This document shows positions 1-64,000 of a DNA stretch of 64,000 nucleotides, piece by piece. The notes beneath the pieces are model-generated. The model did no database searches. It was not told the origin of the DNA and was given only the letters and a program-made list of their open reading frames with translations. This DNA is from Chloroflexota bacterium (GTDB lineage Bacteria > Chloroflexota > Limnocylindria > P2-11E). Positions within the stretch are counted from its first letter, which is position 1; each line of letters begins with the position of its first letter. Location: contig JACPOT010000011.1 of the NCBI GenBank assembly GCA_016191385.1, positions 7,351-71,350 on the forward strand, given 5' to 3'. Both the position numbers and the translations under genes were made by a program.

Positions 1-295
1 CCGATGACAAGGACCACGACCGCCTGCGAACGAGGGAGATCCGCCGCCGGTTCGACGACTGGTCGGAGCTGCTGCGCGACGCGGCGGTGGCCGCGCGCGG
101 GGACCTCGTTCGTCCCAGGCGTCCCGAGCGCGCCGCGCAGAGCATGAAGATCGCGGCGGGCGCATCGCCGACCGAGATCCTCGGGATCGCCGCACTGGTC
201 GAGCGCCTGCGACGTGACCTTGCCTACACGGCGAACGCGCGGGCGATGCTCGAGCTCTTCGTCCTGCGCCTTCCGCACGTCGCGGCGGTCGCGGC

Positions 296-1291
296 ATGAG
301 CGCGATGGCAGCGCGGACCGTGGTTGGCGCGCGGATACAGACGGCCGGCCGCCTCTACTTCTTCGAGCCGGGCGAGACGCGCGACCTCGCGCTGAATGAC
401 TGGGTGATCGTCGAGACCGAGATCGGCCTCGATGCCGCGCGCGTGCACATCCTCCCCACCGACTCGCCGCTGGTCCAGGTCGATCCGCCGCTCGGCCGGG
501 TGCTGCGCAAAGCGACCGCGACGGACAAGTTCCTCCTGGCGCGGCACGAGCGCCTCGAGAAGGAAGCCTGGCGCATCGCGCAGGACCTCGTGACCGAGCG
601 CGACCTGCCCATCCGGATCCTGGGCTGCGACCACACCTTCGACGGGTCGGTGCTCACGGTCTTCTACTCCGCAAGCGAGCGGGTCGACCTGGCGCCATTC
701 GCCGCGCAGCTGAGCGAGCGGTTCGGCACGCGCGTGGACCTGCGGAAGATGAACGCGCGCGACGAGACGAAGGTCACCGGCGGCGTGGGCACCTGCGGGC
801 GCGAGCTGTGCTGCGCCTCGTGGCTCGACCGCTTCTCGAACATCTCGATCCGCATGGCCAGGGAGCAGGACCTGCCGCTCAACCTGAGCAAGCTCACCGG
901 CGTGTGCGGCCGGCTCAAGTGCTGCCTCATCTACGAGCTCGAGACGTATCAAGAGGTCAAGGGCAAGCTGCCGAAGGAGGGCGAGACCTTCCACATCCCC
1001 TCCTGCGTCGGCGGCCAGTGCGGGACGAGCGGCTGCGCCCAGGTACAGGGAACGAACGTCGTCAAGGAGGCCGTCGTCGTGACGCTGGCCGACGGCGCGC
1101 GCTCGATGATCACCGCCGAAGAGATGGGCGTGCGGTTCGACCCGGTCCCCGCGCACACCAAGGGCGTGGGCACCTATGGCGCGGACGAAGTGCCGCGCCA
1201 GGAGCGCGCGACGCCCGTCGCGTCCGAGCCGCACTCCGGCGCTCCGCGGCGCAAGCGGCGCCGTGGCCGGCGCGGAGGATCGGGCCGCTAG
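296..1291 (+). CDS. PSP1 C-terminal domain protein (RicT/YaaT-like)
   Basis: Cys-rich PSP1 signature GTCGRELCCASWL ... CGRLKCCLIYE. Arg/Gly-rich C-terminal tail. Stop codon lies inside the first copy of a 98-bp tandem repeat. Confidence 0.8.
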   Translation: MSAMAARTVVGARIQTAGRLYFFEPGETRDLALNDWVIVETEIGLDAARVHILPTDSPLVQVDPPLGRVLRKATATDKFLLARHERLEKEAWRIAQDLVTERDLPIRILGCDHTFDGSVLTVFYSASERVDLAPFAAQLSERFGTRVDLRKMNARDETKVTGGVGTCGRELCCASWLDRFSNISIRMAREQDLPLNLSKLTGVCGRLKCCLIYELETYQEVKGKLPKEGETFHIPSCVGGQCGTSGCAQVQGTNVVKEAVVVTLADGARSMITAEEMGVRFDPVPAHTKGVGTYGADEVPRQERATPVASEPHSGAPRRKRRRGRRGGSGR

Positions 1292-1389
1292 GGCGCCAGG
1301 AGCGCGCGACGCCCGTCGCGTCCGAGCCGCACTCCGGCGCTCCGCGGCGCAAGCGGCGCCGTGGCCGGCGCGGAGGATCGGGCCGCTAG
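1194..1389. repeat. Perfect tandem duplication, 2 x 98 bp, spanning the 3' end and stop codon of the PSP1 gene
   Basis: Unit gcgccaggagcgcgcgacgcccgtcgcgtccgagccgcactccggc...ggaggatcgggccgctagg occurs twice back to back. Second copy starts at about 1292. Because 98 is not divisible by 3, copy 2 is read in another frame (ORF 808..1389). Confidence 0.85.
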
Positions 1390-1416
1390 GGCTTGCCGAT
1401 AACCGTGAAGCCGTTC

Positions 1417-2034
1417 CTAGTAGCCCCGCTCGCGCTCGCGTAGTCGGATCTCGCTTCGGACCACGCCCTTGGGCCAGGGAGGCGCCGACTTCAGTCGGTA
1501 GAACGCCCGCACGCGTCCGGCTTCACGCTTGCGGGTTGTCTCTATCACCCACCCAAGTACGCGCAGTTCTCGAAGCCGCTTCTGCCAGTCCTCTTGATAT
1601 CGGCCAGGGGGACTCGCCACGAGTTGCAGCAGGTCGCCGCGGACCGGTTGGTCTCCGAAGGCCTTAAGGAGTTCGCCGATCCGCATGTGGACGCTTTCGT
1701 GGCCGATGGCCTTGCGGATCTTGTCCGCGTGCTCGTCGTAAGTAGCGAAGTCAGCCTTCTTTCCCCGATTGCATTCCTCGCACAGCGGCTGAAGATTCTC
1801 CGGATCATCGCTTCCGCCCCAGTCCTTCGGAATCTTGTGGTCGACCTGAAGCTTGACTCCGTCGTCAGCAGGAGTGCGGCCGCACATCGCGCACCGACCT
1901 CGCCGAAGCACTGCGGCTCGATCTCGTTCCGAGATCCCCTCGTCGACGCCGACGGCCCGTCCCTTTGAATCCGCGAGCTGGTACCTGGTCTCCTTGCCGA
2001 AACGGATCGTCTCGATGACGAAGTAGCGGTTCAA
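1417..2034 (-). CDS. HNH endonuclease (putative restriction endonuclease of m5C RM system)
   Basis: HNH motif CAMCG...VDHKIPKDWGG...NLQPLCEECNRGK. Sits adjacent to the dcm/vsr genes on the same strand. Confidence 0.75.
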   Translation of the reverse strand: MNRYFVIETIRFGKETRYQLADSKGRAVGVDEGISERDRAAVLRRGRCAMCGRTPADDGVKLQVDHKIPKDWGGSDDPENLQPLCEECNRGKKADFATYDEHADKIRKAIGHESVHMRIGELLKAFGDQPVRGDLLQLVASPPGRYQEDWQKRLRELRVLGWVIETTRKREAGRVRAFYRLKSAPPWPKGVVRSEIRLRERERGY

Positions 2035-2259
2035 CTCGCGTCGTCGACGATCTAGCTGCTCGTGGCCGCCTTCGCTGGAAGTCGCCTGCGGATCTCCGGC
2101 ATCGAGAGCGGAGTGCCACGGCTCTCGTAGAGGAGTCGATAGATCTCTCTCGCCTCGTTGCTTACTGACAAGAGCCGCATCTCTCGGCTATCCGGCTTCG
2201 GAAGGGCCATGGAGTTGGCAAGGGTAGGCGTAAGTGAGTTGGGAAGCGGACGGGATGGG

Positions 2260-3246
2260 CTAGGACGCGGACAGAACTCCTACGGCGTGCGGATCATGGC
2301 TCGTTGCCTCCGTGGCCTCGATCGCGCGGCGAATAGCAAAGGCGACCGCTTGGGCGACCGGCGGTGGGAACGCGTTGCCGACCTGCCGGTACGCCGCTGT
2401 CTTGCCGCCCGTGAAAGTCCACTCAGGCGGAAAGCCCTGGAGCCTCGCAGCCATCTTCACCGTTAGACGCGGCATCCCTTGGTGATCGGGATCAGGTGGC
2501 GTTTCCGCGATCGTCTTGCCGTTGACTCCGAGCTCGGCCCACTGGGCCCGCGCGCGAGTCGGACCCAGATCAGGACCGCCGTGGCGCTTCGAGCCGCCGA
2601 CCAGGGTCGGAGCAATTCGCTTCGCGCGTGAGGCCCACTCAACCGCGCCACTCCACCCGCGTGATCCCATCTCGTCGAGAAGGGCCTCGCCGACGGTGAG
2701 CGGCGAGTCGGCCAGTGGGCTCGGCCAGCTGAAATGCTCAAAGTCTTCCGGCCGAAGTCCGACGCAAACCGCACGAGGTCTCAGCTGAGGAACTCCGAAG
2801 TCACGCGCGTTGAGGAGGCGCCACTCCGGTACGTAGCCCATCGCAGACAATCGCTCGTCGATCCATGCCCGATAGTCGGCGAACTTGGCTTCCAGAAGAC
2901 CGCGAACGTTCTCGAGAAGGACCGCACGGGGTCTGCTCTCACCAATGATCCTCAAGGCGTGCGGGAACAGGTCGCGGTCATCGTCTCTCCCGAGGCGCAG
3001 GCCCGCCATTGAGAACGGCGGGCACGGAACGCCTCCAGATAGCAGATCGACTCCCTCAAAAGCGGATGCCTCGAAGTTCCGGACATCGGTCTCGATCACA
3101 TTCCAGTCAGGGTGGTTCATGCGCAAGGTGCGGCATGCGTCCGAATCGACTTCGACCAGCCCGACGTGATGGAAACCAGCCTGCTCGGTTCCCACCGCGG
3201 TACCGCCCCCGCCGGCGCAAATCTCGAGCGACGTGAGCCACTTCAT
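2260..3246 (-). CDS. dcm: DNA (cytosine-5)-methyltransferase
   Basis: Motif I LEICAGGGG, motif IV GGVPCPPFS (PC catalytic Cys), motif VI ENVRGLL. Confidence 0.9.
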   Translation of the reverse strand: MKWLTSLEICAGGGGTAVGTEQAGFHHVGLVEVDSDACRTLRMNHPDWNVIETDVRNFEASAFEGVDLLSGGVPCPPFSMAGLRLGRDDDRDLFPHALRIIGESRPRAVLLENVRGLLEAKFADYRAWIDERLSAMGYVPEWRLLNARDFGVPQLRPRAVCVGLRPEDFEHFSWPSPLADSPLTVGEALLDEMGSRGWSGAVEWASRAKRIAPTLVGGSKRHGGPDLGPTRARAQWAELGVNGKTIAETPPDPDHQGMPRLTVKMAARLQGFPPEWTFTGGKTAAYRQVGNAFPPPVAQAVAFAIRRAIEATEATSHDPHAVGVLSAS

Positions 3247-3647
3247 GGGGCGTTAGTCCTCGACCCTGTCTTGCGAAGCGCAACCGCGTCGACCACCCGC
3301 CGCGCGACGTCATCTGGACTCTCTTCAACGGCGAAGTCCCAGACCCGGAGCACTCGCCAGCCTGCGGCGCGATATGCCAGCGTGGTCGACCGGTCACGAC
3401 GACGGTTCCTCGCGATCTTCTTGTCCCAGTAGGAACCCGACTTCCCGGGAGTGAAGAACTTCGGGTGACCGTGCCAGAAGGCACCATCGACGAAGACCGC
3501 GACCTTCCAGCGTGTGAAGGCGACATCGGGCGAGCTCGCATTCGGGATGAAGCGGCGGTTCTTGCGCCAGCCGCGGAGGCCATAGCGGCCGAGCGTTTCG
3601 CGTAGGAGCCGTTCTGGCCCCGTCTCGACAGAACGAATGCGCGACAT
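3243..3647 (-). CDS. vsr: Very short patch repair endonuclease Vsr
   Basis: SRNMSRIRSVETGPE...FVDGAFWHGH...YWDKKIARNRRRD...GWRVLRVWD matches the Vsr family. Stop overlaps the dcm start (ATGA). The ORF track extends it to 3953 in an Arg-rich leader, which I consider non-coding. Start at M103 chosen by alignment to E. coli Vsr. Confidence 0.8.
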   Translation of the reverse strand: MSRIRSVETGPERLLRETLGRYGLRGWRKNRRFIPNASSPDVAFTRWKVAVFVDGAFWHGHPKFFTPGKSGSYWDKKIARNRRRDRSTTLAYRAAGWRVLRVWDFAVEESPDDVARRVVDAVALRKTGSRTNAP

Positions 3648-3718
3648 CACGACGCTACGCGTCGCCACGCTCAGATGATCGATGCCCCAGCCATCCTTCC
3701 CAGCGACCGCGTCAGACA

Positions 3719-4096
3719 TCAGGACGCCCGCCTGCGAGGTTGAGATGGGCGGACGCTGCGCTCTCGGAGCAACAGCACAAGTCGGCGGACGAGTTGAGCC
3801 GCAGAAGAATCGATCGCCCCAAGCGGCAGAGGCTGCTGTTCCATGGTGATCTTCGAACCCAGTCCCCGAAGAAGCCGCGTCGGCGGGGCTCCGCACGCTT
3901 CGGAGAAGCGGACGAATTGCACGACGTCCGGGATCCGCGAGCCCGCTTCCCATCGAGAGATATCTGACTGAGTCACCGTCTTCATGAGGCGAGCCAAGTG
4001 CGACTGACTCCGCTCCCCATAGACCGAGACCCGCGCCTGCCGCAACCGACGACCGATCTCGCGGGCGAGGAGTGCGTCATCCATGCTTCGAGGCAT
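3719..4096 (-). CDS. XRE-family helix-turn-helix regulator (possible RM controller protein)
   Basis: HTH segment SQSHLARLMKTVTQSDISRWEAG. First gene of the vsr-dcm string. Preceded by the only AT-richer intergenic stretch (4097-4320). True C-terminus uncertain. Confidence 0.5.
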   Translation of the reverse strand: MPRSMDDALLAREIGRRLRQARVSVYGERSQSHLARLMKTVTQSDISRWEAGSRIPDVVQFVRFSEACGAPPTRLLRGLGSKITMEQQPLPLGAIDSSAAQLVRRLVLLLRERSVRPSQPRRRAS

Positions 4097-4329
4097 AGTT
4101 TTTCACTCCACCGCGCATACATCAATCCCTGTGTCGCTCCACGAGTTGGTTCCATAAGTAGAAGGGTCGCTTGGCTGGCAATCGGACAGAAGGGCTAAAT
4201 GCGGATAACTGGACTCGCGTCGAGCCGACTGTGGACCGAAGTGCGCGCTTGGGCGCTAGATCGATGCGGCGATCACCGAGCCTGTGGACGGGGTGTCGAG
4301 AGCCGTGGAGAAGTCGGCGCGCAAGGGAT

Positions 4330-5115
4330 CTAGCGCTCGCGCGCGACGACGAACTCGGCGATCGCGGCGAGCGCGTCGCGCTCGGGTCGCGCGGGGAGAC
4401 GGTCCAGCGCCGCGAGCGCGGCATCGTGGAAGCCGGCGGCGCGGGTGCGGGCCCGCGCCACGCCGCCCGACGATCGGATGGTCCGCAGGAGGTCGCGAAG
4501 CTCGGCCGACGCGCCGAGGGCCGCGACGTGCCCGGGCTCGGCGTCGGCCAGGAGCGCGGCGCCCTGACAGCAAGCCGCGTAGAGGGACGCGGTCTTGAGC
4601 TCGATGCGCTCGAGGTACTCGGCCTCGGTCGGGATGCGCGCCGGGGCCGCGACCTCCGCGAGCTCGCCATCGCAGAGCGCGAAGACGGTCTGCGCCACCA
4701 TCGCGATGACCTCGGGCTTGGGCAGCACGGCCGCGAGCGCGTAGGCCTTCGCGAACAGGTAGTCGCCCACGATGAGGGCCACGTCATCTGTCCACACCGC
4801 GTTCACGGTCGGCACGTTCCGGCGCACGTCGGCCTCATCGACGATGTCGTCATGCACCAGCGACGCGGTGTGGACGAGCTCGAGCGACTCGGCGAGGTCC
4901 ACGATCATCGACGCGCCGCTCGCCGGGCCGAAGCGCGCCGAGAGGAAGACCAGGGTGGGGCGGAGCAGCTTCCCCGGCGAGCCGAAGAGATGGGTGGCAG
5001 CCGCGGCGAAGGTCGGATGCGCGCCGCGGCCCACGCCCAGAAGGCGACGCCGAAGGTGGTCGAGCTCCGGCTCGACGAGCGAGTAGAACCCCGCGCCGGT
5101 GGCCGGTGCGCGCAC
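4330..5115 (-). CDS. Polyprenyl diphosphate synthase-like protein (trans-IPPS fold, degenerate second Asp-rich motif)
   Basis: FARM LVHDDIVDEAD followed by RRNVPTVNAVW...GDYLFAKAY, then GELAEV and YLERIELKTASLY motifs. The SARM position reads ELRDLLRT instead of DDxxD. GTG start inferred at about 5115. The ORF-track N-terminal extension (to 5487) is Arg/Pro low complexity. Confidence 0.55.
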   Translation of the reverse strand: MRAPATGAGFYSLVEPELDHLRRRLLGVGRGAHPTFAAAATHLFGSPGKLLRPTLVFLSARFGPASGASMIVDLAESLELVHTASLVHDDIVDEADVRRNVPTVNAVWTDDVALIVGDYLFAKAYALAAVLPKPEVIAMVAQTVFALCDGELAEVAAPARIPTEAEYLERIELKTASLYAACCQGAALLADAEPGHVAALGASAELRDLLRTIRSSGGVARARTRAAGFHDAALAALDRLPARPERDALAAIAEFVVARER

Positions 5116-5146
5116 CGGCTGAGTGTGATCGGAGGCCAGTGCGGTA

Positions 5147-7570
5147 CTAGGGTTTCTTCGTGGGCGGCGGCGCCTTGGTCGGCGCCGGCGTCGGCGGCAG
5201 GGTCGCGGGCGGCGGGGTCGTCTGCGCCGGGGGCGGAGGAGTGCCGCGCCCGGAGGGCGCCGATGCGGAGGCACCCGGCGACGCGCTCGGCGATCCGCTC
5301 GGCGCGGCCGCGATCCCGCAGAAGGGGCCGCTGAACCGGCCCGCGGAGTACTTGCTGGCGCCGGCCGCCCAGGTGTTCGCGTACCCCTGCCAGTCGGCGA
5401 AGTGCGCCGTGAGCTTGTAGCAGCCGCCGGCCAGGTAGACGTCGCTGTCGTTCGTCCGCGGCTCCGTCCCCTTGACGAAGATCTCATTGCGGCGGAAGCC
5501 CGCGGGGCAGTTGGGACCGGGGAGCTTCCCCGACCCGTTGCCGCCGCGGAGCGCGGGATTCACGCAGACCGTGACGTTGACCACGTTGTCGGGCTTCTCG
5601 TACCAGACCACGGGCAGGCCACCCACGACCTTGGTCATGTAGTCCTTCCAGAGGACGCCGGGGCCCATCGCCGAGGTGATGCCGTACATGATGTCGTTGT
5701 CGGCGTTGCCCATCCAGATCCCCGTGAGCCGCTGGGGCGTGAAGCCGATGGCCCACACGTCCTGCAGGTTGTCCGTGGTCCCGGTCTTGAGGCCGGCGGG
5801 CCGGCCGATGCTCGTCCAGGGGCCGAAGAGCCACGACCCGTTCGGGTCGGTGTTGTCCTTGAGGATGTCCGCGAACACGTAGGCCGTGCCGGCGTCGAGG
5901 ACCCGGCGCCCCTCGGGCTGGCCGTAGTCCTTGATCACCTTGCCCTCGCTATCGAGGATGCGGTTGATGAAGGTGGGCTCCGCGCGTACGCCCATGTTCG
6001 CGACGACCTGGTACGCGCTGACCATGTCGATGAGGCGCAGCTCGCCCGCGCCGATCGCGAACGAGAGGCCGTACCGCGAGCGGTCGCCCCAGTCGCGCCG
6101 GATGCCCAGCTGCGCGACCGTGTCCATCATCGCGTCCACGCCGACCATCCGCCCGACGGAGATGGCGGGCAGGTTCACCGACTCGCGGATCGCCTGGCGC
6201 AGCGAGATGGGTCCGTTCTGCGGCGACCAGCCGTTCGTCGGCGCGTTCTTCGGGCACCACTTCGCCGTGCTGCCGTCGCCCATGCAGAACTCGATGTCGT
6301 TGAGGATCGACGCTGCGGTCAGCCCGGCCTTCTGCATCCCCGTGAGGTAGGTGAAGATCTTGAACGTGGATCCCGGCTGCCGGTAGGCGATGCCGGCGGA
6401 GTCGTAGTCGCCGCGGACCTTGGGCGAGTTGTTGTAGTAGTCGACGCTGCCGACGTAGGCGAGGATCTCGCCCGTGGTCGGCTCCATCGTGATCATCGAG
6501 GCGTTGTTCACGTTCGCGCCCTTCAGCGACGCGACGTGGTCCTTCACTTCCTTCTCCGCGAGCTGCTGCATGTTCCAGTCGAGGGACGAGTACACCTTGT
6601 AGCCGCCGCGGTAGGCGGCGCGCTCGCCGAACAGCGCCGCCAGCTGCTCGCGAACGCGGAAGACGAAGTGCGGCGCGTCGATGACGGTGGTGACCTGCTT
6701 CACCTTGATGGGCTCGTCCTTCGCCTGCTCAGACTCGGCGCTCGTGATGAAGCCCGCGTCCTTCATCGCATCGAGGACCGCGGCGCGGCGGCCCTTGGCG
6801 GAAGCGGGGTTTTGGACGGGGTCGTACTCCGACGGCAGCTGCGGTAGCCCCGCGAGCAGCGCCATCTGGCCGAGGGTCAGCTGCTGGAGGTCACCGACCG
6901 CGAAGTACGTCGCGGCCGCGGCCTTGATCCCGTAAGCCTGGTTCCCGTAATAGATCTGATTGAAGTACATCTCGAGGATCTTCTTCTTGTCGTAGGTCCG
7001 TGCGACCTCGATGGCCAGGATGGCTTCCTTGATCTTGCGCGTGAACGTGGGCTCGTCGCCGAGAAGGCGCGTCTTGATGAGCTGCTGCGTGATGGTCGAC
7101 CCACCCTGGCTGATGCCGCCGCTCTGCAGGTTCGCCTGCGCGGCGCGCACGATCCCTCCGACGTCGATGCCGGGGTTGGTCCAGAAGGTCTTGTCCTCGA
7201 TGGCGATGGTGGCCTGCTGCATCTTCTCGGGGACCTGGTCGAGGGTGATGAGCTCGCGGCGCTCGTCCTCGAGGCGATACAGAAGGTGCTCGCCGCTGCG
7301 GTCGTAGATCAGGGTCGAGAGCGGGATGGCCGCTGTCTCGAGGTCGCGCACCTCGGGAAGGTCAGAGGTGAAGAAGGTGATGACGCTCGCGGCCGCGGTG
7401 CCCGCGAAAAGGGCGGCGACGGCCAGGATGATCCCGAAGGCGCCGGCGAGGGAGCCGACGCTGGCCACGGCTCCGCCCGGCCGCCTCGAGAGGCGGCCGT
7501 CGTGGTGTGCGAAGCGGTACGCGCGGTACCGGCCCGGCGTGACGCCGCGCCCGTTCTGACCCATATCCAT
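5147..7570 (-). CDS. Class A penicillin-binding protein (transglycosylase/transpeptidase)
   Basis: N-terminal TM helix. GT51 motifs EDKTFWTNPGID, RQPGSTFK. Transpeptidase SxxK/SxN-like region. Pro/Thr-rich C-terminal tail. Confidence 0.9.
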   Translation of the reverse strand: MDMGQNGRGVTPGRYRAYRFAHHDGRLSRRPGGAVASVGSLAGAFGIILAVAALFAGTAAASVITFFTSDLPEVRDLETAAIPLSTLIYDRSGEHLLYRLEDERRELITLDQVPEKMQQATIAIEDKTFWTNPGIDVGGIVRAAQANLQSGGISQGGSTITQQLIKTRLLGDEPTFTRKIKEAILAIEVARTYDKKKILEMYFNQIYYGNQAYGIKAAAATYFAVGDLQQLTLGQMALLAGLPQLPSEYDPVQNPASAKGRRAAVLDAMKDAGFITSAESEQAKDEPIKVKQVTTVIDAPHFVFRVREQLAALFGERAAYRGGYKVYSSLDWNMQQLAEKEVKDHVASLKGANVNNASMITMEPTTGEILAYVGSVDYYNNSPKVRGDYDSAGIAYRQPGSTFKIFTYLTGMQKAGLTAASILNDIEFCMGDGSTAKWCPKNAPTNGWSPQNGPISLRQAIRESVNLPAISVGRMVGVDAMMDTVAQLGIRRDWGDRSRYGLSFAIGAGELRLIDMVSAYQVVANMGVRAEPTFINRILDSEGKVIKDYGQPEGRRVLDAGTAYVFADILKDNTDPNGSWLFGPWTSIGRPAGLKTGTTDNLQDVWAIGFTPQRLTGIWMGNADNDIMYGITSAMGPGVLWKDYMTKVVGGLPVVWYEKPDNVVNVTVCVNPALRGGNGSGKLPGPNCPAGFRRNEIFVKGTEPRTNDSDVYLAGGCYKLTAHFADWQGYANTWAAGASKYSAGRFSGPFCGIAAAPSGSPSASPGASASAPSGRGTPPPPAQTTPPPATLPPTPAPTKAPPPTKKP

Positions 7571-7609
7571 CTAACGAGGGATGCACGGCGGATGCCAGGG
7601 GGCGCCGCC

Positions 7610-8092
7610 TCAGGTGGCTGAGCGGCGCACAGCCAAGCGCTCGCGGAGCCAGCGCCACCGGGTGGCCCGCCGCGGGACGGTCGACGCGCGCAGGGAGCGC
7701 TGCGCTTCGCGCGCATCGCCTTCCCACTCGTTGACGAGGGCGCGGTCGGCGTCGCTGATGCTCCCTGCTGGGCCCCGGCGCTCCATGGCCGACTCCATCG
7801 CCGGGATGCGTCCGTAGAGGTCGGCGAGGAAGGGGAAGGCCGCGGGCGCCTCCCGCGCGAGGACCTCACGCCACGCCTCGAACTGCCCGAGCTCCATCAC
7901 GAAGGCCTGCTTGGTCTGATCGAACATCGTCGTGAGCTCGAGATCCGCCGCGAGCTCGCGGTCCACGGCCGCGACGGCCCGCTCGAGAGCCGCTTGCGCC
8001 TCAGGGGAGCGCCGCTCGACCACGGGGGCACGGAGCCACAGCGCCGCCGCGACGGTGCTGGCCACGACGACGGCGGCGATCAGCGGCTCCAT
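7610..8092 (-). CDS. Hypothetical membrane-anchored protein
   Basis: N-terminal hydrophobic helix and non-low-complexity composition. Same strand and upstream of the PBP gene. No recognised motif. Confidence 0.4.
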   Translation of the reverse strand: MEPLIAAVVVASTVAAALWLRAPVVERRSPEAQAALERAVAAVDRELAADLELTTMFDQTKQAFVMELGQFEAWREVLAREAPAAFPFLADLYGRIPAMESAMERRGPAGSISDADRALVNEWEGDAREAQRSLRASTVPRRATRWRWLRERLAVRRSAT

Positions 8093-8139
8093 CCGATCCG
8101 ACGCTAACGCCGCCGCTTGTACTCATTTGGTGTATACAA

Positions 8140-9318
8140 ATGACGCACGTGCTGCATGGCCCGCACTTCCCCGTCGGCGGCCCCGTCCCTGCCGAGGACC
8201 TCGTCGGCCGCGAGGGCTACATGCGAGAGACGGCGGCCCGCCTGCTCGACGGCGAGCATCTGCTGATCGCCGGTCCGCGCCGCATCGGCAAGACGTCGGT
8301 GATCCTCGAGGTGCTGCGGCGGCTCAGGAGGCGCGGCGCGCTCACCGCCTACGTCGACTGTCTCGGGGCGACGGACGTGCGCGGGTTGGGCGAGCGTCTT
8401 GCGGCATCGCTCCTGGCGTCGCTCGAGGGCCGCGATGGCGGGCTCGAAGACGCGCGCGGGATCGCCGCCGGCCAGCGCGCGAAGGGTCGCATCCGCTTCG
8501 AGCATCTCGAGCTCGTGCTCCCGGTGGTCAAGGCGGGTCCGGCCGGCCGGTCCTTCGAGGGCGCCCTCGACCTGCCCCGCGCGCTCGCGGCGCGCACGGG
8601 CAAGCGCGTCGTGGTCGCGCTCGATGAGTTCCAGGCCGCGGGCCGCGCCGGCCCCCGGGTGTTCGACGTGATGCGGTCGCGCTTCCAAGCGCAGCGCGGG
8701 GTCGCCTTCGCGTTCCTCGGGTCCGAGGAGGGCGTCCTGGAGGAGCTCTTCGGGCACAAAGGGCGCGCGCTCTACCGGTTCGCGGTCGCGCACGACATGG
8801 CGGAAGCGGGCGGTCACCGCTTCGGCATCGACCCCGCCGACTGGCTCGCCTACCTCAAGCGCAAGTTCGCGCAGAAGCGGATGGCGATCGAGGAGAGCGA
8901 GGTCGACCGGATCCTCGACGCCACCGGCGGCCACCCCCAGGACACGATGCAGGTGTGCGCGGCCCTCTACCACTTCATGCGCGACGGCTCCCTCCGCGCC
9001 GTCACGGCCGATCTTGTCGGTGTCGCGTTCGAGGTCGCGCTCCGCGAGCTCGAGCGCCCCTTCGCGATGCACTGGACGGATCTCGGAGAGCAGAAGTGGC
9101 TGCAGCCGGTCGCCAAGCGGATCGCGGCGGGTGACGCGCTCTATGCCGCGCGCGCGGAGGGCGACGTTCCCCGAGCCGAGGTCCTGCGAGCGGTCACAGC
9201 GCTGCAGGCGCGCGGCCTCGTGACGCGCATCTCGCGCGGGCGCTACGAGTTCCTGGAGCCGATGTTCGCCGAGCACGTGCGGCGGCTCGACAGCCCCGCG
9301 GGTATCGTCCGGCCGTGA
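8140..9318 (+). CDS. AAA+ ATPase (archaeal-type ATPase / DUF234 family)
   Basis: Walker A GPRRIGKTS, Walker B VVALDEF. Overall architecture of ATP-binding 'Arch_ATPase' proteins. Confidence 0.7.
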   Translation: MTHVLHGPHFPVGGPVPAEDLVGREGYMRETAARLLDGEHLLIAGPRRIGKTSVILEVLRRLRRRGALTAYVDCLGATDVRGLGERLAASLLASLEGRDGGLEDARGIAAGQRAKGRIRFEHLELVLPVVKAGPAGRSFEGALDLPRALAARTGKRVVVALDEFQAAGRAGPRVFDVMRSRFQAQRGVAFAFLGSEEGVLEELFGHKGRALYRFAVAHDMAEAGGHRFGIDPADWLAYLKRKFAQKRMAIEESEVDRILDATGGHPQDTMQVCAALYHFMRDGSLRAVTADLVGVAFEVALRELERPFAMHWTDLGEQKWLQPVAKRIAAGDALYAARAEGDVPRAEVLRAVTALQARGLVTRISRGRYEFLEPMFAEHVRRLDSPAGIVRP

Positions 9319-9509
9319 TGCACGAGCGCCCCGCGCGGCTCGATCTCCGGCCGGGCGCGCGCGTGCGGTGGCAGCCCGCGCACGCTCCGGCGGAGCTCGA
9401 GGGCAAGCTGATCCGGCCCTCCCCGACGGACGAGGAGTGGCTCGTGGAGCACCGGCTCGGCCGCTCCTGGATCCACGTCACGCGGCTGATGCCCGCGGCG
9501 GAGAGATAG
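9318..9509 (+). CDS. Small hypothetical protein, translationally coupled to the ATPase gene
   Basis: ATG overlaps the TGA of the ATPase gene (TGATG). 63 aa with no motif. Could be spurious. Confidence 0.25.
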   Translation: MHERPARLDLRPGARVRWQPAHAPAELEGKLIRPSPTDEEWLVEHRLGRSWIHVTRLMPAAER

Positions 9510-9530
9510 GTCGGAGTCCGGTCCGCGCTG

Positions 9531-9602
9531 TACCCCCAGGGCGAATCGAACGCCCGTCTACGGCTTCGGAGGCCGTCGCTCTATCCGCTGAGCTATGGGG
9601 GC
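9531..9602 (-). tRNA. tRNA-Arg (anticodon CCG)
   Basis: Reverse complement folds as acceptor GCCCCCA/TGGGGGT, D-arm GCTC-AGCGGATA-GAGC, anticodon arm ACGGC-CTCCGAA-GCCGT, T-arm GGGCG-TTCGATT-CGCCC. CCA is not encoded. Confidence 0.8.
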
Positions 9603-9618
9603 TCGGGATGACCATTCT

Positions 9619-10356
9619 ATGGAGGCGACCGTGACCTCCGAACGCGACCGCGAGCTCTCGCTCGTCGAGCATCTCGAAGAGCTGCGCAAGCGGCTGTACG
9701 TCGCGGCGGTCGGAGTCCTGGTCACCACGGTCTTCGCGTTCCTGTTCTCGACGGATCTCGTGCGGTTCCTCCTCGTGCCGTCGGGTGTCGATCGCTGCAT
9801 CGCCCTCAGCCCGACGGAGAACTTCACGACGTTCATGCAGGTCTCGCTCTTCGCGGGCATCGCCCTCGCCATGCCCCTGATCCTCTACGAGATCTACTCG
9901 TACATCGACCCCGCGCTCATGCCGCACGAGCGCCGCTTCGCGCTGATCACCGGCCCATTCGTCCTGGCGCTGTTCGTCGGCGGCATGGCCTTCTGCTACT
10001 ACCTGCTGCTGCCGAACTCGCTGAAGTTCCTCCTGAACTTCGGCAGCGCCGTCATCGAGAACCAGCTCCGGTGCGCCGAGTACCTCTCGTTCGTCACCAC
10101 GTTCGTGCTCGGCGTCGGCATCATCTTCGAGATGCCCGCGATCATCGTCGCGCTCATCCGCGTGGGTGTGATCCCGCGGCAGCGGCTGGCCTCCGCCCGC
10201 CGCTATGTCTTCCTCGGCACGTTCCTCCTCGGCGCGCTCATCACGCCGACGCCGGACCCGTTCAACCAGTCCCTGGTCGCTCTCCCGATGTACCTCCTGT
10301 TCGAGCTCGGGATGCTGATCTCACGCTTCGTCGGAGGTCCGCGAGTCGCCGCTTGA
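9619..10356 (+). CDS. tatC: Sec-independent protein translocase TatC
   Basis: Six-TM TatC signature LVEHLEELRKRL...FLLVP. Start taken at the internal Met (the ORF-track start at 9595 lies inside the tRNA). Confidence 0.9.
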   Translation: MEATVTSERDRELSLVEHLEELRKRLYVAAVGVLVTTVFAFLFSTDLVRFLLVPSGVDRCIALSPTENFTTFMQVSLFAGIALAMPLILYEIYSYIDPALMPHERRFALITGPFVLALFVGGMAFCYYLLLPNSLKFLLNFGSAVIENQLRCAEYLSFVTTFVLGVGIIFEMPAIIVALIRVGVIPRQRLASARRYVFLGTFLLGALITPTPDPFNQSLVALPMYLLFELGMLISRFVGGPRVAA

Positions 10357-11598
10357 GCGCGGCCTCCGCGCCCATGTCCGTCGGCACGTAGTAATCGCGG
10401 CCTTCGAGCGACGGCGGGAGGAACACCTCCTCCGGATCGAAGTGCTCGGGGCGGTCGTGCGCGTAGCGGTAGTCCTTGCCGTAGCCGAGCTGCCGCATGA
10501 GGCCGGTCACCGCGTTGCGCAGGTGAAGCGGCACGGGATCGGCGCGCGTCCCTTCGATGTCATCGGCGAGACGCCGGCGCGCGGTCTTGAGGGAGTCGGA
10601 TTTGGGCGCGAGCGCGAGGTACACCGTCGCTTCGGCCAGCGGGAAATACCCCTCGGGCAGGCCGATGAGGTGGACCGCCTGCTGGGCGGCGGTGGCGACG
10701 ACGAGCGCCTGCGGATCCGCGAGACCGACATCCTCCGCGGCGAGGATGACGAGCCGCCGCGCGATGAACATCGCGTCCTCGCCCGCGTCGATCATGCGCA
10801 CCAGCCAGTACAGCCCGGCATCCGGGTCCGAGCCGCGGACGCTCTTGATGAATGCGCTGATGGTGTCGTAGTGCTCGTCGCCCGCGCGGTCGTACAGGAG
10901 CGTGCGCCGCTGCAGCGCATCGCGGACGGCATCGAGCCCGACCGCGCGCACCCCGCCGGCCGCTGCCGTGGCGTCCGCGGCGAGCTCGAGGGCGTTCAGC
11001 GCGACGCGCGCGTCGCCGTTCGCGACGTTCACGAGCGCGTCCTCGGCGTCAGCCGCGAGCGTCACTTTCCCTCCGAGACCTCGTTCGTCGGCCACCGCGC
11101 GGCGCACGATCGCGCGCACGTGCCCGTCCTCGAGCGGCTTGAGGGTGTAGACGCGGCTGCGAGAGAGCAGGGCGTTGATGACCTCGAACGAGGGGTTCTC
11201 CGTCGTCGCGCCGATGAGCACGATGTCGCCTTCTTCGACGTGCGGGAGCACGACGTCCTGCTGCGCCTTGTTGAAGCGGTGGATCTCGTCGATGAAGAGC
11301 ACGGTGCGCTCGCCATTCAGCGAACGGACCTTCGTGGCGTCGGCGATCACGCGGCGCAGGTCGGCGACGCCCGCGGACACGGCCGAGAGCGGAACGAAGC
11401 GAGCATGCGCCTGGCGGGCCGCGATCGCCGCGAGGGTCGTCTTGCCCGTGCCCGGCGGGCCCCACAGGATGAATGAGGGCAGCTGGCCCGCTTCGATGGC
11501 GCGACGCAGCACGCGGCCCTCGCCGACGATGTGCTCCTGCCCCACGAACTCGCTGAGATCGCGCGGCCGCATGCGCGCGGCGAGCGGCTTGTCAGGCA
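10262..11598 (-). CDS. rarA: Replication-associated recombination protein A (AAA ATPase RarA/MgsA)
   Basis: PLAARMRP...VGQEH...ILWGPPGTGKTTLA...LFIDEIHRFNK...GATTENPSF aligns with E. coli RarA. GTG start inferred next to AT-rich catatataaaagttgaat. The upstream part of the track ORF is rejected. Confidence 0.9.
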
Positions 11599-11626
11599 CG
11601 GTCGAAGCATATATAAAAGTTGAATT

Positions 11627-11938
11627 GTGGGGAGCATGCTGAGCGAGGCGTCGCTGCGCGAGCTTCGCTATTACTACCGAGCCCTTGGCGATGCGACGCG
11701 CATGCGGATCGTCCAGCTCCTCGCGACCGAAGGCGAGCAGATGGTCTCGGAGATCGCGCGCCGCGTCCGCGTGAGCCAGCCGCTCCTGACGTGGCACCTG
11801 CATCGCCTCAAGCGCGCCGGGATCGTGCGCACCCTGCGAGTCGGCCGCGAGGTCCGCTGCTCGTTCGACCGCGAGCGATTCGTCGAGCTGGGGGAGCGAG
11901 GGGCGCGAACGCTCATGAACAGGTCGTGGGCGCGATGA
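11627..11938 (+). CDS. ArsR/SmtB-family transcriptional regulator
   Basis: Winged [46 protein letters not shown]. Stop overlaps the next start (ATGA). Confidence 0.75.
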
Positions 11939-12558
11939 CGGCGTCGCACGGCGTCGTCCCCGACCGCGCAGCGCGTGCCGCCCGCGGCGGGCTCGCTCCC
12001 TTCGCCCGCGCGCTGCATCGGATCGGCGTGACCGCCAATGCCGTGACCGCGCTCGGGGTCCTTCTCACTCTGGCCGGTGCGTGGCTCGTCGCTACCGAGC
12101 AGCCCCTCGCGGCGCTCGCCGTGCTCATCGTGGGCTCGCTCGCCGACACGCTCGACGGCGCGATCGCGCGAGCGTCGGGAGGCGGAACGCGGCTCGGGGC
12201 GTTCCTCGACTCCAGCGCCGACCGCGTCGCCGACGCCGCCCTCTTCGCCGCGGCCGCATGGCTCGGCGCGACGCGCGCCGACGCCGTCCTGTTCTGGGCC
12301 GCGATGGCCGCGATGGTCGCGTCGTTCCTCGTTCCGTACGTGCGCGCGAAGGCCGAGTCGCTCGGCATCTCGGCCACGGTCGGACCGGCCCCGCGCGAGG
12401 CGCGGCTGGTGATCCTTCTCATCGGTCTTGCGGGGTGGGCCGGACTGGGCTCGCCCGTGGCGTTCACGGCGGCCGTCGCCGCCGTCGCGATCCTCGGATC
12501 CATCACGCTCCTGCAGCGCGTCGTGGCCGTCGCCCGCGCGCTCGGCATGAGCAGATAA
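11935..12558 (+). CDS. CDP-alcohol phosphatidyltransferase (phosphatidylinositol-phosphate synthase-like)
   Basis: Motif [30 protein letters not shown], i.e. D-G-x2-A-R-x8-G-x3-D-x3-D. Multi-TM. Context with ino1 and PimA-like GT. Only the C-terminal 207 aa of track ORF 11620..12558 are taken. Confidence 0.8.
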
Positions 12559-12572
12559 AGGGGAGCACGGAC

Positions 12573-13826
12573 ATGGCACGCACCAACGGGAGCAACCGGA
12601 AGAACGGGTCGCAGCGCAACGGGAGGCGCGAGCGAGGATCCGGCTCCGCCGGTCCGAGCGAGTTCCACCGCGTAGCGGGGCCGCGAAGCGAGCCGAAGGC
12701 GAGCCGACGGCCGTTGAGAAAGATACGGGTGGCTGTTGTCGGCGTCGGCAATTGCGCGAGCTCGCTCGTGCAGGGCGTCCACTACTACCGCAACGCCAAG
12801 GTCGGGGACCGCATCCCCGGGCTCATGCACGTCGATCTCGGCGGCTATCACATCAAGGACATCGAGTTCGTCGCGGCGTTCGACGTCGACAAGAACAAGG
12901 TCGGCAAGGACCTCGCCGACGCGATCTACTCGCCGCCCAACAACACCTACCGCTTCGCCGACGTGCCCAAGACCGGCGTGAAGGTCCACCGCGGGATGAC
13001 GCACGACGGCATCGGGAAGTATCTCGCCGAGGTCGTCCAGAAGGCCCCGGGGCCGACCGACGACATCGTCGGCATCCTCAAGGACACCAAGGCCGACGTC
13101 GTCATCAGCTACCTGCCCGTCGGCAGCGAGGAAGCCACGAAGTGGTACGTCGAGCAGGTGCTCGACGCGGGATGCGCGTTCATCAACTGCATCCCGGTAT
13201 TCATCGGTCGCGAGCCCTACTGGCAGCGCCGGTTCGCGGAGCGCGGCGTGCCGATCATCGGCGACGACATCAAGTCGCAGGTGGGCGCCACCATCACCCA
13301 CCGCGTGCTCACGAACCTCTTCAACGACCGCGGCGTGCGCCTCGACCGCACCTATCAGCTGAACTTCGGAGGCAACACCGACTTCCTCAACATGCTCGAG
13401 CGCGAGCGGCTCGAGTCAAAGAAGATCAGCAAGACGAACGCGGTCACCAGCATGCTCCCCTACGAGCTGCCCAAAGGCGACGTGCACGTCGGGCCGTCCG
13501 ACCACGTGCCGTGGCTGCTCGACCGCAAGTGGTGCTACATCCGGATGGAGGGCACGACCTTCGGCGACGTTCCGCTGAACCTGGAGGTCAAGCTCGAGGT
13601 CTGGGACTCGCCCAACAGCGCGGGCGTCGTCATCGACGCGATCCGCTGCGCGAAGCTCGCGCTCGACCGCGGTCTCGCCGGGACGCTCGTCGCGCCGGCG
13701 GCGTACTTCATGAAGTCCCCGCCGCGCCAGATCCACGACGACGTCGCGCGGGAACGCGTCGAGGCCTACATCGCCGGCACCGACCTCGAGGTCCTCACGG
13801 GGGAGAAGGTCGCGGTCCGGGCGTAG
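12573..13826 (+). CDS. ino1: myo-inositol-1-phosphate synthase
   Basis: [20 protein letters not shown]...[11 protein letters not shown]...[17 protein letters not shown]...LESKKISKT...WDSPNSAGV is near-colinear with M. tuberculosis Ino1. Strong SD aaagggga before the ATG. About 50-aa basic N-terminal extension. Confidence 0.9.
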
Positions 13827-13828
13827 CG

Positions 13829-14740
13829 ATGCTCCGCCGATCCGCGCACGGCCTGGCGTACTGGGTGTGGCGCCTCGGGGCGGCGCTCGCCCAGAGGCTG
13901 CCGCAGTGGGCGCTCTACCCGGTCGCCGTGACGCTGGGCGAGGCCGCGTATCTCGTCTGGGGTCGCCGGCGGCGGATCGCGAAGGACAACTTCGCGCGCG
14001 TCCTCGGCCGCAGCGCCGGAGATCGTGAGGTCGCGCGCGTCGCGCGCCGCTCCTTCCGCAACTTCGCGAAGTACGTCGTCGAGATCATGCGGTTCCCGAC
14101 GCTGCGGACCGAGGATCTCGCGCGGCTCGTCACCATCGAGGGCTGGGAGCACCTGCGCACGGCGATCGACCGCGGGCGCGGCCTGATCTTCGTCTCCATT
14201 CATTTCGGGAACTTCGAGGTCGGCGGCGCCCGCATCGCCGACGAGATCCCCTTGAACGTCATCGCCGACGACCTCGACAACCAGCGCCTCATGGACTTCC
14301 TCGTCGGCAACCGCGCGCACAAGAACATCAACATCCACACGCCCGTGGGCGCCGCGCGCAAGGTGCTGCAGGCCCTCCGGCGCAACGAGATGGTCGGGCT
14401 GATGATGGATCTCGGCCCGCGGGCCCTGGCCTTCGACACGGTCCGCACGACCTTCTTCGGCGAGCCCACGAGCTTCCCGCGCGTCGCCGCGGACCTGGCG
14501 CGCGTCTCGGGCGCACCCATCGTGGTCGCCGCCGTGGTCCGCGAGCCGAACAACACCTTCCGCGGGATCGCGCTGCCGCCGATCTTCGTCGAACGCAACG
14601 GCTCGAGCGCTCAGGAGATCGCGCGCGTCACCGATGCCATCGCGCGCGGCCTCGAGCACTTCGTCAGCCGCTGGCCGGACCAGTGGTACATCTTCCGACC
14701 CATGTGGCCGGCAGAGGCGGTCGGGGCGGTCACGACGTGA
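13829..14740 (+). CDS. Lysophospholipid acyltransferase (HtrB/LpxL-like; PIM acyltransferase-like)
   Basis: LPLAT family layout: N-terminal TM, HFGNFE (HxxxxD-like) region, and position after ino1 in the operon. Confidence 0.75.
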   Translation: MLRRSAHGLAYWVWRLGAALAQRLPQWALYPVAVTLGEAAYLVWGRRRRIAKDNFARVLGRSAGDREVARVARRSFRNFAKYVVEIMRFPTLRTEDLARLVTIEGWEHLRTAIDRGRGLIFVSIHFGNFEVGGARIADEIPLNVIADDLDNQRLMDFLVGNRAHKNINIHTPVGAARKVLQALRRNEMVGLMMDLGPRALAFDTVRTTFFGEPTSFPRVAADLARVSGAPIVVAAVVREPNNTFRGIALPPIFVERNGSSAQEIARVTDAIARGLEHFVSRWPDQWYIFRPMWPAEAVGAVTT

Positions 14741-15567
14741 TCGCGGCCGCGCTCTCGCGCGCGGCCGAGCGCGCGGTCCCGGCGCTGCCCGACATCCTCG
14801 ATGTCCCCGTGAGCGAGATCGTCGGCACCCTCGGCTGGGCGGCCGCGCCGGCGCGCCGCGCCGCGGTCGAGGCCAATCTCTCGGTCATCGCCCCCGGACG
14901 CCGCCTCGCGCGGGAGGTCTTCGTGTGCCAGGCCCGGCACTACGTGGAGACGTTCCGGATCCTCCGGCTCGCCCCGGTGACGCTGATCGAGATGGTCCGG
15001 CTCGACGGGTGGGGCCACCTCCAGGCGGCCCTTGCGCGGGGGAAGGGCGTGATGCTCGCGAGCGCCCACCTCGGACCGGTCGTGCTCTGCGGCCAGGTGC
15101 TGGCGGCGCGAGGGCTCGACGTGTCCGTGACGGTCGAGGCGAAGACGGGCGACATCGGCCGCGTCATCGACCGCGCGCGCGGGTCCATGGGCATCAAGAC
15201 GATCGACATCCGCTCACCCATGGCCATCGGGCGTGTGCTGCGGCGCGGCGCGATCCTCGGATCCCTGGCCGACCGCCCGGTCAGCGGCGTCGGCGAGCGG
15301 GTCACGTTCTTCGGCCGCGAGGCGCTGCTGCCGTCGGCGCACGTGGCCCTCGCGCTCCACACCGGCGCCGCGCTCCTGCCCGCGTTCGCGCTGCGCGAGG
15401 GCGGCCAGCTGCACGCCGTCATGGGTCCCGAGCTGGACCTCGTACGGACCGGCGACCGCGACGCCGACCTGCGCGACGGCGTCCAGCGCTGGGCCGCGAT
15501 CCTCGAGCAGTGGGTCGCGCGCGCCCCCGAGCAGTGGTCGGTGTTCGACCGGGTGTGGGACCGATGA
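14737..15567 (+). CDS. Second lysophospholipid acyltransferase paralogue (HtrB-like)
   Basis: Same family (SAHLGPVV..., C-terminal QWSVFDRVW versus DQWYIFRPMW in the upstream paralogue). GTG start overlaps the upstream stop (GTGA). Confidence 0.7.
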   Translation: MIAAALSRAAERAVPALPDILDVPVSEIVGTLGWAAAPARRAAVEANLSVIAPGRRLAREVFVCQARHYVETFRILRLAPVTLIEMVRLDGWGHLQAALARGKGVMLASAHLGPVVLCGQVLAARGLDVSVTVEAKTGDIGRVIDRARGSMGIKTIDIRSPMAIGRVLRRGAILGSLADRPVSGVGERVTFFGREALLPSAHVALALHTGAALLPAFALREGGQLHAVMGPELDLVRTGDRDADLRDGVQRWAAILEQWVARAPEQWSVFDRVWDR

Positions 15568-16382
15568 GCCGGGCGGACCTGCAGCTGCACTCGGATCTCG
15601 GCGACGGACTGTCGTCCCCCGACGAGATCCTCGCCGCGGCCGAGCGCTGCGGCCTCGATGTGATCGCGCTCACGGACCACGACGACATCCGCGGGTCCTT
15701 CCAGCTGCGCGATAGCGCGGCCCGGCAGGGCAGCCGCGTCAGGGTCATCACCGGCGCCGAGGTCACGACGCGGTCGGGCCACCTCCTCGCCCTCTTCATC
15801 GAGGACGAGGTCGCCATGCTGCGACCGCTGGCCGAGACCATCGAGGCGATCCACCGGCTCGGCGGGATCGCGGTCGTGCCGCACCCGCTCTCCTACCTCA
15901 CGTTCTCCCTCGGCGAGCGCGCCTTGCGCGACATCGCCGCGAGCGGCGTGTCCGTGGACGGCATCGAGCTGCGCAACCCTTCGTACGCGGGCCGCGTGCG
16001 CGCGCATCGGGCGACGTGGCTCAACGCGCATGTCCTGCGCGTCGCGGAGACCGGATCGAGCGATGCGCACCACGCGGCGCTGGTCGGGACGGCGTGGACC
16101 GAGTTCCCCGGGACGACGGCGGAGGATCTGCGGGCAGCCATCCTCGCGCGTACCACGTCGCCGGGCGGACGCGCCTGGACCCTGCGCGAGCATCTCGACG
16201 GCGCGGTGCGCCAGCAGTGGCGCTCGATGGTGCGCGACCCCGCGAAGCGGGTCTGGCGCAGCTACGTCAAGGGCGCGGTCCGTCCCCCCGGCGCGCAGAC
16301 CGAGGCGGCGCACCGACGAGGTCGAGCACCGGGGCCTGAGCGAGGGGTCCCCCCGAGCGAAGGGTCAAGGGGATCCCGATGA
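15564..16382 (+). CDS. PHP-domain metal-dependent phosphoesterase
   Basis: LQLHSDLGDGLSSPDEILAAAERCGLDVIALTDHDDIRG...VVPHP...TGSSDAHH are PHP (polymerase/histidinol phosphatase) motifs. ATGA overlaps at both ends. Confidence 0.75.
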   Translation: MSRADLQLHSDLGDGLSSPDEILAAAERCGLDVIALTDHDDIRGSFQLRDSAARQGSRVRVITGAEVTTRSGHLLALFIEDEVAMLRPLAETIEAIHRLGGIAVVPHPLSYLTFSLGERALRDIAASGVSVDGIELRNPSYAGRVRAHRATWLNAHVLRVAETGSSDAHHAALVGTAWTEFPGTTAEDLRAAILARTTSPGGRAWTLREHLDGAVRQQWRSMVRDPAKRVWRSYVKGAVRPPGAQTEAAHRRGRAPGPERGVPPSEGSRGSR

Positions 16383-17491
16383 AGATCGGGATCGTCTCGC
16401 CCTACGCGTTCCCGCGGCCGGGCGGCGCGAACGAGCACATCCGCGAGACCTACGAGCAGCTGCGGCTGCTCGGTCACGAGGTGCGGATCATCACCGCGCC
16501 GTGGGGCGACGACCCGGCGGCGCAGGACGTGATCCGCATCGGCCGCGCGATCGCCGTCCCCTACAACGGCAGCGTCGGGCGTATCACGCTGTCCCTGCGG
16601 CTCGACTACCTGGTGAACCGGATGCTCAAGAAGGAGCGCTTCGACGTCATCCACCACCACGAGCCGCTCGTGCCCTTCCTGTCGCCGCAGATCCTCGACA
16701 ACTCGAGCTGCCCGCAGGTCGCGACGTTCCACGCCTTCGGCGGGTTCTCGCTGTCGTACTGGCTCGGCCGGCCTGTGGCGGAGCGGTACATGCGGAAGCT
16801 CGACGCGCGCATCGCGGTCTCGAGCGCCGCGAAACACTTCGTCTCCACGTACTTCCCGGGCGACTACCGGATCATCCCGAACGGCGTCGACGTCGACTTC
16901 TACGCCTCCGCGCGGCCGCTGCCGGAGTTCCGCGACGGCAAGATCAACATCCTCTTCGTCGGGCGGCTCGAGCCGCGGAAGGGTGCGACCTACCTGCTCG
17001 CTGCCTACGAGGGGCTGAAGCGGACCTACCCCGAGACGCGGCTCATCATCGCCGGCCGCGGCCCCATCCAAGCGCAGCTGCGCCGCACCGTCGCGCGGCG
17101 TCAGATCGGGGACGTCTTCTTCGCGGACCGGGTCAGCGACGTCGAGAAGTCGCGCCTTTACAAGACCGCCGACATCTTCTGCGCGCCCTCGACCGGGCGC
17201 GAATCCTTCGGGATCGTGCTCCTCGAGGCCATGGCCGCGGGGCGCGCGATCGTGGCGTCGGACATCCACGGATACAAGAAGGTCGTACAGAGGAATGTGA
17301 CCGGCCTCCTGGTCGAGCCGAAGGACCCGGACGCCCTGTGCCGCGCGATGGCGCAGCTCATCGCGGATCCCGCGCTGCGGGAAGAGCTGGGTCGGGCGGG
17401 GGCGCAGCGGGCCCGCGATTTCGACTGGGCCCACGTCACGCGACAGCTCGTCGAGGTGTACGAGGAGGTGCTGGAACGCCGTCGCGCCTAA
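16379..17491 (+). CDS. GT4-family glycosyltransferase (PimA-like mannosyltransferase)
   Basis: GT-B GT4 signature: N-terminal MKIGIVSPYAFP...GG, C-terminal EX7E region ESFGIVLLEAMAAGRAIVASDIHGY. Operon context with PI synthesis genes. Confidence 0.85.
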   Translation: MKIGIVSPYAFPRPGGANEHIRETYEQLRLLGHEVRIITAPWGDDPAAQDVIRIGRAIAVPYNGSVGRITLSLRLDYLVNRMLKKERFDVIHHHEPLVPFLSPQILDNSSCPQVATFHAFGGFSLSYWLGRPVAERYMRKLDARIAVSSAAKHFVSTYFPGDYRIIPNGVDVDFYASARPLPEFRDGKINILFVGRLEPRKGATYLLAAYEGLKRTYPETRLIIAGRGPIQAQLRRTVARRQIGDVFFADRVSDVEKSRLYKTADIFCAPSTGRESFGIVLLEAMAAGRAIVASDIHGYKKVVQRNVTGLLVEPKDPDALCRAMAQLIADPALREELGRAGAQRARDFDWAHVTRQLVEVYEEVLERRRA

Positions 17492-17547
17492 GCGTAGGGT
17501 GGCGCCATCTCGCGGGCGCGGCAGTGCCGCGCGGGGAGGGATAGACC

Positions 17548-19209
17548 GTGATACGACGCGCGCTGATCCCATGTTTCATGATCGGAGCTCTCGTCCTTGC
17601 GGCATGCGCGCCGAGCGGACCGAGCACCTCGTCTCCGGCGGCATCAGCGGCCGGGACCGCGGCGGCGACCGCCGCTGGCGAGCAGCCCAAGCCCGGCGGA
17701 GAGCTCACCTACATCGTCACCGCTGAGCCTCCGACCTTCGACGCGCACCAGTCGACGACCTTCGCGACGCTACAGCCGATCTCACCGCACTACAGCACCC
17801 TCTACAAGCTCGACCCGGCCGACAACGTGAGCAAGATCATCCCCGACGCGGCCGATGGGCTTCCGACGATCTCGGCCGACAAGCTCACGTGGACGGTGAA
17901 GATCCGGAGCGGCATCAAGTTCCACGACGGCAGCGTCCTCACCGCCGAGGACGTGAAGGCGACCTACGACAAGCTCAAGAACCCGCCCACGGGCGTGACC
18001 AGCCCGCGGCAGGCGACCCTCGCGGCCGTCGACACCTTCACCGCGACGGACCCCACCACCTTCACCATCAAGCTCAAGTACCCGTCGGGCTCGCTCCTGG
18101 CGGCGATGGCCTCGCCGTGGAACTACCTCTACAGCGCGGCGAAGCTGAAGGCCGACCCGAAGTTCTACGAGAAGAACATCATGGGCACCGGCCCCTTCAC
18201 GTTCGTCGAGTACGTCAAGGGCTCCTACTGGGCGGGCAAGAAGTTCGCCGACTACTTCGACAAGCCCAAGCCCTACCTCGACAGCTACAAGGCGTTCTTC
18301 ATCACGGACGTGAACCGGCAGACCACCGCCATCCAGAGCAAGCAGGCCATGATCGAGTTCCGCGGGTTCACGCCGCAGCAGCGCGACACGCTCTCGCGCG
18401 CGCTCCCGAACGACCTCGCGGTGCAGGAGGCGGCGTGGGTCTGCGTCAACTACATCTCGTTCAACACCAAGAAGAAGCCCTTCGATGACGTCCGCGTGCG
18501 CCAGGCGCTGAACATCGCGATCGATCGATGGGCCGGCGGCGAGGCGCTGTCGAAGCAGACGATCGTGAAGGACGTCGGAGGCCTCATGCGGCCGAAGGGT
18601 CCCTTCGCCATGTCTGACGCGGACCTGGAGAAGGTCCCCGGGTACTCGCGCGACAACAAGAAGGCGGTCGAGGACGCGAAGAAGCTGCTCGCCGACGCCG
18701 GCGTGCCGACCCTCACATTCCAGTTCCTCAACCGCAACGTGACGACGCCGTACGAGCCGGTCGCGCTCTTCCTCCTCAACGAATGGAAGAAGATCGGCGT
18801 CACCGCGACGCACCTGGTCAAGGAGACCGCCGCGTACCAGGCCGACATGCGCAACGGGAACTTCGACGTCGGCCTCGACTTCAACTGCGACTACTTCGAC
18901 GAGCCCGACCTGCAGCTGGCCAAGATGTATTCGGCCAGCGGCCTCGGGAAGGGCCTCAACTTCTCGTTCTACGACGACCCGAAGCTCGACGACATGATCG
19001 CCGCGCAGAGCAAGGAGACCGACGCCGCCAAGCGGAAGGCGCTGGTCAACGACATCGAGCGCTACGTCATCGGCGAGAAGGCCTGGATGGTCCCGGTGAT
19101 CTGGTGGTACCGGATCATCCCGTACCTCAACATCGTCCGCGGCTACCGCATCGGATCGAACCACTACACGACCATGGACATGGCGAACATCTGGCTCGCG
19201 ACCAAATAG
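17548..19209 (+). CDS. ABC transporter substrate-binding lipoprotein, family 5 (DppA/OppA-like)
   Basis: Lipoprotein signal LVLAAC, typical family-5 SBP length and motifs. Confidence 0.9.
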   Translation: MIRRALIPCFMIGALVLAACAPSGPSTSSPAASAAGTAAATAAGEQPKPGGELTYIVTAEPPTFDAHQSTTFATLQPISPHYSTLYKLDPADNVSKIIPDAADGLPTISADKLTWTVKIRSGIKFHDGSVLTAEDVKATYDKLKNPPTGVTSPRQATLAAVDTFTATDPTTFTIKLKYPSGSLLAAMASPWNYLYSAAKLKADPKFYEKNIMGTGPFTFVEYVKGSYWAGKKFADYFDKPKPYLDSYKAFFITDVNRQTTAIQSKQAMIEFRGFTPQQRDTLSRALPNDLAVQEAAWVCVNYISFNTKKKPFDDVRVRQALNIAIDRWAGGEALSKQTIVKDVGGLMRPKGPFAMSDADLEKVPGYSRDNKKAVEDAKKLLADAGVPTLTFQFLNRNVTTPYEPVALFLLNEWKKIGVTATHLVKETAAYQADMRNGNFDVGLDFNCDYFDEPDLQLAKMYSASGLGKGLNFSFYDDPKLDDMIAAQSKETDAAKRKALVNDIERYVIGEKAWMVPVIWWYRIIPYLNIVRGYRIGSNHYTTMDMANIWLATK

Positions 19210-19303
19210 AAGAGAACTAACGGCAGGGACCGTCCTGCTGTGGGGCGCTACTGCGGAGCCGCAGGCGCAGCAGCAGGACGGTCAGGCGTAGCGTGAGCTA
19301 CGC

Positions 19304-20254
19304 ATGACCACCTACGTCATCGGCCGGCTCCTCCTCATGATCCCCACCCTCCTCGGCGTGGCCATCCTCACGTTCGTCCTCATGCGCGTGGTGCCCGGGG
19401 ACGTCGTCACCCTGCGGTACTCGCAGTCCGGATCCGTGCCGCAGGAGGTCATCGACCGCGAGCGCAAGCTCATCGGGCTCGACAAGCCGCTCCAGGCGCA
19501 GTTCGTCGAGTGGATGGGCCAGGTCGTGCGCATGGACTTCGGCACGTCCCTGTGGACCGACCGCCCGGTGACGGAGGAGATCTCGACACGGCTGGGGATC
19601 ACCGTCGAGCTCGCGCTCCTCGCGGCCCTGGTCGCGTCGACGCTGGCCGTTCCGCTCGGCGTCCTCGCGGCGGTGAAGCAGGACACCTGGGTCGACTACG
19701 TGATCCGCGTCTTCGCCATCGGCGGCATCGCCTTCCCCTCGTTCTGGCTCGGGATCCTGATGATCCTCGCGCTGGTGGTGTGGTTCCAGTGGGCCCCACC
19801 CCTGATCTTCGTCCCTATCTGGAAGGACCCCATCGCGAACCTCGCCCAGCTCATCTGGCCCGCACTGGCGGTCGGCTATCGCTACTCCGCCGTGGCCACG
19901 CGCATGACGCGCTCATCCGTGCTCGAGGTGCTCCGCGAGGACTACGTGCGCACGGCGCGCGCGAAAGGCGTGAGCGAGACGCTCGTCGTGGTCCGTCACG
20001 CCCTCCGTAATTCGCTGCTACCGGTGATCACCGTGATCAGCCTCGAGTTCGCGTTCCTCTTCGGCGGTCTCGTGGTGACCGAGCAGGTCTTCAACGTCAA
20101 CGGGCTCGGCAAGCTCCTCGTCGACGCCGTCGCGCACCGCGACTACCCGCTGGTCCAGGCCATCGTGCTCATCTTCTCCTTCGTGTTCGTCTTCGTGAAC
20201 TTCATCGTCGACATGCTCTACGGGATCCTCGATCCTCGGATCCGCTTCGGATGA
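19304..20254 (+). CDS. ABC transporter permease (DppB-like)
   Basis: Six-TM BPD_transp_1 permease with EAA-like loop (ARAKGVSE). Confidence 0.9.
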   Translation: MTTYVIGRLLLMIPTLLGVAILTFVLMRVVPGDVVTLRYSQSGSVPQEVIDRERKLIGLDKPLQAQFVEWMGQVVRMDFGTSLWTDRPVTEEISTRLGITVELALLAALVASTLAVPLGVLAAVKQDTWVDYVIRVFAIGGIAFPSFWLGILMILALVVWFQWAPPLIFVPIWKDPIANLAQLIWPALAVGYRYSAVATRMTRSSVLEVLREDYVRTARAKGVSETLVVVRHALRNSLLPVITVISLEFAFLFGGLVVTEQVFNVNGLGKLLVDAVAHRDYPLVQAIVLIFSFVFVFVNFIVDMLYGILDPRIRFG

Positions 20255-21183
20255 CGGCACCGGTCGCGGCGGGGATCCCGCGGCGGCGCGACGTCGAGGA
20301 CAGCGCCCACAAGCGCTACCTCGAGGATCGCGGCTGGCCGCGCGCGCGTCGCGCGATCGGGACGTTCATCCGCCGGCGCCCCCTCGGCACCGCGGGCGCG
20401 GCGGTCATCCTCGTGATGGTCGTCGCGGCGGTCTTCGCCGACCAGCTCGCCCCGTACGGTCCGCAGGAGGGCACGTTCACCGGCCTTCCGACGGAGCCGA
20501 GTCTCCAGCACTTCTTCGGCACGGACCCGTTCGGCCGCGATGTCTTCTCGCGGCTCATCTACGGGTCCCGCACCGCTCTGCTCGTCGGCTTCACGTCCTC
20601 GCTCGTCGGATCGACCCTCGGTCTGATCCTCGGCGTTATGAGCGCCTACTTCGGCGGCAAGGTCGACGAGATCATCCAGCGGCTCATGGACGTGCTGATC
20701 TCGTTCCCGCTCATCGTCCTCGCCATCGCGATCGTCGCCGCGCTCGGCCCGGGCACCGAGAAGGTCATCGTGGCCATCACCATCCCGGTGATCCCTCGCG
20801 TCGCGCGTGTCACGCGCGCGAGCGGCCTGGCGATCGTGCAGATGCCGTACATCGAGGCGGCGCGCTCGGTCGGCGTCCAGGCTCCGCGGATCATGCGGCT
20901 GCACATCGCGCCGAACGTCTTCGCGCCGTACCTGATCATGATGACCGCGTTCCTCGGCCAGGCCATCCTGCTCGAGGCGACGCTCTCCTACCTCGGGCTC
21001 GGCGTGGTCGAGCCGGACCCGGCGTGGGGCAACATGCTGCGCGGCCAGGGCATGCAGTTCCTCGATCAGGCACCCTGGCTGGCGATCGCTCCGGGCGTCG
21101 CGATCAGCCTCGCGGTGTTCGGGTTCAACCTCTTCGGCGACTCGCTGCGCGACGCGCTCGACCCGAGGCTGCGGACGGCTTAG
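20251..21183 (+). CDS. ABC transporter permease (DppC-like)
   Basis: Permease fold, ATGA-coupled to the upstream permease. No ATPase gene follows. Confidence 0.9.
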   Translation: MTAPVAAGIPRRRDVEDSAHKRYLEDRGWPRARRAIGTFIRRRPLGTAGAAVILVMVVAAVFADQLAPYGPQEGTFTGLPTEPSLQHFFGTDPFGRDVFSRLIYGSRTALLVGFTSSLVGSTLGLILGVMSAYFGGKVDEIIQRLMDVLISFPLIVLAIAIVAALGPGTEKVIVAITIPVIPRVARVTRASGLAIVQMPYIEAARSVGVQAPRIMRLHIAPNVFAPYLIMMTAFLGQAILLEATLSYLGLGVVEPDPAWGNMLRGQGMQFLDQAPWLAIAPGVAISLAVFGFNLFGDSLRDALDPRLRTA

Positions 21184-21407
21184 GCGGCGCGCTTCTTCCG
21201 GGCGCCCTTGCGCTTCGGCACCTTCACGCCGGCCTTGCGCGCTTTGCTGAGGCCGATCGCGATCACCTGCTTCCGCGACCGCGCACCGTGCTTGCCCTTC
21301 TTGACGTGCCGCATCTCCTCTTCGACGAAGGGTCCGGCCTGCGTCGATGCCGACTTTCCCGCGCGCTTGGCGGCACGCGCCTTCTTGAGCGTCCTCTTCT
21401 CAGGCAT
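21180..21407 (-). CDS. Small Lys/Arg-rich basic protein (histone-like/hypothetical)
   Basis: 75 aa, MPEKRTLKKARAAKRAGK...KVPKRKGARKKRAA. Lys-rich composition is atypical for random high-GC ORFs, which supports real coding. Function unknown. Confidence 0.4.
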   Translation of the reverse strand: MPEKRTLKKARAAKRAGKSASTQAGPFVEEEMRHVKKGKHGARSRKQVIAIGLSKARKAGVKVPKRKGARKKRAA

Positions 21408-21653
21408 CTTTACCTCTCTTCTCCGCGGCTGTCGGTCTGCCACCGGTTGTTCTTCTCCGGCATCGGGTGCGGTCGCTGCATCACGCGCGCCGATCAGCGC
21501 GAGGGCGGGCGAGGTCGAGGGGAGGCCCGATCCGGCGAGGGAGCGACGAGCCCGACCGCGGAACGGACAAGACGGACTTTGAAGGAGGGCGAGGAGCGAC
21601 CGAGTACTGCGGACGGGCCGACCCGAGGCAACGTCGCCCGCCCGAGCGCCGAC

Positions 21654-22433
21654 CTACTCCCCCCGCCAGACCGGCTTGCGCTTCTCCATGAAGGCGCGTA
21701 CCCCTTCACGGAAGTCCGCCGACATGTAGCAGAGGAGGATGAGGTCCGCGCCCTCATCGGGCCGCAGGCGCTCGCGGATGCGCCGTACCTGTTCCTTCGT
21801 CGCGCGCAGGGTGAGCGGCGCGAAGGAGGCCATCGCGCGCGCCACCTCCTCGGCGCGCGGCAGGAGCGCTTCGTCCGTTGCCGTCACCTCGGACAGGAGG
21901 CCCGCTCGCAGCATCTCCTGCGCGTCGAGAAGGCGCGCCGTGAAGAGCAGGTCCTTCACCCGCGCGGCGCTGATGAGAGCGACGAGCCGGAGGATGTTGG
22001 CCGTCGAGAGGCAGTTGCCGAGCGTGCGCGCGATGGGCACGCCGAAGCGGGCCGAGGGCGCGCCGATCCGGATGTCGCATGCGGAAGCGATCGCCGCGCC
22101 GCCCCCGACGGCCGGGCCGCGGATAGCGGCGATGGTCGGGATGCGCAGCCCCTCGAGCGAGCCGAGCACGCCGTCCATGCGCTCCTCGTAGTCGAGCGCC
22201 TGCTTCTCGGTCGTGAAGTCCTTGAATTGCGAGATGTCGGTGCCCGCGACGAACGCCTCGCCCGCACCGGTGAGCACGAGCGCGCGAAGGGCCGCGTCGG
22301 CGGCGACCTCGCGGCAGATGTCCCCGAGCCGCTCGTACATCGCGAAGGTCATGGCATTGCGCGCGTCCGGGCGGTCGAACGTCAGCCAGCCGATGGCGTC
22401 GCGCCTCTCGAAGCGGACCTCGCCGTCGCTCAC
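21654..22433 (-). CDS. Enoyl-CoA hydratase/isomerase (crotonase family)
   Basis: FDRPDARNAMT...LTGAGEAFVAGTDI...AAIRGPAVGGGAAIASACDIRIG is the crotonase fold. GTG start inferred at about 22433. Confidence 0.85.
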   Translation of the reverse strand: MSDGEVRFERRDAIGWLTFDRPDARNAMTFAMYERLGDICREVAADAALRALVLTGAGEAFVAGTDISQFKDFTTEKQALDYEERMDGVLGSLEGLRIPTIAAIRGPAVGGGAAIASACDIRIGAPSARFGVPIARTLGNCLSTANILRLVALISAARVKDLLFTARLLDAQEMLRAGLLSEVTATDEALLPRAEEVARAMASFAPLTLRATKEQVRRIRERLRPDEGADLILLCYMSADFREGVRAFMEKRKPVWRGE

Positions 22434-23435
22434 GTGGCCACCGCGCGTCCTGCCGGCGCGCCGACCACCCCCGCGGCGACGAGCGCGTCGATCTCCCCAT
22501 CGGCCATCCCCGCTTCGCGCATGACCTCCAGCGAGTGCTCGCCGAGGAGCGGCCCGCCGCGCTCGATCCGCACCGGCGTCCGTCCCAGGCGGATCGGAGA
22601 GCCCAGCACCCGCACCGTCCCGAGCGTCGGGTGCGGCACCTCGCGGAAGAATCCGCGCGCCGCGAGGTGCGGGTCGGAGAACACCGCGCCGTAGTCCCGG
22701 ATCTCGCCGGAGGGCACGCCCGCCCCGCGCAGCCGCTCGAGCCAATGCGCCAGCGGCCGCGTACACGTGACCTGTTCGATGAGCGGTATCAGTACGCGGA
22801 TGTTCCGGCGGCGCGAAGCGGCGTCCGCGAAGCGCGCGTCGCTCTCGATGGCCTCCAGCCCGAGCGCGCGGCAGAACGCCGTCCAGTTCCGCGGGGTCGT
22901 GGCGCCCACGACGAAGTGGCCGTCGGCCGCCGCGACGGCCTGGTATGGAGCGACCAGCTTGTGCGCCGACCCGGCCGCGCGCGGGATCTCGCCGGTCGTG
23001 AAGTTCTCGCCCGCCTCCCAGACCGCAAGCGCGACCGAGGACTCGAACATCGACACGTCGACGAGCTGGCCCTTCCCATCGCGCTCGCGCGCGCGCAGCG
23101 CGGCGAGGATCGCGATCGTGGCGTAGAGGGCCGCTGTGAGATCCGCGATGGAGACGCCCACCTTGACCGGCGCGCCACCCTCCTCGCCGGTGATGCTCAT
23201 GATCCCCGAGACGGCCTGGATCGAGCGCGAGGCTGCGCTTGCCGCGGTTGAGCCGCGGGAACTGGCCGCTCTCGCCATCGATCAGCGGCGGCATGCGCCG
23301 CGAGAGATCGCCGGCTCCGGGCTCCTCGACCTTGACGACGTCCGCCCCGAGGTCCGCGAGCTGCATCCCGCAGTACGGGCCGGCCATGTAGTTCCCGACC
23401 TCGAGCGCGCGGACCCCGTCAAGAGGAGCGGTCAT
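22430..23435 (-). pseudogene. CoA-transferase family III (CaiB/BaiF-like), disrupted by an internal deletion/frameshift
   Basis: N-terminal conserved block RALEVGNYMAGPYCGMQLADLGADVVKVEEP...NRGKRSLALD (frame of ORF 21654..23435). It jumps directly to the central block AVSGIMSITGEEGGAPVKVGVSIADL in another frame (ORF 22430..23278). About 55-60 aa expected between the blocks are absent. Confidence 0.55.
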
Positions 23436-23447
23436 CGCATCTCCACG

Positions 23448-24371
23448 TCAGCCCATGGCTTCGAGGCGGCGGATCCGCTCGGCGATCGGGGGATGAGTGT
23501 CGAAGAGGCCGTCCATGAACGCGCCGTGCTCCTTGAGCGGTGGCCAGATCCAGAGCGCGGCGGTGGCCTTGTTCGCGACCGCGAGCGGGACCGGGTCGGC
23601 GGCGATCTTGCGCAGCGCGTTCGCGAGCCCCTGCGGGTAGCGCGTGAGCAGCGCGCCCGACGCGTCGGCGAGATATTCGCGCTGCCGCGAGACGGCCATC
23701 TGGATGAGCGCCGCGATGACCGGCGTGAGCAGGGCCAGCGCGAAGCCGACGAGGAGGAGGATCCCCCCGCTCCCGCGATCGCGATCGCGGCGACGCCCGC
23801 CGTAGAACGCGGTGCGCAGGATCCAGTCGGAGAGGAGGGCGATCGTGCCCACGAGGACGGCCACCAGGAGCATGAGGCGGATGTCGTAGTTGCCGACATG
23901 CGAGAGCTCGTGCGCGAGGACCCCCTCCAGCTCCGTCTTGTCGAGCTTCTCGAGCAGGCCGCGCGTGACGGCGATCGAGGCATGCTTCGGGTCGCGTCCG
24001 GTGGCGAACGCGTTCGGCGCCGGATCCTCGATCACGAAGATCTTGGGCGTGGGGATGCCGAGGCCGATGGCCAGCGCCTCCACGGTGTTGCGGAGCAGCG
24101 GCTCCTTGCCCGCGGCGATCTCGCGCGCGCGGCTCTGCGCGAGCACGAGCTGGTCGCCGCCGAAATACGCGCCGACGCTCGAGACCGACGCGAGGCCGAC
24201 GGCGAAGGGCAGCGCGGTGAGCCCCGCGCCCGGAAAGGTCAGCTCGCCGACGATGTATCCGATGGCGGCAACGATCGCGATGAAGACGGCCACGAGCACG
24301 ACGGTGCGCACGCGGTTCGCGGAGATCGCGTCGTACAGGTTGACGCGGGCGGTGGGGACCGGCGCGGCCAC
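23448..24371 (-). CDS. htpX: Zinc metalloprotease HtpX (M48)
   Basis: HELSHV zinc motif, 4 TM, typical HtpX layout. Confidence 0.9.
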   Translation of the reverse strand: MAAPVPTARVNLYDAISANRVRTVVLVAVFIAIVAAIGYIVGELTFPGAGLTALPFAVGLASVSSVGAYFGGDQLVLAQSRAREIAAGKEPLLRNTVEALAIGLGIPTPKIFVIEDPAPNAFATGRDPKHASIAVTRGLLEKLDKTELEGVLAHELSHVGNYDIRLMLLVAVLVGTIALLSDWILRTAFYGGRRRDRDRGSGGILLLVGFALALLTPVIAALIQMAVSRQREYLADASGALLTRYPQGLANALRKIAADPVPLAVANKATAALWIWPPLKEHGAFMDGLFDTHPPIAERIRRLEAMG

Positions 24372-24381
24372 TCGGTGTGGC

Positions 24382-24948
24382 CTAGGTGAACTTGACCTGC
24401 GGTACCGCCCGCTCCGTCGCGTCGGCGACCTCGAAGTACTGCTCCGGGGCGAAGCCGAACATCGACGCGAAGAGGCTGGTAGGGAACGTCATCAGCGACG
24501 TGTTGTAGTCGCGCACGTTGCCGTTGTAGAAGCGCCGCGCGAAGGAGATCTTGTCCTCGGTCGCGGTCAGCTCGCCCTGCAGCTGCGTGAATGACTCGAC
24601 CGCGCGCAGCTGCGGGTACGCCTCGGCGAGCGCGAAGAGCTGCCGCAGCGCGCCGGTGAGGATGTTCTCAGCCTGGGCGCGCTGCTCGGGCGCCTGCCCC
24701 GCGGCCTGCACCGCGGTGCTGCGCGCCTGGACGACGGCCTCGAGCGTCCCGCGCTCGTGCGCCGCGTAGCCCTTGACGGTCTCCACGAGGTTCGGGATGA
24801 GGTCGTGCCGCCGCTTGAGCTGCACGTCGATGTCGCTCCAGGCCTCGCGCACGCGCTGCCTCAGGGTGACGAGACGGTTGTACGTGGCGACGAGGAACAG
24901 CGCGGCGACGACGAGGACCGCGACGATGATGAGCACGGTGGTGTCCAT
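24382..24948 (-). CDS. lemA: LemA family protein
   Basis: N-terminal TM plus LemA signature NRLV...RREAWSDIDVQLKRRHDLIPNLV. Confidence 0.9.
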   Translation of the reverse strand: MDTTVLIIVAVLVVAALFLVATYNRLVTLRQRVREAWSDIDVQLKRRHDLIPNLVETVKGYAAHERGTLEAVVQARSTAVQAAGQAPEQRAQAENILTGALRQLFALAEAYPQLRAVESFTQLQGELTATEDKISFARRFYNGNVRDYNTSLMTFPTSLFASMFGFAPEQYFEVADATERAVPQVKFT

Positions 24949-24960
24949 TGGCCTTCTACC

Positions 24961-26811
24961 CTAGGGCGAAAGCTCCTTCACCGCCGCGACGATGTGCTTC
25001 GCGCTGATACCCGCGGCATCCAGCAGCTCCGTGGGCTTCCCCGACCCGGGCATCTCGCGCACCGCGAGGTGCCGGTAGCGGAGGCCGATCTCGCCCGCCT
25101 CGGCGAGCGACGCGAGGACCGCGTCGCCGATCCCGCCTTCGGCCCAGTGGTCCTCGACCACGAGGATGCGACCGCCGGTCGCCTTCGCGGCGGCGACCAG
25201 CGCCTTGCGGTCGACCGGCTTCACGGAGTAGAGATCGATCACCCGCACCTTCGTGCCGGCGGCCGCGAGCTCGTCGGCGGCCTTGATGGCCTCGTGCAGC
25301 GTGATGCCCGCCGCGACCACCGCCACTCTGTCGTCGGCCCCGCCGCCGCGCACGACCTTGCTGCCGCCGATCTCGAACGTCTCGTCGGGTTTGTAGACGA
25401 GCGGCGTCTTCTCGCGCGTCGTCCGCATGTAGACGATGCCCTCGCGGTCGGCCATCGCGGCGACGAGCTTCGCCGTCTGCCCGGCGTCGCACGGATACAG
25501 GACCGTCGACCCGTGGACGGCGCGCATCATCGCCAGGTCCTCGAGCGCCATCTGCGATGGTCCGTCCTCGCCGATGGACACGCCCGCGTGCGATCCGGAG
25601 AGCCGGATGTTCGCGCGGGAGACCGCGGCCATGCGGATGAAGTCGTAGGCGCGCGTCAGGAAGGCCGCGAAGGTCGACGCGAACGGCACAAGGCCGACCA
25701 CCTGCATCCCCACCGCGGAGGCGACCATCTGCTGCTCGGCGATGTACGACTCGAAGAACCGCTGCGGGAACTCCTTCTTGAAGTCCTCGCTGTGCGTCGA
25801 GTTGCTGACCTCGGCGTCGAGGACGACGACGTCGCCGCGCGCGCGACCGAGCGCGGCGAGCGCTTCGCCGTACGCCTTGCGTGTGGCGAGAGCCTCGGTG
25901 TACGCGGGCAGCGTCACGGGCCCGCGCTTCAGCTCCGGCCGTGACCAGCGCGGCGGCGTGGCCGCCTCGAACGTGCGCGGCGGCTCGCGGCCGAGCTCGT
26001 CGAGCGCCTTCTCCAGCTCCTCGGGCTTGAGGGCCTTGCCGTGCCAGCCCTCCTTGTCGTCCAGGAACGAGACGCCGTGGCCCTTCCTGGTGCGCGCGAC
26101 GATGGCGGTCGGGCGCGTGGCATCGCGCGCTCGGCCGAGGGCATCGTCGATCTCGTCCAGATCGTGGCCGTCGATGACGATCGCCTCCCAGCCGAAGGCC
26201 TCGATCCGCTGCGCGTAGGCGTCGGTGTCCCACTGCAGCTCCGTGGGCCCGCGCTGCCCGAGGCGGTTGATGTCGAGGATCGCGGTGAGGTTCGCGAGCC
26301 CTTCGTTCCCCGCGCGGTCGAAGGCCTCCCACACCGATCCCTCGGCCGTCTCGCTGTCGCCAAGGAGCGCCCACACGTGGTACGGAGCGTCGAGCACCCT
26401 CTTCCCCGCCCAGGCGACGCCGACGGCGATGGGGAATCCCTGCCCGAGCGACCCGGTCGCGACGTCCACCCACGGCAGCAGCGGCGTGGGGTGGCCCTCG
26501 AGGCGGCTCCCGAGCTTGCGGAACGTGAGCAGCTCCTGGTCGGTGATCGCGCCCGCGGCGCGGAAGAGCGAGTAGACGAGCGGAGAAGCATGGCCCTTCG
26601 AGAAGATGAGGTGGTCGTTCGCCGGATCGTCTGGCTTGGCGAAGTCATAGCGGAGATGGCCCGCGAGCAGCACTGCCATGAGGTCCGCTGCTGAGAGGGA
26701 CGAGGTCGGGTGCCCCGACCCCGCCGCGGTGCTGCAGCGGATGCTGTCCACGCGCAGCTGCCGCGCGAGTGCGCGGTATGTCTCGATCTTGGCGGGCGCC
26801 GTCACCGCCAC
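24961..26811 (-). CDS. tkt: Transketolase
   Basis: TPP-binding GSGHPTSSLSAADLM, GDSETAEGSVWEA, pyrimidine-binding and C-terminal domains. Confidence 0.9.
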   Translation of the reverse strand: MAVTAPAKIETYRALARQLRVDSIRCSTAAGSGHPTSSLSAADLMAVLLAGHLRYDFAKPDDPANDHLIFSKGHASPLVYSLFRAAGAITDQELLTFRKLGSRLEGHPTPLLPWVDVATGSLGQGFPIAVGVAWAGKRVLDAPYHVWALLGDSETAEGSVWEAFDRAGNEGLANLTAILDINRLGQRGPTELQWDTDAYAQRIEAFGWEAIVIDGHDLDEIDDALGRARDATRPTAIVARTRKGHGVSFLDDKEGWHGKALKPEELEKALDELGREPPRTFEAATPPRWSRPELKRGPVTLPAYTEALATRKAYGEALAALGRARGDVVVLDAEVSNSTHSEDFKKEFPQRFFESYIAEQQMVASAVGMQVVGLVPFASTFAAFLTRAYDFIRMAAVSRANIRLSGSHAGVSIGEDGPSQMALEDLAMMRAVHGSTVLYPCDAGQTAKLVAAMADREGIVYMRTTREKTPLVYKPDETFEIGGSKVVRGGGADDRVAVVAAGITLHEAIKAADELAAAGTKVRVIDLYSVKPVDRKALVAAAKATGGRILVVEDHWAEGGIGDAVLASLAEAGEIGLRYRHLAVREMPGSGKPTELLDAAGISAKHIVAAVKELSP

Positions 26812-26854
26812 GTCTCAACCCTAGCGCAGCGGTCGCGATACGATCGCGCGCCTT

Positions 26855-27797
26855 GGAGATCGGCCTTTACGGCCTCGGTCGCATGGGCGGCAACATGGTG
26901 ACGCGCCTCGCGCGGGGCGGCCATCGCGTCGTCGCCGGCAACCGCAGTCCCGGGCCTGTCGATGAGGCCGCCCGTCACGGCGCGACGGGCTCGAGCTCGA
27001 TCGCGGACATGATCGGCAAGCTCAAGACGCCGCGCGTGCTCTGGACGATGGTCCCGGCGGGCGAAGCCACCGACGCGACGCTGCGCGAGTTCGCGGACCA
27101 CCTCTCGAAGGGCGACATCGTCGTCGACGGCGCGAACTCGTATTTCCGCGACTCCATGCGCCGGTCCGACGAGCTGGCTGCGAAGGGCCTGCGCTTCGTG
27201 GATGCGGGCGTGTCCGGCGGGATCTGGGGTCTCGAGAACGGCTACTGCATGATGGTCGGCGGACCCGCGGACGCGGTCGCGACCATCAAGCCCATCCTCG
27301 ACACGCTCGCCCCGCCGAACGGCTGGGCGCATTTCGGAAAGGCCGGCGCCGGCCACTTCGTGAAGATGGTCCACAACGGGATCGAGTACGGGATGATGCA
27401 GGCCTACGGCGAGGGCTTCGAGCTCCTCCACGCGTCCGAGTTCGGGATGGATCTCCACGAGGTCGCGCGTGTATGGAACAACGGCAGCGTCGTCCGGTCA
27501 TGGCTGCTCGAGCTGGCCGAGCGCGCGTTCGAGCAGGAGGGGTCCGAGCTCAGGGGCATCAAGGGCTGGGTCGCCGACTCCGGCGAGGGCCGCTGGACCA
27601 TCCTCGAGGCCATCTCTCACGACGTGCCGATGACGGCGCTGGCCCACTCGCTGTTCGCGCGCTTCACGTCGCGGCAAGAGGACTCGTTCGCCATGCGGCT
27701 TGCGGCGGCCCTCCGGAACCAATTCGGGGGTCATGCGCTCAAGGCAGAAGAGAGCGACCGCACAGCAGCAGCGGATCGAGATCCTTCAAAGGCATAA
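26855..27797 (+). CDS. gnd: 6-phosphogluconate dehydrogenase (decarboxylating), short NAD(P)-binding form
   Basis: GLYGLGRMGGNM Rossmann motif, 6PGDH signature KMVHNGIEYGMMQAYGEG. TTG start inferred. The ORF-track N-terminus (26769) overlaps the divergent tkt start. Confidence 0.75.
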
Positions 27798-27802
27798 AGG
27801 CG

Positions 27803-29329
27803 TTGGCGGTCACGAGCGCTAACCCGCTGCGCGCGGGGTTGCGCCTCGCGCGGGTCCCGGAGCCGAGCGTCATGGTCATCTTCGGCGGCACCGGCGATCT
27901 GTCGACGCGCAAGCTCGTGCCCGCGCTCTACGACCTCGCGCGGCAGCGCCTCCTCCCCGCCGCGTTCGCGATCGTCGGCATCGGCCGCGCCGCGCTGACC
28001 GACTCCGAGTACCGCGCGCAGCTCCGGGAGGCGGTCGCGGAGAACAGCCGCTCGCGCCCGATCGACGAGGAGGTGTGGGCGTCCTTCGCGGAGCGGCTGC
28101 TGTACGTCTCGGTCCGCTCCGAAGAGGGCTACGACGACCTGCGCCGGCGCCTTGCGCGCATCGACACGGATCTCGGGACAGGAGGCGACCGGCTGTTCTA
28201 CCTCGCGACGCCGCCCGTGGCGTATGCGCCCATCGTGCGTTCGCTCGGACGCAGCGAGGTCGTGCGGTCGGGCACGGGGTGGGCGCGGATCGTCGTGGAG
28301 AAGCCCTTCGGCCGCGACCTCGAGACGGCGCGCGCGCTGACGGAGACGCTGCACGAGGTCTTCAAGGAAGAGGAGATCTTCCGCATCGACCACTACCTGG
28401 GCAAGGAGACCGTCCAGAACATCCTCGTCCTGCGGTTCGCGAACGCGATCTTCGAGCCGGTGTGGTCGCGCCAGTACGTCGATCACGTGCAGATCACCGT
28501 GGCCGAGGCCCTGGGCGCCGACGAGCGGGCGGAGTACTACGAGGGCGCCGGCGCGATGCGCGACATCGTCCAGAACCACCTGCTGCAGATCCTCACGCTC
28601 GTGGCGATGGAGCCTCCGGCCGCGTTCGAGGCCGGCGCGGTCCGCGACGAGAAGGTGAAGGTGCTGCGCGCCATGCGACCCATCCGCCCGGACGAGACCG
28701 CCGAGCGCACGGTGCGCGGCCAGTACACGGCCGGCTTCATCGAAGGCGACCCGGTGCCCGGCTACCGCGAGGGACGGGAGGTCGCGCCCGAGTCGCGCAC
28801 CGAGACGTTCGTCGCGCTCAAGCTCTTCGTCGACAACTGGCGCTGGGAGGGGACACCCTTCTACCTGCGCACCGGGAAGCGGATGCCCAAGCGCGCGACC
28901 GAGGTCGCCATCCAGTTCCGCGCCGTCCCCCACCAGGTCTTCAGCGCCGAGGCGCGTGACGGCCTCGAGCCGAACACGCTCGTCATTCGCGTGCAGCCGG
29001 AGGAAGGGATCTCGCTCAAGTTCGGCGCGAAGGTCCCGGTCCAGGGGATCCGCATCCGCTCCGTGGCCATGGACTTCGTGTACGGCGCCTCGTTCCTCGT
29101 CGACGCGCCCGACGCTTACGAGACCCTGATCCTCGACGCGCTCCGCGGCGACGGGACGCTCTTCACGCGCAAGGACGAGGTCGAGGAGCAGTGGAGGCTC
29201 GTCGACCCGGTGCTGCGAGCGTGGCAGGAGAGCGACGCCGAGCCGCCCGCCTACCCCGCGGGGACCTGGGGCCCGACCGAGGCCGATCTCTTCATCGGAC
29301 GCGACGGCCGCCGCTGGCGCCAGCCGTGA
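27803..29329 (+). CDS. zwf: Glucose-6-phosphate 1-dehydrogenase
   Basis: VIFGGTGDLSTRKL NADP motif, active-site RIDHYLGKE, EKPFG. TTG start. The upstream part of track ORF 27473 is rejected. Confidence 0.9.
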   Translation: MAVTSANPLRAGLRLARVPEPSVMVIFGGTGDLSTRKLVPALYDLARQRLLPAAFAIVGIGRAALTDSEYRAQLREAVAENSRSRPIDEEVWASFAERLLYVSVRSEEGYDDLRRRLARIDTDLGTGGDRLFYLATPPVAYAPIVRSLGRSEVVRSGTGWARIVVEKPFGRDLETARALTETLHEVFKEEEIFRIDHYLGKETVQNILVLRFANAIFEPVWSRQYVDHVQITVAEALGADERAEYYEGAGAMRDIVQNHLLQILTLVAMEPPAAFEAGAVRDEKVKVLRAMRPIRPDETAERTVRGQYTAGFIEGDPVPGYREGREVAPESRTETFVALKLFVDNWRWEGTPFYLRTGKRMPKRATEVAIQFRAVPHQVFSAEARDGLEPNTLVIRVQPEEGISLKFGAKVPVQGIRIRSVAMDFVYGASFLVDAPDAYETLILDALRGDGTLFTRKDEVEEQWRLVDPVLRAWQESDAEPPAYPAGTWGPTEADLFIGRDGRRWRQP

Positions 29330-30465
29330 TCGACACAGGCGTCTGGGGCGACCCGTCGCCGAGCGTGAGCGCGCTCGAGCGCGATCTCGCTCGGGTGCGG
29401 CGCGGACGGTCGGCGCACGCGCGCGAGCAGGTCGCGACGGTCGCGCGCGCCGCCGTCGTCAACATCGTGGTCGTCGCGCGCCGTGAGATCCACGCGCTGC
29501 GGGCCTCGCGCACGATCGAGGAGCTCGCGATGCGGCATCCGTCGCGGGCCATCGTGGTGCTCGGCGACGCGCACCCGGACGAGCGCGCGAGCTCGGCGGT
29601 CTCGCTCTACGGCCGCGTTCCGGAGGTCGACCAGTTCGACCAGGTCCACTTCGAGCAGATCCTCGTCCGCGCGCGCGGCCCCGCCGACCGCCGCCTGCTG
29701 AGCGTCGTCGTGCCACTGCTCGTGCCGGACCTGCCGCTCTTCCTGTGGTGGACGGAGACGCCGCCCATCGGGACACGCCACTTCGAGGACCTCGTCGCGC
29801 TCGCGAGCCGCCTCGTCGTCGACTCCGCCGACTTCGCGCGCCCCGAGCGCACCATCCCCGCGCTCGCGAGCGTGTGCTTCGTCGGCGCGCAGCACTGCGC
29901 GCTGACCGACCTGAACTGGACGCGGCTCACGGCGTGGCGCGAGCTGCTCACGCAGTTCTTCGACGTGCCCGCGTGGCGCGCGCTGCTGCGGAGCGTCGAC
30001 GGGATGCGCGTGAGCTTCGCCGTCGATGCCGACGGTCGCGAGATCCAGCCGTCGCAGGCGCTGCTGCTGATCGGCTGGATCGCGGCGCGCCTGGGGTGGC
30101 GGCCCGCGGAGCGCATGGCGCCGTCCGAGGCGGGCGGCCTGCTCTTCGGGATGATCCGGCCCGATGGCCAGCGCGTGCGCGTGCGCGTGCGCCCGCGCTT
30201 CGACCGTGGCCTCGAGGAAGGCGACGTGTCGGGTGTCCGCATCGAGGCTTTCGCGGGCGGCACGCGCACCGAGTTCCGGATCACGCGGCTCGACGAGCGC
30301 CGCTACGCGTCGGGCACGGTGCGTGTCGACGGGAAGATCGTGTCGGAACGGGTCGTGCCGCTCCCGGCGACGGACGTGGTCGAGCTGCTGGGCGAAGAGC
30401 TGACGATCCTGGCCAGCGATCGCATGTACGAGGAGGCGCTGGCCGTCCTGGTCGCGCTGGCGTGA
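29326..30465 (+). CDS. opcA: Glucose-6-phosphate dehydrogenase assembly protein OpcA
   Basis: Position immediately after zwf (GTGA overlap) and OpcA-like length/sequence (LFLWWTETPP...). Confidence 0.8.
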   Translation: MIDTGVWGDPSPSVSALERDLARVRRGRSAHAREQVATVARAAVVNIVVVARREIHALRASRTIEELAMRHPSRAIVVLGDAHPDERASSAVSLYGRVPEVDQFDQVHFEQILVRARGPADRRLLSVVVPLLVPDLPLFLWWTETPPIGTRHFEDLVALASRLVVDSADFARPERTIPALASVCFVGAQHCALTDLNWTRLTAWRELLTQFFDVPAWRALLRSVDGMRVSFAVDADGREIQPSQALLLIGWIAARLGWRPAERMAPSEAGGLLFGMIRPDGQRVRVRVRPRFDRGLEEGDVSGVRIEAFAGGTRTEFRITRLDERRYASGTVRVDGKIVSERVVPLPATDVVELLGEELTILASDRMYEEALAVLVALA

Positions 30466-31493
30466 CCAACGTCGTCACCGTGTTCGACGAGGGCGTCGAC
30501 GGGACGGACGCGTACATGGTCATGGAGCACGTGCGCGGGCGGACGCTGCGCGAGGTGGTGCAGGAGCGCGGCGCGCTCGAGCCGCGCGAGGCAGCGCGGA
30601 TCGTGACGCAGGTCGCGGGCGCGCTCGATGCGGCCCACGACGCGGGCGTCATCCACTGCGACGTGAAGCCGGCCAACGTGATCGTCGACGAGCGCGGCGG
30701 TGCCAAGCTCGCCGACTTCGGCGTGGCGCGCGCCGCGCGCGGGCCGGCGGAGCACGAGCTCATCGCGACGCCGCGCTACATCGCCCCCGAGCGCATCGAG
30801 GGGAAGCCACCTGTCGCGGCCAGCGACGTCTATGGCCTGGGTCTGATCGCGTACGAGATCCTCAGCGGCCTGCCGCCGTGGGAAGGCCTGACGACCGAGG
30901 AGCTCCTGCGCGAAAGGCTCGAAGCACCGCCGCCCTCGCTGCGGCGCGCGCGGCCCGGCCTCCCCACGGAGATCGACCTGGTCATCGCCAAAGCCCTCGC
31001 GCGCGACCCCGCGCGCCGCTATCAGCGCGCGGGCGAGATGGCGCGCGACCTCGCCGCCGCGGTCCGCGGTGAGGCGACCCAGACGATGGACATCACGCCG
31101 CCGCGGGCGCGACCGCTGCCGCGCGCGCCGCGGACGCCCCGCGTGAGCTCGACCGTTGCCATCCTGGCGGTGGCCATCGTGGTCCTCTCGGTCGTCCTTC
31201 TGTTCATGCGCTTCGGCGATGTCCCCGCGCTGGGCGGTCCGACCCCTACGGCGAGCGCCGCGCTGGTGACGCCGAACGTCGTGGGCAAGAGCGTCAGCGA
31301 GGCGGCGTCCATCCTCTTAGGTGCCGGATTCCGGGATCCGCAAGGCCGCCGGGAGATCCCCTGGGAGCTGGTGCCCGGGGCGACGGGGGCCGCGTGTTCG
31401 GTCGTGCGGCAGGATCCCGCGCCGGCCACGTCGTATCGCCCGGGTGCCGCGGCGAAGCTGTTCCTCGTACCGCCACCCCGCGGGAGCTGCTGA
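30462..31493 (+). CDS. Ser/Thr protein kinase-like protein lacking the N-terminal ATP-binding lobe; TM segment and C-terminal PASTA-like domain
   Basis: Begins in kinase subdomain V (YMVMEHVRGRTL). Catalytic loop HCDVKPANV, DFG, APE present. No GxGxxG or VAIK anywhere upstream in frame. TM AILAVAIVVLSVVLLF. PASTA-like PNVVGKSVSEAASILLGAGF. Confidence 0.65.
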   Translation: MTNVVTVFDEGVDGTDAYMVMEHVRGRTLREVVQERGALEPREAARIVTQVAGALDAAHDAGVIHCDVKPANVIVDERGGAKLADFGVARAARGPAEHELIATPRYIAPERIEGKPPVAASDVYGLGLIAYEILSGLPPWEGLTTEELLRERLEAPPPSLRRARPGLPTEIDLVIAKALARDPARRYQRAGEMARDLAAAVRGEATQTMDITPPRARPLPRAPRTPRVSSTVAILAVAIVVLSVVLLFMRFGDVPALGGPTPTASAALVTPNVVGKSVSEAASILLGAGFRDPQGRREIPWELVPGATGAACSVVRQDPAPATSYRPGAAAKLFLVPPPRGSC

Positions 31494-32176
31494 TGGCGGA
31501 CGTCGCCGCCCTCAGCGACATCGGCCGGCTGCGCGGGACCAACCAGGACCGCTACCTCACCCTCCGCCTCGGGAACGCGATCCTGCTCGCCGTCGCGGAC
31601 GGGATCGGCGGCCAGCCGGGCGGCGACGTCGCGAGCGCCGCGGCGGTCGACGCGCTCGCGGGCGGCTACGACCCGGGCGCCTCCGACGTCGCCGCATCCC
31701 TCTCGTCGGCCCTGCGCGGCGTGAACGACGCCGTGATCCGCGCGACCGCGGAGCGCGGCTACCACACGGCCGGCACGACACTCGTCGCCGCCGTGGTGCG
31801 GGGATCCGACCTGGCCGTCGCCAACCTCGGCGACTCGCGCGCGTACCTCGTGCGCGAAGGGGTCGCGCGCCAGATCACCGCCGACCACTCGGGGCTCTTC
31901 CCCGGCTCGATCACGCGTTTCGTCGGGGACCCGCGCGGCGTGGCGCCCGACGTCTTCGTCGAGCGACTGCGGTCGAATGACCGCCTGGTGCTGTGCTCGG
32001 ACGGGCTCACCCTCAACGTGTCGCCCGAGGAGATCGCCGCGGCGGTCATCGCCTCGCCACCCGAGAGAGCGGCGGCGTCGCTCGTGGCGCTCGCGAATCA
32101 GCGCGGCGGGCAGGACAACATCACGGTCGTGGTGTACGCGCAGCCCGGACGATGGCGGCTATTGCGCCGCTCGTGA
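31493..32176 (+). CDS. PP2C-family Ser/Thr protein phosphatase
   Basis: DIGRLRGTNQDRY...AVADGIGG...GTTL...GDSRAYLV...DGL...GGQDNITVVV are PPM motifs. TGATG-coupled to the kinase gene. Confidence 0.85.
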   Translation: MADVAALSDIGRLRGTNQDRYLTLRLGNAILLAVADGIGGQPGGDVASAAAVDALAGGYDPGASDVAASLSSALRGVNDAVIRATAERGYHTAGTTLVAAVVRGSDLAVANLGDSRAYLVREGVARQITADHSGLFPGSITRFVGDPRGVAPDVFVERLRSNDRLVLCSDGLTLNVSPEEIAAAVIASPPERAAASLVALANQRGGQDNITVVVYAQPGRWRLLRRS

Positions 32177-35100
32177 GCCGGAGCGAGAACGCCGCGTAGG
32201 CGAGGAGCGCGACGCCCGCCCCGATGGCCACGCGGCCCAGGATCGCCGGCACCGGGATGTCGCCGCGGAACGCGCTCTCACACCGGAACGACGGGTAGAA
32301 CTGGCAGTCGTACTGCCACGTGGGCAGCACGAAGAACGCGGCGGCCTGATCCGCGGCGACGGGCTGTCCCGAGACGAACGGGTAGAAGAAGACGAACGCG
32401 GCCGTCGCGAGCGCGAAGAACGCCGTCACCAGGACGCGATGGCCCGTCTCCCAGAGCGCGGCGAGCGCCGCCGCGAGGATGAGCAGGAAGAACGGCAGCG
32501 CGGTGAAGAAGTGATAGAAGAACAGCACCCGCGTGATGGGGACCCACGCGACGTACTGCGTGAGCATCGCGAAGACGAGCAGACCCAGCGATAGCGATCG
32601 CGCGCGGATGGCGGCGGCGAACGCCCACACGAACGCCGCGACGGCCGCCCAGAAGAGCACGATGTTCCCGGCGTCGTAGATGACCGCCGTCTGGCCGTTG
32701 CCCGGTGAGCCGAGGTACCAGTACACCGGCTTGAGAACGAACGGCCAGCTCCACCAGGGCGACCCGGCCGGGTGCGGCGAGGTCAGACCCGAGTGGTACC
32801 AATACATCTGCTGGGTGAGCTCCCAGAGGCTCCACTTCATCGGGATCGTCGGCCCGCCGAACCACTGCGCATACGACCCGACGTAGACGACGAGCGGGAT
32901 GAGGAAGAAGGAGCAGAACAGGACCACCGCGTTCACGCCGCGGCGGGCGAGGAGATCGAGCGGGCCGCCGGTCCCGGGTCGACCCTGCGACCAGGCCCAC
33001 GCGGTCACGGCGACCGACAAGAGGCCCAGGCCGCCGAGGGCATAGGCAGCGACCCACTTGGACGCGAGGGCCAGGCCGAAGAGGAGCCCGGCGATGACGA
33101 GATCGGCGGCCGCCGAGCGTCGCGGCCGGTGCGCGGCGATGACGAAGTACCAGCCGGCGACGAGGAACGCCGCGACGTAGATGTCGTTCATGCCGATGCG
33201 CGCCTGGGCGAACATCGACCCGTCCAGCACCACGGCGGCCCCCGCGAACGCCGCGACGAGAGGTGACGCGAAGAGCCGGCGCGCGATGAGGACGACGAAG
33301 AACGCCAGGACAGCGGCGAAGAGGACCCCCGGGATGCGCCAGGCGAGCGCGTGCCGTCCGGTCGGGACCGTCTCGATGGCGGTAGCACCCGCGACGAGCA
33401 GCTGGTCATGCACGCCGTCGATGCCGATGGCCGTCCCGCCGACCGGGATCGCGGCGTAGGGCGAGTTGCCGTACGTCTCCGTGACCACCAGTCGCCCGTC
33501 GGCGATGGCGTAGAGGAACTGCGTCCGCGGGACGACGGCCAGCGCGGTCACCGGAGCCTGGAAGATCCCCGTCCGAGCGTTCGCGAGGTCGACCTTCCCG
33601 CCGTACGACCCGCTCTGGCGGTCGCCGCTCGGCGGCTCGTACCAGTCGATGGCCGCCTCGCCGGCGCGCGCCGCGTACAGCCGGTCCGGGCCGCGCGCAT
33701 AGGCGAGGGCCGTGGGGCGCGCGCCGCCGGTCAGGCGCGCCGACTCGAGGCCGGTGGCGGCGTTGATCACGTGGATCACGCCGTCCGGATCCGCGACGAA
33801 GACGTCGTCGGAGTCAGGCTTCGCCGTCAGGGCGACCGTGGGGATGGCGAGGCGGATCGCGTGATCGCCCGCGGCGAGCGAGCGGATCTCGACGCCGGTC
33901 GCGGTGCCGACGATGGCGCGCCCGCGCGAATACGCCAGCGAGGTCAGCGATCCTTCGAGGGGCGTCGGGATGCCGTGGAGGTAGAGCGACCGGTCGGTGG
34001 CGGCGATCCAGTCACCGCCGTCGAAGGCGAGAGCGCGCACGGGCCCGTCGAGACGCTCCTCCGGTCCGCAGCACACCCGGACCGTCCCGTCCGCGAAGCC
34101 GTACGCGCGGACGCCGTCGTTCGACACGGCGAAGGCCGTGATCCCCGCCGGCGCGGCCTCGCGCGCTTCGACCCGGTCGCCGCCGAACGCGAGGATCGAG
34201 ACCGCCATGATCTCCTTCGCCAGGTGCGGGTGCGTCCACTCGTACGGCTCGTTCTGCGCGAGCAGCTCCATCGCGGTGCGCGCGTGGTAGACCTCGTCGA
34301 AGTACATGTCGCGCGGCTGATCCAGGCGGAAGCCTCGCGTCGCGATCACCGCGAGGGCGACGGCGAGCGCGAGCGTGACGTCGCGGCGCGTAGGCGCGCG
34401 GCCGAGTCCCAGGCCCGCGGGGAGCTGCCAGGGTCGCGCCGCTACGGGCTCCGCGAGCTCGAGCGAGGGATCGAGGCGCGCCTCGCCGCGGACGAGGCGC
34501 CACGCCAGCAGCGCGGCCGATCCGATCATCCCCATCGCGATGGCGATCTGACCCGTCCGCGAGAAGAGCGTGGCCTCGATCAGCGGGGCCGCGGCGAGAC
34601 CGTTCTGCGGATAGCGCGTGAACGCGAAGTACAGGGTCACGAAGAACCCACCGGCGAGCACGGCATAGGGGATGGAGATGCGCGCGCGGACGATGGCGAA
34701 CGGCGCCAGGAGCGCGAAGACGGGGAAGAGGTAGCGCTCGTGCGCCCGGGTCGGCAGGAAGTAGAAGGCCATCCCCGCGAACGCGCCGGCCGCGAGGAGC
34801 ATCGCCGTGTCGCGCCGCCACCACAGCGGGACGAGCGACGCGACGATGCCGGCGACGAGGGCGATGCCGCCGATCGCGACGTAGGCCGTGTCGGGCTCCC
34901 AGAAGTCGCCGACGATCGACCACACGTTGAACGCGTAGAGCGACGTGTAGGGATAGGTCTCCGACGCGGTCCGCACCAGATCGATGAAGGCGCCGGGCGT
35001 GACGCCGAAGGGCAGCGCGACGATCGCGACGGTCACCAGGCCGCTCGCGGCGGTGACCGCGAGGGTCCCCCAGCGGCGCGTGCGGAAGGCTTCGATCGCC

Positions 35101-35720
35101 GCGGCCACGCCGACGACGATGGCGACGAGGCCGAACTGCGGCTTCACCATCCCCGCGAGCCCTGACAGCGCTCCCGCGACTGCCCAGCGCCGCTGTCCCG
35201 CGGCGACCAGCGCGCCGAGGAAGGGCAGCGTCCCCCACGCGTCGACCTGCCCCCAGAAGGGTCCCGCGAAGATCGCTCCCGGCTGGAGCATCCACAGCGC
35301 TCCAGCCAGCGCGCCTGCGTAGGTGGTCAGGCCCTTCGTGCCTGACCGTCCTGCTACTTCGCCTTCGGCTCCGTAGTAGGCGCCGGCCTGCCCGCGGACG
35401 ACGCGGTAGAGAAGGACGGCGATGGCGATGTCCGCGGGCAGCGACAGCATCTTCACGACGAGGCGCAGCGCTTCGCCATCGAAGAGCGACCCGACGAGCC
35501 AGAGCACGTAGAGGAACGCGGGCGGGTAGTCGCTGAAGTAGCCGGGCTCATAGAAGCGCGCGGGCCCGACGGAGGCCATGCGATCGGCCCAGGCCATGAA
35601 GGTGCCGACGTCGCTGGGGAAGCCGGGCCCCTGGAACACGAGGAGCCGCACCACGCTGCCCGCGGCGATCGCGCCGGCGAGGACAAGGACGGCCTGCCGG
35701 CCCGCGGGGGCTCGGCTCAC
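32121..35720 (-). CDS. Fused GT-C membrane glycosyltransferase: N-terminal DUF2029/GT87-like domain + PMT/GT39-like domain carrying a ~300-aa soluble beta-rich insert
   Basis: 1199 aa, more than 20 predicted TM helices. PMT loop-1 signature DMYFDEVYHARTAMELL...THPHLAKEIMA, with downstream LDGSMFAQARIGMNDIY. The soluble insert has repeated GTVRV/GVIHV/GRLVV strands. GTG start overlaps the stop of the upstream GT-C gene (GTGA). Confidence 0.7.
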   Translation of the reverse strand: MSRAPAGRQAVLVLAGAIAAGSVVRLLVFQGPGFPSDVGTFMAWADRMASVGPARFYEPGYFSDYPPAFLYVLWLVGSLFDGEALRLVVKMLSLPADIAIAVLLYRVVRGQAGAYYGAEGEVAGRSGTKGLTTYAGALAGALWMLQPGAIFAGPFWGQVDAWGTLPFLGALVAAGQRRWAVAGALSGLAGMVKPQFGLVAIVVGVAAAIEAFRTRRWGTLAVTAASGLVTVAIVALPFGVTPGAFIDLVRTASETYPYTSLYAFNVWSIVGDFWEPDTAYVAIGGIALVAGIVASLVPLWWRRDTAMLLAAGAFAGMAFYFLPTRAHERYLFPVFALLAPFAIVRARISIPYAVLAGGFFVTLYFAFTRYPQNGLAAAPLIEATLFSRTGQIAIAMGMIGSAALLAWRLVRGEARLDPSLELAEPVAARPWQLPAGLGLGRAPTRRDVTLALAVALAVIATRGFRLDQPRDMYFDEVYHARTAMELLAQNEPYEWTHPHLAKEIMAVSILAFGGDRVEAREAAPAGITAFAVSNDGVRAYGFADGTVRVCCGPEERLDGPVRALAFDGGDWIAATDRSLYLHGIPTPLEGSLTSLAYSRGRAIVGTATGVEIRSLAAGDHAIRLAIPTVALTAKPDSDDVFVADPDGVIHVINAATGLESARLTGGARPTALAYARGPDRLYAARAGEAAIDWYEPPSGDRQSGSYGGKVDLANARTGIFQAPVTALAVVPRTQFLYAIADGRLVVTETYGNSPYAAIPVGGTAIGIDGVHDQLLVAGATAIETVPTGRHALAWRIPGVLFAAVLAFFVVLIARRLFASPLVAAFAGAAVVLDGSMFAQARIGMNDIYVAAFLVAGWYFVIAAHRPRRSAAADLVIAGLLFGLALASKWVAAYALGGLGLLSVAVTAWAWSQGRPGTGGPLDLLARRGVNAVVLFCSFFLIPLVVYVGSYAQWFGGPTIPMKWSLWELTQQMYWYHSGLTSPHPAGSPWWSWPFVLKPVYWYLGSPGNGQTAVIYDAGNIVLFWAAVAAFVWAFAAAIRARSLSLGLLVFAMLTQYVAWVPITRVLFFYHFFTALPFFLLILAAALAALWETGHRVLVTAFFALATAAFVFFYPFVSGQPVAADQAAAFFVLPTWQYDCQFYPSFRCESAFRGDIPVPAILGRVAIGAGVALLAYAAFSLRLTSGAIAAIVRAARTPRP

Positions 35721-36904
35721 TGCCACCAGCCGAACCGGATGATCGCGATCGCGGCATAGACGTTCACGGCGGCGGCGATGACCGCGGCCACGATGAACAG
35801 GATCGAGGGCCTGCGGCGCCACACGGCGCCGGCCATCGCGTCACCGCCCACTGCGAGGGCGATGAGATACGGCTGGGCATCGATGCTGAAGCGATAGCCG
35901 AACTGCTGGAAGCCGGTCGTGCCGTGGAGCACATCGGGGAGGAGCGCGAGGCCCGCGGCGATCGCGGCAGCCGCGGCGGCGACGTCGCGCCGTACATGCT
36001 GCAGCCCGGCGAAGACCCACAGGAGCGCGGGCGTGGTGACGAAGAGGCTCATGCCCACGAAGCGCGGGCGCAGGAACCACGGCACACCTTCGACGAGGTC
36101 GGGCGGCTCCAGGAAGATCGCGTAGATGTGGCGCGGCAGGTACGAGAGCGAGAACAAGCCGCGCGAGAAGAAGATGTCGTCCTCGGTGAGCTTCGCGTAG
36201 CCGAGGTCGAGGACCGACCCCCAGCGCAGGACGTTGTAGGCGACGTAGATCGCGGCGAACGGCAGGCCGCCGAGCACCACACCGGTGAGCGCACGCGGGT
36301 ACGGCAGCGCTCCACGTCGCGCGGCGAGCAGAGCGAGCGCGGGGAACGCGGCGGCGATGGGCAGCCGCGCGAGGGCGCCGAGACCGAGTGCCGCGCCGAT
36401 GGCCCACGCCGGACCGCCGCGCGCCGCGAGCCAGAACGCCGCGCTCGTGAAGAGCATCGCGACCGAATGCGCCGCGTACCAGGCGCGCCCGTCGGCGCTC
36501 GAGAAGAGCAGCGTCGTGCCGATCGCCGACACCGCCGCGCCCGCGACCGCCACCCAGAGCGGCGCGCCGTAGCGACGCAGGCCCAGATAGACGAAGCCCG
36601 TCGACGCGCCGCCGGCGATCCGCGCGACGATGACCTGCGCCGCCGCCGTCCCGAGAGGCAGGAAGGGGATCGCGAGCACCGCGGGGAGCGGCGGATAGGC
36701 GACGCACCAGCGGCCGCTGCCGCAGGGGATGAGCTCGTTGAGCCACGGCGGCGCCTCGACCAGCCACCAGCGGCCCGACACGAAGGCGCTCGCGAGCCGG
36801 CCGTAGTAGTCGTACGTCGTCTCCGTGCCCCACCCGAAGCCGAGGTAGACGATCGCGCCGGCGAGCGCGAGCGCGGCGGCGATGCGCGCATCGGTGATCC
36901 GCAC
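35717..36904 (-). CDS. GT-C fold membrane glycosyltransferase (polyprenyl-phosphate-sugar dependent, family unresolved)
   Basis: 395 aa, about 11 TM, Trp/aromatic-rich loops typical of GT-C mannosyl/arabinosyl transferases. Directly upstream of, and overlapping, the large GT fusion. Confidence 0.6.
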   Translation of the reverse strand: MRITDARIAAALALAGAIVYLGFGWGTETTYDYYGRLASAFVSGRWWLVEAPPWLNELIPCGSGRWCVAYPPLPAVLAIPFLPLGTAAAQVIVARIAGGASTGFVYLGLRRYGAPLWVAVAGAAVSAIGTTLLFSSADGRAWYAAHSVAMLFTSAAFWLAARGGPAWAIGAALGLGALARLPIAAAFPALALLAARRGALPYPRALTGVVLGGLPFAAIYVAYNVLRWGSVLDLGYAKLTEDDIFFSRGLFSLSYLPRHIYAIFLEPPDLVEGVPWFLRPRFVGMSLFVTTPALLWVFAGLQHVRRDVAAAAAAIAAGLALLPDVLHGTTGFQQFGYRFSIDAQPYLIALAVGGDAMAGAVWRRRPSILFIVAAVIAAAVNVYAAIAIIRFGWWQ

Positions 36905-36945
36905 GGCGGAGAACGCTAGGACACGGCCGTCGCTATCGTCCCGGC

Positions 36946-37575
36946 ATGCCCCGCTTCCAGATCCTGCCCGTCGAGCAGCGCTTCTTCGACCTTTTCGAGC
37001 AGCACTCCTCCACGCTCCTGCGCGCCGCCCAGCAGCTCCTGCGCATGGCCGAGGACTATTCCGACATCGAGGGCAAGGTCGCGCAGCTGACGGAGATCGA
37101 GCATGAGGCGGACTTCGTGACGCACGCGGTCATCGACCTCGCGCGGCGCAGCTTCACGACCCCCTTCGACACCGAGGACATCGCGGGCCTGGCCGGCCGT
37201 CTCGACGATGCCGTCGACGCGATCCAGGAGGCTGCCGAGGAGATGATCCTGTGGCAGATCGAGCAGCCGACGCCGCCGGCGATCGACATCTGCCGGATCA
37301 TCGCCAAGGGCGCGGCCGAGGTCGACGCCGCGGTGCGCGGTCTTCGTGACCGGCGATCGTTCGGGCGCATCCGCGAGCACGTCATCGAGGTCAACCGGTA
37401 CGAGAACGAGGCCGACCGCATCGCGCGCCTGGCGCTCCGCGACCTGCTGGCGCATCGCGACGACTGGTACGAGGTGACGCGCTGGAAGGAGGTGTACGAG
37501 CACCTCGAGGCCTGCACGGACCGGCTCGAGGACGTGGCCGACCTGCTGGAGGGGATCACCGTGAAGCATGGATGA
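36946..37575 (+). CDS. DUF47 / PhoU-like phosphate transport regulator (Pit accessory protein)
   Basis: Helical PhoU_div-like protein immediately upstream of, and overlapping, pitA. Confidence 0.85.
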   Translation: MPRFQILPVEQRFFDLFEQHSSTLLRAAQQLLRMAEDYSDIEGKVAQLTEIEHEADFVTHAVIDLARRSFTTPFDTEDIAGLAGRLDDAVDAIQEAAEEMILWQIEQPTPPAIDICRIIAKGAAEVDAAVRGLRDRRSFGRIREHVIEVNRYENEADRIARLALRDLLAHRDDWYEVTRWKEVYEHLEACTDRLEDVADLLEGITVKHG

Positions 37576-38572
37576 GGTGATCCTCATCCTCGGTCTTGTC
37601 GTCATCGCGGCAGTGATCTTCGACTTCATCAACGGCTTCCACGACACGGCCAATGCCATCGCCACGGTGATCGCGACACGCGTGCTCGCGCCATGGCAGG
37701 CCATCGTCATGGCAGCCGTGCTCAACTTCGGCGGAGCGCTCTCGGGGACCGCGGTCGCGAAGACCATCGGTGCCGGCCTCATCGATCCGAACGCGATCTC
37801 GCAGTCGGCCGTGCTGGCCGCGCTCCTCGGCGCGATCTTCTGGAACCTCTTCACCTGGTACTACGGGATCCCCTCGAGCTCGAGCCACGCGCTGGTCGGC
37901 GGCATCGTGGGCGGCGCCATCGCGCACGCGGGCGTCACGGCCCCGCTCTGGACGACGATCCTGCAGAAGACGATCCTGCCTTTCCTCGTCTCCCCCCTCG
38001 TCGGGTTCGTCCTCGCGTTCGTGCTGATGGTCGTCGTGCTCAACGCGTTCCAACGCGCGACCCGCGCGCACATGGGCGGCATCTTCGGGCGGGCACAGCT
38101 CGCCTCGTCGGCATTCATGGCGTTCAGCCACGGGAGCAATGACGCCCAGAAGACGATGGGCGTCGTCACCATCGCGCTCATCTCGGCGGGCCTCCTGCCC
38201 AAGGACGCGCCCATCCCGGTGTGGGTCATCGCGACGGCCGCGACGGCCATGGCCTTCGGGACCGCGGCCGGCGGCTGGCGGATCATCCGCACCATGGGCA
38301 CGCGCCTCACCCGCCTCCAGCCGGTCCACGGGTTCGTGGCCGAAACGAGCGCGGCGACCGTGATCGAGATCGCGTCGCGCTTCGGCTTCCCGCTATCGAC
38401 CACGCACGTGATCGCCTCGACGATCATGGGCGTCGGCGCGACGCGCGGGACCAGCTACGTCCGCTGGAACGTCGCGGGCAACATGCTGACGGCGTGGGTC
38501 CTCACCATCCCCGCGACAGCGGCCGCGGCCTTCGGCGCGTACCAGGCCCTGAGGCTGATCGGCCTGGAGTGA
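37568..38572 (+). CDS. pitA: Inorganic phosphate transporter, PiT family
   Basis: PHO4 signature GFHDTANAIAT, repeated GSNDAQKTMG. Confidence 0.9.
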   Translation: MDEVILILGLVVIAAVIFDFINGFHDTANAIATVIATRVLAPWQAIVMAAVLNFGGALSGTAVAKTIGAGLIDPNAISQSAVLAALLGAIFWNLFTWYYGIPSSSSHALVGGIVGGAIAHAGVTAPLWTTILQKTILPFLVSPLVGFVLAFVLMVVVLNAFQRATRAHMGGIFGRAQLASSAFMAFSHGSNDAQKTMGVVTIALISAGLLPKDAPIPVWVIATAATAMAFGTAAGGWRIIRTMGTRLTRLQPVHGFVAETSAATVIEIASRFGFPLSTTHVIASTIMGVGATRGTSYVRWNVAGNMLTAWVLTIPATAAAAFGAYQALRLIGLE

Positions 38573-39309
38573 CGCGCCTCCCCGGCCTCTCGCTGTTGCT
38601 GCCGGCGTACAACGAGGAGGCGAACATCGCGGACGCTGTCGGCGCCGCCGTCGCTCTGCTGCCTCGCTTCACCGACGACCTCGAGGTCACCGTGGTCGAC
38701 GACGGGAGCGCCGATCGGACCGGGGCCATCGTCGATGCCATCGCGGCGTCGGATCCTCGGGTCCACGTCGTCCATCACCGGCCGAACCGCGGGTACGGCG
38801 GTGCGCTGCGCTCCGGCTTCGCCGCGTCGACGAAGCCATACCTCCTGCTCACCGACAGCGACCTGCAGTTCGACCTCGCCGATCTCGACCGTCTCCTCTC
38901 GCGCCTGGATCGCGCCGAGGTGGTGATCGGCTATCGCGAGAAGCGTGCGGACCCCGCGAAGCGCCGCTTCATCGCCTGGGTCTACAACCGGATCATCAAC
39001 GTGCTGTTCCTGGCGCCGTTCCGCGACGTCGACTGCGCCTTCAAGCTCTTCCGTCGCGACGTCTTCGAGCGTGTCCCGCTCTCGCGCGTGAGGTCCGACG
39101 GCGCGTTCTTCTCGCCCGAGCTCCTGCTGGTGCTGCGGTCAGCAGGGGTGCGCATCGCCCAGGTGCCGGTGCGGCATTTCCCGCGGCGCGCCGGCGAAGA
39201 AAAAGGGGCGACGCTGCGCGTCGTGGTCCGCGCGATGCGCGACCTGCTGCGGCTACGCCTTCGCTTGTGGCTCCGGCGTCCCGCCCTCGACGATGAGCAG
39301 CAGCCCTGA
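38569..39309 (+). CDS. GT2 glycosyltransferase, polyprenol-phosphate mannose synthase (Ppm1/DPM1-like)
   Basis: LSLLLPAYNEEANI, VVDDGSADRT, DSDLQFD are GT-A GT2 motifs. About 245 aa, typical of Ppm synthases. GTG overlaps the pitA stop. Confidence 0.8.
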   Translation: MTRLPGLSLLLPAYNEEANIADAVGAAVALLPRFTDDLEVTVVDDGSADRTGAIVDAIAASDPRVHVVHHRPNRGYGGALRSGFAASTKPYLLLTDSDLQFDLADLDRLLSRLDRAEVVIGYREKRADPAKRRFIAWVYNRIINVLFLAPFRDVDCAFKLFRRDVFERVPLSRVRSDGAFFSPELLLVLRSAGVRIAQVPVRHFPRRAGEEKGATLRVVVRAMRDLLRLRLRLWLRRPALDDEQQP

Positions 39310-39906
39310 CCCGACGCGGACCGTCGCGCCCTTGCGCGCTATCTCGTTGCTCACTCCGCGCGAGGACCCCAGGAGGAGCGTTCCGCCCGCGAGCGGATAG
39401 CGGAGCCCGTCGGTCGTGATCCCGCTGGCCTCGCCTCCGAGGGCCAGCAGCGTCACGACCCCGCCGGGATCCCCGTCGAGCGTCGCCGTTCCCCCGCCCC
39501 GCGTGACGCGCATCGACAGCGGACCCCGGACGAGGCGGATGGGGACGGCCGACCCCCGATCCAGGCCCAGCGCCAGGATGTTCGCGATGGCGTGATCCCC
39601 GCGCGACCCGCCCAGCGCGCCGAGGAGCACGATCTCCGTCGCGCCGCGCGCGACGGCGCGCTCGAGCGCGAGCTCGGTGTCGGTCTTGTCCTTCTCGGCG
39701 GGCCAGCGCTCCACGATCTTCGGGTCGAGCCGCGCGCGCCGCTCGGCCCCGAGCGAGTCGAGGTCACCCACCACGAGGTGCGGCTCGATCCCCCATCGCG
39801 CCAGCGTCTCGGTCCCGCCGTCCGCCGCGACGATGAGGTCGGCCGCGCGGACGTGCGCGAGGTCGTCGGGATCCACGTCCCCGTGCGCGACCACGACGGC
39901 CCTCAT
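39253..39906 (-). CDS. Thiamine pyrophosphokinase
   Basis: MRAVVVAHGD...IVAADGG...VVGDLDS are TPK catalytic-domain motifs. Start taken at the internal Met. Confidence 0.75.
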   Translation of the reverse strand: MRAVVVAHGDVDPDDLAHVRAADLIVAADGGTETLARWGIEPHLVVGDLDSLGAERRARLDPKIVERWPAEKDKTDTELALERAVARGATEIVLLGALGGSRGDHAIANILALGLDRGSAVPIRLVRGPLSMRVTRGGGTATLDGDPGGVVTLLALGGEASGITTDGLRYPLAGGTLLLGSSRGVSNEIARKGATVRVGSGLLLIVEGGTPEPQAKA

Positions 39907-39920
39907 CACGGGATAGGTGG

Positions 39921-40691
39921 ATGGCGTTGGGATGGCAGGCATCCGCCCATATCCTGCTGACCGTGCCCAGATATCTTGACCGCCCACAGGCTGACGCCGC
40001 CGATGCAGACCCGAACTTGGCGCTGCCCTACGGTCTCAGTGCTGCCGGGATCGTGGCCTCGATCAATGATCTCTACGCCTACCTCCACGCGCTCAACGCG
40101 GCGAGTATCGAGCACGGATACGACCGACTCGAAGACATCATGCTTCCGGCCGGATTCTCCGGACTCCTGTCCGAGCTCTTCGTTCGCGCCGTCGCTAAGC
40201 AGCATGGCCATTCGCAGCCCGGCATCGCACGCAATCAACGCCCGGGTGGTCGGCCCGATCTTGTGCCACGCGCGGTCTATCCCGGCGACTCCGTCCATCG
40301 TGGTGAGGAAGGGGTCGAAGTCAAAGCGAGCGGGAACGCGACATCGTGGCAAGGGCATAACCCCGAGACAGGCTGGCTGATGGTCGTTCAGGTCAAGATC
40401 GACCGCCTGACTTCGCCGGTGTACGACCGCGCTCCGACCGAGGTACTTCGGGTCCTCATCGCCAACCTGGTCGAGGCCGACTGGACCTACTCCGGGCGAA
40501 GCGCAGAGAGTCGCCGTACACCGACCGCGTCGATCAACCGTGCCGGGAGAGACAAGCTATCCGCTGGAACGATCTTCGAGAAAGGTCGGAGTCGGGGAGA
40601 GGCCCCTCCCGCTGATGTCGGTCCGCCCCGCGAACTGGAGGGTAGCGCCATCGATGCGCGAAAGGCCGTCGGAAGCTGGATCCGCCAGTGA
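39921..40691 (+). CDS. Putative PD-(D/E)xK restriction endonuclease (start uncertain)
   Basis: Candidate catalytic motif GRPD-LV...GVEVKASG (PD ... ExK). Convergent with the amino-MTase gene. Lower-GC island. Confidence 0.35.
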   Translation: MALGWQASAHILLTVPRYLDRPQADAADADPNLALPYGLSAAGIVASINDLYAYLHALNAASIEHGYDRLEDIMLPAGFSGLLSELFVRAVAKQHGHSQPGIARNQRPGGRPDLVPRAVYPGDSVHRGEEGVEVKASGNATSWQGHNPETGWLMVVQVKIDRLTSPVYDRAPTEVLRVLIANLVEADWTYSGRSAESRRTPTASINRAGRDKLSAGTIFEKGRSRGEAPPADVGPPRELEGSAIDARKAVGSWIRQ

Positions 40692-40946
40692 TCTTCGGAG
40701 TCAGCCGGAGGATGGCCTCGAGGCCTTTGTCGAGAGCTACCTCCTCTCGCGTCGGCCAGTGATCTCCGAGACCGACGATGAGTGGGATCGCTTCCGCGAG
40801 TTTCTGTCGGCACAGCTGAGTTCGGAGCATGGGAAACCCGAGGTTTTCATTATCGGCTCGGCGCTCATGGGCTCAGCCTCGCGCCAGACCGATACCCAAT
40901 GCCCTTCAGTGACAACTCAGACATCGACATAGGAGTTGACCCGAGC

Positions 40947-41909
40947 CTAGATGCTCCGCAAAGGTAATGGAGCCGAAAGGCCAGGGATCGCGGTCCGACC
41001 AAGCTCGTAGTAGGTCGGATCGATCTCTAGACCGATGCCTTCAACACCAAGAGCCTCGCAGGCCGCGAGCGTTGAGGCGCATCCTGCGAACGGATCCAAG
41101 ACGATGCCGTCGCCCCTTGGCAGCAAGCCTCGGACTAGCTTCCGTAGGAAGGCCTGGGGTTTGAGGCTCGGGTGCGGTGCGATCTCACGCTCGACATCCG
41201 GCGCGGTGCCGCTCTCGATCACGTCGAGGAATGGCGTGTCCTCCGAGACGCGCCGCAATCCTCCGGTGCCCCACTTGCGGAGGTTCTCGGCGAGAGTCTT
41301 CGTTTCGATCGGTTTCCGGTAGAGGCCCCAGGGTTCCCAACATGCGCGTGGCATCGAGCTGATCTCAGGAAACTCCTCCTCAGCGCCTTTCGGTCGGTCT
41401 CCCCCACGAAAAGTCCGCACCAGCCGCACGATCTCGCCGCGGCGCTCGAAGCCAGCCCTTTCCATTGCGCTCGCCACCAAGGGCGAGACGAGAGGATTCC
41501 CCGCGATCGCGACGTGCGCACCGGGACGGACGATCGGGTGCAGCAGACGTGCCCATCGCTCGAAGAAGATGACGATCCCCTCGCGATCGGTCTTCGTGAG
41601 GATCGTGAACCGCGGCAGAGGCCTGCGATTAGCACCGTCGAACGAAGGCGGGATCCGCCAGACGCCTCCGCGGCCAGCGCGGAGCTTTCGCTGCTGATCC
41701 GGCTGGTACTCGATAAGGCCGTAAGGGGGATCCGTGACGACTGCCGAGATGCTGTTCGGTCCAGCATGCGCAAGCCACTCGAAGCAGTCGGCGAGGACGA
41801 GCGTCTGATGACCGTGACGGAAGACCGCGAGTTCGCTCGGAGCCTCCGCACTCGCCTTCATAGGCTCTGGATGGTAGGTCTCGGAGGATGTGCCCTTTGC
41901 CCGGCCCAT
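40947..41909 (-). CDS. DNA amino-methyltransferase, beta class (N6-adenine or N4-cytosine)
   Basis: Motif IV VVTDPPYG precedes motif I VLDPFAGCAST (beta-group order). ParB-free stand-alone MTase. Lower GC than flanks. Confidence 0.8.
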   Translation of the reverse strand: MGRAKGTSSETYHPEPMKASAEAPSELAVFRHGHQTLVLADCFEWLAHAGPNSISAVVTDPPYGLIEYQPDQQRKLRAGRGGVWRIPPSFDGANRRPLPRFTILTKTDREGIVIFFERWARLLHPIVRPGAHVAIAGNPLVSPLVASAMERAGFERRGEIVRLVRTFRGGDRPKGAEEEFPEISSMPRACWEPWGLYRKPIETKTLAENLRKWGTGGLRRVSEDTPFLDVIESGTAPDVEREIAPHPSLKPQAFLRKLVRGLLPRGDGIVLDPFAGCASTLAACEALGVEGIGLEIDPTYYELGRTAIPGLSAPLPLRSI

Positions 41910-41939
41910 TTGCCATAAAGATATCTGATTGCTAGGCTC

Positions 41940-42173
41940 TTGGCAATCATTATGGCTAGGAAGCCGGGGACCCGAGGGCGCCTTACCGATGCGGTCCATG
42001 TCAAGCTCACTCCAGAACAAAGTGAGGCGCTCGAGGCAGCGGCGGTCGTTCGCGGCGTGAGCCCTCCGGAACTACTTCGCGTGGCTCTTGACCAGCTCCT
42101 CACTCGCCAAGAGAAGGAGCTCGCTCCGGTCCTGCGGTCGCTGCGGAGGGCCCGCACGCTCGTGCGTCGCTAG
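41940..42173 (+). CDS. Small ribbon-helix-helix-like DNA-binding protein (candidate RM controller)
   Basis: 77 aa, divergent from the MTase gene across an AT-rich spacer containing ATTGC-N11-GCAAT. VHVKLTPEQSEALEAAAVVRGVSPPELLRVAL resembles RHH/MobC-type folds. Weak call. Confidence 0.35.
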   Translation: MAIIMARKPGTRGRLTDAVHVKLTPEQSEALEAAAVVRGVSPPELLRVALDQLLTRQEKELAPVLRSLRRARTLVRR

Positions 42174-42199
42174 GGACCGCTGGGCTCCGCTCGGGTCAA

Positions 42200-43480
42200 C
42201 TAGCGGCGCTCCAGCCGCCAGATGTCCGCGTGCTTCTCGCGCTTCCGGATGAGGCGCGCGCGGCCGCGGTCCAGGAGGACGACGGCGGGCCGCGGGAAAT
42301 GGTTGTAGTTCGAGGCCATCGCGACGGCGTACGCGCCCGCGCCGGGCACGGCGAGCACCTCGCCCGCGCGCGGCGTCGGAAGCGCGACCGACCGGATGAG
42401 GAGATCGCCGCTCTCGCAGTAGCGTCCCGCGATCGCCACCTCCTCCTCCGGAGGCGCGGCGGCACGCTCCGCGAGCACTGCGGTGTACTCGGCGCCGTAC
42501 AGCGCGGGACGGATGTTGTCGCCCATCCCGCCGTCGACCGAGACGAAGGTCCGGACGCCGGCGACCCGCTTCGTCCCCACGACGCGATAGAGCGCGACGC
42601 CCGCGCGCCCCACCAGCGAGCGTCCCGGCTCGAGGTACAGCGTCGTCTTGCCGGCGTCGGCGCCACGCAGTGCGCTCCCGAGAGCGCTCGCGTAGGCGCA
42701 GAGGCCAAGGACGTGATCGCCGGCCCGCAGCGGGATCTTGAGGCCCCCTCCCGCGCCGATCTCGGTGATGCGGACACCGAGCGTCTCGCGCAGAGAGCGC
42801 GCGAAGCCGGCGAGCATCCCGGCGAGCTCGCGATAGCGCTCTGCCTCGTGGAGCTCGGTCCCGATGTGGGCGTGGATGCCGACCAGCCGAAGCCCGGGGG
42901 TCGCCGCGATCGCGCGCGCCTGCGCGAGAGCGTCGCCCGTCGCGAGCGGCGCGCCGAACTTGCTGTCGAGCGCGCCGGTGCGCAGGTGCGGATGCGTGTC
43001 GGCCGCGATCCCCGGCGATACGCGCAGCCACACGGCCTGTGTCGCGCGCCGCCGTCGCATCAGCCTGCCGAGCGCGGCGATCTCCTCGGCGCCGTCGATG
43101 ACGATGCGACCGACCTTCGCGCGGAGGGCACCCGCGAGCTCCTCCTCCGTCTTCGCGTTGCCGTGCAGCTGGATGCGCGTCGGGTCGTACCCGCTCCGGC
43201 GCGCGGCGAGGACCTCCCCGAGAGATGCGGCGCTGGCGTCGGCGCCCTCGCCCGCCAGCAGTCCCGCCACGCCGAGCAGGGGGCAGGACTTGAGCGCGTA
43301 CGAGATGCGCACCGGGCGGAACGGCCGGTACGCCCGGACGTAGTCGCGATAGGCCGCGCGGATCGTCGCGGCGTCGTACGCGTAGAGGGGCGTGCCGTGG
43401 CGTTCGGCGAGGCGCGCGAGGTCCAGGGAGCCGACGCGCAGGCGTCCCGCGGGGTCGACGGCCGTCGCCAGCGGCCACAC
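42200..43480 (-). CDS. lysA: Diaminopimelate decarboxylase
   Basis: PLP-dependent fold III: YALKSC, HAHIGT, EPGRSLVG, CESGD motifs. Confidence 0.9.
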   Translation of the reverse strand: MWPLATAVDPAGRLRVGSLDLARLAERHGTPLYAYDAATIRAAYRDYVRAYRPFRPVRISYALKSCPLLGVAGLLAGEGADASAASLGEVLAARRSGYDPTRIQLHGNAKTEEELAGALRAKVGRIVIDGAEEIAALGRLMRRRRATQAVWLRVSPGIAADTHPHLRTGALDSKFGAPLATGDALAQARAIAATPGLRLVGIHAHIGTELHEAERYRELAGMLAGFARSLRETLGVRITEIGAGGGLKIPLRAGDHVLGLCAYASALGSALRGADAGKTTLYLEPGRSLVGRAGVALYRVVGTKRVAGVRTFVSVDGGMGDNIRPALYGAEYTAVLAERAAAPPEEEVAIAGRYCESGDLLIRSVALPTPRAGEVLAVPGAGAYAVAMASNYNHFPRPAVVLLDRGRARLIRKREKHADIWRLERR

Positions 43481-43503
43481 CCCGCTGGGGTCGCGAGGTC
43501 GGG

Positions 43504-44016
43504 CTATGCGGACGTTCGCGGCGGCGCCGGAGGCTCGTCAGTGAGGCCGTCGATGAACTGCTTGAAGACGGCCAGCTCGCCGACGTCCTCGTCCGAGCCT
43601 TCGGGGGCGATCGAGGACCGGTCGAAGACCTCGCCCGATACGAGGATGCGCGCGTCGGTCCGGACCGCGAGCGCGATCGCGTCGGAGGCGCGCGAATCTA
43701 TCTCGAGCTCGCGCTCGCCGCTCTGGAGGAAGACGCTCCCGTGGAAGACGCCGCTCCCGTTCCCGTCCTCGACCAGGTCCTTCACGACGACGCGCGTCAC
43801 TTCGACGCCGAGCTTGCCCAGCATCTCGCTGATGAGGTCGTGGGTGAGCGGCCTTTCGCTCTTGAGGCCCGCGATGCGCACGGCGATGCTGTGCGCCTGG
43901 TCGGGACCGATCCAGATGGGGACGATGCGCTCCGATCCGCTCGCTTGGAGGAACACGACGTGCTGCCCGGTGAGGACATGCACCCGCACTGATTCCACGA
44001 CGCACGGGATGAACAT
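43504..44016 (-). CDS. Bifunctional nuclease domain (DUF151) protein
   Basis: VHVLTGQHVVFLQ...IWIGPDQAHSIA matches the BFN/DUF151 family. Confidence 0.65.
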   Translation of the reverse strand: MFIPCVVESVRVHVLTGQHVVFLQASGSERIVPIWIGPDQAHSIAVRIAGLKSERPLTHDLISEMLGKLGVEVTRVVVKDLVEDGNGSGVFHGSVFLQSGERELEIDSRASDAIALAVRTDARILVSGEVFDRSSIAPEGSDEDVGELAVFKQFIDGLTDEPPAPPRTSA

Positions 44017-44034
44017 CTCTCGCGAGCGAGGGTA

Positions 44035-44676
44035 TCACCGGCGGCCCGCTCCGAACGCCCGCGCGAGGAGGATCCCGCTCGCGAACCCGAACACGTGCGC
44101 CGCGTAGGCGACGGTCGCCGTCGCGCTGTATTGCGTGATGCGCATCGCGCTGAGCCCCGAGATCACCTGGATCACGATCCATTCGCCGATCACGACGACG
44201 GCCGGCAGCGTCACGACGGTGATGAAGATGCCGAGGAAGATGAGCGTGCGGATCTTGGCTCCCGGCGAGACGACCACGTACGCCCCGAGAACAGCGGCGA
44301 TGGCACCGGAGGCACCGACCATCGGGCCTGGGCTCACGAGACCTTGCCCGACCGCCGCGATCGCGCCGGCGAGGAGGTAGAAGACGAGGAAGCGTCCCCG
44401 TCCCATCCGGTCTTCGACGTTGTCGCCGAAGATCCAGAGGTAGAGCAGGTTCCCGAGCAGGTGCAGCCAGCCCGCGTGCACGAACTGGTGCGACAGCAGC
44501 GTGACGACCGTGGGGGTGGCGAGGTCGAACGACCAGCGGTCGTAGAACGCGCTGACCGCGGACGGGTCGCCCGCAAACGTGAGCACGTAGATCCACACGA
44601 GGGCGTTGGCGGCGATGAGGAGCCGCGTGACGACCGGCGGCCGCCGCGGCCGCTCGAGGTCGTTAAGGGGGATCAC
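44035..44676 (-). CDS. Rhomboid family intramembrane serine protease
   Basis: GWLHLLGNLLYLWIFG, catalytic GASGAI, downstream His in a TM helix. Confidence 0.85.
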   Translation of the reverse strand: MIPLNDLERPRRPPVVTRLLIAANALVWIYVLTFAGDPSAVSAFYDRWSFDLATPTVVTLLSHQFVHAGWLHLLGNLLYLWIFGDNVEDRMGRGRFLVFYLLAGAIAAVGQGLVSPGPMVGASGAIAAVLGAYVVVSPGAKIRTLIFLGIFITVVTLPAVVVIGEWIVIQVISGLSAMRITQYSATATVAYAAHVFGFASGILLARAFGAGRR

Positions 44677-44698
44677 GAGCGAAGGGCAGGCAGCGGGA

Positions 44699-46762
44699 TC
44701 AACGCGTCAGGTCGGTGGTCGAGACCTTCGCGCCGTGCACGGTGTAGGCGAGCCGCTGGCCCTCGGAGACGAAGAACGCCGTCGGCGGCGCCAGCCGCTC
44801 GGGCAAAGCGAATCGCGCGACCTCGCGGCCGTCACGGGTCACCTGCACGAGGATCCGCGCCGGAGCGTCGACGAGCCACAGCGACCGCTGCGACTCGAGG
44901 GCCTGGATGTGCGTGGGGCGGAGCGGCGTGCCGATCCACTGGATCGTCAGCGGCAGGCGCGTGAGGACGCGGTCGGTCCCCTGGCGGCGGTATCGCTGCA
45001 GCTCGCCACCGGCCAGGATCCAGATGTCGCCATCCACCGCGAGCCCGCGCGCGGAGTCGGCGGTCAGCGGCTGCGGGAGGAAGGCGACCGGGCCGGCGAG
45101 CTTCCCGGAGAAGTCCTCCTCGTAGCGCCAGAGCTGCCCGCTCGCGCCGTCGAGGACGTAGACGTTCCCGGCGAAGGTCGCGAGGTCCGTCGCGCTCTTC
45201 CACGTGTCGGTCTTCGGTATGGCGACCTCCTTCACCGTGTTGCCTTCGGCCTTCCACAGCTTTCGCGCGTCATCGAGCGTCAGGAGCGCGGCGTCCACGG
45301 ATGTGACCGCGACGGGTGTGCCGATGGCCAGGCCCCCTCCCCGCTGTAGCACGACGCCGGTCTGAAGGGGATCGCCGAAGATCCGCCACAGGCGGCCGGC
45401 CCCGGGGTCCGCGGCATACAACCCGTTCACGGTCTGCGTGAGGTCGACGGGCGCCGCGCCGGAGGCCACCTTCGACAGGTCGATGATGACGCCGCTCAGC
45501 TTGTCCTCGATCCCCGCGATCTCATCGCGCAGCTGCGCGAGGCGCGTGGCATCCGCGCCCGGGAACGACGCGGCCACGGCCAGCCGCTGGCGCGCCGCAT
45601 CCACCTTCTGCCACGCGCGGTCCGTGTCGTTGCGCGACGCGAAGCTGCGTGCCGAGGCCATGTCGGTCTCGACATCGATGACCGCGAGCCGGTAGTCGTT
45701 GACGACCTGGTTCGCTTCGTAGTCACGCACGACGGCGTAGCCGATCCCGCCGACGACGAGGAGCAGGAGCACCGCGAGCAGGGAGGTCAGGCGCTGCGCC
45801 CGCCGGGTGCGCAGCCGCGCGCTCTCGGGGCGCCGGGGAAGCGCGGCGTGCTTCCGCGGCATCAGCTCGAGCCCGACCCCGACGACGCGCGTCAGGAGGG
45901 CCGTCAACGGCCGCGTGATCGCCGCGAGCATGCGGCCCGGCCGCGGGAGGACGCGCACGACCGTGTCGGCCCGTGAGCGGATGCTCTCCGCGATCACGAC
46001 CTCCGCGGGCGGCGGCGACACGTCGGGTCCGCCGCCCAGGCGCGCGGCGGCTCCGGCCGCGGGGACGACCTCGATGAACACGGAGGCGGTGCTCCCCGTG
46101 ATGCCTTCGGCCACGGCGCGGTCGCGAACGTGCCGGGCCGCGGCCCGCGGGTGCAGCGTGATGGCCGCGTTCTTGAGCGCCTCGGCGCCGATCGTCTCCA
46201 CCAGGCTCCCCGCGGCCAGGACGATCGTGTCGCCCGCTTCGACGATCTGCCGCCACACCTCGGGGAGCAGATCCGTCTCCGCGCCGACCGACGCCGCTTC
46301 GCGTGTCGTCGTGCGGTGCACGAAGTCCGCGAGCTCGCCCGGCTCGTCTCCCGGTAGGAAGAGCCGGGCATGGCGCACGAGGAAGACCTGCGCGCTGCCG
46401 ATGCGCGCGGCGTAGACCTCGTTGTTCACGACGACCGCGCACGCGAGGTGAAGGTGCAAGCGCCCGCGCTGTTCGCGGATCAACTGCGCCGCGCGCCGGT
46501 TCGCTTTGCGCAGCGCGCGACGGAGCCCGACCTCGACCCCGGCGGACAGGTCGTAGTAGTACTCGTGGCGGACGATCTCGGCGATCTCGCCGGCGATCTC
46601 GCTCGCGCCGCGTGACGGCGGGTCGATCTCGCAGACCAGGTAGAACCGGCCACGCGTCCGGAGCGTGGCTCCGGTCTCGGGCTCATGGGTGATCACGACG
46701 TCGCGGCCGTCCGTCGACGTACCGATGGTGCCGACCGTCGTCACGAAGCTGGCGGTCCGCAT
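44699..46762 (-). CDS. Membrane protein with N-terminal cytoplasmic PP2C-like domain, single TM and large extracytoplasmic C-terminal domain
   Basis: N-terminal region resembles a PPM fold (GRFYLVCEID...VVNNEVYAARIGSAQVFLVRHARLF). TM LTSLLAVLLLLVVGGIGYAVV. 340-aa C-terminal domain without motifs. Start taken at the Met after the low-complexity leader. Confidence 0.45.
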   Translation of the reverse strand: MRTASFVTTVGTIGTSTDGRDVVITHEPETGATLRTRGRFYLVCEIDPPSRGASEIAGEIAEIVRHEYYYDLSAGVEVGLRRALRKANRRAAQLIREQRGRLHLHLACAVVVNNEVYAARIGSAQVFLVRHARLFLPGDEPGELADFVHRTTTREAASVGAETDLLPEVWRQIVEAGDTIVLAAGSLVETIGAEALKNAAITLHPRAAARHVRDRAVAEGITGSTASVFIEVVPAAGAAARLGGGPDVSPPPAEVVIAESIRSRADTVVRVLPRPGRMLAAITRPLTALLTRVVGVGLELMPRKHAALPRRPESARLRTRRAQRLTSLLAVLLLLVVGGIGYAVVRDYEANQVVNDYRLAVIDVETDMASARSFASRNDTDRAWQKVDAARQRLAVAASFPGADATRLAQLRDEIAGIEDKLSGVIIDLSKVASGAAPVDLTQTVNGLYAADPGAGRLWRIFGDPLQTGVVLQRGGGLAIGTPVAVTSVDAALLTLDDARKLWKAEGNTVKEVAIPKTDTWKSATDLATFAGNVYVLDGASGQLWRYEEDFSGKLAGPVAFLPQPLTADSARGLAVDGDIWILAGGELQRYRRQGTDRVLTRLPLTIQWIGTPLRPTHIQALESQRSLWLVDAPARILVQVTRDGREVARFALPERLAPPTAFFVSEGQRLAYTVHGAKVSTTDLTR

Positions 46763-46773
46763 GGGGTCGGAGT

Positions 46774-47073
46774 CTAGGAGCGCACCGTGACGACGCTCCG
46801 GATCGACGCGATCTTCGCGCGCGGCGCGAGGACCGCTATCCGCTCCCGGAGGTCGGCCGACCGAAGGCGGATCTCCGCGGCCCACGCCCCATCGGGCACC
46901 GACACCACGAGTGTGTCCCCGTCGACCGCGATCGCCCGCGTGCGCTCTCCATCCGGGCCGAGAACGCCGGCGGCCGCGGCCGGCCAGACGTCGATCGCGC
47001 TCGCGCGTGCCACCTCGGTCGCGAGACCGAGCCCGCGGAGCACGCGGTCGACGGCGCGCGAGATCGGCTTCAT
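46774..47073 (-). CDS. dciA: DUF721 protein (DciA-like, recF-associated)
   Basis: 99 aa, start overlaps the recF stop (ATGA on minus strand). Conserved recF-downstream position in Actinobacteria. Confidence 0.65.
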   Translation of the reverse strand: MKPISRAVDRVLRGLGLATEVARASAIDVWPAAAAGVLGPDGERTRAIAVDGDTLVVSVPDGAWAAEIRLRSADLRERIAVLAPRAKIASIRSVVTVRS

Positions 47074-48182
47074 GCGTGGATCCGGCCGCGCTCGACCTCG
47101 ACGCGACGGGTCGTCGTGCCTGCCGGCAGCGTTGCGGGGACCGCGGAGGTGATGAGCGCCTGGGCGTCCGCGGGGATCGCTTCGATGAGGCGCTCCTGCC
47201 GGTCGCGGTCGAGCTCGGAGAGGACGTCGTCGAGCAGGAAGACCGGCGCGGTCCCGGTGCGGCCTGTCAGCCAGGCAGCCTCGGCGAGCTTGAGGGCGAG
47301 CACGACCGCGCGCTGCTCCCCGCGCGAGGCGAATTCGGGGAGCTCCCGCCCGCCGGATCGCACGGCCAGATCCTCGCGATGCGGGCCGACCAGCGTGGTG
47401 GCCTGCCAGGCCTCCTTCTCGCGCTTCTCCGCGAGCAGAGAGCGATAGGCCTCCTCCCTCTCCGCCGCGTTCTCGCCCTCGGCGGGACTGGCGTACGCGA
47501 CATCGACGGTGTGCCCGCCGCTCCACCTCTCGATCGCGTCGCGGAACGCCGGCCGCACCTCGCGCACCGCGTGCATGCGCCGCAGCGAGATCGCGGCCGC
47601 CAGCCGGCACAGCTCCGCGTCCCAGAACGACATCTCCGCGGGCGAGCGGCCGGGCTCGTCACGGATCGCGCGCAGCAGCGCGTTGCGCTGCTCGAGCACC
47701 CGCTGGTACTCGCGCGTCTCCCCGCGATGGTGTCGGTCCACCTGGGCGATCATCGCGTCGAGGTAGCGGCGGCGAGCGCTGGGTGCCTGGCTGAGCAGCT
47801 CGACGTCCTCGGGGAAGAAGGCGACCACGACGATCCGGCCGAGTGCGTCGTCGGCGCGCTTCGGCGCGCCGTCGACGAGATAGCGGCGTGGCCGGCGGCG
47901 CTCCCCTTCCGTGGGGGCGAAGAGGACGGTCTCGACGCGCGGCGATCCGTCCTCACGCACGATCTCGGCCCCGAGTCGAGCGAGTGATGCGCCCCAGCGC
48001 ACCATCTCGGCGTCGTCGCCGGCGCGCGGCGAGTCGCCACGAGCGAGCACGTGGATGGCCTCGAGGATGTTGGTCTTGCCGGCGCCGTTGGGGCCGACGA
48101 ATGTCGTGATCCCGGGGGCGAGGTCCATCTCCGCGCGGTCATACCCGCGGAAGTCTTCAAGTGCGAGGTGTGTGACCCGCAC
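47070..48182 (-). CDS. recF: DNA replication and repair protein RecF
   Basis: Walker A GPNGAGKTNILEA. Signature and Walker B FLLDDVLSELD. Confidence 0.9.
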   Translation of the reverse strand: MRVTHLALEDFRGYDRAEMDLAPGITTFVGPNGAGKTNILEAIHVLARGDSPRAGDDAEMVRWGASLARLGAEIVREDGSPRVETVLFAPTEGERRRPRRYLVDGAPKRADDALGRIVVVAFFPEDVELLSQAPSARRRYLDAMIAQVDRHHRGETREYQRVLEQRNALLRAIRDEPGRSPAEMSFWDAELCRLAAAISLRRMHAVREVRPAFRDAIERWSGGHTVDVAYASPAEGENAAEREEAYRSLLAEKREKEAWQATTLVGPHREDLAVRSGGRELPEFASRGEQRAVVLALKLAEAAWLTGRTGTAPVFLLDDVLSELDRDRQERLIEAIPADAQALITSAVPATLPAGTTTRRVEVERGRIHA

Positions 48183-48217
48183 GGCTCAACCGTCCCCCCG
48201 GCGCGCAGACCGGGGAT

Positions 48218-49348
48218 TCAACCGGGGATGCGGAGCGGCATCACCACGTGAAGGTAGGCGTCTTCGGAGTCCCCCACGACACGCACGACGCCCGGAGCGA
48301 GGGGCCCGCCGAGCTCGAGCTTCACCTCGGCCGCGGTCAGGCTCGCCAGCGCCTCCTGGACGAAGCGGCTGTTGAAGGCGATGGTCGTGGCCTGTCCTTG
48401 GACGGTGGCCTCGATGCGGCCGGTGTTGTCGCCGACCTCGGCCGCGGTCGCGCTCACGACCAGCGGGGTGTCGCTGGTCGGGTCGACCTGGAACCGGACG
48501 ATGTTGGCCGCATCGCGCGCGAAGTACGACGCGAGGCGAGTGGCCTTGAGCAGCTCCTCGCGCTGCACGGTCACCATCGTCTGGCTCGAGCTTGGGATGA
48601 CCTGCTTGTAGTTCGGGAATTGGCCCTCGATGACGCGCGATACCAGGTCCACGTCCTCGGTGTGGAAGATGACCTGGCTCTTGTTCGGCGTGATGTAGAT
48701 CTCGACCGGGTCGTCGCTGTCGGCGAGGATGCGCTCGACCTCGAAGAGGCTCTTGGCCGGGATGATGGCCTCGAGCTTCTCCTTGACCGGCGCGAGGAGC
48801 CTGTCGCGACGAACGGAGAGCCGGTAGGGGTCCGCTGCGGCCATGAGGACCTCGTCGCCCTCGAAGGTCGTCAGCACACCGGTGAGGACCGGCCGGCTGT
48901 CGTCGGTCGCCGCGACGAAGGCGACCTCGCGGATCATGCGCCGCAGGACGCTCTGGCTCATCTTGGTCGTCGGCCTGTCGGGTATGCCTGGGATATTCGG
49001 GAACTCCTCTGCGTCGAGCCCCTTGAGATTGGCCTCGTACGCGCCGCTCCGGATATGCACCGTCTTGGTGCGCACGTTCAGCGAGAGCTCGATGGGCCCG
49101 GGGGGGAGCGAGTTCACGAAGTCCGTGAATAGCTTCGCCGGCACGGTGATGGAGCCTTCGTCGTCGACCTTGGCAGCGACCCAGCAGTTGATCCCGACCT
49201 CGAGGTTCGTCGCGGTCAACTTGAGCCGGCCGTTCTCGGTCCGGAGGAGGACATTGCCGAGGATGGGGAGCGTTGTGCGGGTGGAAACGCCCCGTCCGGT
49301 GACCTGGAGCCCGCGCGTCAGGTTCTCCTGAAGGCACGTGACCTTCAC
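48218..49348 (-). CDS. dnaN: DNA polymerase III beta subunit (sliding clamp)
   Basis: Three-domain clamp sequence. GTG start preceded by SD GGGGAAAGGGGA. The ORF-track N-terminal extension into oriC is rejected. Confidence 0.9.
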   Translation of the reverse strand: MKVTCLQENLTRGLQVTGRGVSTRTTLPILGNVLLRTENGRLKLTATNLEVGINCWVAAKVDDEGSITVPAKLFTDFVNSLPPGPIELSLNVRTKTVHIRSGAYEANLKGLDAEEFPNIPGIPDRPTTKMSQSVLRRMIREVAFVAATDDSRPVLTGVLTTFEGDEVLMAAADPYRLSVRRDRLLAPVKEKLEAIIPAKSLFEVERILADSDDPVEIYITPNKSQVIFHTEDVDLVSRVIEGQFPNYKQVIPSSSQTMVTVQREELLKATRLASYFARDAANIVRFQVDPTSDTPLVVSATAAEVGDNTGRIEATVQGQATTIAFNSRFVQEALASLTAAEVKLELGGPLAPGVVRVVGDSEDAYLHVVMPLRIPG

Positions 49349-49651
49349 GAAAGGTCCCCTTTCCCCGTCTCGTGTATCGATGATCGACTTATCAGGTAGC
49401 CGTAGTAGTGAGCGTGTGGACCATACGGCTTGCCCTCTCCGGGCGCATGGACACAAGGCCTGTGCTCCGCGGGTGTCGTGGATGAGCCGTGGAGAGATCG
49501 GGGGATCAGCGGGAGAGGGTTGCCGGGCATGTCGCGAAGCGGAACGATCGACACGCGCCCTGACGCCAACGCCTGCCCGCTTGTCCACAAATGGTGTCTG
49601 TTGTCCACACGAAATGGAGCCTTATCCACACAAAACCTCAGGAAATAGGCC
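49349..49651. promoter_or_regulatory. Chromosomal replication origin (oriC) region with DnaA-box cluster between dnaA and dnaN
   Basis: TTGTCCACA at 49581-49589 and 49601-49609, perfect TTATCCACA at 49622-49630 (spacing 20-21 bp, same orientation). Degenerate boxes GTGTGGACC (about 49424) and CGTGGATGA (about 49478). AT-richer 3' end aaaacctcaggaaatagg. Confidence 0.75.
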
Positions 49652-51055
49652 TCATTCGGCGTACAGCATCTCCCGGATCGAGCTGACCTCGCGCCGGAAA
49701 TCGTCGCTGTCGGCCATCTCGCGCTCGATCTTGTCGCAGCCGTGAAGCACGGTGGAGTGATCCCGGCCGCCGAGGGCCGCGCCGATGCGCAGCAGCGGGG
49801 CCTCGGTCTCCTCGCGCATCAGGTACATGGCGACCTGGCGCGGCAGGACGATCTGCTTGTCCCGCGCTTTCCCGCGCAGCTGTTCGACCGGGACCTGGTA
49901 GTAGCGGGCCACGATCTCGACGATCTTCTCGGGCGCGAGCGTCTGCTTCCGCGGGTTCTGCAGCAGGTGCTGGAGCATCTGCTGAGCGAGGTCCGTCGTG
50001 ACCGGGACGGCGTTGAGCGTCGCGTATGCGAGCACGCGGGTGAGCGCGCCCTCCAGCTCGCGGATGTTCGAGACGATCCTCTGCGCCAGGTAGTCGATGA
50101 CCGGGGGCGGGATCGCGGCGTTCTGCGCCTCCGCTTTCGCCCGCAGGATCGCGATCCGCGTCTCGAGATCCGGCGGCGATATGTCGGCGATGAGGCCCCA
50201 CTCGAACCGCGAGCGCAACCGCTCTTCCAGGCTCGCGATGGCCTTCGGCGGCCGGTCGCTCGAGAGGACGATCTGCTTCCCCTCTTCATGTATGGCGTTG
50301 AACGTGTGGAAGAACTCGTCCTGCGTGCCTTCCTTGCCCGCGATGAACTGGATGTCGTCGATGAGGAGCACGTCGATGCGCCGGTAGCGCTCGCGGAACT
50401 CCTCGGTCTTCTGGCTACGGATGGAATTGATGAACTCGTTCGTGAACTTCTCGCTCGTGGCGTACGCGACGCGCTTCCGCGGATGTCGCGACATGACCGC
50501 GTTGCCGATCGCGTGCATCAGGTGCGTCTTCCCGAGCCCGCTGCCCCCGTAGACGAAGAGCGGGTTGTAGGAATGGCCCGGCCGCTCCGCCACGGACAGC
50601 GCCGCGGCGTGCGCCAGACGGTTGTTGGAGCCCACGACGAATGTCGAGAACGCGTACCGCGGGTTGAGGACGGCGCTCGCCGCGCCCTCGCGGCGCTCGG
50701 CGGGCGGAGGCGCGCTCGGGGCCTTTTCCGGAACGATCCCGGGCTTCGGGCCACTCGCGGGCTTGGCGCCGGCGCCGGGGGACGTCACGAAACGGACCTC
50801 GACGGTGCGCCCGACGATGCGCTGGAGCGCCTGGCGGACCTGGGGCCGGAACTTCTCCTCGAGCCACTGCCGGGCGAAGGCGTTCGGGACCCCGACGCAG
50901 TAGACGTCGTCCTCTTCGGACACGATGACCGTGTCCTTGAACCACGTGTCGAAGTTCGCCTTGGTGATGGCGAGCTGGATCTCACCAAGGACGGCAGACC
51001 ATATCTGCTTCGCATCGACGCGGCCCTCTACGTTTCCGATCGTGACCTTCCCCAT
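49652..51055 (-). CDS. dnaA: Chromosomal replication initiator protein DnaA
   Basis: Domain I. AAA+ GGSGLGKTHLMHAIGN. Walker B LLIDDIQF. Domain IV HTH. Confidence 0.95.
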   Translation of the reverse strand: MGKVTIGNVEGRVDAKQIWSAVLGEIQLAITKANFDTWFKDTVIVSEEDDVYCVGVPNAFARQWLEEKFRPQVRQALQRIVGRTVEVRFVTSPGAGAKPASGPKPGIVPEKAPSAPPPAERREGAASAVLNPRYAFSTFVVGSNNRLAHAAALSVAERPGHSYNPLFVYGGSGLGKTHLMHAIGNAVMSRHPRKRVAYATSEKFTNEFINSIRSQKTEEFRERYRRIDVLLIDDIQFIAGKEGTQDEFFHTFNAIHEEGKQIVLSSDRPPKAIASLEERLRSRFEWGLIADISPPDLETRIAILRAKAEAQNAAIPPPVIDYLAQRIVSNIRELEGALTRVLAYATLNAVPVTTDLAQQMLQHLLQNPRKQTLAPEKIVEIVARYYQVPVEQLRGKARDKQIVLPRQVAMYLMREETEAPLLRIGAALGGRDHSTVLHGCDKIEREMADSDDFRREVSSIREMLYAE

Positions 51056-51240
51056 CTGCGACTGCGAGCCCGACGCGTTGCCACACCGCCATGGATCGCG
51101 AACGCGAAGCCACCCCGTAGAGGACCGCCCTTGGAAGCGCGCGAACTATATCGGACCGCTAGACTGATCGCACAACTCAGAGGGGACCGCATTGATCACT
51201 TCGATGGCGCCCCGCACATTTCCGAGAAGGGAACTCCGAC

Positions 51241-51381
51241 GTGAAGCGTACGTATCAGCCCAAACAACGCCGCCGCGCGCGCGTGCATGGCTTTCGCGCG
51301 CGCATGAGCTCGACCGGCGGCCGCGTGGTGCTCGCTCGTCGCCGCGCTCGCGGTCGCAAGCGTCTCACCGTCTCTCGCTGA
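51241..51381 (+). CDS. rpmH: 50S ribosomal protein L34
   Basis: GTG start. [46 protein letters not shown]. Not in the ORF track, which appears to list only ORFs of 60 aa or more. Confidence 0.9.
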
Positions 51382-51388
51382 CCCGTTC

Positions 51389-51724
51389 ATGCGGGCGGAA
51401 CGCCTGCGTCGCACGCGGGACATCGAGCTCGTGCGCCGTTCCGGCGATGTCCGGAGCGATCGCCATTTCACCGTGCGGTCGCGCCGCAACGGGCTCGACG
51501 TCGTGCGCGTCGCCGTGGCCTCTCCCCGCGCTGTCGGCGGTGCCGTGACGCGCAGTCGCGCCCGCAGGCGTGTCCGCGAGGCCATCCGCACACAGCTCTT
51601 GGCCCGTTCCGCGGCCCCCGGAACAGACCTGCTCGTCGTGACCCGCGCCCCCGCCGTCGACGCCCCGGCTGCGCTCCTGCGCGAAGCGGTCTCGCGGCAT
51701 CTCGACGCGGTGCTGGCCACGTGA
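51389..51724 (+). CDS. rnpA: Ribonuclease P protein component
   Basis: Position after rpmH. Basic RnpA-like sequence ERLRRTRDIELV. Confidence 0.85.
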   Translation: MRAERLRRTRDIELVRRSGDVRSDRHFTVRSRRNGLDVVRVAVASPRAVGGAVTRSRARRRVREAIRTQLLARSAAPGTDLLVVTRAPAVDAPAALLREAVSRHLDAVLAT

Positions 51725-51945
51725 CCGCCGTCGTTCTCGCCGCCCTGCGCTGGTACAAGCGCGCCGTGAGCCCGATGCTGCCGCCGGCCTGCCGCTACAC
51801 GCCGACCTGCTCGGAATACGCCACGGAGGCCATCGAGACCCACGGCCTCGCGGGCGGCACCGTGCTGGCCGTACGGCGCGTCCTCTCGTGCCACCCGTTC
51901 GCGCGGGGCGGGTACGACCCCGTCCCGCAGCGAGGGAGCCGCTAG
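51721..51945 (+). CDS. yidD: Membrane protein insertion efficiency factor YidD
   Basis: LRWYKRAVSP...CRYTPTCSEYA...HG is the YidD signature. GTG overlaps the rnpA stop. Confidence 0.85.
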   Translation: MTAVVLAALRWYKRAVSPMLPPACRYTPTCSEYATEAIETHGLAGGTVLAVRRVLSCHPFARGGYDPVPQRGSR

Positions 51946-52889
51946 TGGAGTTCCTGGCCCCCTACTGGAACTTCCTCCTGGTCCATCCGTTGCTCTCGCT
52001 GCTGATCGCCGCGTACGGCTTCCTCCGCGACTTCGGGCTCGCGATCGTCGTCGTCACGTTCGGGATCCGGCTCGCGCTCTACCCGCTCTTCGTGACGCAG
52101 ATCCGCTCGCAGCGCGCGATGCAGGAGGTCGGCCCCGCCCTCAACGAGCTCAAGGCCAAGTACGGCAAGGACCGCCAGCGCATGGCCGAAGAGCAGATGA
52201 AGCTCTACCGCGAACGAGGCGTGAACCCGGCCATGGGCTGCCTCCCGCTGCTGATACAGATGCCGATCCTCTTCGCGATGTACGCGGCGTTCATCCAGGC
52301 GCCGCTCCTCACGGGCGACCAGGTCCGCGAGCTGCTGTGGAACATCTCGTTCGTGCGCGACGCTCTCGCGCCGGGCCAGACCCTCGACACGACCGCGAAC
52401 TGGCTGCCGTGGATAGCGGACTGCCCGGGGCCGAATGGCACGACACTCCGTGGTCTCGCGTGTAACGACCAGCTCTACGTGCTGCCGATCCTCGCGGGCA
52501 TCTCGCAGCTGATCGCGTCGCTGATGGCGCAGCCGGCGAAGATGCCGGCCACCCAGGATCCGCAGGCCAAGATGATGCAATCGATGGTCTATTACTTCCC
52601 GATCATCACGGTCGTAATCGCGGCCGGGCTGCCCGCGGGTCTCGCGGTCTACTGGGTCAGCACCACGATCTTCCAGATCGCGCAGCAGTACTTCGTGACG
52701 GGATGGGGGCAGCTTCCGCGCTGGATCCCGTTCCTTCGCGGGATCCCCACGCCGGCGGATCGCGCCATCGCGCGCGGGCAGCGCGCCGCGATCGCCGAGG
52801 TCGAAGCGGACATGAGCGCGACGCCTGTCAAGGTGGAGGAGTCGGACGAGCGAAGCCGCGCGCGGCGGCGTCGCAGGAGGGGACGATGA
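51945..52889 (+). CDS. yidC: Membrane protein insertase YidC/Oxa1 (short form)
   Basis: 60 kDa_IMP motifs LYPLFVTQIRSQRAMQEV...MGCLPLLIQMPILFAMY. GTG start overlaps the yidD stop (TAGTG). Confidence 0.85.
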   Translation: MEFLAPYWNFLLVHPLLSLLIAAYGFLRDFGLAIVVVTFGIRLALYPLFVTQIRSQRAMQEVGPALNELKAKYGKDRQRMAEEQMKLYRERGVNPAMGCLPLLIQMPILFAMYAAFIQAPLLTGDQVRELLWNISFVRDALAPGQTLDTTANWLPWIADCPGPNGTTLRGLACNDQLYVLPILAGISQLIASLMAQPAKMPATQDPQAKMMQSMVYYFPIITVVIAAGLPAGLAVYWVSTTIFQIAQQYFVTGWGQLPRWIPFLRGIPTPADRAIARGQRAAIAEVEADMSATPVKVEESDERSRARRRRRRGR

Positions 52890-53785
52890 GCCCGATGCGC
52901 GGCGACGAATTCACCGGCCGCTCCGTCGAGGAGGCCATCGAGCGCGGCCTGCGCGAGCTCGGAAGGCGACGCGACCAGGTCGACATCGAGGTCCTCGAGA
53001 AGGGGAAGCCGGCGAACATGCTGGGCCTGGGCGGCGAGGACGCGCGCGTCCTGCTGTCCTACGAGGAGGCGGCCGAGCCGGAGGCGCAGCCCACGCCGGA
53101 TGAGGCCGAGGTCCCCCGGCGGCCCCAGGGCGAGCGCGTCGCGCGCCAGGAGGACGACGAAGAGGCCGCCGCCGCGTACGCGGAAGAGCTGCCCGTCGGC
53201 GCCGCGGTGATGACGGAGCTGCTCGAGGTCATGGGCATCCAGGCCGACGTGCAGATCGAGCAGATCCCGGGCCGCGAGGGCCTCGAGGTCGTCGGCCAGG
53301 ATCTCGGTGTGCTCATCGGACGCGGTGGTGAGAACCTCGTCGCCCTTGGGCAGGTCGTGTCCGCCATCACGTCGCGCCGCGTCGGCCGCACGGTGCACGT
53401 GCCCATCGACATCGAGGGCTACCGGCGCAAGCGCGAGGATCAGCTGCGCGAGGTGGCCCACCGCGTGGCGGAGCGGGTGAAGGCGACCGGCCAGGCCGTG
53501 ACGCTCGAGCCGATGCTGGCCTACGAGCGGCGCATCGTGCACCTCGTGGTGCAAGGGACGGCGGGCCTACGCACCGAGTCCGTGGGGATCGAGCCCAACC
53601 GGCGCGTCGTCATCCAGTCGACCGCGCCCGGGGCGCGCGGGCCCGCGGGTCCCCGGCCCTTCGTGCCGCGCGGTCCCGGCGGGCCCATCCGGCGGCCCGG
53701 CTCCGGCCCGCGGCGTACGTTCGGCGCACGGCCCGGCGGCTTCCAGTCCCGGTACGGGCCGCCCCGGAGGCCGAGCGGGTCCTGA
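52886..53785 (+). CDS. jag: Jag/KhpB-like RNA-binding protein (KH + R3H domains)
   Basis: Jag_N EAIERGLRELG, KH-like GxxG (LIGRGGENL), R3H LEPMLAYERRIVH. ATGA-coupled to yidC. Gly/Pro/Arg-rich C-terminal tail. Confidence 0.8.
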   Translation: MSPMRGDEFTGRSVEEAIERGLRELGRRRDQVDIEVLEKGKPANMLGLGGEDARVLLSYEEAAEPEAQPTPDEAEVPRRPQGERVARQEDDEEAAAAYAEELPVGAAVMTELLEVMGIQADVQIEQIPGREGLEVVGQDLGVLIGRGGENLVALGQVVSAITSRRVGRTVHVPIDIEGYRRKREDQLREVAHRVAERVKATGQAVTLEPMLAYERRIVHLVVQGTAGLRTESVGIEPNRRVVIQSTAPGARGPAGPRPFVPRGPGGPIRRPGSGPRRTFGARPGGFQSRYGPPRRPSGS

Positions 53786-53867
53786 GCGCGTTCCACCTCG
53801 GTCGCATCAGCCCCTGAACGCGTCAGCGTCTACAGACCCGCACCACTCCAGCCGCTAGCGTCGCGCC

Positions 53868-55094
53868 ATGCTCCAGCCGCACGTCCCCGAGGTCGTCCGC
53901 CGCAACTTCCGCATCGACCTCTTCGGTGGCATCTGCTCGGGGATCTACGTCGCCGTGGTCGTCGGATTCATGCCCGTGATCATCCGCCGCATGGGCGGAT
54001 CTACGACCGACGTCGCTCTCGTCGTGGCCGCGCCGTTCATCGGGCATCTGCTCTCGCCGATCGGGATCTACCTGCTCTCGGGACTGCCCCCGGTCCGCGT
54101 CGTGGCCGGTGTCGTCACGACCGGACGCGTGGTCTTCCTCGCGGGCGTGCTCGTCGCGACGACGCCGCTCATGCTCGGAGCGACGACGGTCGTCTTCTGG
54201 GTCGTCAACCTCGCGAACGTGGCCGCCTACACGACGGTCATGGCCGCGATCTATCCCGACCGCGAGCGAGCTCAGGCCATGGGCAAGGTCCGGATGGGCG
54301 CCGCGGTCGCCTCACTTGCCACCGCGGCGATCGCGGGGATCCTCTTCGACACGATGTCGGCGACGCTGGTCTTCGCGGCGGCCACGATCATCTCCTTCCC
54401 CGGCGCGGTCGGCTTTTTCTGGATCCGCGAGGAGGGCCGCGCCGAGGTGCCGCCCCGCCGGCCGATGTCGCGCATCGCCCGTGAGGTCTGGAGCGACCTG
54501 CGCTATCGCGACCTGCTCATCGCCCACAGCGTGTTCGGCCTCGGGAACCTCATGAACGCGACCGTCATCCCGCTGATGCTGGTCGACCACTTCGACGCCC
54601 CGAACACCTTCATCGGCCTGATGGCCGCGCTGACGTCGGCGGTCGCGGTCGTCTCCTACATCTTCTGGGGGCGGCTCATCGATCGAGGCTCATCGCTGAT
54701 GCTCTCGGCCTACAGCTGCGCGTTGCTCCTCGCCGTCCCGCTCACGTACCTGTTCGCGCCGACGGTGTGGTGGTTGCTGCCGGTCGCCGTGGTGACGGGC
54801 ATCGTGAACACGGGGTTCGAGATCACCTTCCACACGAACATCGTGCAGATCGCTCCGCGAGGACGCGTGCTCGATTACGCCACGGCGCAGTCTTTCGCCC
54901 TCGGGGTCCGCGGGACCGTCGCGCCGTTCCTCGCGTCGATCCTCATCGGCGTGTTCGGCGGCAGCGCGTACCCGGTCCTGTTCGTGATCATCACGCTGAT
55001 GGTCATCGGGACCGTGATGTACTACCGCGCCGCGCGCGAGTTCGCCCCGACGCGCGAGGCGCTCGTCGTGGAGACCGCCCCGGCTACTTCTTAG
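53868..55094 (+). CDS. MFS transporter
   Basis: 12 predicted TM helices. MFS-like loop between TM2 and TM3. Confidence 0.7.
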   Translation: MLQPHVPEVVRRNFRIDLFGGICSGIYVAVVVGFMPVIIRRMGGSTTDVALVVAAPFIGHLLSPIGIYLLSGLPPVRVVAGVVTTGRVVFLAGVLVATTPLMLGATTVVFWVVNLANVAAYTTVMAAIYPDRERAQAMGKVRMGAAVASLATAAIAGILFDTMSATLVFAAATIISFPGAVGFFWIREEGRAEVPPRRPMSRIAREVWSDLRYRDLLIAHSVFGLGNLMNATVIPLMLVDHFDAPNTFIGLMAALTSAVAVVSYIFWGRLIDRGSSLMLSAYSCALLLAVPLTYLFAPTVWWLLPVAVVTGIVNTGFEITFHTNIVQIAPRGRVLDYATAQSFALGVRGTVAPFLASILIGVFGGSAYPVLFVIITLMVIGTVMYYRAAREFAPTREALVVETAPATS

Positions 55095-55189
55095 AGGAGC
55101 CGAGCGAGGATCCGGCTGTGCCGGTCCGAGCGAGTCCGCAAGTAGCGGAGCGGCAGCCGCGAAGCGAGCCCCGCGGGGCGAGCCGACGG

Positions 55190-55972
55190 CTAACGAATGG
55201 GGATGCCGTTCGAGCGCATGGCGGTCGCGAAGCGCTGCGCGATCAGCTCGTAGCCCGCGTCGGAGGGATGGAATCCGTCCGCTGACACCGTCACGCTGCT
55301 CATGAGCTCCGCTGACCCGCTGTTGAGGTCGACGACACGCACCCGACCCGGGTATCTGGCGGCGAGCGTGATGATGCCGGCGTTGAAGGTCTGCACCGTC
55401 GCGAGCATGACCAGGGGGTCCACGTTGGCGTACGCCGGGACCGCGCGAAGGTCCGGGACCGTGCCGACGAAGACCCGTGCGCCCGTCCCCTGCACCAGGG
55501 CGGCGACGATCGCGTCGAGGGCCGCGGCATGGTCCTTCGGCGGCACCCCGGCGTTGATGTCATTGACCGCGAGCCACACCGTGACGATCGTGGGCTGCTC
55601 GGCGATGGCGATGGGCAGCTGCTCGCGCTGCGCTTGCGCGGTGAGCGACCCGGACACGCCGATATTGCGATAGGTGCTGCCGGGCGGCAGCAGCGCCGCG
55701 AGCCGCGACGGCCACGACCCCGTGCTCGGGTCCAGCGAGCCGATGCCGACGGTGTCCGACGCGCCGATCGCGACGTAGTGGACCGCGCCCGAGGCGCGCA
55801 CGACCGGCGTCCCCGAGGGGATCGCCGTCGCGCTGCCCGACGGTGCCGGTGTGCGCGCCGGCGGTGGGCTCGCCGGCGGCCGTGTCGGCGTCGCGGTGCG
55901 CGGGGCCGGCGATGGAGCGGCTGCGGGTGCGCATGCGGCGACGATCACGACCATCACGAGCAAGGCTCGCAT
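55190..55972 (-). CDS. SGNH/GDSL hydrolase family lipoprotein
   Basis: Lipobox IVAACAP. Block I GASDTVG. Block V DGFHPS. Pro-rich linker. Confidence 0.8.
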   Translation of the reverse strand: MRALLVMVVIVAACAPAAAPSPAPRTATPTRPPASPPPARTPAPSGSATAIPSGTPVVRASGAVHYVAIGASDTVGIGSLDPSTGSWPSRLAALLPPGSTYRNIGVSGSLTAQAQREQLPIAIAEQPTIVTVWLAVNDINAGVPPKDHAAALDAIVAALVQGTGARVFVGTVPDLRAVPAYANVDPLVMLATVQTFNAGIITLAARYPGRVRVVDLNSGSAELMSSVTVSADGFHPSDAGYELIAQRFATAMRSNGIPIR

Positions 55973-56049
55973 CGATCACGAGCGTATGCGCCGGTCGCCG
56001 GCCGACCGAGCCCGATGCGGTACGATCCACCTGTCCCTCGAGGGACCGC

Positions 56050-56400
56050 GGGGATGCGTGGTTTCGACAGGGCGGGAAAGCGATCCGTTGCGAGCCGGGG
56101 GTTTGCCGTTGACCCCGTGAACCTGACGGCAGGCAGACAACTGCCAACACTTCTTACGCCCTCGCTGCTTAAACAGTGAGCGTTCTGCCGGTCCACCCTC
56201 CGCGGGCCGGTAAGAGCGATAAAAGCGGAGGTGCTGCCCGCCGACGTCCGGTGAGCGGGCCCAAGACAACGGGACTGGCTTGGACCGAGAGCCCGTCGGT
56301 GGGCGCTCGGACCAGCGAGACAAAAGATCGCCGACGAGGCTTCGTGGACGCGGATCGTTCGATCGTCTTGGACGGGGAGTTCGACCCTCCCCCATCTCCA
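56050..56400 (+). ncRNA. ssrA: Transfer-messenger RNA (tmRNA, SsrA)
   Basis: 5' GGGGATGCGTGGTTTCGACAGGG pairs with 3' CATCTCC (G3:U wobble), followed by discriminator A. T-arm GGGGAG-TTCGACC-CTCCCC. Tag ORF GCC AAC ACT TCT TAC GCC CTC GCT GCT TAA (56143-56172) encodes ANTSYALAA. Confidence 0.85.
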
Positions 56401-56822
56401 CAGGGACCTGGAGCCCGACGGTCGGCTGAGCCCGAAAGCTGAAGATGGCGCGATCGAGCCGATCTGAAGGCTCGATCCGTCAATCTGAAAGCAGCGCTGG
56501 CGTCGGGGCTCGGCCGGAGCGCGAGATTCCCGAAAGGAATTAGGGACGGCGCCGGGTGTCATGGTGAGCTCCTGCGCCAACGTGCGTTTTCACATTGAGC
56601 CCCGGCCGGACTCACGGGCTTTCACCTCGCTCGATGTGAAAGCGGGTTTGGCGCTGGAGCTCACGACGAGCCTTCATATCGCCGGATCCGAAGTCCTGCT
56701 CCGGCGTGAAGTGAAGGCCGGTGTGGCGCGGCAACGGGCTCAATCTCGGCTTGCATCCCCAGCCCATCGCCGCGGTCGCTAAGGGTCTTGCCAACGTGGT
56801 GAGGACGTGGTAGATAGAACTG

Positions 56823-58436
56823 ATGTTCGGTACACGACGGGAGTCTGAGTTGGGCCGCGGTGGCGGACCTACGCTTTCGCGGCAGGACGCGGAGCGCGTG
56901 AAGGAGGCCGGCGAGACGGTCACCAAGGTGAACAGCCGCGTCACCACTGCGACGACGCAGGTCACGACGGCGATGGACCGGGTCAAGACGCTGACGAAGG
57001 CGCGCGATGATGCGCGACACGAGCGCGTCCGTGCGGAGACAGCCGATGGTGAAGTCGCAAACGCCCGCAAGGCCGTCACGGCTGCCGAAGGAGCGATCGC
57101 GAAGGCGGCTGCGGACATCGTGCGCGTCGCGCAGGAGCTTGCGCGACTCTCTCCCGCCGAACGCGATCCGCTTACCCGCGAGCTCAAGGAATTGCCAGCC
57201 CTCCGGGCACGGGCCGCTGAGCTCCGGACGAAGGGCGCGCTCCTCGAGGACTCGCTCGGCCGCGTCACGAAGCTGCAGGCCGAGCTCGCCCCGCTGCGCC
57301 TGACGCTGCCGCCAGACGAGCGGACGCGTCGCAGGACGCGGCAGCGCGACCTAGCGGCGGAGCGTGAACGTCTGCAGCGCGCGCTCGAGGTCGCGCGCAC
57401 TGGCTACGCGCAGAGCAAGCAGGCCCGCGAACGGGCGGACACCGCATTCGCGAACGCTCGGACCAAGCGCAGCGACCTGCTTGGCAAGGTGCAGCAGCAC
57501 CGCGAGCGCGCGGGCGGGTTCCGATCGCTCGCCGCGGTGCGTCTCGCGGACGTTCCCGAGGCGTGGCGCGAGCGGGCGCAAGCCGCTGATGCGACTCTGG
57601 TGAACGAGCTCGAAACGCGCTTCAACGCCCTCGCCGACAGCGAGAGCCGATACGAGGAGCTCGTCGAGGCGGAACAGACCCATGGTCAGTTCGCGGCCGA
57701 GGTCGCCTCCATCGAAGAGCGCATTGAGCGAATCCCGACCGAGCAGCGGATTCCCGTCGAAACCGCTCAGGCCGAGCAGCGCGACGCGCTCGCGTCGCGG
57801 ACGGTCCAGGAGAAGGAACGCGACGCCGCCAACAAGCGTGTGCACGACCTCGAGCAGCAGCGCGAGCGCAGGACCGAGCTCGAGGGCGAGGTCGGCGCCG
57901 CGCGCCGTCGTGCGCACCTCTACGGACGGCTTGAGGACTTGCTCGGACGTCGGCGCCTGCAAGCCTTCCTGATCGACGAGGCGCTCCGCGGCGTCCAGGC
58001 GTTCGCGAACGAGACCCTCGGGCGGGTCTCGGACCACCAGCTTGAACTCCACCTGCGCCGTGAGTCGACCGCGGGTGGCGACGAGGAGATCGTCATCCGC
58101 GCGACGGACCACTCCTCGGCCGACGCACCGCTGGACATCGAGTTCATCTCGGGCGGGCAGAAGTTCCGCGTCGCCGTCGCGCTCGCGGCTGGCATTGGGC
58201 AGTACGCCGGCGGCATGCGCGGCGCGCCGCGGGCGCTCATCGTTGACGAAGGCTTCGGCAGCCTCGATGTGCGGGGTCGCCAAGAGATGATCCAGGAGCT
58301 CCACAGCCTCGCGCAGTACCTCGAGCGGGTGATCGTCGTCAGCCACCACGACGACTTCCGCGACCGCCTGCTCTTCCCGAGCCGCTACGTGATCAGCCGG
58401 GACGGCGACGCAACACTCGTGGAGCGCCTGGTGTGA
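56823..58436 (+). CDS. SbcC/Rad50 C-terminal-like ATPase half: coiled coil plus ABC signature/Walker B head, no Walker A
   Basis: About 400 aa of Ala/Arg/Glu coiled coil, then FISGGQKFRVAVALAAGI (signature), RALIVDEGFGSLD (Walker B/D-loop), RVIVVSHHDDF (H-loop). In-frame stop 4 codons upstream of the ATG. 3' end overlaps the next gene (GTGA). Confidence 0.7.
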   Translation: MFGTRRESELGRGGGPTLSRQDAERVKEAGETVTKVNSRVTTATTQVTTAMDRVKTLTKARDDARHERVRAETADGEVANARKAVTAAEGAIAKAAADIVRVAQELARLSPAERDPLTRELKELPALRARAAELRTKGALLEDSLGRVTKLQAELAPLRLTLPPDERTRRRTRQRDLAAERERLQRALEVARTGYAQSKQARERADTAFANARTKRSDLLGKVQQHRERAGGFRSLAAVRLADVPEAWRERAQAADATLVNELETRFNALADSESRYEELVEAEQTHGQFAAEVASIEERIERIPTEQRIPVETAQAEQRDALASRTVQEKERDAANKRVHDLEQQRERRTELEGEVGAARRRAHLYGRLEDLLGRRRLQAFLIDEALRGVQAFANETLGRVSDHQLELHLRRESTAGGDEEIVIRATDHSSADAPLDIEFISGGQKFRVAVALAAGIGQYAGGMRGAPRALIVDEGFGSLDVRGRQEMIQELHSLAQYLERVIVVSHHDDFRDRLLFPSRYVISRDGDATLVERLV

Positions 58437-60109
58437 TCAAGACAGGACATGACAGCGGGCGAGGATCTGAGGACCCTGCGCTGTCCAGTGTCGAAATGAA
58501 CCACGTCCCCACGCAGCCCACCCTCGGCCTCAGTGAGCCCGGCACGACTGCTGTGTTGCAGGACGGCGCGTCGGGCCTTGCGACGCACTCAGACAACTCA
58601 CCGTTCGTCTCACCCGATGGGCCTACGACGACGGCGAGCGCCGCGCCGGCCGATGAAGCAGAGCCCGAGCGCGACCCGACGCGAGCGCTCCGGGCGAAGG
58701 CTCTCGCGTGCACGGCTCCGCTCCACGACCTCCAACGCAACCGCGGGCTTCGCGGGTGGGACGCCTTTGACCTGTACGACCTCTCGCTCGTCGCGATCGA
58801 CCTCGTCGTGGACAAGATGGGCTTCGACTCCGGGATCGGTGCCGATGAGCTCGTCGGGGCACTCGCGAGCCGTGCCCGCAAGCAGGTGCCCGGCACTGAC
58901 TTCGAGCAGGCCCGGGCCGTGGCCGAGGGCGTTGTCGGCGCGCTCATCCGACCAAGTGTCGCCGAGTACACATCAGAGCTCGAGGATGTCCGACGGCAGT
59001 TCGAGTTCGCGCTGCTGACCGAGCACGAGCGCACCGAAGGCACGATCTACCTGCGCGCGACGAGCCAGGCCATCAACGTCCTGGTCGGCGGATTGAACGT
59101 GGACGTCGAGTCCGCGCAAATGGCCGCGGAGGCGACGCTCGAGCACCTCCTGCGCCGTCAGCGGCTTGCCGATGCCGCGGTCCCCGCGCGCGAGGCGAAG
59201 ATCCGCTCGGTCCAGTACGCCGACTACGTGCGCCGACTCATCGAGGACACCAGGCGGGACGTGCGCCGCGCCGGCTGGCGCGAGCAGGTGCCCGAGCGGC
59301 TCTCCGAGATCCGTGGGCACCTGACCGAACGGATGGACACCGAGCGCAAGCTCCTTGCGGCGATCCAAGAGCAGCGCGGATCCGCCGAGCGCGAGGACCT
59401 GCGTGAACACGCCGCGCGCCTTGTGGAGATCGTGAACGACTGCTTCGACCGCCACTCCGAGCTGCACCGCGTCACCCTTGAGGCGGCGCGGGTCTACATC
59501 GAGGAGCGCGATCGCCAAACGTTCGGTCGTGTCAGCGCAATCCGAGGTGTTGACCTGACCGACGAACTCCTTCTACCAGCGCTCGCGTCGCCGATCGATC
59601 GCGTCGAGCCGGTGATCGCAGCCGTGGCCTCGCGGCTGATCGGAATGGGTCCTGGTAGTGGCCAGAAGGTGACCCCATGGCGACAGCTTTCCCTCACGTG
59701 GTTCGTGCGCGATCTGCTCCATGAGGTCCAACACCGCGAGGAGCTCGGCGAACCCGTCACGGACCCCGCGTGGGAGGAGCCAGCTCCAGACCCGCTCGAG
59801 TTCGATGAGCATACGCGCGGCTCTGTGGGCGAGCTCCTCGACGCGCTGACCACTCCGCAGCGCCTCTCGCGGCTGCTGGTCACCGCGCTCGAGCGTGGGT
59901 TCAACACCGCCGACTTGCTGCGACTGCGCGCGCTCGTCGCCACCGCACCGGAGATCCTCGCCACGGACCCAGAACAGCGCCTGCTCATCGCCGCTCCGAT
60001 CGCGGCTTCCTTCCGCCTAGACGGGTTCGCCGGTGACGACCTGCTCGTCGGTCTTGCGACCGTCCTCGCCGACGAGGCTCCTGGCGCCGCGGGGAGGACG
60101 CCACATTGA
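58433..60109 (+). CDS. Hypothetical protein, 558 aa (JetA/MksF-like by size and position only)
   Basis: No recognised motif. Helical, Glu/Arg/Leu-rich. Translationally coupled on both sides. Confidence 0.5.
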   Translation: MIKTGHDSGRGSEDPALSSVEMNHVPTQPTLGLSEPGTTAVLQDGASGLATHSDNSPFVSPDGPTTTASAAPADEAEPERDPTRALRAKALACTAPLHDLQRNRGLRGWDAFDLYDLSLVAIDLVVDKMGFDSGIGADELVGALASRARKQVPGTDFEQARAVAEGVVGALIRPSVAEYTSELEDVRRQFEFALLTEHERTEGTIYLRATSQAINVLVGGLNVDVESAQMAAEATLEHLLRRQRLADAAVPAREAKIRSVQYADYVRRLIEDTRRDVRRAGWREQVPERLSEIRGHLTERMDTERKLLAAIQEQRGSAEREDLREHAARLVEIVNDCFDRHSELHRVTLEAARVYIEERDRQTFGRVSAIRGVDLTDELLLPALASPIDRVEPVIAAVASRLIGMGPGSGQKVTPWRQLSLTWFVRDLLHEVQHREELGEPVTDPAWEEPAPDPLEFDEHTRGSVGELLDALTTPQRLSRLLVTALERGFNTADLLRLRALVATAPEILATDPEQRLLIAAPIAASFRLDGFAGDDLLVGLATVLADEAPGAAGRTPH

Positions 60110-60858
60110 CGACCGACACAGCCCGCGAGGTTGGCCGATTGATCGGCTTCGGGTCCCAGCCGAAACTCGTCCCCGGACGGGATCCCGAGTACCGCGAGCT
60201 CGTGGCGCGGTACCGGAATGAACCGGAGTTCCGTGACACGTTCGACCGCACGGCCAAGGGCATGGGGCTCGAGGTCCTCGACTGTTCAGAGATCCACGGG
60301 CTGGTGCTCGCCGCGGACTCGGACGAGTCGCCCTTCCACCTCAGACTCGACGAATTCGCGCAAATGGCAGCGGAGGAACGCCACCGTTACGCGCTGGTCT
60401 TCCTGTCCATCGCTGCCGCGAGCTACCCACGCGCCGACGCACTCGAGGACGAGACCGGACCGCTGCCGCAGATCACGGTGAGCCAGGTCGTGCGCTTCAT
60501 GAATCAGCTCGCAGCGCGAGTCGCAGATGAGCGGGGCAAGAACCACGATCCAGACCCGCCCGCGGACGAGCCGCTGCACCAGCGCTTGTACCAAGCCATA
60601 CAGACCTGGGCCGACACCGCGGCTACCGCGGACCAGCGCAGCCACCCGCGCCAGAAATCTGGCATGGTCCGGCGGTCTTTGCGGTGGCTCGCGGCCAACG
60701 GCTGCGCCGACGATGTCGGCGAGGACGCCTTCCGCATGCGCAGCCGTTTCCGGCTCTTGGTCCTCGACGGCATCGGCGCCCTGCCCAGACAGACAGGCAC
60801 CACTTCCGTTGGCGAGGCGCTTTCCTTCCTACGGACGCTCTCGGGCCACGACGTATGA
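60106..60858 (+). CDS. Hypothetical protein, 250 aa (JetB/MksE-like by size and position only)
   Basis: TTG start overlaps the upstream stop (TTGA). Stop overlaps the downstream ATG (ATGA). No motif recognised. Confidence 0.5.
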   Translation: MTTDTAREVGRLIGFGSQPKLVPGRDPEYRELVARYRNEPEFRDTFDRTAKGMGLEVLDCSEIHGLVLAADSDESPFHLRLDEFAQMAAEERHRYALVFLSIAAASYPRADALEDETGPLPQITVSQVVRFMNQLAARVADERGKNHDPDPPADEPLHQRLYQAIQTWADTAATADQRSHPRQKSGMVRRSLRWLAANGCADDVGEDAFRMRSRFRLLVLDGIGALPRQTGTTSVGEALSFLRTLSGHDV

Positions 60859-63800
60859 AGCTGCAGATTTCGCGGATCTACCTTGCGGGCATCGGCCACA
60901 CGGAGGCGCGAGCGGATCCGCTCACGTTGACGCTCCTCGGCCACGCCGACGCGAACCCTGAGCACAGCTTGCTGTTCCTGCGGAACGCGGGCGGCAAGAC
61001 GAGCCTCATGCGCGAGCTCTTCTCGATGCTCCACCCCGCGATCGTTGAGCGCATCGGACGTGAGGACACGGCGGGACGTACCGGGAACCTGGTCGACTAC
61101 ATCCTCCGGACCGACACGGCCCACGTCGTCGTGGAGTGGCGGCGCGTCGACAGCGGCAAGCTGTTCGACGACTGGACGCTGCTGACAGGCATGGTCGCGG
61201 AGTGGCGGGGCGAACACGTGACCCGGAGCATCGCCGATCTCAACCGCGCCTGGTACTCGATCAGTGGGCCGTTCGAGCGCGCGTCACTCGAGCAGCTCCA
61301 GTTCTTCATCGAGAAGGACGGCGCGCGGCACCGCATACGACTGCGTGCGTTCCGTGAGCAGCTTGCCGCGCTTGCCCGCGGACGCGGCGCGCCCGCCGTC
61401 GAAACGTTCGACGTGCAGCAGCGCTGGGTCGAGCACCTCGACAGCCTCGGGCTCGACCGTGTGCTCCTGAGGTACATGGGCGAGATGAACCACAGCGAGG
61501 CGGGCGCCTCCGCGATCGCGCACTGGCGTACGGAAGTCGACTTCATCCGCTTCTTCGTCAAGACCGTCATCGACCCAGGCGAGGTCGAGAGCCTCCAAGG
61601 TGAGATCGCTGCGACGGCCGACAAGATCCGGCGTCTGCCTGACCTAGAACGGCAACTCCGCTTCGAGCAGAGCGTCCACGCCGAACTGGGTCCGCTCGCC
61701 GAGAGCGTCAGAGCGCACCGGCGCGCCGAGGAGACCTACGGGCAAGTCCGTTCCGATGCGCGCTTGCTCCTGCGCGGCTTCGAGGCCCGCGAAGGAATCG
61801 AGCGCGAGCGCGCAACGGCGTCCGAGCAGCGGGCGCGCGAGCGCGGACGCGCCGCGCAGCAGCACGAGAGCAGCGCCGACCGCTGGCAGGACATCGCACG
61901 CGAGCATGACCAGACCGCCGCACGGTTCGCGCAAACGGAAGCTGAGGAGTCCTATGCGGAAGCGCAGCGCCGCGACGAGCAGGGCGGTCGGGACGTCCAG
62001 GCGTGGCGGCTGACCGAGGACCTCGCGCGGCGTGACGCGGCGGAAGCTGAGCTAGGCGCGATCGAGGAGCTTGCGGCGAAAGAACGCGAGCGCTTCGCCC
62101 CGCTCGAACAGCAACGTGACGAAGCAGCGCGCGCTCTCGCCTCGACCCTCACTGCGACGGCCGCGCGCGCCGACACGAACGCCACCGATGCTAACGCGCG
62201 TGCCGGCAGCGCCGCCGATCTCGCTCGTGCGAAGCGGAAGGAGCAGACCGACGCCCTCACCGAGAGCGCAGGCCTTGAGGCCGACGCGCGCGCCGATGAG
62301 GCGCGCCTGGAGAGCGCGCGCTCGCAGCGTCAGCGGCTCGTCGCGAAGGGCTTCGTCAAGGCCGACGAGCCAGCCCGGGTCGCCCTTGCGAGGGAGACCG
62401 CCCGAGAGAGCGACGCGCACGACCGCCGCACGGCGGCCGAGCGCGAACGGGGCACGCTTGCGACGGAACGGCTGGATCTGGAGCGCGAGGGCCGCAGCGA
62501 ATCCGACGAGCGCATCCGCCTCGAACGCAGCCACACCCAGACAGCGAGAGAACTCGATGTCGCGGAGGCAGAGCGCGCCGAGCTCGCCGCCGATCCACTC
62601 GTCCTAGAAGTCGCGCAGGAAACGATCGCAATCGATATTGAGGCCCTCGGCACGGCCGTCGCCGAGCGCCTTCGTGTACGTGCCGAGGCTGGGACGCAGC
62701 GCGCTCGCGAACTCGACCTGGCCGCAGCCAGCGACCGGCGTGCGATCAGCGGCCTGACTGAGCAGCACCTGCTGCCGGCGCCGCTCGAAGTGGAAAGCGC
62801 CCTGGATGCGCTCGCCGGTGCGGGGATCAGCGCCGCGCTCGCCGCCACGCACTACGCGGCGAACGCGATGAACGCGGACGAACGCACGCGTGCCTCCGCC
62901 GCGCGGCCTGACCTGTTGGCCGGGATCGTCCTCTCGCGCGCGGCTGACCTTCCGGAGGCACGCCGCGTCCTCGACGCGACGCCGCTCACACGCAGCGTGC
63001 CCCTGGTGGTGGGACCCGCGCAGGTCCTCTACGAGGCGTCTGCGCGGCCCGATGACGCGAGCTTCGTCCTGCCGCCCTCGGACGCGGCGTGGGACACGAG
63101 CGCCGCCGAAGTGGAACTCCTCCGCCTGACTGAGCAGACCACCGCAATCGACGCGCAGCGCGCAGAGCTGCTCGGACGCGCGGACACAGAATCGCAGCTC
63201 GCGCGCCGTCTCCTCGAGCACCTCGACCGCTACCCCGTTGGCTTCGTTGCTGCGCAACGCGCGCTGCGAGCTGGCTACGCGAGTGAGCTCGAGCGGCTCG
63301 GGACTCGCGAGAGCCAGCGGATCTCACGGTTGCAGCAGATCGATACGCGCGACGACGAGCTCCAAGCCATAGTCCGCGGCTCACACGAGATCGAAACGGA
63401 TGCCGCTGCGAAGCGCGCCGCGCTCGCGGAGCTCGTAGAAACGGAACAACGTGTCGCCGGGGTCGAAACGCTGATCGTGCAGCGGCGAGAGGAAGCGCGG
63501 GCAATGCGGGAGCTCGCGGAGGTCGCGCGACACGAGGAGGAGCAAGCGCAGGCGGAAGGCAGACGCGCCGAGGACGAGTCCCGTGACGCGCGTCGTCTGG
63601 CGACCGAGCTTCGGGCCGAGGTTGCGAGGCTGGCCGTCGCGCCCGGTTCAGAGGCCGCCTTCGACCGCGGGGCGCTGCCAGAGCTGCGTGCGCGATACGA
63701 GGAGCTTGACCAGCGCGTCAGGCGGAGTTTCAGCGAGTCAGAGATCCTTCAGCGGCTCGACTTTCAGGGCCGGCAACTCGCGACCATGCGGGAGCGAATC

Positions 63801-64000
63801 GCTCGGGAGCCCGCCGACGTACAGGCCCGCGCCGGAGAGCTCGTTGCTACCGCCGACGGCACGACCGCCGAGGGAAGGGCCGCCGCGCTGCGCCGGGCCC
63901 AAGTCGCTAGCGAGCAGGCGTCCCAGGCCCGGCGGGAGGCCTATGCGGTTCTTGAGGACGCCAAGCGAGCCCTACGTGAGATCACGGAGACCATCGAGCG
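60855..64000 (+). CDS. SMC-like ATPase, N-terminal head with deviant P-loop followed by >900 aa coiled coil (partial, continues beyond window)
   Basis: LLFLRNAGGKTSLMRELFSML (P-loop similar to SbcC GPNGAGKS). Very long Ala/Arg/Glu/Leu heptad-rich region. No stop before the window end. Confidence 0.7.
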   Translation, partial: MKLQISRIYLAGIGHTEARADPLTLTLLGHADANPEHSLLFLRNAGGKTSLMRELFSMLHPAIVERIGREDTAGRTGNLVDYILRTDTAHVVVEWRRVDSGKLFDDWTLLTGMVAEWRGEHVTRSIADLNRAWYSISGPFERASLEQLQFFIEKDGARHRIRLRAFREQLAALARGRGAPAVETFDVQQRWVEHLDSLGLDRVLLRYMGEMNHSEAGASAIAHWRTEVDFIRFFVKTVIDPGEVESLQGEIAATADKIRRLPDLERQLRFEQSVHAELGPLAESVRAHRRAEETYGQVRSDARLLLRGFEAREGIERERATASEQRARERGRAAQQHESSADRWQDIAREHDQTAARFAQTEAEESYAEAQRRDEQGGRDVQAWRLTEDLARRDAAEAELGAIEELAAKERERFAPLEQQRDEAARALASTLTATAARADTNATDANARAGSAADLARAKRKEQTDALTESAGLEADARADEARLESARSQRQRLVAKGFVKADEPARVALARETARESDAHDRRTAAERERGTLATERLDLEREGRSESDERIRLERSHTQTARELDVAEAERAELAADPLVLEVAQETIAIDIEALGTAVAERLRVRAEAGTQRARELDLAAASDRRAISGLTEQHLLPAPLEVESALDALAGAGISAALAATHYAANAMNADERTRASAARPDLLAGIVLSRAADLPEARRVLDATPLTRSVPLVVGPAQVLYEASARPDDASFVLPPSDAAWDTSAAEVELLRLTEQTTAIDAQRAELLGRADTESQLARRLLEHLDRYPVGFVAAQRALRAGYASELERLGTRESQRISRLQQIDTRDDELQAIVRGSHEIETDAAAKRAALAELVETEQRVAGVETLIVQRREEARAMRELAEVARHEEEQAQAEGRRAEDESRDARRLATELRAEVARLAVAPGSEAAFDRGALPELRARYEELDQRVRRSFSESEILQRLDFQGRQLATMRERIAREPADVQARAGELVATADGTTAEGRAAALRRAQVASEQASQARREAYAVLEDAKRALREITETIE

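What the first reader, a model, noticed from the sequence alone, without database searches (positions are those of the whole stretch)
56823..64000. tmRNA-adjacent, fully translationally coupled four-gene operon built from SMC/SbcC-like ATPase pieces: candidate Wadjet/Mks-like or novel defence system
Four + strand genes start about 420 bp after ssrA. Every junction is a 4-nt start/stop overlap (58433/58436 GTGA, 60106/60109 TTGA, 60855/60858 ATGA), so they are one unit.

Gene 1 (537 aa) is a long coiled coil ending in a complete C-terminal ABC head half (FISGGQKF signature, ALIVDEGFGSLD Walker B, VVSHHDDF H-loop) but has no Walker A anywhere. This is a 'half-SMC'.

Gene 4 (>1048 aa, truncated by the window) is the opposite half-pattern: an N-terminal deviant P-loop (FLRNAGGKTSL) followed by an enormous coiled coil.

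Genes 2 (558 aa) and 3 (250 aa) have no motif I can name. Sizes and order of genes 2-3-4 fit JetA-JetB-JetC (MksF-MksE-MksB-like) of Wadjet-type condensin plasmid-defence systems. A toprim JetD/MksG gene would then be expected just past 64000.

The extra upstream orphan SbcC-C-terminal gene is not part of any architecture I know. It could be a new accessory subunit (supplying a second signature/Walker B head in trans) or the remnant of an sbcC gene cut by an insertion at the tmRNA hot spot. Composition matches the host GC, so the locus is not a recent foreign arrival.
Basis: partly seen in the sequence, partly recalled or inferred. Interest (0 to 1): 0.8.

Follow-up and report, generated by a model that had tools for sequence, protein, structure and literature searches.

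The report
Wadjet-III operon beside truncated sbcC relic
Genes 2-4, plus a fifth gene just past the window, are an ordinary type III Wadjet (JetABCD) anti-plasmid system in a Chloroflexi genome, and the odd "half-SMC" gene in front of it is most likely the leftover 3' half of a Rad50/SbcC repair gene, not a new subunit.

Summary
The sequence facts mostly hold. tmRNA lies at 56050-56403. Four + strand ORFs follow, with GTGA/TTGA/ATGA overlaps. Gene 1 has an ABC signature, Walker B and H-loop but no Walker A.

Genes 2 and 4 match the PADLOC models JetA3 (1e-104) and JetC3 (1e-117; 1e-176 for the full 1480 aa). A 99.98%-identical contig extends the locus. Gene 3 is the syntenic JetB, present in nearly all of 160 related loci long enough to show it.

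Gene 1 is not part of Wadjet. None of 125 related jetA loci with enough upstream DNA has an SbcC-like gene. Its relatives are full-length proteins of about 920-1040 aa with Walker A and a CxxC zinc hook. In 5 contigs (4 distinct loci) these are the last gene of a nurA-like/herA-like/sbcD/sbcC cassette. Gene 1 lacks the N-terminal half and the hook (it has no cysteines). No sbcD, herA, nurA or sbcC 5' half lies in the 64 kb window. The only other "half" found, P0022, is a recent independent truncation.

The gene 1/jetA overlap probably reflects an over-extended jetA start. The verdict is a known system plus a gene relic, of low interest.

The parts
56050..56403 (+). ssrA (tmRNA), tag peptide ANTSYALAA. 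It marks the left edge of the variable region.
   Evidence: ARAGORN. Rfam RF00023, 112.8 bits, E=4.7e-45.
56404..56822 (.). 419-nt spacer between ssrA and gene 1. No recognisable gene, RNA family, promoter or terminator match. No repeat of the ssrA 3' end was found downstream as far as the end of jetD.
   Evidence: No frame shows coding-type GC3.
56823..58436 (+). Gene 1, a 5'-truncated SbcC/Rad50-type ORF (537 aa; alternative start GTG 56898 gives 512 aa). It keeps the descending coiled-coil arm and the C-terminal ABC head half (signature FISGGQ, Walker B LIVDEGFGSLD, H-loop VVSHH). It lacks the Walker A half and the CxxC zinc hook. Most likely a gene relic.
   Evidence: Pfam SbcC_Walker_B and NCBIfam sbcC/Rad50, C-terminal only. 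An HMM of 41 full-length relatives aligns only its positions 403-923. No Cys, against 41/41 relatives with CxxC. AF2 model at pLDDT 79.7; top PDB matches are the separate C-terminal chain of P. furiosus Rad50 (1ii8_B, 1f2t_B, 1us8_B).
58433..60109 (+). jetA, the type III Wadjet kleisin-position subunit. The likely true start is ATG 58496 (537 aa). Conserved core is residues 85-549.
   Evidence: PADLOC JetA3 PDLC00567, E=9.7e-105. The NCBI protein is 537 aa. GC3. More than 800 relatives confirmed by tblastn in the public collections: 571 and 240.
60106..60858 (+). jetB, the KITE-position subunit of Wadjet III. TTG start overlaps the jetA stop, with GGGGAGGA 8 nt upstream.
   Evidence: A homologue lies between jetA and jetC in nearly all related loci that extend far enough, at 29-52% identity. 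There is no direct profile hit. At most 6 of 21 homologues hit JetB3 models, at about 1e-3.
60855..64000 (+). jetC, the SMC-like ATPase of Wadjet III, cut by the window end. The full protein is 1480 aa and would end at about 65297 in window numbering. jetD (358 aa, Toprim) would follow at about 65294-66370, overlapping by 4 nt.
   Evidence: PADLOC JetC3, E=1.1e-117 for the window part and 1.1e-176 for the full protein. JetD3, E=1.1e-88, and Pfam JetD_C. Contig L001 is identical except for 3 differences over 13.8 kb. C-terminal FSGGQ and LILDNPLG; JetD IENAATY and GDLDPEG.

Best explanation
The locus holds two unrelated things lying side by side, directly downstream of ssrA.

(1) jetA-jetB-jetC-jetD is a complete type III Wadjet system. 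By analogy with the characterised type I and II systems, JetABC would be an SMC-type loop-extruding complex that senses small circular DNA. It would then license the Toprim nuclease JetD to cut that DNA, restricting plasmids. This mechanism is inferred, not shown here.

(2) Gene 1 is the 3' part, about 55-58%, of a Rad50/SbcC-type gene. In relatives this gene is the last of a nurA-like/herA-like/sbcD/sbcC end-resection cassette. A deletion or rearrangement at the ssrA-proximal edge of this variable region removed nurA, herA, sbcD and the sbcC 5' half, which carried Walker A, the ascending coiled coil and the zinc hook. Without a P-loop, a hook, a coiled-coil partner strand or a nuclease partner, the product cannot act as an SbcC. 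It is best read as a still-open relic that may be co-transcribed with jetABCD but is not part of it.
For: Wadjet:
- PADLOC JetA3 at 1e-104, JetC3 at 1e-117 (window part) and 1e-176 (full), JetD3 at 1e-88. Pfam JetD_C.
- Toprim E and DxD, and the JetC signature and Walker A/B motifs.
- The same order A-B-C(-D) in 160 related loci.
- 4-nt overlaps at A/B, B/C and C/D.

Gene 1 as a relic:
- The closest relatives (up to 55% identity) are SbcC/Rad50 proteins of about 920 aa with Walker A at residue 37.
- The exhaustive HMMER search finds only full-length forms (about 920 and about 1020-1040 aa) or shorter entries, of which the two checked are cut by contig ends.
- An HMM of 41 full-length proteins covers gene 1 only from model position 403 to 923.
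- 41/41 relatives have the CxxC hook; gene 1 has no Cys.
- 5 of 5 contigs examined (4 distinct loci) with upstream sequence carry 355-361 aa / 611-623 aa / SbcD 394-396 aa / SbcC 918-923 aa. The L006 614-aa protein matches D. radiodurans HerA (PDB 7f6d_B, 3e-46) and the L006 357-aa protein matches NurA weakly (0.048).
- No nurA, herA, sbcD or sbcC 5' part lies anywhere in the 64 kb window.
- 0 of 125 jetA loci with more than 1.7 kb upstream have an SbcC-like gene. This includes 9 loci at 53-56% JetA identity.
- The closest relative of gene 1, P0002, is not followed by jetA.
- Such relics occur independently. P0022 (521 aa) is 82.6% identical, without gaps, to residues 534-1016 of the full-length P0255.
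- The only coding difference between the two assemblies is L373F in gene 1, at a position that is Leu in at least 90% of the family. This is anecdotal.
Against: - Gene 1 is an uninterrupted 537-codon ORF.
- In the retained region, every invariant column of the family alignment is by construction kept by gene 1, and every nearly invariant column that has a gene 1 residue is listed with gene 1's residue. Only the four hook columns are missing. This fits either a recent truncation or continued selection.
- Its GC3 (0.84) is coding-like, and close to that of the jet genes.
- It is in the same orientation as jetA and at most 59 nt from it, and GTG 58433 has a Shine-Dalgarno-like GGAG.
- There is no close relative (closest 55%), so dN/dS could not be measured.
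- The rest of the genome could not be inspected for a 5' half.
Confidence: 0.75

Rival explanations
1. Split Rad50/SbcC. Gene 1 is the functional C-terminal half of a two-piece SbcC. The N-terminal half, and sbcD, are encoded elsewhere in the genome. The two halves assemble through the coiled coil and act in DNA repair, independently of Wadjet.
For: - The head motifs are intact and the ORF is open.
- The best structural matches are the C-terminal chains of Rad50 catalytic domains that were crystallised as two separate polypeptides (1ii8_B, 1f2t_B, 1us8_B). Assembly in trans is therefore physically possible.
Against: - No N-terminal half or sbcD lies within 64 kb.
- Every relative whose 5' end could be examined is single-chain, except the truncated P0022 and the frameshift-split P0015; several shorter database entries were not checked.
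- The zinc hook that holds two Rad50 arms together is absent.
- The one other apparent split, P0015, is a frameshift within one gene.
- P0022 has no N-terminal half nearby either.
Confidence: 0.1
2. New Wadjet accessory. Gene 1's product docks on JetC (or JetA) and supplies a second signature/Walker B half-head in trans, modulating the type III complex.
For: - Same strand, adjacent to jetA, possibly coupled to it.
- GC3 similar to the jet genes.
- JetC of this clade has Asn instead of the catalytic Glu after Walker B, while gene 1 keeps D-E.
Against: - 0 of 160 related Wadjet-III loci carry such a gene, although all 103 recovered JetC relatives share the same D-N Walker B.
- JetC is complete, with its own C-terminal head.
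- Gene 1's sequence affinity is to Rad50/SbcC of a repair cassette, not to JetC. The PADLOC JetC hits for gene 1 are 0.014-0.029 and lie in the coiled coil only.
- The overlap with jetA is probably an ORF-calling artefact.
Confidence: 0.05
3. Assembly chimera. The ssrA/gene 1 junction is a mis-join in a metagenome-assembled contig, and the real genome has an intact sbcC.
For: The source is a MAG. The breakpoint cannot be placed more precisely than 56823 to about 57020.
Against: - A separately produced Logan assembly of run SRR12113392 has the same junction, within a 13.8 kb collinear match.
- No repeat that could cause a mis-join was found around the junction.
- It is not known whether the two assemblies used the same reads.
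Confidence: 0.03

Closest known systems
Type III Wadjet (JetABCD; also called MksBEFG or EptABCD). It is described as one of three Wadjet types, and types II and III are said to be largely uncharacterised (bioRxiv 10.1101/2025.03.10.642339, read).
   Same: - Four genes in the order jetA-jetB-jetC-jetD with overlapping stops and starts.
- JetA3, JetC3 and JetD3 profile matches at E of 1e-88 to 1e-176.
- JetC has an N-terminal P-loop, a very long coiled coil and a C-terminal signature plus Walker B.
- JetD has Toprim E and DxD.
   Different: - The host is a Chloroflexi MAG.
- JetB is too divergent for a direct profile hit.
- The JetC Walker B is followed by Asn, not Glu. This holds throughout this actinobacterial/Chloroflexi clade.
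- By sequence search, JetA, JetB, JetC and JetD have no relative with a solved structure.
Rad50/SbcC of the NurA-HerA-Mre11(SbcD)-Rad50(SbcC) end-resection gene cluster. This cluster is classical in archaea. HerA-NurA is known in Deinococcus (PDB 7f6d).
   Same: - Gene 1's residues from about 67 to 537 are collinear with the post-hook coiled coil and C-terminal head of this family, at 38-55% identity.
- The signature, Walker B, D-loop and H-loop are intact.
- The predicted fold matches the Rad50 C-terminal head segment.
   Different: - Gene 1 lacks the N-terminal about 400-500 residues (Walker A, Q-loop, ascending coil) and the CxxC hook.
- It lacks the neighbouring sbcD, herA and nurA genes. 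It is a fragment, not a member.
MukBEF/MksBEF chromosomal condensins
   Same: An SMC-like ATPase plus kleisin-position and KITE-position genes in one operon.
   Different: Here a JetD Toprim nuclease gene follows, and the best profile matches are the Wadjet type III models. No Pfam MukB/MukE/MukF or DUF3584/DUF4194/DUF3375 hit was obtained.

Membership tests
Wadjet (JetABCD), type III | JetA subunit (kleisin position) upstream of JetB | tested here: met
   PADLOC JetA3 PDLC00567, E=9.7e-105, residues 85-549 against model positions 14-489 of 504. The kleisin fold itself was not tested.
Wadjet (JetABCD), type III | JetB (KITE, winged-helix) subunit between JetA and JetC | tested here: inconclusive
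   - No PADLOC or Pfam hit for the window protein.
- At most 6 of 21 syntenic homologues hit JetB3 models, at about 1e-3.
- A homologue lies in this position in nearly all related loci that reach far enough.
- The single-sequence AF2 model is unusable, pLDDT 41.7.
- The profile search against the PDB found nothing.
Wadjet (JetABCD), type III | JetC SMC-like ATPase: N-terminal Walker A, long coiled coil, C-terminal signature and Walker B | tested here: met
   - PADLOC JetC3, E=1.1e-176 end to end for the 1480-aa protein from L001.
- Motifs RNAGGKTS, FSGGQ and LILD.
- Caveat: the residue after the Walker B Asp is Asn, in all 103 relatives recovered.
Wadjet (JetABCD), type III | JetD Toprim nuclease gene directly after jetC | tested here: met
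   - L001 15113-16189, a 4-nt overlap with jetC.
- PADLOC JetD3, E=1.1e-88. Pfam JetD_C at 23.9 bits, above the 22-bit cut-off.
- Motifs IENAATY and GDLDPEG.
- It lies outside the window, at about 65294-66370.
Wadjet (JetABCD), type III | Restriction of circular plasmid DNA | not testable with these tools
   Needs a transformation or conjugation assay with the cloned locus.
SbcC/Rad50 ATPase (for gene 1) | N-terminal Walker A / P-loop head half | tested here: not met
   No GxxxxGK[ST] in gene 1; relatives have it at residue 37. The HMM of the full-length family aligns only from position 403.
SbcC/Rad50 ATPase (for gene 1) | CxxC zinc hook at the coiled-coil apex | tested here: not met
   41/41 full-length relatives have CxxC between residues 400 and 500. 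Gene 1 has no cysteine.
SbcC/Rad50 ATPase (for gene 1) | C-terminal signature motif, Walker B, D-loop, H-loop | tested here: met
   - FISGGQKF, LIVDEGFGSLD and VVSHH are conserved with the family.
- Pfam SbcC_Walker_B at 28 bits, above the 27-bit cut-off.
- The fold matches the Rad50 C-terminal head chains, TM 0.71-0.76 on the target.
SbcC/Rad50 ATPase (for gene 1) | Adjacent SbcD/Mre11 nuclease partner gene | tested here: not met
   No sbcD, herA or nurA lies in the 64 kb window. They are present directly upstream of sbcC in 5/5 contigs examined (4 distinct loci).

The most novel reading that the evidence does not exclude
Gene 1 is not dead. It would be a retained hookless "half-Rad50", co-expressed with a Wadjet-III whose JetC lacks the canonical catalytic glutamate (Walker B D-N). 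It would engage the JetC or JetA head as an extra ABC half-site, for example as a regulator or a trans-acting catalytic lobe. That would be a lineage-specific fifth Wadjet subunit recruited from a repair gene.
Probability: 0.04. Interest if true: 0.65.

Novelty: new member of a known kind. Interest (0 to 1): 0.17.

Why it matters
There is little new here. The locus adds a Chloroflexi example of type III Wadjet next to ssrA, and shows how a decaying neighbouring gene can look like a "fifth subunit".

Two points may be useful to specialists:
- This Wadjet-III clade has no sequence-detectable relative with a solved structure (JetA, JetB, JetC and JetD all searched). It universally carries Asn in place of the Walker B catalytic Glu in JetC.
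- Bacterial nurA-like/herA-like/sbcD/sbcC cassettes exist whose first two proteins escape Pfam.

Neither point is specific to this window.

Tried and rejected
1. "Conserved half-SbcC family".
- Gene 1 and P0022 (a 521-aa orphan) both lack the N-terminal half and the hook. They start at similar alignment columns, share several residues and pair in an NJ tree.
- Rejected: the exhaustive HMMER search found the full-length P0255 (1027 aa, Walker A, CSRC hook). It is 82.6% identical to P0022 without gaps, so P0022's truncation is recent and independent.
- The shared residues also occur in full-length proteins.
- No DNA similarity exists upstream of the two genes.

2. P0015 (551 aa) looked like a half-gene. 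It is a frameshift-split full-length gene.

3. P0002 and P0049 looked like short forms. Both are cut by contig ends.

4. The first genome-contig scan, with the single JetA sequence, found nothing. It was repeated with an alignment.

5. Looking up the NCBI version of JetA (P0121), to extend the MAG contig past jetD, found it not on record. The right end of the island therefore stays unknown.

6. The search for an att-type repeat of the ssrA 3' end, up to the end of jetD, gave only chance 13-14-mers.

7. The promoter/terminator scan of 55900-61000 found nothing. It is uninformative for this phylum.

8. Six-frame inspection of the ssrA-gene 1 spacer found no long ORF (longest stop-to-stop piece 97 aa) and no coding-type GC3. 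The pieces were not scanned against protein families.

9. The single-sequence AF2 model of JetB had pLDDT 41.7 and was unusable.

10. Placing gene 1 residues 1-66 on the family HMM gave scores only marginally above shuffles, at inconsistent positions. The breakpoint is therefore bounded only to 56823 to about 57020.

Full report
OBSERVATION

ARAGORN and Rfam place a tmRNA gene at 56050-56401/56403. Four + strand ORFs follow:
- 56823-58436 (537 aa)
- 58433-60109 (558 aa)
- 60106-60858 (250 aa)
- 60855 to the window end (more than 1048 aa)

Gene 1 has the ABC signature, Walker B and H-loop but no Walker A. Gene 4 begins with the deviant P-loop RNAGGKTS. The raw observation is therefore correct.

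Two qualifications apply.

First, the gene 1/gene 2 overlap rests on taking the most upstream start, GTG 58433.
- NCBI annotates the same protein from ATG 58496, giving 537 aa.
- All relatives begin to align at residue 84-85.
- GC3 is 0.57 in the first 21 codons, against 0.81-0.83 afterwards.
- GTG 58433 does have a GGAG 8 nt upstream, so the matter is not closed. A 59-nt gap is nevertheless at least as likely as translational coupling.

Second, bulk GC matches the host. GC3 of gene 1 and the jet genes is 0.81-0.84, while most genes in the window are at 0.90-0.95.

GENES 2-4 ARE A TYPE III WADJET SYSTEM

- PADLOC gives JetA3 at E=9.7e-105 for gene 2 and JetC3 at E=1.1e-117 for the truncated gene 4.
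- An exact-protein look-up of gene 3 returned a 16.2 kb Logan contig, L001. It matches window 50181-64000 with 3 differences in 13.8 kb.
- In L001, JetC is 1480 aa and matches JetC3 end to end (E=1.1e-176).
- JetC is followed, with a 4-nt overlap, by a 358-aa protein that matches JetD3 (E=1.1e-88) and Pfam JetD_C.
- JetC has a C-terminal FSGGQ signature and an LILD Walker B. JetD has Toprim-type IENAATY and GDLDPEG.
- Gene 3 has no direct profile hit. A homologue at 29-52% identity lies between jetA and jetC in nearly all of 160 related loci that reach far enough: 80 genomes, mostly Streptomyces and other Actinomycetota, and 80 metagenome contigs. At most 6 of 21 homologues touch JetB3 models weakly.
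- A single-sequence AF2 model of gene 3 was unusable.

The source organism is a Chloroflexi MAG.

According to the paper read (bioRxiv 10.1101/2025.03.10.642339), Wadjet comes in three types. JetABC is an SMC DNA sensor and JetD a Toprim nuclease. Type III is largely uncharacterised. Consistent with that, no PDB relative was found by sequence for JetA, JetB, JetC or JetD. The mechanism (loop extrusion, recognition of small circles, JetD cleavage) is inferred by family membership, not shown here.

GENE 1 IS A 5'-TRUNCATED RAD50/SBCC GENE FROM AN UNRELATED CASSETTE

Its relatives are full length:
- Its homologues in a 5.8-billion-protein database are SbcC/Rad50-type proteins. Nearly all are about 920 aa, with Walker A at residue 37.
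- A profile of 41 full-length relatives aligns gene 1 only to model positions 403-923.
- Solid collinear homology starts at about residue 67, just after the position of the zinc hook.
- All 41 relatives have the CxxC hook. Gene 1 has no cysteine.
- An AF2 model (pLDDT 79.7) shows long helices and a C-terminal α/β lobe. Its best PDB matches are the separately expressed C-terminal chain of P. furiosus Rad50.

The full-length genes sit in a repair cassette:
- In every contig examined with enough upstream sequence (5 of 5, representing 4 distinct loci), the full-length gene is the last of a four-gene cassette. The sizes are 355-361 aa, 611-623 aa, SbcD 394-396 aa and SbcC 918-923 aa.
- The L006 614-aa protein matches D. 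radiodurans HerA (PDB 7f6d_B, E=3e-46). The L006 357-aa protein matches NurA weakly (E=0.048). The third protein is SbcD.
- This is a bacterial NurA-HerA-Mre11-Rad50 arrangement.
- None of nurA, herA, sbcD or the sbcC 5' half is detectable anywhere in the window.

IS GENE 1 A WADJET COMPONENT?

- None of the 160 related jetA loci has any SbcC-like sequence within up to 10 kb.
- 125 of them have more than 1.7 kb upstream of jetA, including nine with 53-56% JetA identity.
- The closest relative of gene 1, P0002 (55% identity), is followed by non-coding sequence, not jetA.

The adjacency is therefore unique to this genome.

A HYPOTHESIS THAT WAS TAKEN SERIOUSLY AND THEN REJECTED

P0022 is an orphan 521-aa protein in other metagenomes. 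It also lacks the N-terminal half and the hook, starts at a similar position and groups with gene 1 in a distance tree. This suggested an old, maintained "half-SbcC" family.

An exhaustive HMMER search of 1.84 billion representatives with a gene 1 + P0022 profile found, as its top hit, P0255. This is a 1027-aa protein with Walker A and a CSRC hook. It is 82.6% identical, without gaps, to P0022 residues 28-510.

P0022 is therefore a recent and independent truncation. The common ancestor of P0022 and gene 1 was full length.

Other apparent short forms have simple explanations. P0002 and P0049 are cut by contig ends, and P0015 is a frameshift-split gene.

WHAT REMAINS IN FAVOUR OF FUNCTION

- The ORF is open for 537 codons.
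- In the retained region, gene 1 carries the listed residue at every invariant and nearly invariant family column except the four hook columns.
- GC3 is coding-like.

This is compatible with a recent truncation. Selection cannot be excluded, because no close orthologue exists for a dN/dS test. The single coding difference between the two assemblies is L373F in gene 1, at a position that is Leu in at least 90% of the family. This is anecdotal, but points towards relaxed constraint.

CONTEXT

- The genes upstream of ssrA are core genes: rnpA, yidD, yidC, jag, an MFS transporter and a GDSL lipase.
- Relatives of this Wadjet also sit beside tRNA genes. L093 has tRNA-Gly about 440 nt upstream of the jetA match. 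L009 has tRNA-Val about 150 nt after the jetD match.
- Together with the lower GC3, this fits a horizontally acquired, decaying island at the ssrA hot spot.
- No integrase and no att repeat was found in the sequence available, which ends at the jetD stop.

VERDICT

The locus is a known system (Wadjet type III, a new Chloroflexi member) plus a truncated Rad50/SbcC relic. The "novel accessory subunit" reading is not supported.

Confidence is about 0.95 for Wadjet III and about 0.75 for gene 1 being a non-functional relic.

Noticed in passing
L001 10674-15116 (jetC; window 60855 to about 65297), and the JetC genes of L008-L167: The JetC Walker B reads LILDNPLG. The residue after the Walker B Asp is Asn, not the catalytic Glu of SMC, MukB and Rad50 heads. 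All 103 JetC relatives recovered from the related loci have D-N-P (LFLDNPIG in 94 of them). It is a clade-wide trait that raises the question of how, or whether, this Wadjet-III SMC hydrolyses ATP.
   Followed up: partly
L002 5890-12769; L006 5893-12772; L007 2082-8961; L172 3891-10769; L173 3864-10757: - A conserved bacterial four-gene cassette: nurA-like (355-361 aa), herA-like (611-623 aa), sbcD, sbcC (918-923 aa).
- The first two proteins have no Pfam, NCBIfam or PADLOC hit. They were recognised only through PDB 7f6d (HerA 3e-46, NurA 0.048).
- The neighbours are often defence- or mobile-element-like: DUF4011/AAA_11/AAA_12 helicase, HTH plus M78 peptidase, HEPN, Uma2, TIR-WD40, relaxase.
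   Followed up: partly
L003 10001-11566 (also L004, L005): P0022 is a second, independent orphan 3' half of an SbcC-type gene. It is 82.6% identical to residues 534-1016 of the full-length P0255, with no sbcD or N-terminal half nearby. It suggests that 5'-truncated open relics of this gene family recur.
   Followed up: yes
L093 8307-8378; L009 17877-17952: Closely related Wadjet-III operons also abut tRNA genes. tRNA-Gly lies about 440 nt upstream of the jetA match in L093, and tRNA-Val about 150 nt after the jetD match in L009. This parallels the ssrA adjacency here and points to tRNA/tmRNA-targeted islands.
   Followed up: no
window 56309 and 56321 (tmRNA); 57941 (gene 1): The only three differences between the window and the Logan contig over 13.8 kb are two in the tmRNA gene (G/A and a 1-nt indel) and one nonsynonymous change in gene 1. 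That change is TTG to TTC, L373F, at a position that is Leu in at least 90% of the family.
   Followed up: partly
window 10262-13826, 26769-29329, 48218-49588: A few other long ORFs in the window also have GC3 of 0.84-0.87, against 0.90-0.95 for most genes. They may be further acquired genes. They were not examined.
   Followed up: no
L168 1-2471: An sbcC homologue is split into a 262-aa and a 551-aa ORF (P0015) by a frameshift (frames 1 and 3, collinear with the full-length protein). It is either a pseudogene or a sequencing error. It shows that database "half-SbcC" entries need checking.
   Followed up: yes
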